Origin: Macrostomum lignano | Lineage: Eukaryota | Length of the DNA: 64,000 nt | NCBI GenBank assembly: GCA_002269645.1 | Contig: NIVC01003858.1 | Location: 9,509-73,508 of the forward strand | Direction of reading: 5' to 3' | Shown here: piece after piece, positions 1-64,000 of the stretch | How positions within the stretch are numbered: the stretch's first letter is position 1 | Layout of the letters: each line of letters starts with the position of its first letter | The notes under the pieces: generated by a model | Database searches by the model: none | What the model saw: only the letters and a program-made list of their open reading frames with translations | Told to the model about the DNA's origin: nothing | Made by a program: the position numbers and the translations under genes

Positions 1-1
1 A

Positions 2-1758
2 TCAAGCTCAGTTCCCAGCCTCCTGGACCGGCTGAAGCCGCCACCAGGCAGCTGGTCCTGCCCGACATGCGCAGTTCAGAACACGAAGGACCAGGCCACG
101 TGTCCCTGCTGCTCCACTGCCAAGCCCGGCGCCCCTGCCGCCTCGGCGAGTCCCGCCACCCACGCCGCTCCGGCCTCGTCAACTGCCACCACGGTGTCTT
201 CTGCTCAGCCGCTGTTCTCCTTCGGTGGAATGTCGTTCGGCGGCGGCAGTCAGCAAGTCAGCAAGCCGACGGCGTCCGCCGGTGCGGGCGCCGCCGCTCC
301 CAGCAGCTCAGCCTCACCCTTTTCCAATTTCTCCTTTGGCTCTTCCGCTAGCAAGCCGGCAGTTTCTACTGCCGCCCCTATTGGCTTGGCCGCAGCTTCA
401 TCATCAGCAGCATCATCAACTGCCGCCGCTCCGGCGCCATTCGCCAGTTTTTCATTCGGCATGCCGCCGAAATCTTCTGCCGCCGCGTCTTCCACCGCCA
501 CTGCCGCTGCTCCCGCCAGTTTTGCCGGCTTCGGCGGCGTCAGCTTTAGCGGGCTGAACTTTGGCTCGTCAAAGTCGCCAGCGGCAACGGCTACCGCTGC
601 TGGTGGGCCTCCGTCGCCGGCTGTTGCTGCAGCCGGCGCTGCGTCCGCCTCTGCCGCTGCTGCTGCTGACGATTCAACTGACAATCCTGAGAGCTTCGAA
701 CCGTCTGTTGAATTTGCGCCCGTGGTTAATCTGCCGGATAAGGTTGGTTTATAATACCGCTAACAAATTCCTTAGGGTCAAGATGTCGTTAATTCGCAAC
801 CGTACCTACAATGAGGGACCCGTTAAGTGCGTTACCGTGACCAGCCAGAATCGCTAAAGAGTAATTGCAAGCAACTCACTAGTGACTCTAGCGACTCTTT
901 GGCGACTCGTGTGACTTTTTAACAACTCAAACCACTGTTATGCGATAGGGAGGCGACTGTTAAGTTAAAAATGCATCACGTGAGTTGCAGAATCGTAAGA
1001 GAGTCACAAAAAAGTTGTCCAATAGTCGTTGCGTTGGCGTTTTAACTTTCTACTAACTCAACAACTAGACTAAATAGAGTTGTTATAAATGCGAAATACG
1101 GTTCTAATTTATAAACTGACGCAGATGCGCTTCTAACGCAACTCGGTGATTCTACAGCGATTCTGGCACGCCTCAGGTACGACTCTACGGCCCCTGTGTC
1201 ATTAAAGATCGAAGCATCCCAGAATCGTTTAGAGTCACTTCTTTCCTATTTTCATCCCCTGCGTTACCTGCAATGACTCTGGCCCGCTTGTTCACCCAGT
1301 ATAAGAGGGGGGGCTCACGTTTTTTATCCATTTTCCTCTCCTCAGTTTGCTAGGGATTAATGAGATAAAATGGGGTTTAGATGATAAAAACTAAAGTATT
1401 TTCGAAGCCATCCATTCCGCATTTAGTTAAACGTATCTTCTCTAATTAAGTATTGAAAATCTGTGAATGACTCGAATCAGCTTACATTATTATTTAAAAT
1501 TCGATCATTTCTCTTAAAGCAGTTAGCTTGTAGAAGCTAAGTATGCTTGCATTCAGTTACTGCCCCTCAGGTTAATTAGTTGTTAGTCATTTATTTAGTT
1601 AGCTATAGTTAATTAGTTTGTTAGTTAGTTAGTCATTTATTTAGTTAGCTATAGTTAATTAGTTTGTTAGTTAGTTAGTCATTTATTTAGTTAGCTATAG
1701 TTAATTAGTCTGTTAGTTAGTCATTTATTTAGTTAGCTATAGTTAATTAGTCTGTTAC

Positions 1759-1811
<53 letters not shown>

Positions 1812-1828
1812 CAGTTAGTTAGTTAGTC

Positions 1829-1871
<43 letters not shown>

Positions 1872-4800
1872 CAGTTAGTTAGTCCAAACCAAGGCATTTT
1901 GTCGCGAGAAAGTTGGATGCCTTAGCTTTTACCTTGTCTTGCTTCCGGGTGTTTTTTCCTGTCTAAATTGGTCAAGTTTACAGAATCATATTATAAACTT
2001 GCGCTAACAATATTGATTTTCAATGTCGCCACTCAAGGTGGAGGTGAAGACTGGCGAGGAGTCGGACGTGCGGCTGTTCGCGGAGCGGGCCGCCCTCTAC
2101 CGATTCGTGCAGGGCGAGTGGAAGTCCCGCGGCATCGGCGAGCTGAAGATTCTGCAGAGCGAAGGCGGAGCCAAATACCGAATTGTGATGCGGCGCGATC
2201 AGGTGAAGAAGCTGTGCGCCAATCACTGGATTGATGCGGCAATGAAGCTGAAGGAGGTGCAGAATGTCGCCAACGCCGTGTCCTGGACTGCCAACGATTT
2301 CTCTGACGGCGAGGCCAAGATGGAGATTCTGTGCGCCAGGTTCAAAACGCCTGAGCAGCTGGCTGAGTTCACCGCCAAGTTCACCGAGAGTCAGAAAGCT
2401 CTGCAGTCTGGAAAGCAGGTGGCTCCATCAGCTGCTGCTCCTAGTGACAGCAAGGCCGCTCCAGCGGCTGCAGCCTCATCAAGCTCAGTTCCCAGCCTCC
2501 TGGACCGGCTGAAGCCGCCACCAGGCAGCTGGTCCTGCCCGACATGCGCAGTTCAGAACACAAAGGACCAGGCCACGTGTCCCTGCTGCTCCACTGCCAA
2601 GCCTGACGTCCCTGCCGCCTCGGCGAGTCCCGCCACCCACGCCGCTCCGGCCTCGTCAACTGCCACCACGGTGTCTTCTGCTCAGCCGCTCTTCTCCTTC
2701 GGTGGAATGTCGTTCGGCGGCGGCAGTCAGCAAGTCAGCAAGCCGACGGCCTCCGCCGGTGCGGGCGCCGCCGCTCCCAGCAGCTCAGCCTCGCCCTCTT
2801 CCAATTTCTCCTTTGGCTCTTCCGCCACCGCTGGTGGTGCCGGGACAGCTTCGACAATCAAGTTTGGCTTTGGTGGTTTCGGCTCGACACCAACTTCGGC
2901 TGACAAGGTGGAACAGGCGCTGTTGTCAGATAAAGACTCGGCTGCCGCGAAGGATTCAAAGGACAAAGACTCGGCCGCCGCGAAGGACTCAAAGGACAAA
3001 GACTCGGCCGACGCGAAGGACTCAAAGGACAAAGACTCTGCCGCCGCGAAGGACTCAAAGGACAAAGACTCTGCCGCCGCGAAGGATTCAAAAGATAAAG
3101 ACTCGAACGACTTGGTTCTGGTCGGCTTCGAGCCGTCCGTCACCGACGACCAGATTCGTCGGGCTCGCCGATTGAAGCTGCCGGATTATTTTTATGCCTA
3201 CGAGAATCGCGCCAGCGATGACGGACACGAGAGCGACGGCGAGGGTGCCTACTCTGGGACTCGGCAGGTGAGAGAGATACTGCTCACCGTGTGACCGACT
3301 AGCTTGTGCGGGCCACATTAATTTGGGGCTTGCTGGGCGATTCACACGTACGCCTCATGAGAGCCAAACAGTGTACATGCCTGACAATTAGGAAGTCACA
3401 AATGGCTGCTGTACACCCGCTGTACACCCGCTGTACACCCACTGTACACCCTGTGTGAGCGTGTGTACGAAATAACTAAAAAACATTTATTGCACTGATA
3501 CTAATACACTCTATTGTGCCTATATAGTGCATATATATAACCCGACACTTCACAGGAGCAGCAGGAGTCCCAGCAACAACAACAGCAACAACAGCAGAAA
3601 CCGTCTCAGCCTCCTAAACAACAGGAAATGTCAATTGGCATATTTGGCGAAAAAGCCAGTAGTATGTTTTCATTTGCTAGTCTGGCCTCCACTGCCAACA
3701 CTGACGCTTCCTCGAATGCGCCAGTCAACTTCTCTTGGTCTGGCGCCGGCTCTGTACTCTTCGGTGGCGGCGCCGCTGCCGCTGATAAAGCCGCCGACAA
3801 TCGTCAAGCTGATTCAGCCGATGAAGATGAGGACGAGCACGATCCGCACTATGAGCCAGTGATTGAACTGCCCGAGCTAGTCTCAGTGAAATCTGGCGAA
3901 GAGGACGAGACCGCGCTGTTCTGTCAGCGGGCCAAGCTGTACAGATGGACCGACGGTCAGTGGAAAGAGCGCGGAGTTGGTCAGATGAAAGTTCTGCAAC
4001 AACGCGACGGCGCCGGTAGTCGGCTTGTAATGCGACGTGACCAGGTGCACAAATTGTGCTGCAATCATCGCCTTGGCCCCAATCTGCAATTCAAACCGAT
4101 GCCAAACTCTGCCACCAGCGTCTGCTGGTTCTGCGTCGACTTCTCGGACGAAACCGCGCCGGAGGGTCGCAACGAGCAGCTGGCAATCAAGTTTAAAAAT
4201 AAGGAAGAGCTAGCCGAGTTCCTGAAAGTCTGCTCTGAGGCTACTGGTGCTGCCGCGAGTCCAGGTTTGTTCTTGTTGGCCCCATCACCTGTTACTTTAA
4301 ATCCTTATCTACCTTCAGAATTAGCGCCATAATCTTCAACTTCCTGATCCTTCAGAATTAGCGCCAAATGCTCCTGTTTAGCTTCCCGATCCTTCAGAAT
4401 TAGCGCCAAATACCCCTGTTTAGCTTACCAATCCTTCAGAATTAGCGCCAAATACCCCTGTTTAGCTTACCAATCCTTCAGAATTGGCGCCAAATGCTCC
4501 TGTTTAGCTTCCCTATCCTTCAGAATTAGCGCCAAATACCCCTGTTTAGCTTACCAATCCTTCAGAATTAGCGCCAAATACCCCTGTTTAGCTTACCAAT
4601 CCTTCAGAATTAGCGCCAAATACCCCTGTTTAGCTTACCAATCCTTCAGAATTAGCGCCAAATACCCCTGTTTAGCTTACCAATCCTTCAGAATTGGCGC
4701 CAAATGCTCCTGTTTAGCTTCCCTATCCTTCAGAATTAGCGCCAAATACCCCTGTTTAGCTTACCAATCCTTCAGAATTAGCGCCAAATACCCCTGTTTA

Positions 4801-4974
4801 GCTTACCAATCCTTCAGAATTGGCGTCAAATACCCTTTTTTCCTGATCTTTTACGCCTTGTATTTGCTATACTAGCGTACTAAAAGAAATGAATAATAAT
4901 TTATTCTAATTGAATGTGCAGGCAAAGCGAACCAGACGAGCACCAACGGTTCTAATGATGTAATCAGTGACTGA
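2..4974 (+). CDS. RANBP2: RanBP2/Nup358 nucleoporin, 3' part (5' end outside window): join(<2..742,2038..3267,3556..4264,4922..4974)
   Basis: Two RanBP2-type zinc fingers (WSCPTCAVQNTKDQATCPCC), FG/FSF low-complexity tracts and two Ran-binding domains (LPDK|VEVKTGEE...W..RGIGELKIL...R.VMRRDQV.KLCANH). NDLVLV..PSVTDDQIRRARRLKLPDYFYAY resembles the SUMO-E3 internal repeat IR1/IR2. GT-AG junctions are phase-compatible (0,0,1); stop TGA 4972-4974. Confidence 0.9.
820..1290 (+). mobile_element. Unclassified ~0.5-kb dispersed repeat (GACTC/GAGTC-rich), copy in RanBP2 intron
   Basis: Shares blocks (gaatcgct..gagt..tgcaa..aactcactagtgac; gtgagttgcagaatcgtaa; agagtcactt..ttacctg) with ~22240-22600, ~26720-27210 and, on the minus strand, ~54850-55500. 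Confidence 0.7.
1565..1885. repeat. (TTAG)n microsatellite with degenerate larger units, intronic
   Basis: Direct reading of the sequence. Confidence 0.9.
2932..3105 (+). repeat. Coding 30-bp tandem repeat (KDSAAAKDSK-type, about 5 copies) in RanBP2
   Basis: In-frame repeat unit aaagactcggccgccgcgaaggactcaaaggac inside the exon. Confidence 0.9.
3310..3470 (+). mobile_element. Short dispersed repeat family (gtgtacatgcctgac...ctgtacaccctgtgtgagcgtgtg)
   Basis: Related copies at ~7258-7312 (-), ~26125-26215 (+), ~52160-52205 (+) and ~53110-53235 (-). Confidence 0.65.
4311..4830. repeat. 42-bp minisatellite, about 12 copies, in last RanBP2 intron
   Basis: Unit atccttcagaattagcgccaaatacccctgtttagcttacca; ccttc recurs at 4391 and 4433. 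Confidence 0.92.
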
Positions 4975-5169
4975 CAACATCTGCCGCTTATCCCTAAGAG
5001 GACTTGACAAAAATATTACTTACTTAATTATACTGTAACTGTTGTAGCTATGCAATTTTATCCCGAAACGTATTGGTACTTGCCTAAATTTAACTATTTA
5101 AAACAATAAATGTTATACAGTATGCAAATTGGAATCTATATCTAGCTCTTACCACAGATACTGGCGTTA

Positions 5170-5790
5170 GAATAACTACTAGGTGTCTGCGCAGCGTCAC
5201 TTAAATTTAATTGTAGCAGTTAAACTTCCTAATTTCTTCTTTAGGTTTGGTGGCCTCAGGAGTATATGGGGTTATGAATGAACAACAAGCATTTAATTCG
5301 ATGTACGCTAGTGAAAGCAAGACTAACAAAACTTAGTCTAAAAAGGGCAGACCCCGTTCTACTTCTGCCAATCAGAGAGCAGTAAGAAGAGAGGTGAAAG
5401 TCAGACGAACGAAACTCAGCCTAGGAGGCAGGCCTAATCTAGCTCAGCCAATGAGAGAGCAGTAAGGAGAGAGGTGAAAGTCAGACGAACGAAACTCAGC
5501 CTAGGAGGCAGGCCTAATCTAGCTCAGAGCCAATGAGAGAGCAGTAAGGAGAGAGGTGAAAGTCAGACGAACGAAACTCAGCCTAGGAGGCAGGCCTAAT
5601 CTAGCTCAGCCAATGAGAGAGCAGTAAGGAGAGAGGTGAAAGTCAGACGAACGAAACTCAGCCCAGGAGGCAGGCCTAATCTAGCTCAGCCAATGAGAGA
5701 GCAGTAAGGAGAGAGGTGAAAGTCAGACGAACGAAACTCAGCCTAGGAGGCAGGCCTAATCTAGCTCAGCCAATGAGAGAGCAGTAGGCT
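5170..5790 (+). mobile_element. Dispersed element with internal 80-bp tandem repeats (about 5 copies)
   Basis: Unit agccaatgagagagcagtaaggagagaggtgaaagtcagacgaacgaaactcagcctaggaggcaggcctaatctagctc. The array and its unique flank (ggcctcaggag..gaatgaacaacaagcattt) recur inverted at ~57598-57950. Confidence 0.75.
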
Positions 5791-6792
5791 GGGGCGCCAC
5801 CACATTTGTATTCCTCTCTATGCGCATTGGATTTGGGTGCAGCTTTGAACAGGATGAAAATGCTAATTTAGTGGGTCTGCTTGTAGACAGCCTGAGGCAG
5901 CTTTGATTTTATACTATTTAAAAGGACAAAAAAGCGCTAATTTTGCTACTAATGACAGAGTAGATGAGCGCATTTTTTACAATTGGCATATACCGTAGTA
6001 GTTATTCTAGTATTTGTGGCTCGTACTAGACGAAGCTAAGATAAGTTATACCATCGAAAATATTTAACCTATTTTTTCTTTAATAATTAGACTTGATCTA
6101 TTGATATTTTCTTATTATTAAGACTAAGCCCTGTACTACCCAGTGAAATAAAGTTGGTTGTGCGTGTGTCTATATTGTGTTTCATAATTTTGCTTGTTTG
6201 TATGTTTATGACTTGCCTGCCTGCCTGCGCCACACCGTGTGAATGCGTGATATAATATACTTGTAATTTCATATTTGTCAAGTTTAGTAGTGCTATCAAT
6301 TCTGATCTTATAATTGTTTCAATAAAACTGATTGATTAGCATTTATGTTGCAAGTCTGTATTGATAGTGTCTGCTGCTCCTTTCCAAACTAATATTATTC
6401 TCCCGTGGCTTTTGTCTACTTCGTATGCTGTTTCTGGTGTGCTTCAACTTTCTGCTTTTTAATATTTATCCATTGCATATGCGTCCATTTTCGGGTCTCG
6501 TGTTTTTTTCTGATTTCCTAGTAAATAATTTTTATAACAAAATTTAAAAATAATTGTAGTTTGCACTTTAAACTCACTTTACTGTATGTTATCTACTAAA
6601 TTTATTTATAGTAATACTAAAACAATATAAGGTTTCATGTAACTAATAATTTTTTTACAAATATTAATAATAATTCAAATAATATTGCACGCTCGTATTC
6701 TGCGGGTTTAATTAAAATCAAAATAATTGTTGTCATCGATTAAAATGGGTCGTGTTTCTTATATTAAACTTGTAGTTATTATCTGACTAATT

Positions 6793-6935
6793 GCCATCCT
6801 CAGTGACCATCATCTCCCTGCAGTGCCGCCCTCGGTGACCATCATCTCCCTTCAGTGCCATCCTCAGTGACCATCATCTCCCTTCAGTGCCATCCTCAGT
6901 GACCATCATCTCCCTTCAGTGCCATCCTCAGTGAC
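6793..6935. repeat. 32-bp minisatellite, about 4 copies
   Basis: Unit gccatcctcagtgaccatcatctcccttcagt at 6793, 6825, 6857. Confidence 0.88.
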
Positions 6936-7362
6936 ACTGATGTTGAAACTTCTTGTAAAGCTTCTCTGTATAGCGGCGGAGGTCATAAGAAGCATACAGA
7001 CGAATATATTTCGGTGTGCTCTTGAAAACAAAAAACATTAGTTCGAGTAAAATGTTAACAGGTTTGTATTTTTAAACCAAAAACTTATTTTAAAAGTGCA
7101 AACTTTAGTTTTGGGTTAATTTGAAGTGAATTTTATTAGGGCAAAAAATATACCGATTAGGCACACCAACTAAAGGAAACCTAATCTTAACTTTTTTATT
7201 CTATCGATATTATTTTTAATAGATCAACCTGGCTTCTGCCCGTTCAGGTGTATGATACTGTACACACGCTCACACAGGGTGCACCGCGGCCCTTTGACTT
7301 TCTAATCGGTCACTGGTGTTTAATGTACTCATGTTGTAGCTGTCCATCAGCTCAAATCCAGC

Positions 7363-9549
7363 TCAGAGCATCTGTTGATCCGACGAATTCTTCAACGTCG
7401 GCACTCCGTCGTCTTCGCCGACTTCGCTACCGGAAGCTCCGCCGTCCCGATGCTCTCCGTCGTCAGTCAGGTTGCCCTCTGGCGGCTTAAACACAGAGTT
7501 GTCCATCAGCATGTCCTCTTCTGCGTCGCCTGTGCGCTTTCTGGTCTTCTGCTTTTTCTGGCCCAGCTGCATCGGCGAGGCGGCGCCGCTGCGCACCTGG
7601 ATGATCTCCGACAAGTTGCTGGCCGACTGCTGGCTGACTCCGCTCTGTCGAGCTCGCGGATCGCCTTCGTTCAGCGACTTTTCAAATCTGTGGTTATAAA
7701 AATTCGAGTCGTTTTCTTAGTTTGAACATCTGATCCAATCTTGTGTCAACTTTTGGTTTGGCGAACTTGTTACATATATTAATATGGGTAAAATATTCGA
7801 AAAGGTTTATTTTAGGCCATTTTTAGATAGTCTCTTGGAGATTGCTCGAACGCAGCGAATCTTCGTGTGCATAGGACTTGGCGCCCGGTTACAGGTTTGG
7901 CGTCCCCTCCTCGCTACAGGTTTGGCGCCCCCTCCCGCTACAGGTTTGGCGCCCCCTTTTCACAGCAGGTTTGGCGCCCCCTCCTCGCTACAGGTTTGGC
8001 GCCCCCCCCGCTACAGGTTTGGCGCCCCCTTTTCACAGCAGTTTTGGCGCCCCCTCCTCGCTACAGGTTTGGCGCTCCCTCCTCACAGCAGTTTTGGCGC
8101 CCCCTCCCCGCTACAGGTTTGGCGCCCCCTTTTCACAGCAGGTTTGGCGCTCCCTCCTCACAGCAGGTTTGGCGCCCCCTCCCCGCTACAGGTTTGGCGC
8201 CCCCTTTTCACAGCAGGTTTGGCGCTCCCTCCTCACAGCAGGTTTGGCGCCCCCTCCCCGCTACAGGTTTGGCGCCCCCTTTTCACAGCAGGTTTGGCGC
8301 CCCCTCCCCGCTACAGGTTTGGCGCCCCCTTTTCACAGCAGGTTTGGCGCCCCCCCCCCTCACAGCAGGTTTGGCGCCCCCTTCTCACAGCAGGTTTGGC
8401 GACCCCCCTCACAGCAGGTTTAGCGCCCCCTTCTCACAGCAAGTTTGGCGCCCCCTAGCCGCTACAGGTTTGGCGACCCCTTTTCACAGCAGGTTTGGCG
8501 CCCCCTTCTCACAGCAGGTTTGGCGCCCCCCCCCCTCACAGCAGGTTTGGCGCCCCCCCCCTCACAGCAGGTTTGGCGCCCCCTTCTCACAGCAGGTTTG
8601 GCGCCCCCTTCTCACAGCAGGTTTGGCGCCCCCTCCTCACTACAGGTTTGGCGCCCCCTCCTCGCTACAGGTTTGGCGCCCCCCCTCACAGCAGGTTTGG
8701 CGCCCCCTTCTCACAGCAGGTTTGGCGCCCTCCTCACAGCAGGTTTGGCGCCCCCCTCACAGCAGGTTTGGCGAACTTCTCAAAGCAGGTTTGGCGCCCC
8801 CTCACAGCAGGTTTGGCGAACTTCTCAAAGCAGGTTTGGCGCCCCCTCACAGCAGGTTTGGCGCCCCCCCTCACAGCAGGTTTGGCGCCCCCCCTCACAG
8901 CAGGTTTGGCGCCCCCCATCAGAGCAGGTTTGGCGAACTTCTCAAAGCAGGTTTGGCGCCCCCTCACAGCTCACCCAACATTATTGAATTCTCCCGTTCC
9001 GTTGCGACTCCCGGCGACTCCAGCGGCTACGTTATTGCCGCCGCCTCCGCCGCTCCAGTCAATGGCGGCTCCCGCCGACTTTCCCGACTTGCTTTTCGAC
9101 TTGTTGGACTTGTTCTTTGACGACTTCTTCTTGTGCCTCTGCTGCTTCTGCTTGCTATCAGATCCGGGCTCAGTGTCCAGAGCCACTTTGTCCGGCTGCA
9201 GCTGCTGCTTCTGCTGCCCTGTGGACAGGTCTCCGGCCTTGAAATCCGCGCCCGAGGCAGCCACTTTGTTATCGCGCGTTGATTGTTCTGACTTCCTGCG
9301 CTGCCGCATCTCGCTGCTGGCGCTGGCCAGGTTCTTGCGGCGCTGCTTTGTCCTGGAAGAGTAGAAGTGGCAGGTATAGAACCCACTGAGTTCGTCATCA
9401 TCATCATCAGTACCAACATTCTTTTCATCGTTATCATTAGCATCATCATCATCGTCATTGTCGTCGTTAAGCATCATTATCTCTATTATCACCATCATTA
9501 TCATCATTACCATCAACATTATCAACATCATCATCATTATCATCACTTT

Positions 9550-9587
<38 letters not shown>

Positions 9588-9688
9588 TATCATCATCATC
9601 ATCATCACTTTATCATTATCATCATCACTTTTATCATCATCATCATCATCATCATCACCATCATCATCATCATTATCATCATCACTTT

Positions 9689-9740
<52 letters not shown>

Positions 9741-12700
9741 CTTTATCATTATCATCATCACTTTTATCATCATCATCACTTTATCATTATCATCATCACT
9801 TTTATCATCATCATCACTTTATCATTATCATCATCACTTTTATCATCATCATCATCATCATCATAATCACCATCATCATCATCATTATCATAATTATCAT
9901 CATCATCACTATCATCATCATCATTATCGTCACTTTATCAGCATCACCATCAACATCATCATTATCATCACCTTATCATCATCATCACCATCATCATCAT
10001 CATTATCATCATCACTTTATCATCATTATCATTATCATTATCATCACTTTATCATCATCATCACCATCATCATCATCATTATCATCACTTTATCATCATC
10101 ATCACCATCAGCATCATCATCTTTATCATCACTTTATCATCATCACCATCAACATCATCATTATCATCACCTTATCATCATCATCACCATCATAGTCATC
10201 ATTATCATCATTATCATCACTTTATCATCATTATCACCATCATCATCATCATTATCATCACTTTATCATCATCATCACCATCATAATTATCATTATCATC
10301 ATCACTTTATCATCATTATCACCATCATTATCATCACTTTATCATCATCATCACCATCATCATCATCATTCTCATCATTATCATCATCACCATCATCATC
10401 ATCATTCTCATCATTATCATCATCACCGTCATCATCATCATTGTCATCATCATATTTTTCATCTCTAAAAGCATAAATATCACAGAAAGCATTATAATAT
10501 TTTCACAACTCACTGATGATGTCTCAAAGCCAAGGCCACAATAATGAGAACCAGAGTGCCCAGCACGAATATTGGCACAATCACTTTATTGGCGAGCACT
10601 GGCGGTGGTACAGAATAGAAAATGGCGTTGATGTAGACCAGACTGTAGCCCACGGAAGTTGAAACGGATTCGCGTTGTTTCTGGGCAATTTCTAGGAAAT
10701 GGAAGGAGAAAAACAAATATACACGCAATCTATCAACTACTTATTTTGCTTAGTGTTCTTGATTTCTAAGAAATCTAAATAAAAAACTTTTCTCTTTTTG
10801 CCAACAGGGTGCCCATTTTCGTATGGCGCTAATTTTGGGGGCACTCATTTTCCTGTGGCGCTCATTTTCCTGTGGCGCTCATTTTCCTGTGACGCTCATT
10901 TTCCTGTGACGTTCATTTTCCTGTGGCGCTCATTTTCCTGTGGCGCCTATTTTCCTGTGGCGCTCATTTTCCTGTGGCGCTTATTTTCCTGTGGCGCTAA
11001 TTTTCCTGTGGCGCTAATTTTCCTGTGGCGCTTATTTTCCTGTGGCGCTAATTTGGGGGTGGCGCTCTTTTCCTGTGGCGCATATTTTCCTGTGGTGCTA
11101 ATTTGGGGGTGGCGCCCTTTTCCTGTGGCGCTAATTTGCGGGCGCTCATTTTCTTGTGACGCTCATTTTCCTGTGACGTTCATTTTCCTGTGGCGCTCAT
11201 TTTCCTGTGGCGCTTATTTTCCTGTGGCGCTCATTTTCCTGTGGCGCTAATTTTCCTGTGGCGCTAATTTTCCTGTGGCGCTTATTTTCCTGTGGCGCTA
11301 ATTTGGGGGTGGCGCTCTTTTCCTGTGGCGCTTATTTTCCTGTGGCGCTAATTTGGGGGTGGCGCCCTTTTCCTGTGGCGCTAATTTGCGGGCGCTCATT
11401 TTCTTGTGACGCTCATTTTCCTGTGACGTTCATTTTCCTGTGGCGCTCATTTTCCTGTGGCGCTTATTTTCCTGTGGCGCTCATTTTCCTGTGGCGCTTA
11501 TTTTCCTGTGGCGCTAATTTTCCTGTGGCGCTAATTTTCCTGTGGCGCTTATTTTCCTGTGGCGCTAATTTGGGGGTGGCGCTCTTTTCCTGTGGCGCTT
11601 ATTTTCCTGTGGCGCTAATTTGGGGGTGGCGCCCTTTTCCTGTGGCGCTAATTTGCGGGCGCTCATTTTCTTGTGGCGCTAATTTGAGAGCGCCTATTTT
11701 CCTGTGGCGCTATTTGAAGGCGCCCTATTTTCTTTGTGGCGCTCATTTGGATTCGCCAAGTTTTTTGTGGCGCTAATCGGTCCTCGAAAGCTCCATTTAA
11801 GCGCCGTATCCTGATATTAAAATTTTGCAATGCCATGTAGTCTAAAATGACAAGCTGATAATAGAAATTGCCATAAGCAACTTGCCTGCAACCGCAGCAG
11901 CTGGAAGGCGAACCCGGCTCGATCCAACTGTGAACTCAATGCCAACGCGAACGTTGAGGTAGCGAGATTTGTAATTTACCGGATATCCGGCGCTAATTAC
12001 CACCGCTGAAGCTGTGAAACTCCTGAAATTTGGAAAGGAGCAGAAAAAGGTATTGATACGCGTCGTGTACTACTCTCAGCAGCTTAATCTCTAGGGAGGG
12101 TGCCAGATCATGAAGTAAGAGTACCAGATTCTCTAAGAGTGCCAGATTCTCTAAGAGTGCCAGATTCTCTAAGAAGAGGCCAGATTCTCTAAGAAGAGTG
12201 TCAGATTCTCTAAGAGTGCCAGATTCTCTAAGAGTGCCAGATTCTCTAAGAAGAGGCCAGATTCTCTAAGAAGAGTGCCAGATTCTCTAAGAAGAGGCCA
12301 GATTCTCTAAGAAGAGTGTCAGATTCTCTAAGAGTGCCAGATTCTCTAAGAGTGCCAGATTCTCTAAGAAGAGGCCAGATTCTCTAAGAAGAGTGCCAGA
12401 TTCTCTAGGAGTGCCAGATTCTCTAGGAAGAGTGCCAGATTCTCTAAGAAGAGGCCAGATTCTCTAAGAAGAGGCCAGATTCTCTAAGAAGAGTGCCAGA
12501 TTCTCTAAGAAGAGTGCCAGATTCTCTAGGAAGAGTGCCAGATTCTCTAAGAAGAGGCCAGATTCTCTAAGAAGAGTGCCAGATTCTCTAAGAGTGCCAG
12601 ATTCTCTAAGAAGAGGCCAGATTCTCTAAGAAGAGTGTCAGATTCTCTAAGAGTGCCAGATTCTCTAAGAGTGCCAGATTCTCTAAGAAGAGGCCAGATT

Positions 12701-13353
12701 CTCTAAGAAGAGTGTCAGATTCTCTAAGAGTGCCAGATTCTCTAAGAGTGCCAGATTCTCTAAGAAGAGGCCAGATTCTCTAAGAAGAGTGCCAGATTCT
12801 CTAGGAGTGCCAGATTCTCTAGGAAGAGTGCCAGATTCTCTAAGAAGAGGCCAGATTCTAAGAAGAGTGCCAGTTTTTATATATCTAGATAGAAGGGTTT
12901 AGAAATGCATATGGTCGGGGAACTTTCGCGAACGTGGCATACTGGGGCCAATCCTGTTTCAATACACAAGCTAGCTCACTCACACATCCGATGTCGAGTT
13001 GATGGCGCAGGTGACAAAATTCGCTCTGTTCGAACAGTAGTCCTTTAGTCCGGTCAGCATTGCCGACTGCAGCTTTGTCTGTTGGTTCTCCTGCTCCCAC
13101 TGTATTTGTATAGAATTGTTTCTAGTCAATTTGAGCCACAAGTTTCACAGATTACACTACTGATTATAAGTGCGAGTAGCTAGTAAAGATTTTTTATATT
13201 ATTTTAAAAACAATAGTGTTCAGTTTACAGAAAAAAAGCCAAATGCTGTGGGTTTGCATGGTTTCCCTGCCTGCATCAGTCAGTCTCACTGTTGGTCTGA
13301 GTTTCTGTCTCCGTACAAGCGTGTCTTAGTGTCGTAATGTCTATCTGTTTTTG

Positions 13354-13384
<31 letters not shown>

Positions 13385-13465
13385 GTGTCTGTCTGTGTGT
13401 CTGTCTGTCTTTGTGTCTGTCTGTCTGTCTGTCTGTGTGTCTGTCTGTCTGTCTGTCTGTCTTTG

Positions 13466-13532
<67 letters not shown>

Positions 13533-13593
13533 ACGTGTGTCTGTCTGTCTGTCTGTCTGTGTGTGTGTCTGTCTGTGTGTCTGTCTGTCTTTG

Positions 13594-13636
<43 letters not shown>

Positions 13637-13653
13637 GTGTCTGTCTGTCTTTG

Positions 13654-13748
<95 letters not shown>

Positions 13749-13753
13749 ACGTG

Positions 13754-13804
<51 letters not shown>

Positions 13805-13909
13805 GTGTCTGTCTGTCTGTCTATCTGTCTGTGTGTCTGTCTGTGTGTCTGTCTGTCTGTCTATCTGTCTGTCTGTGTGTCTGTCTGTCTGTCTGTGTGT
13901 CTGTCTGTG

Positions 13910-13944
<35 letters not shown>

Positions 13945-13949
13945 ACGTG

Positions 13950-14012
<63 letters not shown>

Positions 14013-14073
14013 ACGTGTGTCTGTCTGTCTGTCTGTCTGTGTGTGTGTCTGTCTGTGTGTCTGTCTGTCTTTG

Positions 14074-14104
<31 letters not shown>

Positions 14105-14133
14105 GTGTCTGTCTGTGTGTCTGTCTGTCTTTG

Positions 14134-14228
<95 letters not shown>

Positions 14229-14233
14229 ACGTG

Positions 14234-14284
<51 letters not shown>

Positions 14285-14389
14285 GTGTCTGTCTGTCTGT
14301 CTATCTGTCTGTGTGTCTGTCTGTGTGTCTGTCTGTCTGTCTATCTGTCTGTCTGTGTGTCTGTCTGTCTGTCTGTGTGTCTGTCTGTG

Positions 14390-14424
<35 letters not shown>

Positions 14425-14429
14425 ACGTG

Positions 14430-14460
<31 letters not shown>

Positions 14461-14465
14461 ACGTG

Positions 14466-14498
<33 letters not shown>

Positions 14499-14600
14499 GC
14501 CTGTCTGTCAGACAGTTTGTATGCTTGTATATACTTACCAGTGTCACTTGATTCATGTAGAATTGCAAGAACACATCATTACCAGCACTAACAAGTGCAG
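7363..14600 (-). CDS. Uncharacterised single-pass membrane protein, 3' part: complement(join(7363..7687,8975..9352,10514..10691,11886..12022,12984..13099,14539..14600?)); upstream exons not resolved
   Basis: Six exons chain with matching phases (0,2,1,2,2) and strong acceptors (e.g. ttctactcttccag, ctttccaaatttcag). Hydrophobic span [20 protein letters not shown] is followed by basic RHHQTKQRRK. One junction needs a GC donor (AG|GCAAGT, 11885-11884). The start of the 14539 exon is uncertain (14600 or 14744). Confidence 0.75.
7876..8968. repeat. GC-rich ~20-22-bp minisatellite (caggtttggcgccccc...), intronic
   Basis: Direct reading; fills the intron 7688-8974. Confidence 0.92.
9398..10452. 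repeat. Imperfect (CAT)n trinucleotide array, intronic
   Basis: Direct reading. Confidence 0.95.
10810..11776. repeat. 17-bp minisatellite (ctcattttcctgtggcg), intronic
   Basis: ctcatt recurs at 10861 and 10878; variants are arranged in higher-order blocks. Confidence 0.92.
12118..12873. repeat. 18/21-bp minisatellite (gccagattctctaag[aag]agt), intronic
   Basis: Direct reading. Confidence 0.92.
13337..14510. repeat. (TCTG)n microsatellite array with a 480-bp higher-order duplication
   Basis: Variant gtac marks at 13531/14011, 13747/14227 and 13943/14423. Confidence 0.93.
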
Positions 14601-15149
14601 CTTTTAAGTAAATAACAACAAAAATTTGTAGAATTGTTTGCTTGGTAACATTCATGCTGCAATTTTTTAACTGTTGGAGTAGTCGGTATGTAAGGATAGT
14701 ATTCAGAGCTTGCTCAATATACTTCGTATATAAATGTGGATTAGCTGGAGAGAAAATGTTTTTACCTGTATCTTCAGACCAATCACACACACACCTGCGA
14801 TTGGACTAATCAAGGGACCGCAGTCCTTCTTTTTGTAATGAATAATTTAACAAAACCTGCATTAGGCATTCAATCTGGTGAGATCTGATAGATGGCTAAG
14901 AATTACCTTTACTTGAATGGGTTGCCCATAGCAACGGAATCTCCCTGGCAACGACCAGTGGTATCCATTGGTATCGTTTGAGTGAAAATATCACTTCATT
15001 ACTTGTTTATGAGAGAACAGAAAAGCTTTATTTTATAGTGTCTTTTACGAGCGTAATTTAGCAAACCAAGGCTGACCCCTGAGCATGCACAATGTTACGT
15101 CCGCGGGCATATGTTCACATGCGGTGTACGGTACACGTCATTGTAAAAC

Positions 15150-15290
15150 GCTTGGGGGGATTGCTGAGATGTCAAGGCTTGGGGGAATTGCTGAGATGTC
15201 AACGCTTAGAGGGTGGGGGATTGCTGAGATGTCAGGCTAACGGGGTGAATTGCTGAGATGTCAGGGCTTACGGGGGAATTGCTCATTTGG
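15150..15290. repeat. Short array of gggggaattgctgagatgtcaaggctt (same family as 36745-37232)
   Basis: Direct sequence match. Confidence 0.8.
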
Positions 15291-18200
15291 CTGAGAGGTC
15301 AGAAGCTACCAGTACATATGTAGTTTAATAAAAAACGTTTACTCCATTCTTTATTGCATCCCCAACAATGGGGCGCAGATTTCTACGAGTGGTTCACATG
15401 TAATATTTTCTGGCTAATGAAAGCAAGTCCTAATTTTATTGGCTGTTTAAATTTGTATAAATTCTAGATAAACAGAACTTTCTTTTTTAACTTTAAAAAT
15501 TAAATTCTCAATGAAATTTCTGTATTTGAACTCGTATTCGTAGCGATCGTTAGTTGTTTGTCTATCAACTTGCCAGACTATACTAGTAGTACAGTAGCAT
15601 TGTAAAATTGTTCATCATGCATTTCTGTGACCGTGTCTGAAAAGTACTGCGTATATTTAATTAGGATTTTTCATTTGTTGACCATGGGCGCACAACGATA
15701 ATACGAAGCGGCGGTCCGCTGGAGGTTGATCAGTTCGGGCGTGGAACACGAAATGTGACTGGCTAGATTGTCCAATATTCAATTGCTTTCAACTTGATCG
15801 ATCAGCTGCTGTCCTGCGCTGCAGCGATGGGTGCCGGAGAAGGATCAATCTTGTAATTAAATAATTAGAAAACACTGTTTTAAACATCACGCTGCTGTAT
15901 CTTTGCGACTTCACCAAGTCGACCATTATTTGCTTTGTGTGAAGCTTTGTGTGCTAATTGTTCAAATGACATTTGAATTTGGAAAATCCTGACGGGACAA
16001 CAAAAATGTTATGAAGGCAGCAGAGAAATTCAGTTCTATTGCCAATCTCTGAGCTGCGTTTCCGACATGCATGTACAGGTGCTGTAAATGTAGGGTTCAA
16101 ATTGTCATTAGGCGCAGTTTTATGTAGATATTGCTTCACCGACAGGCGACAGCAGTGATTATATAAGCTATATGAATTTCTTTTATTTGTCTAGTCTGAC
16201 TGATTACTGCTGCTGCTGAGTATTGGAAATATCGATGACGTTAACCGGCTATAGTAAAAGGCCACAAGATACATGTTTCAACAAAATCAATATTTACTAT
16301 ATACTATACACGTACTTATGTCTTATTCTGAGCATCCTAAGTAGTGATGATGCAACAAACAAGCTAAGCTACATGTATATATATTTATTTAACAACCTGC
16401 AGGCTGCATGGCAGCCAATTGATATGGTGCAAGCTATAGAAATTGAATAGATTAATCGAGTAGTAGATAAGTACGAGAATAGAAGGACTGCAGCTGCAGA
16501 TTGTAATGCATTGATGCACGAGTGGCCTTGGCTGACCTTAACAAAATGGACTTAAAATTAAAATAATACCAAAACTTACACATTTATTAAAACAAAAATA
16601 AACAGTGTAAAGCAAGGTTTTTGCACTCGCATAAAATTAAACTTCTTTATTACAAGCTGTATAAAAATTAATCAAGTTAAGATGAACTATAGATAACTAT
16701 TTGCGAAGGATGTGCTGAGTTGTAAAGATAATAAAATTTAAATAGACATGCACTTATTAGTAGTTAACTTGCAGAAGAAAACGAGAAGCTCCCTCTGCCC
16801 CTCTGGTGCAGACTAGCCACACGGCATAGCCATAGGGCTAGGCTTATACGAAAAAGTAGTAACTAATTAAGTAATTCATTAATTTATTCAAGCAAGCTAA
16901 TAATGCTAGGGGCTTAGGGCTAAGCGTTAGGGCCACTAAGCCCTAGGCCTAGGCCGCCTAGGCTAGCCTACCTAGGGGCAGGGCTAAGGCATATTCTATT
17001 GACTCTAATTTATACTTAATACTTCATCTCATAATAATTAATTAGTAACTCAAATAAGGTGTGAGCCTCAACCAATCAACTTATTATTATAGACCCATCC
17101 AAGGCCCCACGGGCAGAGTAGCTTGACTGTAAAAACAGTGTAAAAGTGTTTGCCATTTGACTCTTGCACCACGATGTCGACCCTGGCGGCCTGGCCCTGG
17201 TTTGATTCTGGGTGCTTACATTAAAATGAATTGATTTTGGGGCTTCATGTAGAAAAAATTGGTCTAGGTGGCTAGGTTTCTAAGATTCGACCCACCCCAT
17301 GAGAGCCAACCCCACAGAGTGATTTCAATGGACTAGGTGACTTGCACAGCTTGCAGGTGCATCCTATGCCCTAATCTTGCCTGCATCCTTTTCCCCAACC
17401 CAACCAACTGCCAGTAGACCTAATAGGCCAGGTCTAAAACAGTGAATATTCTTGACATTTTACCATGAGAAAGTTTTGAATTTCTATAGCCATAGGGCCT
17501 ATAATTTATGTCACATCATATATAATTTATGTATATCACATGTAGGCCTATGTCATATATATTGTCTAGTCACTCTAGGCCTAGTGTAGGGTATAGCCTC
17601 AATTATATTAGATTAACAATAGAACTTGCAGTTATACAAATAAATATTTTTGCTTTAAATGTAAAAAACTATATTTATAATCTATAATACTATAAAACTA
17701 GGTACAATTATCATGGTATTATTATAACATAATATAGCATAGGCCCTAACTATAGCCCATAATGATAATGATATTATCATAATAATGATAGTCAATGAAT
17801 AGCAAAAATGAAGAAATATAGTGCGGTATAACAAATTAGCTTTGTAGCCTAGCTTATAACAGTCATATTCTTAAATAAAATAAGTGTTAATATAGCTAAG
17901 CATACAAAAGTCATTTAATGCTAAAGCTAAATAAATATTCTTAAATAAAAGATGACATGAGCCCATTAGGCCTTTAGTATATAATTGCCAAAATATCTAT
18001 TTATCTTGTGCAATTGTTACATTAAAAAAACTTGTTCTAATAGTCATAGTGCCCATTGTGTACTAAAAGTTTTTATCAAAAGGCCTAGGGCCTAGGCCTA
18101 TACTTTGGATCATGTTGAGTGCATGCTAAAATCAAATGTAAGACGAAAAAGCTATTAGACTAGGCAAACTGGCAAAGCCAGAGACAGTATCATGGTTTCA

Positions 18201-18558
18201 TTGAATGTCCTTAAAGATATAGGATACCAAAAGTGTAGGATACTAAAGATTTAAAAATATATATAATATATATAATATAAAATGCATTCTATTTTAAATA
18301 ACAAGTAAGCAATATTTATAAGAATATATATTTAAATAAATAAGAGTAGGGCCTATTAAGAATATTTATAAGAGTATAAGAGTCAAAGTGACTTTCTTTG
18401 GCCACTGGCACTAGAATTAAATATATTATGTATAATGATATGTTATATGTTACGTTATGTTATATTAAATAATGTTTTAAATGGGCTTTTTAGCCAGATT
18501 TAATTATGCACAGCAAAAAAACTTTACATCCAATTTTAATGATATGTGTATTGTATCT

Positions 18559-18651
18559 GTAGATAAATAAAGGTAAATATCAACATGAAGTATTATTTGA
18601 GTTGCCGATGCATTTCGTCCATTTGCATTAGGACATCGTCAGGGTCTTTTT
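18559..18651 (-). ncRNA. Minimal hammerhead-ribozyme-like motif (Penelope-type), copy 1
   Basis: Minus strand reads gacc-CTGACGA-t-gtcc-taatgcaaat-ggac-GAAA-tgca-TC-ggc. Confidence 0.6.
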
Positions 18652-21039
18652 ATTGAGAAACAATTTGAACGAATATTCAGTATATATAGATAGTTGAGAG
18701 TAACAAGAGTAGTTGAATTGAGTTTTTAATTGATGGTTTAAAACTTGTACATAGTAATCAATTATTAATTATTATTATTATCAATTATTATTATTATTAT
18801 CAATTATATCAATTATCAAAAAAGAAGCAAAAGAAACAAACAAGCTAAGCTACATGTATATATATTTATTTAACAACCTGCAGGCTGCATGGCAGCCAAT
18901 TGATATGGTGCAAGCTATAGAAATTGAATAGATTAATCGAGTAGTAGATAAGTACGAGAATAGAAGGACTGCAGCTGCAGATTGTAATGCATTGATGCAC
19001 GAGTGGCCTTGGCTGACCTTAACAAAATGGACTTAAAATTAAAATAATACCAAAACTTACACATTTATTAAAACAAAAATAAACAGTGTAAAGCAAGGTT
19101 TTTGCACTCGCATAAAATTAAACTTCTTTATTACAAGCTGTATAAAAATTAATCAAGTTAAGATGAACTATAGATAACTATTTGCGAAGGATGTGCTGAG
19201 TTGTAAAGATAATAAAATTTAAATAGACATGCACTTATTAGTAGTTAACTTGCAGAAGAAAACGAGAAGCTCCCTCTGCCCCTCTGGTGCAGACTAGCCA
19301 CACGGCATAGCCATAGGGCTAGGCTTATACGAAAAAGTAGTAACTAATTAAGTAATTCATTAATTTATTCAAGCAAGCTAATAATGCTAGGGGCTTAGGG
19401 CTAAGCGTTAGGGCCACTAAGCCCTAGGCCTAGGCCGCCTAGGCTAGCCTACCTAGGGGCAGGGCTAAGGCATATTCTATTGACTCTAATTTATACTTAA
19501 TACTTCATCTCATAATAATTAATTAGTAACTCAAATAAGGTGTGAGCCTCAACCAATCAACTTATTATTATAGACCCATCCAAGGCCCCACGGGCAGAGT
19601 AGCTTGACTGTAAAAACAGTGTAAAAGTGTTTGCCATTTGACTCTTGCACCACGATGTCGACCCTGGCGGCCTGGCCCTGGTTTGATTCTGGGTGCTTAC
19701 ATTAAAATGAATTGATTTTGGGGCTTCATGTAGAAAAAATTGGTCTAGGTGGCTAGGTTTCTAAGATTCGACCCACCCCATGAGAGCCAACCCCACAGAG
19801 TGATTTCAATGGACTAGGTGACTTGCACAGCTTGCAGGTGCATCCTATGCCCTAATCTTGCCTGCATCCTTTTCCCCAACCCAACCAACTGCCAGTAGAC
19901 CTAATAGGCCAGGTCTAAAACAGTGAATATTCTTGACATTTTACCATGAGAAAGTTTTGAATTTCTATAGCCATAGGGCCTATAATTTATGTCACATCAT
20001 ATATAATTTATGTATATCACATGTAGGCCTATGTCATATATATTGTCTAGTCACTCTAGGCCTAGTGTAGGGTATAGCCTCAATTATATTAGATTAACAA
20101 TAGAACTTGCAGTTATACAAATAAATATTTTTGCTTTAAATGTAAAAAACTATATTTATAATCTATAATACTATAAAACTAGGTACAATTATCATGGTAT
20201 TATTATAACATAATATAGCATAGGCCCTAACTATAGCCCATAATGATAATGATATTATCATAATAATGATAGTCAATGAATAGCAAAAATGAAGAAATAT
20301 AGTGCGGTATAACAAATTAGCTTTGTAGCCTAGCTTATAACAGTCATATTCTTAAATAAAATAAGTGTTAATATAGCTAAGCATACAAAAGTCATTTAAT
20401 GCTAAAGCTAAATAAATATTCTTAAATAAAAGATGACATGAGCCCATTAGGCCTTTAGTATATAATTGCCAAAATATCTATTTATCTTGTGCAATTGTTA
20501 CATTAAAAAAACTTGTTCTAATAGTCATAGTGCCCATTGTGTACTAAAAGTTTTTATCAAAAGGCCTAGGGCCTAGGCCTATACTTTGGATCATGTTGAG
20601 TGCATGCTAAAATCAAATGTAAGACGAAAAAGCTATTAGACTAGGCAAACTGGCAAAGCCAGAGACAGTATCATGGTTTCATTGAATGTCCTTAAAGATA
20701 TAGGATACCAAAAGTGTAGGATACTAAAGATTTAAAAATATATATAATATATATAATATAAAATGCATTCTATTTTAAATAACAAGTAAGCAATATTTAT
20801 AAGAATATATATTTAAATAAATAAGAGTAGGGCCTATTAAGAATATTTATAAGAGTATAAGAGTCAAAGTGACTTTCTTTGGCCACTGGCACTAGAATTA
20901 AATATATTATGTATAATGATATGTTATATGTTACGTTATGTTATATTAAATAATGTTTTAAATGGGCTTTTTAGCCAGATTTAATTATGCACAGCAAAAA
21001 AACTTTACATCCAATTTTAATGATATGTGTATTGTATCT

Positions 21040-21132
21040 GTAGATAAATAAAGGTAAATATCAACATGAAGTATTATTTGAGTTGCCGATGCATTTCGTC
21101 CATTTGCATTAGGACATCGTCAGGGTCTTTTT
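21040..21132 (-). ncRNA. Minimal hammerhead-ribozyme-like motif, copy 2 (left arm of a 93-bp inverted repeat)
   Basis: Same motif as copy 1; reverse complement of 21300-21392. Confidence 0.6.
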
Positions 21133-21299
21133 ATTGAGAAACAATTTGAACGAATATTCAGTATATATAGATAGTTGAGAGTAACAAGAGTAGTTGAATT
21201 GAGTTTTTAATTGATGGTTTAAAACTTGTACATAGTAATCAATTATTAATTATTATTATTATCAATTATTATTATTATTATCAATTATATCAATTATCA

Positions 21300-21392
21300 A
21301 AAAAGACCCTGACGATGTCCTAATGCAAATGGACGAAATGCATCGGCAACTCAAATAATACTTCATGTTGATATTTACCTTTATTTATCTAC
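21300..21392 (+). ncRNA. Minimal hammerhead-ribozyme-like motif, copy 3 (right arm of the inverted repeat)
   Basis: CTGACGA 21309-21315, stem II gtcc/ggac 21317-21334, GAAA 21335-21338, palindromic ATGCAT stem III, putative cleavage after C21344. Stem I is only 2 bp, so it is weak. Confidence 0.6.
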
Positions 21393-21954
21393 TCTTCATC
21401 AAGCGAGCCACTTTACCTGATTTCTATTGTATCTGTATTTTAATGTTATATATATATATAATGATAGTGGCCTAAAAGAGAGTCACTTAGTTGATAATCT
21501 AGATTATTTTTTTATCTGATATTTTTAACCTAGTCCTAATCATTGGATTTTAAAAGCACATATGTTAGCATATTTATAGTTGCTTTTAGTACCAATTTTA
21601 TTACTCTTTCAATGATGAATATACTATATACTATATTTATAACCATAATTATTGAAATACAACAATTAACTTTTGTATAATAGACTAAGCTAGACCTAAC
21701 TACTTTTACTAGTAGAGTTATAGCTTTAAACATGGCTCTGGAAAGGTATAGTGTAGAGGTTTTAAGACAAAACATTTAGATTCAAATATGGTTAAAGGAA
21801 TGCATATTTTTTATCTAGTATTATTGGCCACTTAGTAATTAAGACTTGAAGACTTTAAAAGAACAGTAGGAATGGATGAATGTTGCCAGTTTCAAAGCAT
21901 TTTGAAAGGACCATATGCACAATTTTGTAAATTGCAGCATTACTGCCAGGCACA

Positions 21955-24904
21955 ATGGCTGGTCGCCCACCCAACAGCGATGATGGCACAGTGTTCAAGC
22001 TTGTTGTAGTGGGAAATGGTGGCGTTGGGAAAAGCGCTTTGACAATTCAGTACTTCCAGAAGATGTTTGTGCAAGATTATGATCCCACGATTGAGGACTC
22101 TTATATCCAGTTTAAGATGATTGATAACGAATGGTACTTGCTTGATGTGCTTGATACAGCAGGTAAGTTCGCTCTGATTTTTTGAAATATCAATAGTTTA
22201 GTTGATAGTTGGCAAAGGTCACTAAGTGTGCACTGAAAACGTTACTATGATAAAAATCGCTGAAGAGTCATCGCAAACAACTCACTAGTGACCTCGATCT
22301 AGGAGTCTAGGGACTCTAGGCCGACTCCTGAAGCCTTTTGACGGCTCAAACGACTGCAATGCAACGGGTTGGCAACTGTTGAGTCATGGACATGAGCGCA
22401 TAACGTGAGTTGCAGAATCGTAAAAGGGTTGCTGCAGACGTCCTAAATTGACTTTTGACGACTTGTACCGTGACGTCTCTTCGTTTAGAGCCGTTAAAAG
22501 TCACTTCTTTCCTACGGTATTTTACCTGTGTTACCTGTAACGACTCTGAGGCGATGCAAGTGGCTCTGGGACGCTTCCTGGCCTAGATAGCTACCGTTTT
22601 CATCGGGCAGTCATTGACTTGATTTGCTGCCACAGCACACGTACTTTTACAATAAAAAATTCAGGGTCACTGTACCAAATTTGCATACTTCGGGGTTAAC
22701 TGTCACTTTGTGGTTGTACATGCTGGTCTAAATCTGTTCTAATCTGACATTGAACTCATTATTAATCTGTGATGACAACTTTGATGCCAAAAACCTAGGA
22801 TAATTAGCATTTATATCAACGATTTGCAATGACTTACCTCCAGGACAAGAGGAGTTCTCAGCCATGCGAGAGCAGTACATGCGCAAAGGCGACGGCTTTC
22901 TGTTAGTCTATTCCGTTACTGATCGAAAAAGTTTCGAAGATATTCGACATTTTCATACGCAAATTTTGCGCGTTAAAGATCGCGATAATTATCCAATGAT
23001 TCTACTGGCTAACAAGGTGGATATCGTGCACCTGAGGCAGGTGTTTGAGGACGAGGGCAAAGCCCTGGCAAGTCAACTTAAAGTGAGTTCGTTAGATTAA
23101 ATATTTCCTCATCTTAATTGAATCAGTCTGTGACTGACTGCGTGCCATAGAGAGAAGAGGGAGAGAGGCGAGATGAGAGAAGAGAGAGAAAAGGGGGAGA
23201 GGCGAGATGAGAGAAGAAAGAGGAAGGTGGGGGAGAGGCGAGATAAGAGAAGAAAGAGGAAGGTGGGGGAGAGGCGAGATGAGGGAAGAAAGAGGAAGGT
23301 GGGGGAGAGGCGAGATGAGGGAAGAAAGAGGAAGGTGGGGGAGAGGCGAGATGAGGGAAGAAAGAGGAAGGTGGGGGAGAGGCGAGATGAGGGAAGAAAG
23401 AGAAAGGGGGAGAGGCAAGATAAGAAAGGAAAGAGGAGGGGGTGAGAGACGAGTTGAGTGAGGAAAGGGGGAGAGGATAGGAGAGGCGAGATAAGAGAGG
23501 AGGAGAAAGAGACAAGAGAGCTGAGAAGAAAAACATTGAGCGGGCGGGGTTGCTATTGTGATGTTTCCCGGACCCGAGGGCCGGATAGAGAGGCTTTGCG
23601 GGCCGCATGTGGCTTGCTGACCTCAAATTTTGACAGAAATAATAGTTAATAGAAGTAGCAGTAGTAATAGTTTACTGGCTCAGAAAAACTTTTCTGTTCT
23701 GCAAGCATAAGTTGATGTATTTGATAGTAGGAATTTTTTCATTTCAACTACGACTATATAGTCTGTCTAAACTGCAGTTTAACCTATCAAATGTAATGAG
23801 CTAATATTGTTAAACTAATGTGCAAATTATGTTAGAATTTGGCTGCTTGAATTCACTTATCGCTGAGATCAAAGCTACTCGTAACAAATTGTTTGTGCAG
23901 AAGAAATGTTTATTATAAACTGTTGAGTGCTTTTTCGGCAGAAGCCACGCTTTTCTTGGCAAACCGGAAGTTGGCCCTACTAGCTTTTGCGAAAAGAAAA
24001 CTTAGATACCTGCAATATAGAAGGATTGGTGCTTGGTCTTGGTGCTTCTTAGCTTTTAATAATCTAGTCAGGAAGGTGTAGTTCAGTTAACTGAATAACT
24101 GGGTTTCCGGCTGACCTGGCTTTCTTGCAACTACTGCATTTAATACAGATAACAGATGTCCTGTAGTGTTAATTATAGTGTTAACTTTTATTTGAAAATA
24201 ATGTAAGTCATGTCGGAATAGGAGTGCTGAAATATTTCATACACCACAAAGAATTACCCATCAAGCTAATAAAAATTTCCTATCGAGGCCTTAACAAACG
24301 GCTATTAAACCTCAAAATCGCTCATCAAAGCCACTTAAAATCGCCGATAAAAGCCCCAAGAATCGCCCGTCAAAGCCCCAACAATCGTCCATCAAAGCCC
24401 CAACAATCGCCCGTCAAAGTCCTAAGAATCGCCAATCAAAGCCCTAAGAATCGCCAATCAAAGTCTCAAAAATTACCCGTCAAAACCCCAAGAATCGCCA
24501 ATCAAAGTCTCAAAAATTACCCGTCAAAACCCCAAGAATCGCCAATCAAAGTCTCAAAAATTACCCGTCAAAACCCCAAGAATCGCCAATCAAAGTCTCG
24601 AGAATTACCCGTCAAAACCCCAAGAATCGCCAATCAAAGTCTCGAGAATTACCCGTCAAAGCCCCGAGAATCGCCCGTCAAAGCTCCAACGATCGATCAT
24701 AAAAATCTCAAGAATCGGTTATCGAACCCCCGCCCTCAGATCCAGTACATCGAGACCAGCGCCAAAGATCCGCCATTCAATGTTGATGAAGCGTTCAACA
24801 CAATTGTACGAATTGTTCGAAATCAGCCACGCGAGGCGGCACCGGCGAAAGAGAAAAAACGGCGCAGAGGCGCGGGGCGCAAACTCAAATGCGAGCTCAT
24901 GTAA
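21955..24904 (+). CDS. MRAS: M-Ras (R-Ras3)-like small GTPase, copy 1, 203 aa: join(21955..22162,22844..23082,24740..24904)
   Basis: [38 protein letters not shown] and ETSAKDPP (the DPP insert is M-Ras-typical); polybasic tail and CAAX CELM; phase-compatible GT-AG introns; 612 nt. Confidence 0.92.
22240..22600 (+). mobile_element. GACTC-rich dispersed repeat copy in M-Ras copy 1 intron 1
   Basis: Shares blocks with 820-1290 and 26720-27210. Confidence 0.65.
23155..23520. repeat. Polypurine 36-bp minisatellite, M-Ras copy 1 intron 2
   Basis: Unit ggggagaggcgagatgagggaagaaagaggaaggtg. Confidence 0.88.
24330..24720. repeat. 22/44-bp minisatellite directly upstream of M-Ras exon 3
   Basis: Unit caaaaccccaagaatcgccaatcaaagtctcaaaaattacccgt; caaaac at 24481 and 24525. 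Confidence 0.85.
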
Positions 24905-26719
24905 ATCTGGTTGCTAGGCAAAAATATGTGTAAATAAGCCAGTAAATTCACCAGCCTGACAATAACCCTTAATTAGCATTACATTGCGGCTTTTTGTTGT
25001 TTATTTACAGTGAAAAAAGACGTTAAAACCCTATTATTCTACTGCCTACCTTTTAGACAGCGTATCTAACTTTATTAATATTATTGTATTTGTTAATTTT
25101 GTCTAACCTTATTCAATGATATCTGGATAGGTAAATTTGAACTCGAATTTTTTTTAGTTTGTTTGATTTTTAAACTTTTATTTATTTTTGTGTAGCGTTA
25201 AGTGCGCTTTTTTGCCAGTTTATTTTAATCCCATGAATTTTATTAAACTATCTATTGTATTTTAACATGCTCATTTGGTCGCTTTTACCGTTTTTAGTGG
25301 TATTTGGAACTTTTTGGTGCCATAAAAATGCGTGTATTTTTTAACTAATAATGTCACGTAAATAATTTTCGAATTCTGTGTATACTACTTGAACCTAGGA
25401 TGGATATAAGTAGTATGCCAAGAATAATATCTACAAGAAATTGATTAGATTAGCAGCGCCGCCTACTAATATTGACTGCTAAAACTGATTGGCTTTTCAA
25501 CCCTGCTTTCCATATTTAAATACCATTGTTTTTAAACGTAACAAGTTTTTTACGTTTGTTTCGTTTGTGTGTGGCTTCCTAAAATTGTCTTAGTGAATGA
25601 ATTCAGCTCAATGTTTTCATAGAACAAGTGTTGGTTTTTAATTTAGCTTGTAGCATGGAACTAACGGGTAGCGATTTTATTGCTTGTTCCGTCTATGTGT
25701 TATATTCTTTGCGAGTATATGTGTTTTTAATGTTATTCTCCATGTTGGAATTTGCTCATGGTTATATAGACATCTATTCTGCCAATGTTCTTATTTACTC
25801 ATTAGTAGGCGGGAAGATTATTAAGCTTAAAACTGCAATGTTTAACAGAAGATCGTAAGCCATATTTGACTTCTGCGCAGCAAAGTGACTGTTTGACATT
25901 TATGTGCTCTAATGAAATGCACTAATTAAGGGTAGCAAACTTATTTGTTACAAATTCAGCTTTAAATATAAAAATTATAGATATCTAAATTTCGTCCAAG
26001 CTTTCTGTTGTTGTTGCTTTCTTGTTTATGATATTTGATAAATAAGTTGTAGGATGAATTTTTATTTAATATTCATATTAAGTAGGCTGGGAAGCGCGAC
26101 CCCAGCTGGTCGCACCCATGAGAAGGCCCAGGCCCAAGGCACAGAGAGTGTACATGCCTGACGATTAGAAGTCACAAGGCCGCTGTACACCCTGTGTGAG
26201 CGTGTGAACGAGTGCCGTGCCTGCGTACAGTGTTGGCGCGCTTGTTGGCGTGTGGCGTGTTCAGGAGTCAGCCCTCAATCCTCGTGTGATGGTATATTTT
26301 AGAAGTGTAAGATATCCTTTAAAATCCCCTACAGTGTTCCTCATTCTTGGGTCTTTGTAGCATATGCATAGTTGTAGGCAAAACTGAGATAATTTCTAAG
26401 AATATTCGTCTTCCAAATTGATGCATTACTGCCAGGCGCAATGGCTGGTCGCCCACCCAACAGCGATGATGGCACAGTGTTCAAGCTTGTTGTAGTGGGA
26501 AATGGTGGCGTTGGGAAAAGTGCTTTGACAATTCAGTACTTCCAGAAGATGTTTGTACAAGATTATGATCCCACGATTGAGGACTCTTATATCCAGTTTA
26601 AGATGATTGATAACGAATGGTACTTGCTTGATGTGCTTGATACAGCAGGTAAGTTCGCTCTGATTATTTGAAATGTCAATAGTTTAGTTAGTTGGCAAAG
26701 GTCACTCAGTGTGCACTGA

Positions 26720-27210
26720 GAACGTTACTGTGATACGAATCGCTAGAGTAATTGCAAATAACTCACTAGTGACTAACGACTCTATAAACTACTCTAGAGG
26801 CTTTTAAACTGCTCAAACGACTGCAATGCAACGGAGAGGCGACTTGAGTGATGGTCGCATCAATTGAGCTGTAGATCTGTAGGAGCCACAAAATGTCGTC
26901 CAATAATCGTGTTAGACCTTTACTTTCTATTAACTTCAATCCACTAAAGTTGTTATAAATGCGAATGAGATTCAAATTCATAAACTGATGCGGATGCGCT
27001 TTAGATGCAACTCGGTGTTTCTAAAGCGACTCTGGCCCCAGAGTCATTAAAGAAACGCCCCAGAGTCGCAGACAATAAAACGTCCCAAATTGACTCTTGG
27101 TGACATCTCATCGTTTTAGAGTCGTCTAAGAGTCACTTACCTATTTTACCTGTGTAACCTGCAACGACTCTTGGCGACGCAAGTGACTCTGAGACGCCTC
27201 TTGGCCTAGG
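26720..27210 (+). mobile_element. GACTC-rich dispersed repeat copy in M-Ras copy 2 intron 1
   Basis: Shares blocks with the other copies. Confidence 0.65.
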
Positions 27211-27859
27211 TACCGTTTTCATTATGCAGTCATTGTTTTGGTTCTCTGGCACAGTACGCACTGTGACTGTGCACCATGTTCGTGCTTAGGGGTCACCTAT
27301 GTGATTGTTTATACTGTTCTGTTCTAATCTGAACGTGCCGTTACTACTTTGTTATGTCTTTGCAGGTCAAGATGAGTTCTCTGCCATGCGAGAGCAGTAC
27401 ATGCGCAAAGGCGACGGCTTTCTGTTAGTCTATTCCGTTACTGATCGAAAAAGTTTCGAAGATATTCGACATTTTCATACGCAAATTTTGCGCGTTAAAG
27501 ATCGCGAACATTATCCAATGATTCTACTGGCTAATAAGGTGGATATCGTGCACCTGAGGCAGGTGTTTGAGGACGAGGGCAAAGCCCTGGCAAGTCAACT
27601 TAAAGTGAGTTCGTTGGATTAAATACATTTCATCTTATGAAATTAGCTTATAATTATAGTAAGTTTGGAGTACAGGTTGGCTGTGGTACAGTATGTAGTA
27701 CGCAAGGAAAGGAACGTCGTTAGAATATCTCTGGGAGAATTCTGCTACTACTCTTATTTAAGTACACACGTTTACGAAACAAGGCGCTACAAACACACCC
27801 TCTGAGAACAAAGTAAAGGAAGTGTGAACAAAACAATGTACGGTAGAGAAAACTGATCA

Positions 27860-29755
27860 GACAGGTTCAATAATTTTAATCAATGTATGCGCAGCAAACT
27901 AAGCACTGCAACATCAACCGAGTCCGATGCGAGGGTGTAGCTGGTTTTATACGATCGATTGACACCACTGAAGGCTTGCTGTTGGTTTCTAACGTGAATT
28001 TTGTCTGGTGTCTGTCTAAAGTCATACGTGGGTACATGCATGCAGCCAAAGCAGACGGAAGTTGAAGGACGGAGGCGCGTTCGTGCATAGTTGGGTGTAA
28101 GGAAAAAAACAGCTGGTGCAGGCTTGTAAACAGCTCCTTGGCAGTGGACCAATGACTGTCTCGTCCCCGAAAATATGCATCTCGCGGAGCACAACAGGTA
28201 GCTGCTGGAGCCAGTCCTTTCTGCGTACTCTCAACCCAACCTTCAGCGTCCGATAGATACTCAGCGATGCCATTCGCTCTCGGATATTTTAGGTTGGTGC
28301 GCGAGTGTAATAAAAAATTCCGAGCAGTATCGTCAAACTCTGCATGAGCTCCGCGCGGAACTGCCAGCCCTGGTCACTCGTCACGACCGTCAATGGTGGG
28401 CCGAACGGCGAAATCCTGGATTCTAGAAAGTGCGGCTGACTTGGCGACGATGTCGGGTGGCTTCAAATCCAGCGCGAATACGCGTCGACCATCGTGAGCA
28501 AGTAGCGAGGCCTTGGACTGACATCGGTAGCCGTGACAACCTGTCTTACACTGCTGACATTAGGCCATCAATTTTAGGATATCGACGATAACCATGTCCA
28601 GACAAAAGAAACGATAAATACAAGCGTAATGAGCCGTTGAGTAGCCTTGCTTCAATGGTGTGCGAACGAATGCAACGAATCGAACACGGCGTAGGTTTGT
28701 CTACTAGACAAAGACGCACCGCAGCGGGCAGTCCTTGATGCCGGCCCATGTCGAAGTTGCTAAAACCACCTGTTTAAGAATCGGTCTCCGGGCTCTAACT
28801 GTGCCCAAGCGACGACTGGCAGGTCCACGCATTGCGGAATGTCAGATTTGAGCCGAACAGTAGCTATTGGTTGGTCCTAGGCGGGGTAGACCAGCTGTTG
28901 TTATAGCGCGTCGGCCACGATGTTGTCTTTGGATAGTTAGAGTTGCTGCCGGTCAGAGAAACACCCTTTCCTATTCTCGAACACTCCGATGATGGGTTTG
29001 TGATCGCAGAACATGGAGGTCTGTTGATCCTGGATCATGTACTTCTGTCTTGACCGCGGAAAAGTAGGGAGTAGCTCTCAGCCTGCTGCTTCTGTATTGG
29101 ATAGCTTGTGTAAGTAGAAAGCCAATAGTGAAGACTGCCCAGCTACTACCTGGTTGAAAGCTTCTTCAATGGCGGTGGCGCTGAAATCTTTTGTGACTGT
29201 AAACGGCTCTTGAGATGCCTTCCAAGCGCCTTCGTATCGACTTGTCTAAATGAAAGAAGCAGTGACGAGCTGTCGTGGCGGGACGGCGTTATCGGCATAG
29301 TTGGGAATGCGCCGCTGGTAAAAAAAACATTCCGTGGTAGCGTTGCAATGATTGATAATCAGTGGGAAACTCGAGAGTTTTAGCGGCCGAATGCTGTCGG
29401 AAGCGACGAGGTTGCCAAGAAACTGCACTGAGTCGCGAAAGAGCTGGCGCGTCGCAGAATCGACGCTTAAACCTTTGTCGCTAAAGTGTCGCAGCATGCA
29501 TAGCTTTCACGTGATCTTGGTGCTTTTCTTGCGACTGGCTATATACCAGGATGTTTTAAATGCATTGCGTTACGAACGGAAGCTCGCGGAAGATGGAGTC
29601 TACGTACCGTTGGAACGTATTAGCAGCGTTTCGGCGGCCGAATTTCATTCGCAGGTATTCAAAAGAATCTAGCCGGTACAAATAGCCGTTTTGTTTCAAT
29701 GTCTTTGTCTGCCATCGGGACGAAGTGCTAGGCCTTGTTTAGTGGTAGGCTCTGT
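27860..29755 (-). mobile_element. Degenerate Ty3/Gypsy pol fragment (RT-RNaseH-integrase); no LTRs recognised
   Basis: Minus-strand motifs: FEYLRMKFGRRNAANTFQRYVDSIF, ILVYSQSQEKHQDH, QFLGNLVASDSIRP, DHKP, KDNIVADA, TVVTSDQGWQF, VSIDRIKPA. Many stops and frameshifts; the YxDD motif is lost. Confidence 0.85.
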
Positions 29756-31679
29756 CTGTGTTTATCAACCCCCAAGAATCGGTAGTAAAACATCTCAATA
29801 ATCGAACCCCCACCCTCAAATCCAATACATCGAGACCAGCGCTAAAGACCCGCCATTCAATGTTGATGAAGCCTTCAGCGCAATTGTACGAATTGTCCGA
29901 AATCAGCCACGCGAGGCGGTGCCGGCGAAAGAGAAAAAACGGCGCAGAGGCGCGGGGCGCAAACTCAAATGCGAGCTCATGTAAATCTGGTTGCTAAGAT
30001 GGGAAAGATGGGTAAATAATCCAGTAAATTCACCAGCCTGACAAAAAACTTCAATAGGCATTAAATAGCTTTTTTGTCGTTTAGGGGAAAAATACGTTAA
30101 AACCTCTATTATGCTACTGCCTACCTTTTGGGCAGCGTCTCTACGTTTATATACATTGTTTTTGTCATTGTCGAATTTTATAGCAGGCTTTTTGCCAGTT
30201 TATTGTATCCCATCAATTTTATTAAGTTCTCTATTGTCTTTTAATTTTGCTCATCATACCAAACAATCCTTTTCTCTTTTACAAATTATAAAAACAGCAT
30301 ATCTGTATTATTTATTCGGAAAATAGTCTAAAATTGACCATCTTTGGACGAGAAAATCCCCATGATCCCAGCCCCAGCTGCAGCGGCAACAGTAACTTTC
30401 GTGATGATGAAGTTCATTTATTGAATTCTGTGTATACTACTTCAGAATATCACTGAATATGAGTAGTATGCTTGGATTAAAATCTACCAGAAATCAATTA
30501 GAGATTAGCTCTGCCTACTAATAGAATGGAAAAACTGATTGCTGATCATCAAGCCCTGATTTATATATTTAAATACCATTGTAGCTATTTTTATGCCGTA
30601 TTGTTAACATCATCAATGCAAAGATGCACGAATTTTGTCTCAATGCTTTCATAGAAAAAGGGTTGCTTTTTAAAATAGCATGAAGCCAACAGGTAGTCAT
30701 GCTATTGTTTGTTCTGTGTCTGTATAGGTGTGATATAATATTTTTTATATTTGTTATATTTTTATTGTCTATATGCAGTTTTGAATTGGCTCGACTTGGT
30801 AAAAAATGCACTAATTAAGGGTACCAAACTTATTCGCTACAAATTCAACTGCAAATATAAATATTTGATAGCTAATTTCGTCCCAGCTTTTTGCTGTTGT
30901 TATTGTTGTTTTCCGAATATGCCTCTGTCTTAAAAATTTGAGAGATTAGTTGTTTTATTGTTCTTATTAAAAGGCTACGAATAGTAGTGCGGCTACTATA
31001 TTATAATACATAGTACTCGTATTAGTACAAAGCAATTGTAGTATTTGAGCGTAGTTCATATAGCAGCACAATATACCAATATACATGCCTTATTGTATGT
31101 ATATATGTAACTGCATATCAATTATAGGAAAATCTTACTTATAGGGTTCCTGCGCCTCTGTCCAATAAGTGGAACAATACATGTAGAGCCGCGAGAGTTC
31201 AGAAATTATTTATGAGCAATTGAGCAGTAATCTCATTCTCACACTACACTATACGCATGAACAATATAGCTGGTATGCACCGAAGGTACGACAGCGAAAC
31301 ACGAAGAACCTTTTCCTTTTCTTGGGCCTGTTACCATATCATTTATTAGTTCATATGATATAGAAAAATATTGTTTAGAATATCTTCCTTAGCTAAGCAG
31401 ATATTTATTGTGCAAAAATTAGTTATTATGTATGAATTCCGTGGTAGAATTTTTATTCTGATATATTCCTGAGCGAAATTCATTACCTATTTAGGTCTGT
31501 AACAGGGTGTAGGTTAGGGTTTAAATTCAGGTTTAGAATACTTTTGTAGGGGTTAATGAAATCGCTGACAGTATTATATATGCTGTCATTAGGCCTACTT
31601 CCAGGTTATAACTTAATCCCTAATTCTTAACTCCTATTCCTAAACCCTTAACGACATGTTTATCATAACTGCCTCTTGA

Positions 31680-31900
31680 GGGGCGCCCCTGTCTCTTTGG
31701 TAGGCACCCCACCGCCCCTGTCTCTTGGTGGGCGCCCCTGTCTCTTGGTGGGCGCCCCTGTTTCTTGGTGGGTGTCCCTATCTCTTAGTTGGGCGCCCCT
31801 GTTTCTTGGTGGGTGTCCCTATCTCTTAGTTGGGCGCCCCTGTTTCTTGGTGGGCGGGGGCCCCCAGCTGTCTCTTAGTTGGGCGCCCCTGTCTCTTGAT
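31680..31900. repeat. ~20-bp minisatellite (gggcgcccctgtctcttggt)
   Basis: Direct reading. Confidence 0.85.
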
Positions 31901-32639
31901 GGGCACACTACCCCGGTGCATGGCTGCCATGTCCAAGGTGAGGCAAAAGTTGAGCTCCTAGCATTCATCGAGCTTTGTTACCTGTTTCATTTAGTTTTCG
32001 GAGGGGCATTGAGGTGGGGTCGCCCCTTCCTCCTGACCCCCTTTGCGTACCGTACGCCACCCAAATAGAACCTTTTTAATAGCTACTGTCTTTCTAGCCA
32101 GCTCTTCAAATGTACACAAAATATTTAGCAAGTGTCTTGCATTTGAATAAGTTTCGTAGTAGGAGACGAAAGAAACTAAACAGAATAATGGCAGTGTTCA
32201 GCTGTTCAGAGCTGTAAGCAAGCATAATTGGAATAGGAGGAGAGAGGGTGTAACTGCAGGTAACCGCTTAAACAACTAAGTGCAAGCATAGCCGTTGGGT
32301 CATTACAAAAGATTGGTCGCTGCAAAAACAGCGACTGGCACAGCGGGCGAGACAAGCTCAGATGCTCTGTGCGCTACCTCGAGTGAGACGGCGACGAGGG
32401 CCTTAGCAACAGAAATGATGAAATCTCGCCAGTCGCCAATGGAGCCGGAGGCGGACAGAGGCGCTTACAATAGTCGGCCATCGACAGGGGCTGAGTCAGC
32501 TGCAACACTGGCCGATTCAACATGTTTCAATTCTGTTGGAGAGGTGCGTGCAGTGATTCTGTGTACTTTTCTTTCGATTTATACTCGTACAGTACCCAGT
32601 AGGTAACTTCTAAAGTTAAATCGCTTTTAAAACTCTGAA

Positions 32640-33205
32640 TGGTTGACTGACTGTCTTTAAAGCTCTGGATGGTTAACTGACTGTCTTAAAGCTGCCATCA
32701 AAGCTCTGGATGGTTAACCACTGAACCACTGGCTTGTACAGCTCTGGATGGTTAACCACTGAACCACTGGCTTGTACAGCTCTGGATGGTTAACCACTGG
32801 CTTGTACAGCTCGGGATGGTTAACCACTGGCTTGTACAGCTCTGGATGGTTAACCACTGGCTTGTACAAGCTCTGGATGGTTAACCACTGGCTTGTACAG
32901 CTCTGGATGGTTAACCACTGGCTTGTACAGCTCTGGAAGGTTAACCACTGGCTTGTACAGCTCTGGATGGTTAACCACTAGCTTGTACAGCTCTGGATAT
33001 TTAACCACTGGCTTGCACAAGCTCTGGATGGTTAACCACTGGCTTGTACAGCTCTGGATGGTTAACCACTGGCTGTTAAAGCTCTGGATGGTTAACCACT
33101 GCTTGTACAGCTCTGGATATTTAACCACTGCTTGTACAAGCTCTGGATGGTTAACCACTGGCTGTTAAAGCTCTGCATGGTTAACCACTGGCTCTTAAAG
33201 CTCTA
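32640..33205. repeat. 30-bp minisatellite (ctctggatggttaaccactggcttgtacag) upstream of ANKUB1
   Basis: Period 30 (32780, 32810). Confidence 0.92.
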
Positions 33206-33351
33206 TAGTGATATCTGTTTTTGTCCATCAATTCGACTGACAGACGTTTATTGGCAAAACCTTGAGCAATTTCGAATCTTACTATCGCATATTGCAGTCT
33301 AAAATCCTTATTTCCATTCGACTTCTACGTCAATTCCCACAGCGCAAGAAG

Positions 33352-35970
33352 ATGCGCCTATTCATCTGCCACGAAAACGGTCGCAACACGATGGACGTGC
33401 CCGAAGGAAAAACTGTAGGTGCCATCAAACAGATCATCAAAGGTGAGCACTGACTGTGTACACATCTCTGTGCCTTGGGGTCGTCGGCCCTCATCGGTCC
33501 TGATCGAAATAGCAAATAACAAAGCCACAAAGCCAAGTGGAACGACAAAAACTACATCATTCGATCAACTAAATGTATGTACTCAGCCTCCCGATGTACA
33601 TTAGCATCATCTAATTTTGGTACTCAAGTTGTCCGACACTGCAACACATCAATTGCTACAAAAAAACCTGCTCAAACCAAACTCACGCAGATCGATTTAA
33701 AATTCGAGTGGATCAAGTCCAACTAGGCGACATCAATTTCGAGCGCAATACGCTCGTGCTGGCGTACGCTGGCGGCGAGCTGGACGACCGCTGGGTCCTG
33801 TCGGACATGGGCATCAAGCCGGGCTCGACGCTGCGAGCCTACGTCAAGGAAGAAACAGATCCCGTGCTGTACCTTCGCCTGTGCTACAACGAGGAGATGG
33901 TTCCCATACTGGACCGGCTCAACCTTACCGGATTCCCCGTGTCCGCTCTCCGCAGCATGGCCTCCAGGCGCAGCGGCCTGCCAGTGGGAATATTTCGCCT
34001 AGCAACCAGCCAGGGAGTGGAAATGTTCGACTGTCACAGCCTGGACGAGTACTCGGTGAAGCCCGGGGACACTGTCCGAGTTGAGACCTGGGACGGCTGG
34101 ATCGACCTGCTGCGTCTGTCCGCACTGGGTTTCACCAGCCACCTGTTGGAGAAAATTTCGCCAACTGACGAAGTGCTTGCCAAATTCCAGATGAAGGTGG
34201 CCCTGTACATGGCTGCTCATTTCGGTCAGGTGGAGTTGAGCACTACCCTGACCAGGCAGCACGGAGTTCGAGCCGATGAAGCTGTCGGTCCGCACCCGCT
34301 GAAACAGTGGTGCACAGCCGAGCGACATCCAGACCTGAAGAAGACTCCGATTCACGAGGCTGTCGAGATGGGCCAGCTATCCGTGCTGCGCGGATTTGTG
34401 CACCACAATGTCTGCTCAATCATGGTCCGCGATGGTGCCGGCCTGCAGCCGCTGAATTTGGCTCTGCGCCAGAAGCAGAAATCGTGCGCCAGCTTTCTGC
34501 TAACAAAACAGTGGAGTCGCATCGGCTACGGCAGCGGGACTGTTCCGCTGGCCATCTTTGCCAGGATGAAGAACTGGTCGGAGAAGGCCAAGGACCGGGT
34601 GACCGTGCTGTATGGGCAGGAGAAGTGAGTCTCTGTGAGAAGCACTCTGAAGGGATGGGGCACTCTGAAATGATGGGCCCTATGAGGTTATTAGCATCTA
34701 TTGTTACGAGCACTCTGAAAATATGAGCACTCTGAAGATATGAGCCCTCTGATGTTATGAGCACTCTGACGCCATGAGCACTCTGAAGATATAGCTCGTA
34801 AGAAATCTGATATTACGAGCACTCCGATGTTTTGAGCACTCTAAAGATACATGTATGAGCACTCTGAAGATATGAGCCCTCAGATGTTGTGAGCGCTCGG
34901 CTGTTATAAGCATTTTAAAGATATGAGCACCCCGAAGATACATGTGAGCATTTTGAAAGACCAGACACTTGTGAAAGGAAGTCAAATAAGATAAAAAACT
35001 GTTTCTGTCAAATATATTAATCATATTTGCTAGCAAGCGTCAAAATTATTTATAATAATGCAATCTAAGCTTTAAATTTGGCATACAGATATCACAACCC
35101 ACCACTGATGCAGATCCTCGCTAAAGAAGAAGCCCATCAAGGGCTATCCCCTGGTTGGCCAGGGTGTCTACGTTGACGGCTTCAGCCAGCAGCAGCTCAA
35201 CAGCAGCAACAAACCACCAGCTAACAAGCAAGAAACCGAAGTCACCAGGGCCATCGATCGGTACTATTCCGCCATGTACCGAACTGACCCCGAGGATCAC
35301 TTCAAGAAGGTTACTAAACTGATGAAGACGCCAAAACAGAAGGTAAAATTGAATTTTTTGTTTGATATTTGGGATCATAGTTGTTATATATTGCATTACA
35401 TTATGGTAATCCTTTTTATTACACCTGCCCAAATTGGGCCACGTGTGCAACCGACAGCTCAGCCGCAGCTATCGCGCGGTGCATCTGAAAGCTGCGTACG
35501 GCTGTTCAGTCCAAGGACTGGGGGGGTCGCCACACACACCCTCAATTACCCCAGCTAATGCTGGCACCCATTTTACAGCTGAGTAAACTGAAGCAATGCA
35601 GAGTTAAGTGTCCTGCTCAAGGACACAAATTGCTCCGAGTGGGATCGGGAATCGAACCCCCGACCTTCAAGTCTTGAGTCCGACGCTCAACTCCCTTTGA
35701 ACAATCTTTATATACAATCTAGGTTATTCCTGCTTTGACTCGCAAGAAATTGGTAAGAGAACTATTGGCAATTGTTAGAAAGTTTTACTATTGTTATGCA
35801 CCTTCAATTCTTGATAAGATGCAAGTACAATGGATAAGGCCAACACTTCAGTGATTTCTATTAATTAAACTTTTACACATTTTACCATTAATACTATTTA
35901 GTAGCTACTAATTAGTAGTGCGGATCAATTAAAAAAGCACTACTAGCATATTTATACCAATGTCGACAAC

Positions 35971-36063
<93 letters not shown>

Positions 36064-36188
36064 GTCTTTCTGTGTCTGTCTGTCTGTCTGTCTGTCTGTC
36101 TTTCTGTCTGTCTGTCTGTCTGTCTTTCTGTTTCTGTCTTGTGTCTGTCTGTCTTTCTGTTTCTGTCTTGTGTCTGTCTGTCTGTCTT

Positions 36189-36281
<93 letters not shown>

Positions 36282-38590
36282 GTCTGTCTCTGTCTTGTGT
36301 CTGTCTTGTGTCTGTCTGTCTGTCTGTCTATTGTGTCTGTCTGTCATATCTGCCATAATATCTGTCAATCAGCAAGCACCTAAACACTTTGATCATTGCA
36401 GAGCAAGTGGGCAAAGATGGCTGGCGCAGGCGGCAACCGTGGGGACCAGGATGCAGCCGCCCCGATGGCCCGCATCGACTCCGCGTCAACAACTCCGCCT
36501 CAGACTCAGCAGCAGCAACAGGCACCCGGCGGAGTGAAGCTACCACCGCTGCAACAGTCATCTGGTAGCGCGGTGTACATTGAGACTGGCAAGCAGGCGG
36601 CCAAGAAGCAGCCGCAGAAGCAGCTGCAACAGAAATCGCAGGCCACAACAAGCAGTTTACAGCTAACAAAAGCCAAAGGCAACGATGGGGCAATTCCGCT
36701 TCCTCTGCACAGCGTTGAGGTGATTCTACTAAAATATCTGTTGCTGAGATGTCAAGGCTTATTGGGGGAATTGCTGAGATGTCAAGGCTGACGGGGGAAT
36801 TGCTGAGATGTCAAGGCTTATTGGGGGAATTGCTGAGATGTCAAGGCTTACAGCTGGGGGAATTACTGAGATGGCAAGGCTTACTGGGGAATTGCTGAGA
36901 TGTCAAGGCTTATAGCTGGGGGAATTGCTGAGATGTCAAGGCTTATAGCTGGGGGAATTGCTGAGATGTCAAGGCTTATAGCTGGGGGAATTGCTGAGAT
37001 GTCAAGGCTTACAGCTGGGGGAATTGCTGAGATGTCAAGGCTTACAGCTGGGGGAATTGCTGAGATGTCAAGGCTTACAGCTGGGGGAATTGCTGAGATG
37101 TCAAGGCTTATAGCTGGGGGAATTGCTGAGATATCAAAGCTGACGGGGGAATTGCTGAGATGTCAAGGCTTATTGGGGGAATTGATGAGATGTCAAAGCT
37201 TATTGGGGGAATTGCTGAGATGTCAAGGCTTAGGTCAGAATCTATCTACATGTACTTTTAATTTTTAAAAAAATTCCATTATTGCTGCTTCCCCAACGTT
37301 TCTCAAGGGTCATTCCCGACAAGTTTATAGCGGCCCTGACTATCTCATGCTTGCGTGGCGTGACTGTAAAATATTGCCCAACCATTTTTGCACATTTCGA
37401 TCAATTTTTAACAAATATTACCATGCAGGAGTCTCCTCCTCAAGTAAAATAGCCAACTTTCCAAGATGCTATACTACATGCAGCTAAATGTAGTTCGCAT
37501 ATCGCTAGTGCATCTTTTTATTAGTAAGTATAAACTTTAGAGAACGTATATCGCTGAATCAATTTTTTTTCCATAGGCAATGTCGGTCGCAAAAGAAACC
37601 ACGCTAGAAAAATCCGCTACATTTGAAGAAAACTCGTACAAGCAGTGACCTCGTTTCTTAGAAATCATTTTAAAGTATGGTTTAGCCGAAAAATACTAGC
37701 GTGCACTTATCGAAATATTTATAATTAATTATTTGATATAATCATAATATTCGAGCGTACAGGTTTATTTCAAAACTATTTTCAAAAACGTCATTGAAAA
37801 GTATGACTAGCTATGCACCTTTTGTATAGATAAATATAGATATAAATATCTAGAGAAAAAAACAAAAAAGAAAACTATATAAAAATGAATAAAGCGAATA
37901 ATGTAAAGGCAAACTATAGCTTCTTATAGATTTGAACTTTATTCTTTATAATTTCATTAAAAACTACCCCTAAACTTATGTCGAATAAATAAAAAAGTTT
38001 AGAAAACAAATGATTTCTAAAAAACAAATAATTTCTAAGAAACAAATAATTTCTAAGAAACAAATAATGTCTAAGAAACAAATAATTTCTAAGAAACAAA
38101 TGATTTCTAAGAAGCAAATGATTTCTAAGAAACAAATAATTATAGAAAATATAATTTCTAAGAAACAAATAATTTCTATAAAACAAATAATTTCTAAGAA
38201 ACAAATGATTTCTAAGAAACAAATGATTTCTAAGAAACAAATAAAAAAACAAATAATTTCTAAGAAACCAATAATTTCTAAGAAACAAATAATTTCTTCT
38301 GCCCTCGTTTAAGTAGTTTTTGTGTTCTGTGCTAATTGCAGGACACACCGCGGCCGTTCCTGCACCTGAGGAAAGGTCAAACAAACGAAGTTCAGCAGGT
38401 GCTGGATCTGTACTATCGGCAGAGAGGCGTTCCAGCCCGGGAGTACGCCATCCAGTGTCTGAGTGCGGCGCAGAGCTTCAAAGACAAGCCGTGGCTTCAT
38501 CAAGTCCGGCTGGCGATGAGCTTCACGGAGACTGGAGTGCGAAAAATGACTAATAAGAACAGCCATAATCTGTTTGGCACGAACCAATAG
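33352..38590 (+). CDS. ANKUB1: Ankyrin repeat and ubiquitin domain-containing protein 1, 606 aa: join(33352..33442,33691..34624,35114..35342,36402..36719,38342..38590)
   Basis: MRLFI.. start, [16 protein letters not shown] Ub-like domain, [55 protein letters not shown] and the C-terminal [19 protein letters not shown] all match ANKUB1 as I recall it. Phases 1,2,0,0; 1821 nt in frame. Confidence 0.9.
34630..34960. repeat. Degenerate ~20-bp minisatellite (gagcactctgaagatat), ANKUB1 intron 2
   Basis: Direct reading. Confidence 0.8.
35500..35692 (-). mobile_element. tRNA-derived CORE-type SINE
   Basis: Minus strand: B-box ggttcgattcc, then tgtccttgagcaggacacttaactctgcattgcttcagtttactcagctgtaaaatggg, which resembles the MIR/CORE domain; tail shared with 63229-63425. 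Confidence 0.75.
35970..36345. repeat. (TCTG)n microsatellite, ANKUB1 intron 3
   Basis: Direct reading. Confidence 0.95.
36745..37232. repeat. 33-bp minisatellite (gggggaattgctgagatgtcaaggcttatagct), ANKUB1 intron 4
   Basis: Direct reading. Confidence 0.92.
38008..38297. repeat. 18-bp minisatellite (aaacaaataatttctaag), ANKUB1 intron 4
   Basis: Direct reading. Confidence 0.92.
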
Positions 38591-39721
38591 GCTATTGACA
38601 CTGGCTGTTTATAAAAAAAACTATTAAATTTCATATTGCTGATTTGACTCAACTCGAATACTCTAAGATAATGTTGTACTTGATCACAAGGTAATTGGTC
38701 AACTCAATCACTTCTTATCTGTTTAACCGCGTCAATGTGTCAAATAAAGTTCAGCTGTGAAATATCCAAGGACTACTCCAAGTAGAAGGACTGGGAAACT
38801 GAGGTTTTAACGAAGAAATATAATTTGGAGAACGAAGGTTGTATTTTTCAGCGCAAAAATTGTTCATCTTTTGATATGTCTTGCCTTTCTGCCTATCTGT
38901 CTGTTGATATTCATAAAGCTTCTCGTTTAGGAAATTAGGATTTTACATGTACATTAATTTTATATCCTATGTACAGGTCCTGTGCCAAAAAGGTCATAAA
39001 AGTTGACTCATTGATTTTATGAACCTATCTAACAAAATCTAACAGCTAGAATAGCCCGCGCTAATTTTTAGTTCCAGGTTCGAAATTAAGCCTAGGAATT
39101 ATTGAGCACAAACCTCCAATCAAGCGGCACTGGGCTACAATTAGTGAAGAAATGCCACTTTGAAAAGAGGTATTATATTCCCATCGACTGTGGCCTCAAA
39201 GAGAAGACTCACTCACCTGGGCCACCTGCAATTTAATGTCCTGAATCTAGCATTCGAATTTTTCTGCTAATTTCCCAAATCAAAGTGTCCATGCAGCTTT
39301 GCAAGTCATACATGTAATTATGAGTCTCTATCTCAAAGTAAAACGTCTGCAAGACTTAGGCTCTTCCTTTCCTCACAGTAATTTCTACCGGTAATTGCCG
39401 GCCTGCACATTCTGCTTGATATCTTGTCGATGATAATAAAACCCGGAAAAAAGTAGACATTCCCCCCCCCCTGACTTCGGGATTCTGAGTGCGTGTTATT
39501 AATTTGGATTCGGCCAGCTCAGCACTTGACCTAGAACTGGCGCTTGACTGCTGAGGACCCCCAGCTGTTCCCGAGATCGCATCGGACAGAGTGCAGCAGT
39601 GTGTGACAAATTTCTTCGAGGGTAAGGGCGGCTAGCTGCTCATCCGGGATTTCATGCCTCTCACCTCTAGCCTTGCGTGGGCTGGGTGTGATTAAGGCTG
39701 GTACGGTTCCTGCACTGATGA

Positions 39722-39777
39722 AGACAGACAGATAGGCAGACAGACAGACAAACAGACAGACAGACAAACAGACAGGC

Positions 39778-39819
<42 letters not shown>

Positions 39820-39848
39820 GCAGACAGACACACGGACACACAGACAGC

Positions 39849-39879
<31 letters not shown>

Positions 39880-39911
39880 GCAGACAGACAGACAGACAGA
39901 CACACGGACAC

Positions 39912-39950
<39 letters not shown>

Positions 39951-39970
39951 CACGGACACACAGACAGACA
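39722..39970. repeat. (CAGA)n microsatellite
   Basis: Direct reading. Confidence 0.93.
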
Positions 39971-40153
39971 AATAATACATGCAGCCATGTCCACCCAAGC
40001 GAGACAGTGGAGTAAAGACTCAGCCAGGGCAGATAAAGCAGAATGCATGATAATAAATAATGATTTGTTGCATTTGCAACTCCCCAGAGAAGTCAGGCAG
40101 CTTGTTTTGCGCAAAATCAAGCCAATTTGAACATCACGCTGCATTTGTGCCGG

Positions 40154-41394
40154 TGTTATGTTTTAGGATCTCCGGGGGTCCGGTCAGTTTCGGGTGTCCG
40201 GGGCGGAGACCCTAAACGGTTTAGGATCTCCGCCCGGAGACCCTAAACCGTTTAGGATCTCCCCTGGAGACTTCTAACGGTTATGGGTCTCCGGGGTAGG
40301 AGATCTGAAACCGTTTAAGGGTCTCCGGGGCATTTTCAGGTCTCCGCACCCGGAGATCTTAAACCAGTTTCTGATCTCCCCCAGGAGACTCTAAACCAGT
40401 TTCAGCTCTCCGTCAGGGCCGCAAAAACAAAGTCCTGGTTTAGGATCTCCGGTTTCCGATCTCCCCCCCCATTTGTGTAAAACCAATGGTCATGGTATTG
40501 AACGCGTACATGTATAAGAAGTGGAAAGGCATTTTTATCATCAACGTAGCATTAGTTTTATATGTATTTGCTCGCACAACTGTGTATTTAAATGGAAAAC
40601 TGTTTACTGTTAAAGTAATGAAGTAAATGTCCGCTTAGTGAAAAACCGGTGATGCACTTTCAGCCGGTGCTTGGAGGAAGCATTTCTTGAGGTGTTTCCC
40701 ATTGACACACCTGGTTAGTCCTCCTAGCCTGTACACGTTTTGACCAAGACACCTGGTCACGATGTAGACTTGCTGACTCCAAGTGTATCGCATCTTACCA
40801 CCCTTCCGATCGTCCCTGCGAAGATTGCGAAGCCTAACTCTGTCCCCTCGCTTCAGATCCTGAACCCCAGCTGCTCCCACGGTGTGACGCTTTCGCATCA
40901 TTTCCTGGGCCTGCTTGATCCTGCTGGAGATTAGCTTTCGCACTGCCGCTCGCTTCTTGTCTTTGACTGCAACAGAACGCCTATTGATTGCAGTGGGCTC
41001 AGGAACATCAGTTAGCGTTGCGGCATGCTCGCCAAGCAAAGGCTCAAAGCCAAAGGCGGCTCTGCAAAATGGCATGGCGCCTGCTTATATTCTACGGCAT
41101 AAACTTGCTGTTGACACCCACGTGACTTCCTTGCGAGTGAAGGCTGCGGATCTTATCCCGTACCTCTTCCTCTGTGAAAAGTACTCTGCGATGGTCTTCA
41201 GGCCGCATTCGCTGACTGTCGTCCTTATTAGTCACCCTGTAGTAAAGCGCTCCGTCATGGATGGAGAAACGCTTGCTCTTTTCTCTAATACGTCTTTTTA
41301 AGTTCGCCTTATCTTTGGCGTCCAATCTGGCTGGTACCTGCGTATATTCATTGTTTAGGACGTAGAAAAATATTTGATTGAGCGAAGCCATCAA
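40154..41394 (-). mobile_element. Ginger-like (Gypsy-integrase-type) DNA transposon derivative with DDE core deleted
   Basis: N-terminal ORF 41092-41394 (KANLKRRIREKSKRFSIHDGALYY..LH..GSHVGVN, zinc-finger half) abuts a C-terminal ORF 40635-41075 (PF..AFGFEP..GDRVRLRN..RKGGK..W..Y). The end at 40154 starts TGT after CCGG and has palindromic ggagaccctaaac/gtttaggatctcc repeats. Second terminus not found. Confidence 0.65.
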
Positions 41395-41434
41395 GCTTTG
41401 AAATGCAGAAATCGACGAAAATCACACAGCACAA

Positions 41435-41670
41435 GGAAAAGTCACGGGAAGGATAAGTCACTGGAAGGAAAAGTCACGGGAAGGATAAGTCACTGGAAGG
41501 AAAAGTCACGGGAAGGATAAGTCACTGGAAGGAAAAGTCACAGGAAGTAAAAGTCACGGGAAGTAAAAGGAAAAGTCACAGGAAGGAAAAAGTCTCAAAG
41601 AACGACAAGTCACGGAATGGGAAGTCTCAGGAAAGGACAAGTCACGGGAAGAGAAAAGTCTCTGGGAAGA
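41435..41670. repeat. ~32-bp purine-rich repeat (ggaaggaaaagtcacgggaaggataagtcact)
   Basis: Direct reading. Confidence 0.8.
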
Positions 41671-41861
41671 AAATGACGGGTGGCGGACAAAACTGTTAAA
41701 GAAACAAATCCTTTGCAAAGCAAGTGTAGGTCATGCTTGAGTACCCTTGAAAACCCTCAGACCAATGAGCAGCGACTAAACGAATCCAATCGCCTTATAA
41801 ATATCAAACATGCGACACCGAATAATGCCGAAAAAACAAACTCAGAAAGGAAAACAAGGTT

Positions 41862-43500
<1,639 letters not shown>

Positions 43501-45724
43501 AGGATCTGTTTTAAGGCCATAGATTTAATTCAATGTGAAACATAGAAAGACGTGTGAAAGATGCGCGGATCTTTCACAGATCAATGTGAAAGATAAAGTG
43601 AAAGATAAAATTGAATGTAAAAGATAGAAATTTAATGTGAAAAAATATTATATAAAATATGTGTGTATCCTGCTGCACTTTAATTAAGCGACATTGTCAC
43701 ACAACCGGCGAGAGGCATCACTGCCCATTCCGCAGATTTCCCTGAGCAGGCCGCACACAAGCGCGCGGATGTACACTGCAGTATGCTGCGTACTGAATAT
43801 AGTCTATACCTGTTGTCTCATGTTTTATCAACAAGAAATCTGTCTGTTTTTAGTTTGTACTGTTATCAGACCAGAAGGCGGTCGACCTCGTGTAAGAAAT
43901 TATTTTAAGAAAGAGGAATGATTTCTTTGTTGTTACCGACCACTTAATTAACTTTTTCTTTTCGTCCTCACCTTCAGTTAATTACAATAGCAACAGCAAA
44001 AATCCAACATCTCAAAATGTCTGTAATCGTGAAATTATTGCAATTTAACCCTTGCACACAAGTTTGTAACCAAACCATGTATAATGTATACCAGTACAGC
44101 AAATTGATTACATTATTAATTACTTATTACATTATCTTGTGAGACATTCAGTCATTTTAATGGTCTCTCTAATTAGACGATAAGTTTAATTGTACTTTTT
44201 TCAACTCGAAATATACTATTAAACATTTTGAAGAATCGTTCAGAAGGACTCGTATTAAAGGCGAAACCAATGCTATATTTTCCCTGCAGTCTATGTACTT
44301 TATTGTCAAAGGACACGATTGCCTTGAATAGGATTACTTTTACTTGCTCCGTAATCCATCATACAGGAAACAAATTTATCAATTGCAGTTACGAGCATAA
44401 AAGTAACGGTGCAAAAAGCTAATCTACTTTTGTTAAGGCGATTATATAAATAAATGGCTTACTCTGCGACCGCAACTCCCGTGCAATTTACCTGTAGTGC
44501 TAGGCCACTTTATACGAGTCGTAATTTGATACCTAGTACGCTGATAACTCCTAGTTAGCTTTGTACATTAATACCCAAAGAGGACATAACCCAATGGTCT
44601 AGTGGGGCGCTCTGATGTGCCAGCGGCCCAGGCTCGATTCCCAGTGTAGTCACATTAATCCTATCCTCTTAATACTAAAAGTGGTGCGATGTTTGTTTGT
44701 GTGTTGCAATTTTTCTCCTAAACTACTGGCAAGTCAGCGTTGAAACTTATATGGGAAAACTGCAAATTTTCCGGATTGGGTTTATAGCTATTTTAATCTT
44801 TCATTTTTACATTTTAAGATCCCTAAAAAAGCAGAAAACTGTTTTTTTAACCCTCAATAACCTTCTTTGGCCACTCTGCCTGGGGCTGCTGCCAGTTTGT
44901 AAAAATAGCCACCCCAACCTCCGCCCGCGGGCCGCCGTGTATTGAGGGGTGGTGGGTGCGCGTGTTCCGCGTTCAATGCAAATAACCCCCCCGCGTGTTG
45001 GGGGGTTCAATTAAATTTAACGATTCCCCCGGAATGGGAGGGGGTTGGGCTTGGGCTGAGTGTACATAGCAGTTGTACAGTGTAAGGAGATAGCTAGGAC
45101 TGTGTCGAGATTTAATTGGTTTTATTATCGGCGGCATTCAATAGGCAGCCATGTGTATTTGCTGGGCAGTAAAATTTAATGAATAAACTTGCGAGCCTCT
45201 TTAGCAGGCTGTGAACGTACACTCGATACTTTAATGCTTTAAATCAGGAAATTTCAAGCGCTAACTGTTCCTCGAGTTTTAAACTTTCAGAGGAGAGACT
45301 TATATTACTGGAAAGATCTTGCAATACTGAGTTCGGGGATATAAGTTATTTGCTTTAAATGTGAAAACAAAAAGCACAGCATTTAAAAAACGATTTCCAT
45401 ACTTTTAACTTTCGGCAGTGTACTCATTTTGGAGTTCAATGATGGTTCGACCAACCCCCAACAGTTGGTGGGAGGGGGGGTTCAACTTTTAATTGCCACT
45501 GCGTATTGGAAGGGGGTCAGTCGCTGTGTATTGGAGGGTTGATTTAGTTTGCGCAATATTTTTGTTAACTTTTACCGAGACTGATACTGACTGACTGTGA
45601 AATCGGTTGCGCATTCAATTAATTCAACACGCTGCTGCGTTGTAGCTCTAACCCTAACCCTAACCCTAACCCTAACCACTAAATCCTGAGAGTTGATTCT
45701 TTTTTACGGAGAAAATTTCGATTC

Positions 45725-46130
45725 AGTCCAGTTTAATGGAGAGAATTTCTGTTTCGCGGAGACGATTTTGATGGATGTCAGTTTCACGGAGAGGATTTCC
45801 ATGGAGTCCAGTTTCACGGAGAGGATTTCTGTTTCTCGGAGGGGATTTTGATGAATGTCAGTTTCACGGAGAGGATTTCCATGGAGTCCAGTTTCACGGA
45901 GAGGATTTCCATGGAGTCCAGTTTCACGGAGAGGATTTCTGTTTCTCGGAGGGGATTTTGATGAATGTCAGTTTCACGGAGAGGATTTCCATGGAGTCCA
46001 GTTTCACGGAGAGGATTTCTATTTCTCGGAGGGGATTTTGATGAATGTCAGTTTCACGGAGAGGTGTTTGATGGAGTTCTCTTTTACGGAGAAGATTTCG
46101 ATGATGTTCAGTTTCGCGGAGAGGAGTTGG
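45725..46130. repeat. Minisatellite (ccagtttcacggagaggattt variants) next to a short (CCCTAA)n tract at 45648-45677
   Basis: Direct reading; probably the interior of a non-autonomous element. Confidence 0.8.
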
Positions 46131-46819
46131 ATGATGGGATTCAGGGAATGGCATTTCAGGGAATGGAGTACCGGTAATGGGAATTCTTCCCCTTTCTCCT
46201 CCAGAGGAGGAGTTGGCCTCGTATATACTAAAAATGAGTTGTCTGTATGTATCTATCTAGCTATGCGATAGATTTCAGAAAAAATGGCTCAACCGATTTT
46301 CTTCAAACTTGCACCATTCGATCAGAAATTTTCCTGGGACGGTACATGCATCTTGGCTAAGAAATTGCTCAGTATTAAAGGGATTAAATATTCGAAAAAC
46401 AAGCTTTTTGAAAAGGTCAAGCAAACTTTTCGACTTGAAATGCATTGTAAGAATGCTAGATAAAAACCTGACTGACTGAATTTCAATTCTGATAAAGATT
46501 GCATCACAACAAGTTGAAAACAGTGCCGAAGAAATGCACACACAACTTGATTGAAATTGCGTAACCATATTGCTAACTTAAATTGAGACTGATACTGGCT
46601 GACTGAGAAATTGATTATGTCATAACTTTTTACTCTAACCGACTTGCTGTAAGAATTGAATTATAAGGGCCACAATTCATGTTCTCCAATTGACAAGAGA
46701 TAGTCTAGATGCGAACAGACTGGACTGCTAATGCAGCGACCTGGGTTCGAATCATAGTAGTGCAAAAAGATTATTTTATTAAAACACCTTAAAAACAAAA
46801 TGCTAAACACAAAAAAGCA

Positions 46820-48330
46820 CAATTTCAAACATTAAAGAGCCACCATGTCGAACATATACGTGACTCCATGTCTAACATAAAAGAGCCACCATGTTTAACA
46901 TTAAAGAGCCACCATGTTGAACATTAAAGAGCCACCATGTCTAACATTAAAGAGCCATCATGTCGAACATTAGACCCACCATGTCGAACATTAAAGAGCA
47001 ACCATGTCTAACATTATAGAGCCACCATTTCTAACATTAAAGAGCCACCATGTCGAACATTAAAGAGCCACCATGTCAAAGATTAAAGAGCCACCATGTC
47101 AAATATAAAAGAGCCACCATTTCAAACATTAAAGAGCCATCATTACATTAAGGTGCCACCAGGTCAAACATTAAAGAGCCACCATGTCTAACATTAACGA
47201 GTCACCATGTCAAGTATATTCGTGACTCCATGTCAAACATAAAAGAGCCAACACGTCAAACATTAAAGAGCCACCATTTCTTACATTAAGGAGCCACCAT
47301 GTCGAACATTAAAGAGCCACCATGTCCAACATTAAAGAGCCACCATGTCCAACATATATGTGACTTTATGTCAAACATTAAAGAGCCACCATGTCGAACA
47401 TTATAGAGCCACCATGTCGAACATTAAAGAGTTACCATGTCGAACATTATAGAGCCACCATGTCGAACATTAAAGAGCCATCATTACAGACATTAAGGTG
47501 CCACCAGGTCAAACATTAAAGAGCCACCATGTCTACCATTAACGAGTCACCATGTCAAGTATATTTGTGACTCCATGTCAAACATCCAAGAGCCATCATG
47601 CCAAACATTAAAGAGCCACCATGTCGAAAATAAAAAAGCCACCATGTAGAACATTAAAGAGCCATCATGTCAAACATAAAAGAGCCACCCTGTCCAAAAT
47701 TAAAGAGCCACCATGTCAAACATAAAAGGACCAACTTGTCAAACATTAAAGAGCCACCATGTCAAGCATAAAAGGACCAACATGTCGAACATTAAAGAGC
47801 CACCATGTCAAAAATTAAAGAGCCACCATGTCAAACATTAAAGAGCCACCATGTCAAATATTAAAGAGCCACCATTTCAAACATTAAAGAGCCATCATTA
47901 CATTAAGGTGCCACCAGGCCAAACATTAAAGAGCCAGTATGTCTAACATTAACGAGTCACCATGTCAAGTATATTCGTGACTCCATGTCGAACATCAAAG
48001 AGCCATCATGTCAAACATAAAAGAGCCACCATGTCGAACATATATGTGGCTCCATGTCAAACAGTAAAGAGCCACCATGTCAAGCATAAAAGAGCCACCA
48101 TGTCGAACATTAAAGAGCCACCATGTCAAACATTAAAGAGCCACCATGTCAAACATTAAAGAGCCACCATGTCAAACACTCAAGAGCCACCATGCCAAAC
48201 GTAAAAGAGCCACCATGTAGAACATAAAAGAGCCACCATGTCAAACATTAAAGAGCCACCATGTCAAACATTAAAGAGCCACCATGTCAAACATTAAAGA
48301 GCCACCATGTCAAACATAAAAGATACACAA
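46820..48330. repeat. 23-bp minisatellite (tcaaacattaaagagccaccatg) inside Helitron copy 1; also 49400-51090 and 51300-51700
   Basis: Period 23 (48241, 48264). Confidence 0.95.
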
Positions 48331-48419
48331 TTTCAAAAGTAAAAGTAAGCGTCATGCCAATTTTAAAGGAGCCACTATAGAGCTAAGAAAATTGTTGCAC
48401 TAGCTACTTATTGTCTGGT

Positions 48420-48650
48420 GGGTGCTTACTATTTGGGGATGCTTGCTATCTGGGGGATGCTTGCTATCTGGGAGGGGGATGCTTGCTGTCTGGGGGTGCT
48501 TGCTATTTGAGGGATGCTTGCTATCGGGAGGATGCTTGCTATCTGGGGGATGCTTGCTATTTGGGGGATGCTTGCTATTTGGGGGATGCTTGCTATCTGG
48601 GGGATGCTTGCTATCTGGGGGATGTTTGCTATCTGGGGGATGCTTGCTGT
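48420..48650. repeat. 18-bp minisatellite (gggggatgcttgctatct) inside Helitron; also 51195-51295 and 51800-51930
   Basis: Direct reading. Confidence 0.92.
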
Positions 48651-48797
48651 CTTGGGATGATTTCTTTTTGCATTGCACTTTATTTGAGCAGTTTGTCTGT
48701 TGTCTTTGTGAAGGCTTTATTTGGCTGTCTTTTTGTGACTTGTAGAGAACAGAGATTCTATCTAGATGTCCCCCAACGGGGGGGCGAAGATTGCTAG

Positions 48798-51700
48798 TCC
48801 TATATACTAAAAATGAGTTGTCTGTGGGTAGGTAGGTATGCGATAGATTTCAGAAAAAATGGCTCAACCGATTTTCTTCAAACTTGCACCATTCAATCAG
48901 AAATTTTCCTGGGACGGTACATGCATCTTGGCTAAGAAATTGCTCAATATTAAAGGGATTAAATATTCGAAAAACATGCTTTTTTGCAAAGGTCAAGCAA
49001 ACTTTTCGACTTGAAATGCATTGTAAGAATGCTAGATAAAAACCTGACTGACTGAATTTCAATTCTGATAAAGATTGCATCACAACAAGTTGAAAACAGT
49101 GCCGAAGAAATGCACACACAACTTGATTGAAATTGCGTAACAATATTGCTAACTTAAATTGACACTGATACTGGCTGACTGAGAAATTGATTATGTCATA
49201 ACTTTTTACACTAACCGACTTGCTGTAAGTATTGAATTATAAGGGCCACAATTCATGTTCTCCAATTGATAAGAGATAGTCTAGATGCGAACAGACTGGA
49301 CTGCTAATGTAGCGACCTGGGTTCGAATCTTAGTAGTGCAAAAAGATTATTTTATTAAAACACCTAAACAACACAAAATGCTAAACACAAAAAAAGCACA
49401 ATGTCAAACATTAAAGAGCCACCATGTCGAACATATATGTGACTCCATGTCGAACATTAAAGAGCCACCATGTCGAACATATATGTGACTCCATGTTGAA
49501 CATTAAAGAGCCATCATGTCCAACATTAAAGAGCCACCATGTCAAACATTAAAGAGCCACCATGTCGAACACACAAGAGCCACCTTGTCAAACATAAAAG
49601 AGCCACCATATCGAACATAAAAGAGTTACCATGTCAAACATTAAAGAGCCACCATGTCAAACATTAAAGAGCCACAATTTCGAACATTAAAAAAGCCACC
49701 ATGTAGAATATTAAAGAGCCACTATGTCGAACATTAAAAAGCCACCATGTCCAACATTAAAGAGCCACCTTGTCAAATATTAGAGAGCCACCATTTCAAA
49801 CCTAAAAGAGCCACCATGTCGAACATACAAGAGCCACCATGTAGAACATAAAAGAGTCACCATGTCAAACATTAAAGAGCCACAATGTCAAACATTAAAG
49901 AGCCACCATGTCAAACATAAAAAGCCACCATGTCAAACATAAAAGAGCCACCATGAAAAACATTAAAGAGCCACCATGTCGAACATTAAAGAGCTAGCAT
50001 GTAGAACATAAAGGAGTCACCATGTCAAACATTAAAGAGCCACAATGTCAAACATTAAAGAGCCACCATGTCCAACATAAAAAGCCACCATGTCAAACAT
50101 AAAAGAGCCACCATGAAGAACATTAGAGAGCCACCATGTCGTACATTAAAGAGCCACCATGTCGAACATTAAAAAACCACCATGTCAAGCATAAAAGAGC
50201 CACCATGTCGAACATAAAAGAGCCACCATGTCGAAAATTAGAGCCACCATTTCAAACATTAAAGAGGCACAATGTCGAACATTAAAGAGCCACCATGTCG
50301 AACATATATGGGACTCCATGTCAAACAGTAAAGAGCCACCATGTCCAACATAAAAGAACCACCATGTCAAACATAAAAGAGCCACAATGTCAAACATAAA
50401 AGAGCCACCATGTCAAACATTAAAGAGCCACCATGTCAAACATTAAAGAGCCACCATGTCAAACATAAAAGAGCCACCATGTCGAACATTAAAGCGACCC
50501 CATGCCAGACATAAAAAACCCGAATCAAACATAAAAGAGCTACCATGTAGAACATAAAAGAGCCACGATGTCAACATAAAAGAGCCACCATGTCCAACAT
50601 AAAAGAGCCACCATGTCAAACATTAAAGAGCCACAATGTCAAACATTAAAGAGGCACCATGTAGAACATAAAAGAACCACCATGTCCAACATAAAAGAGC
50701 CACCATGTCAAACATTAAAGAGCCACAATGTCAAACATTAAAGAGGCACCATGTAGAACATAAAAGAACCACCATGTCAAACATTAAATAGCCACCATGT
50801 CAAACATTAAAGCGCCACTATGTCAAACATTAAAGAGCCACCATGTCGAACATTAAAGAGTCACTATGTCAAACACTAAAGAGCCACCCTGTCAAACATA
50901 AAAGAGCCACCATGTAGAACATAAAAAGCCACCATGTCAAACATTAAAGAGCCACCATGTCAAACATAAAAGAGCCACCCTGTCGAACATAAAAGAGCCA
51001 CCATGCTAAACGTAAAAGAGCCACCATATAGAACGTAAAAGAGCCACCATGTCAAACATTAAAGAGCCACCATGTCAAACATAAAAGATACACAATTTCA
51101 AACGTAAAAGTAAGCGTCAAGCCAATTTTAAAGGAGCCAGTATAGAGCTAAGAAAATTGTTGCACTAGCTACTTATTGTCTAGTGGATGCTTACTATTTG
51201 GGGATGCTTGCTATCTGGGGGATGCTTGCTATCTGGGAGTGGGGATGCTTGCTATCTGGGGGATGCTTGCTATCTGGGGGATGCTTGCTATCTGGGGAAA
51301 TATTAAAGAGCCACTATGTCGAACATTAAAGAGCCACCATGTCGAACATAAAAGAGCCACCATGCCAAACATAAAAGAGCCCCCATGTCGAACATTAAAG
51401 AGCCAGCATGCCAAACATAGAAGAGCCACCATGTCGAACATAAAAGAGCCACCATGCCAAACATAAAAGAGCCACCATGTCATACATAAAAGAGCCACCA
51501 CGCCAAACATAAAAGAGCCACCATGTCGAACATTAAAGAGCCACCATGCCAAACATAAAAGAGCTACCCTGTCGAACATAAAAGAGCCACCATGCCAAAC
51601 GTAAAAGAGCCACTATGTAGAACATAAAATAGCCACAATGTCAAACATTAAAGAGCCACCATGTAGAACATAAAAGAGCCACCATGTCAAACATAAAAGA

Positions 51701-52078
51701 TACACAATTTAAAACGTATAAGTAAGCGTCATGCCAATTTTAAAGGAGCCACTATAGAGCTAAGGAAATTGTTGCATTAGCTACTTATTGTCTGGTGGAT
51801 GCTTGCTATTTGGGGATGCTTGCTATCTGGGGGATGCTTGCTATCTGGGGGATGCTTGCAATCTGGGGGATGCTTGCAATCTGGGGGATGCTTGCTATCT
51901 GGGGGATGCTTGCTATCTGGGGATGCTTGCTGTCTTGGGATGATTTCTTTTTGCATTGCACTTTATTTGAGCAGTTTGTCTGTTGTCTTTGTGAAGGCTT
52001 TATTTGGCTGTCTTTTTGTTACTTGTAGATAACAGAGATTCTATCCAGATGTCCCCCAACGGGGGCGAAGATTGCTAG
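48798..52078 (+). mobile_element. Non-autonomous Helitron-like element, copy 2, fused head-to-tail to copy 1, with an internal duplication
   Basis: Junction CTAG|TC-ctatatactaaaaatgag; ends with hairpin + CTAG|T at 52075-52079. The [23-bp array, spacer, 18-bp array] block occurs twice. Confidence 0.72.
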
Positions 52079-52410
52079 TTTGGGGCTAAATTGGAATCTC
52101 GGCTTGGCTCTGCTCGTGCAATTATAGTCCAGCTTGAGGGTCAACCCCCAAGGCACAAGGCATTAAGTTAGGGCCACTGTAACACTCCTGTGTGAGTGTG
52201 TGCCTGTGCGTATGACTGCGTACGTACATGTATCCGCACGCTTGTGTGCCTGCTCAGGGGAGTCGGCGGAATGGGCAGCAATGCCTCTCGCCGGTTGTGC
52301 GACAATGTCGCTTAAAGTGCGCCAGGGTGCACACAGTCTTCCTGCATCTAACAAAAAAATACATAAGAGGTACGTCAATATTCAATATCCATTTCAATGG
52401 CTTTGACCTA

Positions 52411-53031
52411 TACTCAGCAACAGTCAAAAGTTCCACCCCACTAAGCGAGATGATTTTTTCACTTATTGCGAGTGACGCAACCTACGGCATGCGCAAAGCT
52501 TATTGCCGCTTGGGGGTGACTTGGGTCTGCTTAATGGTCCAAGGCCTGCATGGGCATTAAGCAGACCCAAGCCCAGGAACAACGCCCCGCCACACCAAGC
52601 CGATGCAGTTAGTCAACTGAAGGAACAGCTACAGCTGCGCACTCTGCGCTGGCCTTCCCGGTCCCCAGACATGAATCCCATCGAGCATGTCTGGGACTTC
52701 CTAGAACGTACCATTCGAAAAGAGAATCCACCATAGAATGTTGCGGAGAGCTCTGCGTCATGCCATTGAAAACGCTTCGGAGCGGCTTTACCAGGACTTT
52801 CTGCTCCGCATCATCATTGGGATGCCCCGCAGAATCGTCGCACTTCTGCGTGCGAGGGGATCCCACACGCATCGCGATTCTAACTGAATATTGCATAAAA
52901 AATTTATGATTTTACTGATAGTCAATCAACTTTCCCTTCCTCGCGGCGGCTTAGTTGCGTAACTTGAGGGTGAATTGTGAGTGTGAAGTTTTCGCAATTT
53001 GGAGGGAGGAACTTTTGACTGTTGCTGAGTA
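52411..53031 (+). mobile_element. Internally deleted Tc1-family transposon (621 bp)
   Basis: Perfect 24-bp TIRs tactcagcaacagtcaaaagttcc (52411-52434 / 53008-53031) with TA on both sides. Transposase C-terminus: (N)NAPPH..WPSRSPDMNPIEHVWD with DD34E spacing, then MPRRIVALLRARG. Confidence 0.9.
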
Positions 53032-54849
53032 TATACCTATTGTTGTTGCTATCTAAACAAGATCAGCTCACAGTATTCAGCATAGCGTGTTCACCTGAGC
53101 GCCAAAACTGCACGCACTCATACACACACTCACACAGGGTGTACAGCGGCCCTTTAGCATGTACACTCTGTAACGGGGTTGGGCCTCTTCATGGCTTGTG
53201 AAATTTTGAGTACACAAGCCCCAAATTAGTGTGTTTACGCACAGAATCGAACCTGCTGGGGTCGTGACGAAAGAGTCAGAATGGTTTTGCCGCCGAACTG
53301 CGCTGCCATTATATATTAAAAAACCTCATCAGAGAGAGACCGAAGTTTAGTCGAAATCACACAGATAATTAGCTCGTAGTTACATCTCTCAAAGTCACGG
53401 TTAAGCAAAAAAAGACAATAGAAATGGAGAAAAAAACTATCAAAGCAGGAATTTAGCATACTTTCTAAGCAACTCACATGCAATCATTAGAAGTTCATCA
53501 TCAACACTAGTACTGAAGCACTTGTGTCAAAACACTTCGGTATCATCAACCTAGATAGAAACAAAATTATTTTGAAATAAATCAAACAGAAAAAACAGAT
53601 TCAAATTAAATTAAACAAAAAACACCAACAACGATGTTGTAAGAAAATTTTTCTATTTCGAATTTATTGGAAATTGAAAAATTACAATATCTCATATGCA
53701 GATACTACTCGTATCATAGTAGTAGTGCAAATTATTTCATTTGAAATAAAAAACTATAAAAATATTCTTTATTGTTTGCCAAAATATACAAATGTGTGCG
53801 TATATAATACTATTAGTAATGATATATACTGAATTTTAAGTACAATGGAATACGAAACTTTAAACCAAAAGCCTGATTAAGAATGCATGCATACACGATA
53901 ATTAATAATTAAAAATATTCTTCGGCACACTAATAATTGATTTATGTAAGTCACATTCCAGAAAGTAATGAGTACTACTAATAGTAATGCTGCAGATAAT
54001 AAACACAATTTGAAATAATTACATATTCTGATTTTACTGAATATAACTGACCAGAATTTTTCTGAGAAAATGAGGAATCAGTAGTGCGGCTATTTGAGCA
54101 AAATATGAATTTAAAACAAAACATGTTCACTCTAGAAAGGTTTCGAAATTGAGATCATTAACAAAATAAGTAGTATAAAAATTGTTTTATTTTATTAGGA
54201 AAGACACAATCAATTAACACATACAGAAGTGAATTTTTGTCTAATACAAATATACATCGAATACTATGTACTGATTACTAATAGTAAGATGTCAGGTAAT
54301 TTCCGATATTATGGACTATTCCATAGCTTGTAAAGATTTCTACCACCCACTTTTTTACTTTTATACTACTAAGAAGGCAATTTATTTATTATGGTTGTAC
54401 ATAATGAAGACCTAGTTAAGTTTCTTTCTATCGTCTAGTCTGTGACAGTGCAGCTTAGAGTGACGAGCTGTCTATTTGATTGACACTTTCTATCAAATTG
54501 ATTAGCTTTATTGTTTAAGGCCGAATGCAGACTGTTGGCAGCACATATACGAGAATAACTAGATGTGCCACTTAGCATATTTGCGTGTAAGCTACTTTCA
54601 ACTCAGTAGTAAGTTAAACAGAAGTATTTTAATGTATTTTTAAAGCCCAGGCTTATTCGTTACCACTTTCACCCCACTTACACTTTCAAAGTAGAACCTA
54701 TGGAACGAATTTGCATTGTGTCTATGGTACAATCTATCTAATCTTTCTTGAATAAGATTTTCAACTCTGGATAGCCCAATGAAAACGGTATCAAGGCCAA
54801 GAAGCGTTTCAAAGTCGTCGCAGTTCACAGGAAAAATCGAAAAGAGTGA

Positions 54850-55500
54850 CTCCAAACGACTCTGAAATCAGTCACCAAAGAGTCGCCTAAGAGCCAATTT
54901 TAAGCGTTTTAGTTTCTGCGACTCTGGGGTAACGAAAGGTGACTCTGGGGCCGTAGAGTCGTATATCTAGAGTCTGAGACTCGCATTATGCATTTTATGA
55001 CAGCTGTTTAGTCTACGCAAGTGAGTAGAAATTTAAGCTCTAACACAACGACTCTTAGACAAAATTTTCCCAACTCTTACGATTCTGTAACTCGCGCGAT
55101 GCGCTCTCGTGACAGAACAGTCACCTCTCCGTCGCGGGTGGGTTTCACAAACGCGAAATTTCACAACCGCTAAAAGCACTTGCTTTCGTAAACGCGAAAC
55201 TTCACAATTGCAAAACTTCACAACCGCTAAAAAGACTGCCGTATATGAAAGTAAGTGCAAAAATTTTAGCGGTTGTGAAGTTTCGCGGTTGTAAAAGTAG
55301 ATGGCATTTAGCGGCTGTGAAGTTTCGCGTTTATGAAAGGTGATTTAGCGGTTGTAAAATTTCGCGTATGTGAAAGCAACCCTCCGTCGCATTGCAGTCG
55401 TTTGATGTCGTTAAAAAGCCCATAGTCACTAGTTGAGTTGTTTGCAATGGATATTTAGCAATTCTTGTCAAGGTAACGTTTTCAACGGATGTTCGCTATT
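54850..55500 (-). mobile_element. GACTC-rich dispersed repeat copy, interrupted by a MITE
   Basis: The reverse complement matches the 820-1290 and 26720-27210 blocks on both sides of the insertion. Confidence 0.7.
55136..55382. mobile_element. 247-bp palindromic MITE with 8-bp TSD (tccgtcgc)
   Basis: TIR gggtgggtttcacaaacgcgaaatttcacaaccgctaaa versus the right end (revcomp gggttgctttcacatacgcgaaattttacaaccgctaaa); TSD at 55128-55135 and 55383-55390. Confidence 0.85.
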
Positions 55501-55512
55501 ATCTACATAAGA

Positions 55513-58500
55513 TTAATCTACATCGCCGGGTGACTGAGACTGGCCACTCTGATCAGTGTTACTAGCTGGCATCAGACTGTAGTACGATGGATCAGCCAAT
55601 AGCTGAGTAGCTGCGGTAACGCTTGGATTTGGAGAACTATCATCAATTGTGTCTAAGATGACAGTTGATGGTTGATCGACTGCACTGTCCGAGTTGATGG
55701 ACACAATTTCTGCGCAAATGTTAGTGCAAGGTGATGTTACAGTACGTTGGAATTAGTAAAGGCTAAAAATTTGATTACTATTTTTTATAAGTGGAACATT
55801 TTTATATTTCTATTGTAAGTAGAAAATCGAGGAACTGTTAAGTATAATAATTATAACTCGTACATTTGTATCTCTACATTAATCGCAAACACCATAATTT
55901 TTTTCGCAAATTTTGCAATTCCAACGTCCTTAGATATGCTAGTAGAGTAAATACAACTGTTATAAAATGTGTAATAATGTTTTCTGCAAAGAATTTGCAA
56001 GACTTCACATTGAAAAGTTCCATTATCTATAATAATTTATAGGGGGCCATAGACAGTGCTAGCTACTACTTAAACTTCTCTAACTATATTACTACATCTA
56101 ACTACACTATTACTATACAAATGTGCTGAAAATACTACTAGCTAATTAACTACTCACCAGCCGAGTCGCAAACAGAGTCCACTTTAACAAGATCTGAACT
56201 GTCATTCGAAGAATCTGGCCGACGATTGGAATTCTCCGAACCTGCGGAAGCAGTGGCGACGGGGGCGGCGGCGGCGGCGGCAGGAGCTGACTGATCAGCC
56301 GAGGTGAGAGTGGCGGCTGAGCTGGCAGACTGCTGCACAATACGATCGACTTCTGTTAACGAATGAAAGACAAAAATTCAACTCTAAATGTGCATTCAAG
56401 ATTCGAGATGAAAACGGTTACTGATAAAAAATGAGCTGATGACCAACAGCGTTTTATTGGAGAAATGTATGAAACTTTAGTACTCGTACAAGTAATATTG
56501 ATTATTTGCATCTATAAGATTGTTTTAAATACAGCTATGCATATTGAAATTTCATGGTAGTGCTTGACGATATCAAGTGTTGAAAACAGCCCAGCAACTG
56601 AGGATCTGGGAGGCTGTTGGCCCAGCAACTGAGGATCTGGGAGGCTGGCCTAGCAACTGAGGATCTGGGAGGCTGGCTCAGCAACTGAGGATCTGGGAGG
56701 CTGTTGGCCCAGCAACTGAGGATCTGGGAGGCTGGCTCAGCAACTGAGGATCTGGGAGGCTGTTGGCCCAGCAACTGAGGATCTGGGAGGCTGGCTCAGC
56801 AACTGAGGATCTGGGAGGCTGTTGGCCCAGCAACTGAGGATCTGGGAGGCTGGCTCAGCAACTGAGGATCTGGGAGGCTGTTGGCCCAGCAACTGAGGAT
56901 CTGGGAGGCTGGCTCAGCAACTGAGGATCTGGGAGGCTGTTGGCCCAGCAACTGAGGATCTGGGAGGCTGTTGGCCCAGCAACTGAGGATCTGGGAGGCT
57001 GTTGGCCCAGCAACTGAGGATCTGGGAGGCTGTTGGCCCAGCAACTGAGGATCTGGGAGGCTGTTGGCCCAGCAACTGAGGATCTGGGAGGCTGGCTCAG
57101 CAACTGAGGATCTGGGAGGCTGTTGGCCCAGCAACTGAGGATCTGGGAGGCTGGCTCAGCAACTGAGGATTTGGGAGGCTGGATGGCCCAGCAACTGAGG
57201 ATATGGGAGGCCGGCTCAGCAACTGAGGATTTGGGAGGCTGGATGGCCCAGCAACTGGGGATCTGAGAGGCTGGAGTTGTTAGAGCAACGGAGTGTGAGG
57301 GCACATTATAATTTTTAATTTAGTGCCATGCAATTTAGAATTTCACATCTAACCCCGTACAACATAGTAAAAGTATCTTGAAATAAAATGATTTAGATAA
57401 AGTCGCATTAGAAAGGTAAAAAGGTACACCGAAAAAATTTAGCAACCTTTCCAGTGCAGAACTCCAACAGTGAGATGAAAATCTTCTGGAAATAAAGATA
57501 GCAGATTCATACAGACGGATGGGGACCACAGATGAGATTTTAATAAAAATAGTTTGCATATTTTCAGTTTCTGTACGAACACAAGCTGCAGTCAAGTTCG
57601 AAGCTCTCTCATTGGCTGAGCTAGATTGGGCCTGCCCCTAAGTTTCGTTTGTCTGAATTTGACCTCTCTCCGTACTGCTCTCTCATTGGCTAAGCTAGAT
57701 TGGGCCTGCCCCTGGACTGAGTTTCGTTTGTCTGAATTTGACTTCTCTCCGTACTGCTCTCTGATTGGCTGAGCTAGATTGGGCCTGAGTTTTGTCAGTC
57801 TTGTTTTCATTTGTTGTTCAAATGCTTGTTGTTCATTCTTAACCTCCTATGCTCCTGAGGCCGCGAGCTCCCAAAAAGGAAGATTAATTATAGCCATCAC
57901 AAATAATTTAAGTGACACAGCGCAGACAAAACTACTAAAACAAGAGTAGACGCTTTACTTTTTAAACAATAATCCATCGAAATAAATTTTTATATTTACC
58001 GGTGTAGCCGAATGCCTCGCTAGCTAATTCTGATTGACAGTCTGGCGATGGCGCCCTGTAGGCTACGGTGTCCTCGTCGAACTCCTGGGCCTCGATTTCG
58101 TAGGCATCATCGTTGACTGAGACTCGCTGCCTGAGAATACAAGTGAGCACAGGATCGCAGGTTAGATGTTTTTCTCCGGTGTGAAACACTTTTTGGTGAA
58201 ATGACGTCATTCTTAACTAATATTTGAGATACATCCTTATTTGAGATTCAATGCTAACAAAAATGACGTCATCATTTCTAATTTGGGATTCCATCCCATG
58301 CTAACAAAATGACGTCATTATTCCTAATTTGGGATGCCATACTAACAAAATGACGCCATTACTCCTAATTTGGGAATTTAGGCTAATGAAATGACGTCAT
58401 TATTCCTAATTTGGGATTCCATGCTAACGAAATGACGTCATTATTCCAAATTTGGGATTCCATGCTAACTTAACGACGTCATTATTCCTAATTTGGGATT

Positions 58501-61500
58501 CCATGCTAACGAAATGACGTCACTATTCCAAATTTGGGATTCCATGCTAACTTAACGACGTCATTTTACTCTATTGTATAATTTTCATGTCTGCAAACCA
58601 AATAAAGAAGGGTTGTTTTTTTAACTAAAATTCGATTTATAGAAGTCATTTTAAATTAATATATAGAAAAAATGAAAACTCACAGTGGTTCAGAGTCCTG
58701 TCTATGAAGCTGGGGTAGTCTAGGCCTAGTGACTCCATCACCGGCATGCACTGTAGCAGCAGCACCGCTACTAGCACTGGCAGCCAATTGTCTATTGTAC
58801 TGCTCCTGTAGCAAAGTGAGTTGCACCTGCAATTCCAGCACTATATTTTCGTACTGTTTAATCTCGTTCGCGTGTTCAGCATTGGCAGTTTGCCGAGCTG
58901 TAGTCGCAGCTTCGCGCTCTTCAATTAATCGCTTGTTTAGCTGCAAGAAATTCAAAATAGGCTCAGAGCTGCAAATCAATGCCAAATACTTATCTTAATT
59001 ATCATATAAAAAATGTGCTCTAAGCTGGTGTACTAGTAATAGATAACGTATAATCAGTTGGTCAGCTGGTCTGATCCACCGCTTTTTTGACTCTTCATCA
59101 CTCTTTGTCAGCTGGTCTTATCCACCGCTTTGTTGACTCTTCATCACTCTTTGTCAGCTGGTCTTATCCACAGCTTTGTTGACTCTTCATCACTCTTTGT
59201 CAGCTGGTCTTATCCACAGCTTTGTTGACTCTTCATCACTCTTTGTCAGCTGGTCTTATCCACCGCTTTGTTGACTCTTCATCACTCTTTGTCAGCTGGT
59301 CTTATCCACCGCTTTGTTGACTCTTCATCACTCTTTGTCAGCCGATCTTATCCACCGCTTTGTTGACTCTTCAACACTCTTTGTCAGCTGGTCTTATCCA
59401 CCGCTTTGTTAAGTCTTCATCACTCTTTGTCAGCTGGTCTTATCCACAGCTTTGTTGACTCTTCATCACTCTTTGTCAGCTGGTCTTATCCACAGCTTTG
59501 TTGACTCTTCATCACTCTTTGTCAGCCGATCTTATCCACCGCTTTGTTGACTCTTAATCACTCTTTGTCAGCTGGTCTTATCCACCGCTTTGTTGACTCT
59601 TCATCACTCTTTGTCAGCTGGTCTTATCCACCGCTTTGTTGAGTCTTCATCACTCTTTGTCAGCTGGTCTTATCCACCGCTTTGTTGAGTCTTTATCACT
59701 CTTTGTCATCAGCTTGTCGCAACCATCGGCATTTGAGTCTTCATCACTTTTTGTCAACGGGTCTTACCCTCCCTCCCGGTTTTTAGTGTATTTATCAGCA
59801 CTTACTATTTTTCACTGACCTATTATGGTTAGTTATGGAATATGGACAAATATAAGAGATTTGTGTGTATTTTTAAATACTCGTACTTTACTTGTTACTT
59901 ATTAGTAGGCGATGTTTCAAACTTACTGTCTGGTTTTTATCTACTGAACTCACCTCCTCTAGGTAGGATTTCTGTTCGGCAGTTCGCTTTAACTGCGCTT
60001 CAATACGGAGGTATCTGGCTCGCCAGTCGCAATGCGCACAGTCAGATAGAGGAGTCTCAGACTCTGCTGAAGCCCCGCCTCAGTCAGTGCTTCAGCCTCT
60101 GGCGAGCTGGCATCGGTGGCCAATTCAATCTGATCGTCTAGTTTAGCCTCGTCCAATACTAGCAGATGCATATGAGCTGCATAGTTAATTGGACAGGTGC
60201 GAGGATAGCAGAGCTCTTCTAATAGTTTCGGACAGCGAAGGTCAAAGCTGAGATCCAGAGCGTCTAAGCCAGCTAACTGGGAGACCAGAGCCACCGCATC
60301 TGGACAACGAAATACCGAGTCCTCAAAATAGTGCAGTCTGTAAGGATATGATAATATAACATTATAACCTTTGCATCTAGCTTCTAATCATATCTATATA
60401 ACTGCCTGCAATTCCAGGTAGATAAATACCTGTAGCAATCCCAGAGGTCGGAGTCTAGCTATGAATATTGAGCTTGACAACGAAGACAGACTGCCCTAAT
60501 ACCGTCAGTTATAATCTGCCTTCACTAGCATTCACAAGTGACACAATATGTCACATTGCCACTGTGCCAAGAGTGAAGGACAATTACAGGTAGATAAATA
60601 CCTGTAGCAATCCCAGAGGTCGGAGTCTAGCTATGAATATTGAGCTTGACAACGAAGACAGACTGCCCTAATACCGTCAGTTATAATCTGCCTTCACTAG
60701 CATTCACAAGTGACACAATATGTCACATTGCCACTGTGCCAAGAGTGAAGGACAATTACAGGTAGGTAAATACCTGTAGCAATCCCAGAGGTCGGAGTCT
60801 AGCTACGAATATTGAGCTCGACAACGAAGACAGACTGCATTGATACCGTCAGTTATAATCTGCCTTCACTAGCATTCACAAGTGACACAATAATGCCACT
60901 GTGCCAAGAGTGAAGGACAATTACAGGTAGGTAAATACCTGTAGCAATCCAGAGGTCGGAGTCTAGCTATGAATATTGAGCTTGACAACGAAGACAGACT
61001 GCCCTAATACCGTCAGTTATAATCTGCCTTCACTAGCATTCACAAGTGACACAATAATGCCACTGTGCCAAGAGTGAAGGACAATTACAGGTAGGTAAAT
61101 ACCTGTAGCAATCCAGAGGTCGGAGTCTAGCTATGAATATTGAGCTTGACAACGAAGACAGACTGCCCTAATACCGTCAGTTATAATCTACCTTCACTAG
61201 CATTCACAAGTGACACAATATGTCACATTGCCACTGTGCCAAGAGTGAAGGACAATTACAGGTAGATAAATACCTGTAGCAATCCCAGAGGTCGGAGTCT
61301 AGCTATGAATATTGAGCTTGACAACGAAGACAGACTGCATTGATACCGTCAGTTATAATCTGCCTTCACTAGCATTCACAAGTGACGCAATTGTATTAGC
61401 GAAGTCACTGTGCCAAGAGTGAAGGACAATTACAGGTAGGTAAATACCTGTAGCAATCCCAGAGGTCGAGTCTAGCTACGAATATTGAGCTCGACAACGA

Positions 61501-63158
61501 AGACAGACTGCATTGATACCGTCAGTTATAATCTGCCTTCAGTAGCATTCACAAGTGACACAATAATGCCACTGTGCCAAGAGTGAAGGACAATTACAGG
61601 TAGGTAAATACCTGTAGCAATCCAGAGGTCGGAGTCTAGCTATGAATATTGAGTTGACAACGAAGACAGACTGCCCTAATACCGTCAGTTATAATCTACC
61701 TTCACTAGCATTCACAAGTGACACAATAATGCCACTGTGCCAAGAGTGAAGGACAATTACAGGTAGGTAAATACCTGTAGCAATCCAGAGGTCGGAGTCT
61801 AGCTATGAATATTGAGCTTGACAACGAAGACAGACTGCCCTAATACCGTCAGTTATAATCTGCCTTCACTAGCATTCACAAGTGACACAATATGTCACAT
61901 TGCCACTGTGCCAAGAGTGAAGGACAATTACAGGTAGGTAAATACCTGTAGCAATCCCAGAGGTCGGAGTCTAGCTACGAATATTGAGCTCGACAACGAA
62001 GACAGACTGCATTGATACGTCAGTTATAATCTGCCTTCAGTAGCATTCACAAGTGACACAATAATGCCACTGTGCAAGAGTGAAGGACAATTACAGGTAG
62101 GTAAATACCTGTAGCAATCCCAGAGGTCGGAGTCTAGCTATGAATATTGAGCTTGACAACGAAGACAGACTGCCCTAATACCGTCAGTTATAATCTGCCT
62201 TCACTAGCATTCACAAGTGACACAATATGTCACATTGCACTGTGCCAAGAGTGAAGGACAATTACAGGTAGGTAAATACCTGTAGCAATCCAGAGGTCGG
62301 AGTCTAGCTACGAATATTGAGCTCGACAACGAGACAGACTGCATTGATACCGTCAGTTATAATCTGCCTTCACTAGCATTCACAAGTGACGGCGCAATTG
62401 TATTAGCGAAGTCACTGTGCCAAGAGTGAAGAACAATCCAAAATAGGATTAGGATTTAGGGCTGACTTAAACCACGAGTATATTAATGTGAATTATTTTG
62501 ATGAAAAACATAAAATCACAACTTACTCAAGGACGGATCGCTTGGCAGCAGGTGTCAAGCAGTTGATAAAGGCACTTATTCATCAAGGCTAATCTGATGG
62601 CACCGCGAAACTGCAATGGTAGCAACACACGGAGTTAAAAATATGCTACTAATAAAAAACACAAATTGAAGGCTTACCCTCCGATAAAGTGGTTCAGTTT
62701 GTCCAAACTTTCAATAGTTTGAAACAGATTTAAAGTGCCTTAGAAGTGCATCAGGACCGAAGTACAGTGTATGGATTTCTTTTATTGTCAATGCTACTAT
62801 AAATGAATATTATTAAGCAAGAACATTGTATAATTAAACTTAAACATACATAGACTAGCAGTAATACACAAAACTCACCCTTGAACTGAAAAAGAAGATT
62901 TGTCTCAATAATATTAAGAAGATTTTGCAGATCCAATGACGATTCTTCAACAACTTGAAAGCAGGCTCTGTCTAATATACTCTTCACACATAGACTGCAA
63001 TGAAAAATAGATCAAGTGTGAAGTCAGATTTTTGTCACATTTTTAAAAGTAATTAAAACAAAATCTTACCTGCAAACAGTGACTAAATTGTGTCTTGTAA
63101 TGGCAATTGCTTGAGATGCATGTCTAAGGCTTTGCTTTAGAGCCTGCTTGTCAGCCAT
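55513..63158 (-). CDS. RUNDC3: RUN-domain/coiled-coil protein, RUNDC3-like: complement(join(55513..55709,56158..56352,58000..58130,58684..58940,59954..60337,62527..62610,62678..62796,62879..62994,63070..63158)); apparent frameshifts in exons 3-5
   Basis: RHNLVTVC, VKSILD..EESS..IIE..FK, IESLDKL, RGAIRLALMNK, LAGLDALDLSF, QKSYLEE|L and ENIVLELQVQL follow RUNDC3A/B order. Splice phases are consistent for exons 1-2 and 5-9. Confidence 0.78.
56588..57285. repeat. 28/31-bp minisatellite (ggcccagcaactgaggatctgggaggctgtt), intronic
   Basis: Period 31 (56942, 56973) with 28-bp variants. Confidence 0.93.
57598..57950 (-). mobile_element. Second, inverted copy of the 80-bp-repeat element seen at 5170-5790
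   Basis: ctctctcattggctgagctagattgggcctgcc is the reverse complement of the unit; the flank is also shared. Confidence 0.75.
58170..58565. repeat. ~39-bp minisatellite with palindromic atgacgtcat core, intronic
   Basis: Unit aaatgacgtcattattcctaatttgggattccatgctaac. Confidence 0.85.
59060..59710. repeat. 46-bp minisatellite (cagctggtcttatccaccgctttgttgactcttcatcactctttgt), intronic
   Basis: Period 46 (59109, 59155, 59201). Confidence 0.93.
60415..62435. repeat. ~162-172-bp satellite, about 12 copies, hairpin-rich, in the RUN-gene intron
   Basis: caggtagataaatacctg at 60415 and 60587; several internal inverted repeats. Confidence 0.93.
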
Positions 63159-63228
63159 GCAATTATTATTTACATGAAATAGAGAGGTAGTTATATTAAA
63201 TATTGTTCGTTTGAAAGCTGTTTAGTTA

Positions 63229-63425
63229 GGGGATTGTAGCCTAGTGGTTAGTGTTAGACTCCCAACTTGAAGCTTGGGTTTTATTCCTAATTCCATTTGT
63301 TAAAAAACTTGTATACTTAAGCAAGGCATTCAACTCTGCATTGCTTCAGTTTACCAGCTATAAAATGGGTAAGCATTAGCTGGGGTAATTGAGGGTGTGT
63401 GGCGACCCCCCAGTCCAAAGACTGT
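63229..63425 (+). mobile_element. CORE-type SINE, second (more decayed) copy
   Basis: A-box-like tagcctagtggtta; aactctgcattgcttcagttt..gctataaaatgggt and the tail gctggggtaattgagggtgtgtggcgacccccc match 35500-35692. Confidence 0.7.
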
Positions 63426-63624
63426 ATGCATGGGATGCCAACCAGTTTAAACAGTAATGAAAAAACTGGTTGTTGGCTATCTGTTTTGTCTGGTTTGACA
63501 GTTTTTAAATTCAATTAGGTGACAATTATTTGTTCAATTAGTACTTTTTATATGAAAACAATAGTACTATATCAAATAATATTTTAAAAATCCAACTAAC
63601 TGACAAAAATGCATTAACTATAGG

Positions 63625-63830
63625 CAGAGAGGCAGACTTAAGGGGGCAGAGAGGTAGACTCAAAGGGCAAAGAAGCAGACTCAAGGGGGCAGAGGCAGAC
63701 TCAATAAGGGGACAGAGAGGTAGACTCAAAGGGCAAAGAGCAGACTCAAGGGCAGAGGAAGACTCAGACTCAAGGGAGCAGAGGAAGACTCAATAAGGGG
63801 ACAGAATGGTAGACTCAAAGGGAGACTTAA
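63625..63830. repeat. Degenerate ~20-bp repeat (agactcaaagggcagagg)
   Basis: Direct reading. Confidence 0.75.
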
Positions 63831-64000
63831 GGTGGTAGAGAGATGTAATATAAATAACAGGTTTCTATAAAAACCTTTCAATAAGCTCATCTAAGATTTT
63901 TTCAGCAACAAATATTGTTTAAAAAAGGCACATTTTTGATAGTATGTAAATTCTATGCTAATTTTTATTCTTTTAAAAAACATATAATGTATAAAAAGAC

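What the first reader, a model, noticed from the sequence alone, without database searches (positions are those of the whole stretch)
18559..21392. Hammerhead-ribozyme-flanked 2481-nt unit with an inverted terminal ribozyme copy: candidate non-autonomous Penelope/retrozyme-like element
Seen: the motif CTGACGA-t-gtcc(10-nt loop)ggac-GAAA-tgca-TC occurs twice on the minus strand exactly 2481 nt apart and once on the plus strand, forming a 93-bp inverted repeat (21040-21132 / 21300-21392) around a 167-nt spacer. Established: Penelope-like elements carry minimal hammerheads with a palindromic stem III (here ATGCAT) in pseudo-LTRs, and often insert as partial tandems with an inverted end. Inference: cleavage at both direct copies would release a ~2.5-kb non-coding monomer, much larger than typical animal retrozymes. 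The spacer may also hold a decayed GIY-YIG C-terminus (KPSI.TQ-like, needing two frameshifts).
Basis: partly seen in the sequence, partly recalled or inferred. Interest (0 to 1): 0.72.

Follow-up and report, generated by a model that had tools for sequence, protein, structure and literature searches.

The report
Non-coding Penelope-like retroelement with hammerheads
An animal genome carries a very young, protein-less mobile element, two identical 2.5-kb copies in a row plus a short flipped copy, each with the miniature self-cutting RNA motif typical of Penelope-like retrotransposons; it is a credible but fairly ordinary new member of a known class.

Summary
An exact two-copy head-to-tail array with period 2481 spans 16354-21306 (4953 nt, two units minus 9 nt). 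A 93-nt inverted copy (21300-21392) is joined to it through a 7-nt microhomology. The hammerhead-like motif occurs at 18607-18642(-), 21088-21123(-) and 21309-21344(+).

The motif meets every published hallmark of the minimal hammerheads of Penelope-like elements (PLEs): an extra U after A9, a G10.1-C11.1 pair, the palindromic AUGCAU helix III and a 2-bp helix I. A descriptor built from those rules is expected only about 0.007 times per 64 kb. No Rfam hammerhead model detects the motif.

A relaxed scan of metagenome contigs recovered a genuine PLE family (an RT plus GIY-YIG ORF, with the hammerhead 47 nt after its stop). Its copies end about 51 or 85 nt after the cut site and are often heavily 5'-truncated. 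The inverted copy here (-9 to +48) fits that pattern.

The best reading is a recent insertion of a non-autonomous PLE-type element. No other genomic copies or autonomous partner could be searched, and cleavage is untested. Interest is moderate.

The parts
16354..18834 (-). Unit copy 1 (2481 nt). In the sense orientation (minus strand) it is the downstream, complete copy.
   Evidence: Exact identity with 18835-21306. Sharp boundary with unrelated left flank at 16353|16354. No ORF >52 aa. No Pfam domain in six frames.
18835..21306 (-). Unit copy 2 (2472 nt). It is the upstream copy in sense orientation and lacks the first 9 nt of the unit (5'-truncated by 9 nt).
   Evidence: 100% identity over 2472 nt. 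Identity stops at 21306, where the inverted piece takes over.
21300..21392 (+). Inverted 93-nt copy. It runs from 9 nt upstream of the hammerhead to 48 nt after its predicted cut site. It is read as a heavily 5'-truncated copy in opposite orientation at the 5' end of the array.
   Evidence: 100% complementary to 21040-21132 and 18559-18651. Its end at +48 matches the 3' ends (+49 to +56) of a genuine PLE family.
21300..21306 (.). 7-nt microhomology (AAAAAGA) shared by the end of copy 2 and the start of the inverted copy. It is the reverse complement of TCTTTTT at 21126-21132.
   Evidence: Read directly from the sequence.
21088..21123 (-). Minimal hammerhead motif, copy 2: CUGACGA-U-GUCC-(10 nt)-GGAC-GAA-AUGCAU-C. 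Predicted cut between 21088 and 21087.
   Evidence: Hallmarks as in PMC4209133.
18607..18642 (-). Minimal hammerhead motif, copy 1. Predicted cut between 18607 and 18606.
21309..21344 (+). The same hammerhead motif in the inverted copy. Predicted cut after C21344.
18816..18845 (.). Purine-rich tract on the + strand (TCAAAAAAGAAGCAAAAGAAACAAACAAGC), pyrimidine-rich in the sense RNA. It contains the copy-to-copy junction. Both outer ends of the array (16354 and 21306) map within this tract, 9 nt apart.
   Evidence: An array of two units minus 9 nt has a chance of about 0.8% of falling within 9 nt of a whole number of units.

Best explanation
The locus is one recent retrotransposition event of a non-coding, non-autonomous Penelope-like element whose sense strand is the minus strand of the window. 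Shown: two identical head-to-tail copies (the upstream one 5'-truncated by 9 nt), a 93-nt copy in inverted orientation at the 5' end joined by a 7-nt microhomology, and a PLE-type minimal hammerhead in each copy. There is no reading frame, no RT or endonuclease remnant, and sharp junctions with unrelated flanking DNA. Inferred: an RT-endonuclease supplied in trans by an autonomous PLE nicked both strands of the target. One nick primed cDNA synthesis 48 nt downstream of a hammerhead, which is the usual PLE 3' end, and gave the short inverted copy. The other nick primed a long cDNA that ran through two units of a longer-than-unit RNA. The two cDNAs, or a single cDNA snapping back on itself, paired through AAAAAGA/TCTTTTT. 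By analogy with other PLEs, the hammerhead is a weak ribozyme that acts as a dimer or with protein help. Its palindromic AUGCAU forms helix III between two copies. It may process multimeric transcripts but need not define the ends of the inserted DNA.
For: The array is exact and has sharp ends. [quoted passage not shown] That paper also reports pairs of minimal hammerheads on opposite strands 100-700 bp apart; here the gap is 185 nt. The descriptor is expected 0.007 times per window. The anatomy equals that described for PLEs: a full copy preceded by a 5'-truncated tandem copy, with an inverted 5'-truncated copy at the 5' end (PMC8557442; PMC8969392). My own control was a relaxed scan that returned a 20-copy family. 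In that family an RVT_1 + GIY-YIG ORF is followed 47 nt later, on the same strand, by a hammerhead of the same build. Its copies end at +49 to +56 or +83 to +89 after the cut, and many are 5'-truncated to 0-200 nt upstream of the hammerhead. The inverted copy here spans -9 to +48. The PAc element cuts and extends both strands, and its RT starts internally downstream of the hammerhead (PMC11167929). There is no coding capacity. TAGGCC/GGCCTA is 17-20x enriched in the unit against the rest of the window, a composition foreign to the neighbourhood.
Against: Only one locus could be examined. No other copy, consensus, empty site or autonomous partner could be searched, because the host genome is not in any available collection. 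All three hammerheads are identical, so there is no covariation. No Rfam hammerhead model matches, even at E<=10 on 111 nt. The active fold is not the predicted minimum: monomer +1.4 against -7.6 kcal/mol, double hammerhead -16.1 against -23.3. The 3' end of the direct array (16354) is not at the canonical position. It lies 228 nt upstream of where the next cut site would be. There is no target-site duplication, and the target is not AT-rich as reported for PAc.
Confidence: 0.7

Rival explanations
1. Local DNA-level rearrangement. A resident single-copy segment holding an old solo PLE hammerhead was duplicated in tandem. A fold-back template switch during replication or repair (microhomology-mediated) then added the 86-nt inverted piece. 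No retrotransposition of a 2.5-kb element ever took place.
For: The 7-nt microhomology at the inversion junction and the lack of a target-site duplication are typical of replication-based template switching. The array's left end is not a canonical PLE 3' end. No second locus could be shown.
Against: This needs three independent junctions and the loss of the original right-hand junction. It would be a coincidence that the inverted piece starts 9 nt before the hammerhead and stops at +48, where genuine PLE copies end. The unit's oligonucleotide make-up differs sharply from the surrounding 59 kb.
Confidence: 0.15
2. Retrozyme-type cycle, a variant of the main explanation rather than an exclusive rival. 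The hammerheads cut a multimeric transcript into 2481-nt monomers, and a host ligase circularises them. A PLE RT then copies the circle by rolling-circle reverse transcription and stalls when it meets its own start after whole turns.
For: The array is two units minus 9 nt, and both ends lie in the same 30-nt tract. The chance of falling within 9 nt of a whole number of units is about 0.8%. Circular templates were proposed for PLEs and for animal retrozymes (PMC4209133; PMC7229834). The circular fold is somewhat more stable than shuffles (z = -3.5).
Against: Known animal retrozymes have 150-450 nt units with canonical, efficient type I hammerheads. For PAc, hammerhead cleavage was not needed for insertion, and uncut RNA was the main substrate. 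A defined transcription start next to the RT start site would also give whole-unit lengths. The fraction of paired bases (62%) is not rod-like.
Confidence: 0.2
3. Chance motif in an assembly artefact. The perfect tandem and the inverted end are mis-assembly, and the hammerhead resemblance is accidental.
For: Identity is 100% over 2472 nt, the host assembly is unknown, and complex PLE insertions are known to trouble assemblies.
Against: The strict descriptor is expected 0.007 times per window. The same build was recovered next to a real RT-GIY-YIG ORF. A 93-nt inverted arm with a microhomology junction in the interior of a contig is not a typical assembler error.
Confidence: 0.05

Closest known systems
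Canonical endonuclease-positive Penelope-like elements (Penelope/Poseidon, Neptune, Nematis clades), including the D. virilis Penelope hammerhead variant
   Same: Head-to-tail (pseudo-LTR) arrangement. An inverted 5'-truncated copy at the 5' end. A minimal type I hammerhead on the sense strand with a bulged base after A9, G10.1-C11.1, a palindromic helix III and a 2-3 bp helix I. A 3' end about 50 nt after the cut site (for the inverted copy).
   Different: No RT-GIY-YIG ORF or remnant. The unit is 2.48 kb of AT-rich non-coding DNA with a GC-richer core. Helix II is only 4 bp with a 10-nt loop. The direct array ends at a non-canonical position.
Animal non-LTR retrozymes (Cervera & de la Pena 2020; proposed in a 2026 preprint to be non-autonomous PLE derivatives)
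   Same: Non-coding, low GC, tandem copies each with a type I hammerhead, presumed to be mobilised in trans by PLEs.
   Different: The unit is 2481 nt against 150-450 nt. The hammerhead is the minimal PLE type, not the canonical efficient type with loop-loop contacts. There are only two copies, and no evidence of circular RNA.
Non-autonomous PLEs such as MRC1 and other non-autonomous Chlamys elements of Chlamydomonas (Craig et al. 2021)
   Same: [quoted passage not shown]
   Different: Those belong to the Chlamys clade, which generally lacks canonical hammerheads, and they share their 3' ends with known autonomous partners. Here the partner is unknown and a hammerhead is present.
   Same: The same hammerhead build: CUGAUGA-A-GUCC(G)...(C)GGAC-GAAA plus a short palindrome, with a 3-bp helix I. 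Many copies are reduced to the hammerhead plus about 50-90 nt.
   Different: No sequence similarity beyond the ribozyme core. That family has an intact RT + GIY-YIG ORF ending 47 nt upstream of the hammerhead.

Membership tests
Hammerhead ribozyme (type I) | Conserved core CUGANGA ... GAAA ... U-H at the junction of three helices | tested here: met
   CUGACGA / GAAA / U-C are present in the right order and spacing at all three sites.
Hammerhead ribozyme (type I) | Match to the curated covariance models (Rfam Hammerhead_1 and related families) | tested here: not met
   No hammerhead family at gathering score on the window. None at E<=10 on 5.8 kb or on 111 nt.
Hammerhead ribozyme (type I) | Stable helices I, II and III in the active fold | tested here: inconclusive
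   Helix II is 4 bp, helix I is 2 bp, and helix III is 1 bp as a monomer or 6 bp (AUGCAU) as a dimer. The active monomer fold is +1.4 against an MFE of -7.6 kcal/mol. The double hammerhead is -16.1 against a dimer MFE of -23.3.
Hammerhead ribozyme (type I) | Self-cleavage at H17 | not testable with these tools
   Needs in vitro transcription or mapping of RNA ends.
Minimal hammerheads of Penelope-like elements (Cervera & de la Pena 2014) | Extra nucleotide between A9 and G10.1, and a G10.1-C11.1 pair | tested here: met
   CUGACGA-U-GUCC...GGAC-GAAA. The criteria are taken from PMC4209133.
Minimal hammerheads of Penelope-like elements (Cervera & de la Pena 2014) | Palindromic positions 15.2-16.2 / loop 3, allowing a dimeric helix III | tested here: met
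   A-UGCA-U forms the palindrome AUGCAU.
Minimal hammerheads of Penelope-like elements (Cervera & de la Pena 2014) | Occurrence in direct repeats about 3 kb apart, or as pairs on opposite strands 100-700 bp apart | tested here: met
   Direct copies are 2481 nt apart. The opposite-strand pair is 185 nt apart.
Minimal hammerheads of Penelope-like elements (Cervera & de la Pena 2014) | Families of genomic copies with covariation | not testable with these tools
   The three copies are identical, and the host genome is not in any collection.
Penelope-like element (autonomous) | Single ORF with a PLE reverse transcriptase and a GIY-YIG endonuclease | tested here: not met
   The longest ORF is 52 aa. 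Pfam on six frames at E<=10 finds no RVT or GIY-YIG. tblastn with the L013 RT-EN protein gives a best E of 5.5 over 9 residues.
Penelope-like element (insertion anatomy) | Tandem or partial-tandem copies (pseudo-LTR) with an inverted 5'-truncated copy at the 5' end | tested here: met
   compared with PMC8557442 and PMC8969392.
Penelope-like element (insertion anatomy) | 3' terminus a few tens of nt downstream of the hammerhead (RT start site), with an optional 30-40 nt tail | tested here: inconclusive
   Met by the inverted copy (+48). The control family ends at +49 to +56 and +83 to +89, and PAc starts about +85 to +92. Not met by the direct array, which ends 228 nt upstream of the next cut site.
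Non-autonomous PLE derivative | Multicopy family sharing its terminal segment with an autonomous PLE of the same genome | not testable with these tools
   No access to the host assembly. There is no PLE and no second copy within the 64-kb window.
Animal non-LTR retrozyme | Short tandem units (150-450 nt) with canonical type I hammerheads, expressed as circular RNA | tested here: not met
   The unit is 2481 nt and the hammerhead is the minimal type. Size range from PMC7229834. Circular RNA is not testable.

The most novel reading that the evidence does not exclude
The 2481-nt non-coding unit may be a 'giant retrozyme', an intermediate between full PLEs and the 150-450-nt animal retrozymes. It would propagate through a hammerhead-processed circular RNA. 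The array length of two units minus 9 nt, with both ends in the same 30-nt tract, would be the footprint of rolling-circle reverse transcription that stalls each time the enzyme returns to its own start.
Probability: 0.15. Interest if true: 0.6.

Novelty: new member of a known kind. Interest (0 to 1): 0.38.

Why it matters
If confirmed as a family, this would be a recently active, kilobase-sized, protein-less passenger of Penelope-like elements in an invertebrate that appears not to be represented in the protein collection searched. It would add a size class between autonomous PLEs and the small retrozymes that a 2026 preprint derives from PLE pseudo-LTRs. Because the copies are identical, every junction of one insertion event is preserved: the tandem junction, the microhomology at the inversion, and one canonical and one non-canonical end. 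That is useful raw material for the still unsettled PLE integration mechanism (cutting and extension of both strands, internal RT start, possible circular template). It also lies 563 bp upstream of the start codon of an M-Ras-like gene, so it may affect that gene's promoter region.

Tried and rejected
- **Rfam.** Gathering threshold on the whole window, E<=10 on 5.8 kb, and E<=10 on 111 nt. No hammerhead or other ribozyme family matched.
- **Other copies through exact-protein look-ups.** I tried the 52-aa ORF of the unit and the neighbouring GPCR ORF. Neither is on record.
- **Exact-type hammerhead pattern** in metagenome and viral contigs: 0 hits.
- **Host identification.** The best relative of the ANKUB1-like gene is 53% identical (Capitella). 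The species is therefore absent from the protein collection, and the host can only be called an invertebrate animal.
- **GIY-YIG or RT relics.** None by Pfam on six frames or by tblastn with a real PLE protein.
- **Short similarities between the right flank and the unit.** A 13-nt direct match and a roughly 23-nt inverted match looked suggestive, but local alignment scores do not exceed shuffled controls. Rejected as chance.
- **tRNA or SINE-like head:** none.
- **Internal terminal inverted repeats or long internal repeats in the unit:** none of note.
- **Lunse et al. 2017** (dimer cleavage of PLE hammerheads) is not held in the library. Literal sequence searches of the literature gave only unrelated primers.
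- **Other families among the 62 relaxed-pattern loci.** Most lie in prokaryote-like coding contigs or lack RT context and were not pursued.
- **The small hairpin at the +48 end** (UAUC-UACA-GAUA followed by an A/C-rich stretch) recalls the AC-rich stem-loop of PAc, but it is too small to count as evidence.
Full report
**1. What is in the sequence**

The 36-nt string CTGACGATGTCCTAATGCAAATGGACGAAATGCATC occurs at 18607-18642 and 21088-21123 on the minus strand, and at 21309-21344 on the plus strand. The 93-nt arms 21040-21132 and 21300-21392 are perfectly complementary with 167 nt between them. The arm 18559-18651 is a third copy of the same arm.

- Comparing the window with itself at an offset of 2481 gives an unbroken identity run from 16354-18825 to 18835-21306.
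- blastn of the unit gives 100% over 2481 and 2472 nt, plus the 93-nt inverted match, and nothing else in 64 kb.
- The locus is thus left flank | copy 1 (16354-18834) | copy 2 (18835-21306, lacking 9 nt) | inverted 93 nt (21300-21392, sharing AAAAAGA with the end of copy 2) | right flank.
- The shared AAAAAGA is the reverse complement of TCTTTTT at 21126-21132, so the inversion junction is a 7-nt microhomology.
- The flanks are unrelated to the unit. A few short look-alike stretches do not beat shuffled controls.
- I see no target-site duplication.

**2. Is the motif more than chance?**

A loose core pattern is not (7 matches, 7.6 expected). I wrote a descriptor from the published rules for minimal hammerheads:
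- CUGANGA, then 0-1 extra nt;
- helix II of at least 4 bp closed by G10.1-C11.1;
- GAAA;
- a palindromic helix III core, then U, then H.

It hits only these three sites. It is expected 0.007 times per 64 kb, with 1 of 300 first-order Markov simulations giving any hit. The three sites are copies of one sequence, so this is one independent event. It could still arise by chance somewhere in a large genome, and the context has to carry the rest of the argument.

**3. Fit to the literature on Penelope-like elements (PLEs)**

Cervera & de la Pena 2014 (PMC4209133) list features that emerged beyond their search descriptor:
- a conserved G10.1-C11.1 pair;
- palindromic 15.2-16.2 / loop 3.

For D. virilis Penelope they also describe a 2-bp helix I and a small palindromic helix III. 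They report motifs about 3 kb apart in pseudo-LTRs, and pairs on opposite strands 100-700 bp apart.

The motif here reads CUGACGA-U-GUCC-(10 nt)-GGAC-GAA-A-UGCA-U-C. Its helix I is CC/GG. The direct copies are 2481 nt apart, and the opposite-strand pair is 185 nt apart. Every one of those features is met.

Craig et al. 2021 (PMC8557442) and Goubert et al. 2022 (PMC8969392) describe PLE insertions as follows:
- a full copy preceded by a 5'-truncated tandem copy;
- often an inverted 5'-truncated copy at the 5' end;
- an optional 30-40-bp tail.

Taking the minus strand as sense, because the two array hammerheads lie on it, the locus has exactly this order: inverted short copy, then a copy truncated by 9 nt, then a full copy.

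**4. A control made here**

The exact-type pattern found nothing in metagenome or viral contigs. A relaxed pattern with a free helix III tetranucleotide returned 62 loci. Twenty of them are one repeat family.
- In L013 an 808-aa open frame carries RVT_1 (E 5e-10) followed by GIY-YIG (E 8e-4). The hammerhead lies 47 nt after its stop, on the same strand.
- L062 shows the same GIY-YIG-then-hammerhead order.
- That hammerhead has the same build as ours: a 1-nt bulge after A9, GUCC(G)/(C)GGAC, a minimal palindrome and a 3-bp helix I.
- Aligning the 20 copies shows that similarity stops either 49-56 nt or 83-89 nt after the predicted cut, which is a tail of about 34 nt.
- Several copies are 5'-truncated to between 0 and 200 nt upstream of the hammerhead.

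The in vitro study of the Anolis element PAc (PMC11167929) found that reverse transcription starts internally, about 85-92 nt after the hammerhead cut site. It found two start sites a tail-length apart, and both DNA strands were cut and extended.

The inverted copy in the window runs from -9 to +48 relative to its hammerhead. That is what a heavily 5'-truncated PLE copy with a canonical 3' end looks like. I regard this as the strongest evidence that a PLE-type reverse transcriptase made this locus.

**5. Coding capacity**

- The unit has no ORF longer than 52 aa.
- The six frames with stops masked hit no Pfam family at E<=10 apart from one meaningless DUF match.
- tblastn with the L013 RT-EN protein finds nothing in the element or anywhere in the window.

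The idea was reasonable as to position, because in real PLEs the endonuclease ends just upstream of the hammerhead.

The unit has its own composition. GC ranges from 19 to 47% in 150-nt bins. TAGGCC/GGCCTA is 17-20 times more frequent than in the other 59 kb.

**6. What does not fit**

- No Rfam hammerhead model sees the motif, even on 111 nt at E<=10.
- The active monomer fold is predicted at +1.4 kcal/mol against an MFE of -7.6. The double-hammerhead fold with the 6-bp AUGCAU helix III is -16.1 against -23.3 for the best dimer. This agrees with the reported weak, dimer- or protein-dependent activity of PLE hammerheads, but it is not positive evidence of cleavage.
- The direct array does not end at a canonical 3' end. 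Its sense 3' end (16354) lies 228 nt upstream of where the next cut site would be.
- The DNA ends of the array do not coincide with the cleavage sites. Nothing shows that the ribozyme-cut 2481-nt monomer was the template. For PAc, uncut RNA was the main substrate.
- One regularity remains unexplained. Both array ends fall 9 nt apart in the same purine-rich tract (+ strand 18816-18845), so the array is two units minus 9 nt. A random length would come this close to a whole number of units about 0.8% of the time. This points either to a defined RNA 5' end next to the RT start, or to rolling-circle copying of a circular RNA that stalls at its own start. I cannot tell these apart.

**7. Mechanism proposed**

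Shown: the anatomy, the identity of the copies, the microhomology and the lack of coding capacity.

Inferred:
- A PLE enzyme supplied in trans nicked both strands of the target.
- One nick primed at +48 and produced the 93-nt cDNA.
- The other nick primed in the pyrimidine-rich tract of a longer-than-unit (or circular) RNA and produced 4953 nt.
- The two 3' ends paired through AAAAAGA/TCTTTTT. Equally possible, the long cDNA snapped back on its own TCTTTTT 167 nt upstream and copied 86 nt of itself.

The perfect identity of all copies shows that they arose in one recent event.

**8. Rivals**

- A purely DNA-level tandem duplication with a fold-back template switch would explain the microhomology and the missing target-site duplication. 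It leaves the -9 to +48 extent of the inverted piece and the foreign composition as coincidences. I give it 0.15.
- A retrozyme-type circular-RNA cycle is a variant of the main explanation (0.2, not exclusive).
- A chance motif in a mis-assembly gets 0.05.

**9. Context**

The window is from an animal genome that is very rich in minisatellites. Its recognisable genes are:
- RanBD1-domain ORFs at 2023-4332;
- an M-Ras-like first coding exon at 21955-22185(+), 563 bp to the right of the element;
- an ANKUB1-like ORF whose best relative, from Capitella, is 53% identical;
- a rhodopsin-type GPCR.

The species is not in the protein collection searched. Exact-protein look-ups of two window ORFs in the assembly index also found nothing. 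For these reasons copy number, consensus, covariation and the autonomous partner could not be addressed.

**10. Verdict**

It is corrected on three points:
- the extent of the structure;
- the GIY-YIG relic, which is not supported;
- the link between the cleavage sites and the DNA ends, and the retrozyme label.

Non-autonomous PLEs, minimal PLE hammerheads and this insertion anatomy are all described already, so I rate it a new member of a known kind with moderate interest (0.38). It would rise if a circular 2.5-kb RNA or a multicopy family with an autonomous partner were shown.

Noticed in passing
window 16915-16950, 17493-17580, 18081-18095 (and +2481 in copy 2): The hexamers TAGGCC and GGCCTA (core of the palindrome TAGGCCTA) occur 8 times each in the 2481-nt unit (3.2 per kb). 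In the other ~59 kb of the window they occur 0.14-0.19 times per kb. They may be remnants of an internal short repeat or a binding motif. Their function is unknown.
   Followed up: partly
window 21955-22185 (+) and 24224-24904 (+): An M-Ras-like gene lies here. Exon 1 matches solved M-Ras structures at E 4.6e-26. The later ORF carries the ...[10 protein letters not shown]... segment and a C-terminal CELM CAAX box. The element ends 563 bp upstream of its start codon, with the plus-strand hammerhead copy facing the gene.
   Followed up: partly
window 18816-18845: Both outer ends of the array map 9 nt apart within one purine-rich tract, so the array is two units minus 9 nt. This is unexplained. 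It could reflect a defined RNA 5' end beside the RT start, or rolling-circle copying of a circular template.
   Followed up: partly
loci L013, L062 and 18 further metagenome loci (L001, L003, L008-L011, L019, L020, L023, L026, L027, L034, L046, L047, L052, L054, L058, L061): A PLE family with an RVT_1 + GIY-YIG ORF has a minimal hammerhead 47 nt after the stop codon. Its copies show two classes of 3' ends, about +51 and about +85 after the cut, which is a 34-nt 'tail' containing a GUUUCC/GGAAAC hairpin. Many copies are strongly 5'-truncated. In L013 an unrelated 806-aa open frame follows the element.
   Followed up: partly
locus L039 (1969 nt, 27% GC): A GIY-YIG ORF (E 1.3e-8) lies 485 nt upstream of a hammerhead-like motif with a palindromic UAUA helix III, on the same strand. 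It was not determined whether this is a PLE or a phage/intron-type endonuclease context.
   Followed up: no
window 1-64000, e.g. 4347-4835, 7892-8965, 9395-10453, 10814-11685, 13338-14509, 60409-62390: The window has an exceptional density of mini- and microsatellite arrays (53 TRF rows with score >=200). The same 23-nt unit forms arrays at 46818-48337 and 49397-51700. Each is followed by an 18-nt TCTGGGGGATGCTTGCTA array (48414-48656, 51791-51939), which suggests a segmental duplication of about 2.6-3 kb.
   Followed up: no
window 194-754 and 2023-4332 (+): Two RanBD1 domains (E ~4e-36 each) sit in FG/alanine-rich ORFs of a RanBP2/Nup-like gene. The peptide SSAQPLFSFGGMSFGGGSQQVSKPTASAGAGAAAPSSSASP recurs in the ORFs at 194-754 and 2023-3294, which indicates an internal duplication.
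   Followed up: no
window 21041-21052 (minus strand), i.e. +37 to +48 after the hammerhead cut: The inverted copy ends in the loop of a small hairpin (UAUC-UACA-GAUA), followed by an A/C-rich stretch ACAAUACACAUAUCA. This faintly recalls the AC-rich stem-loop where the PAc reverse transcriptase starts. It is too small to count as evidence.
   Followed up: partly
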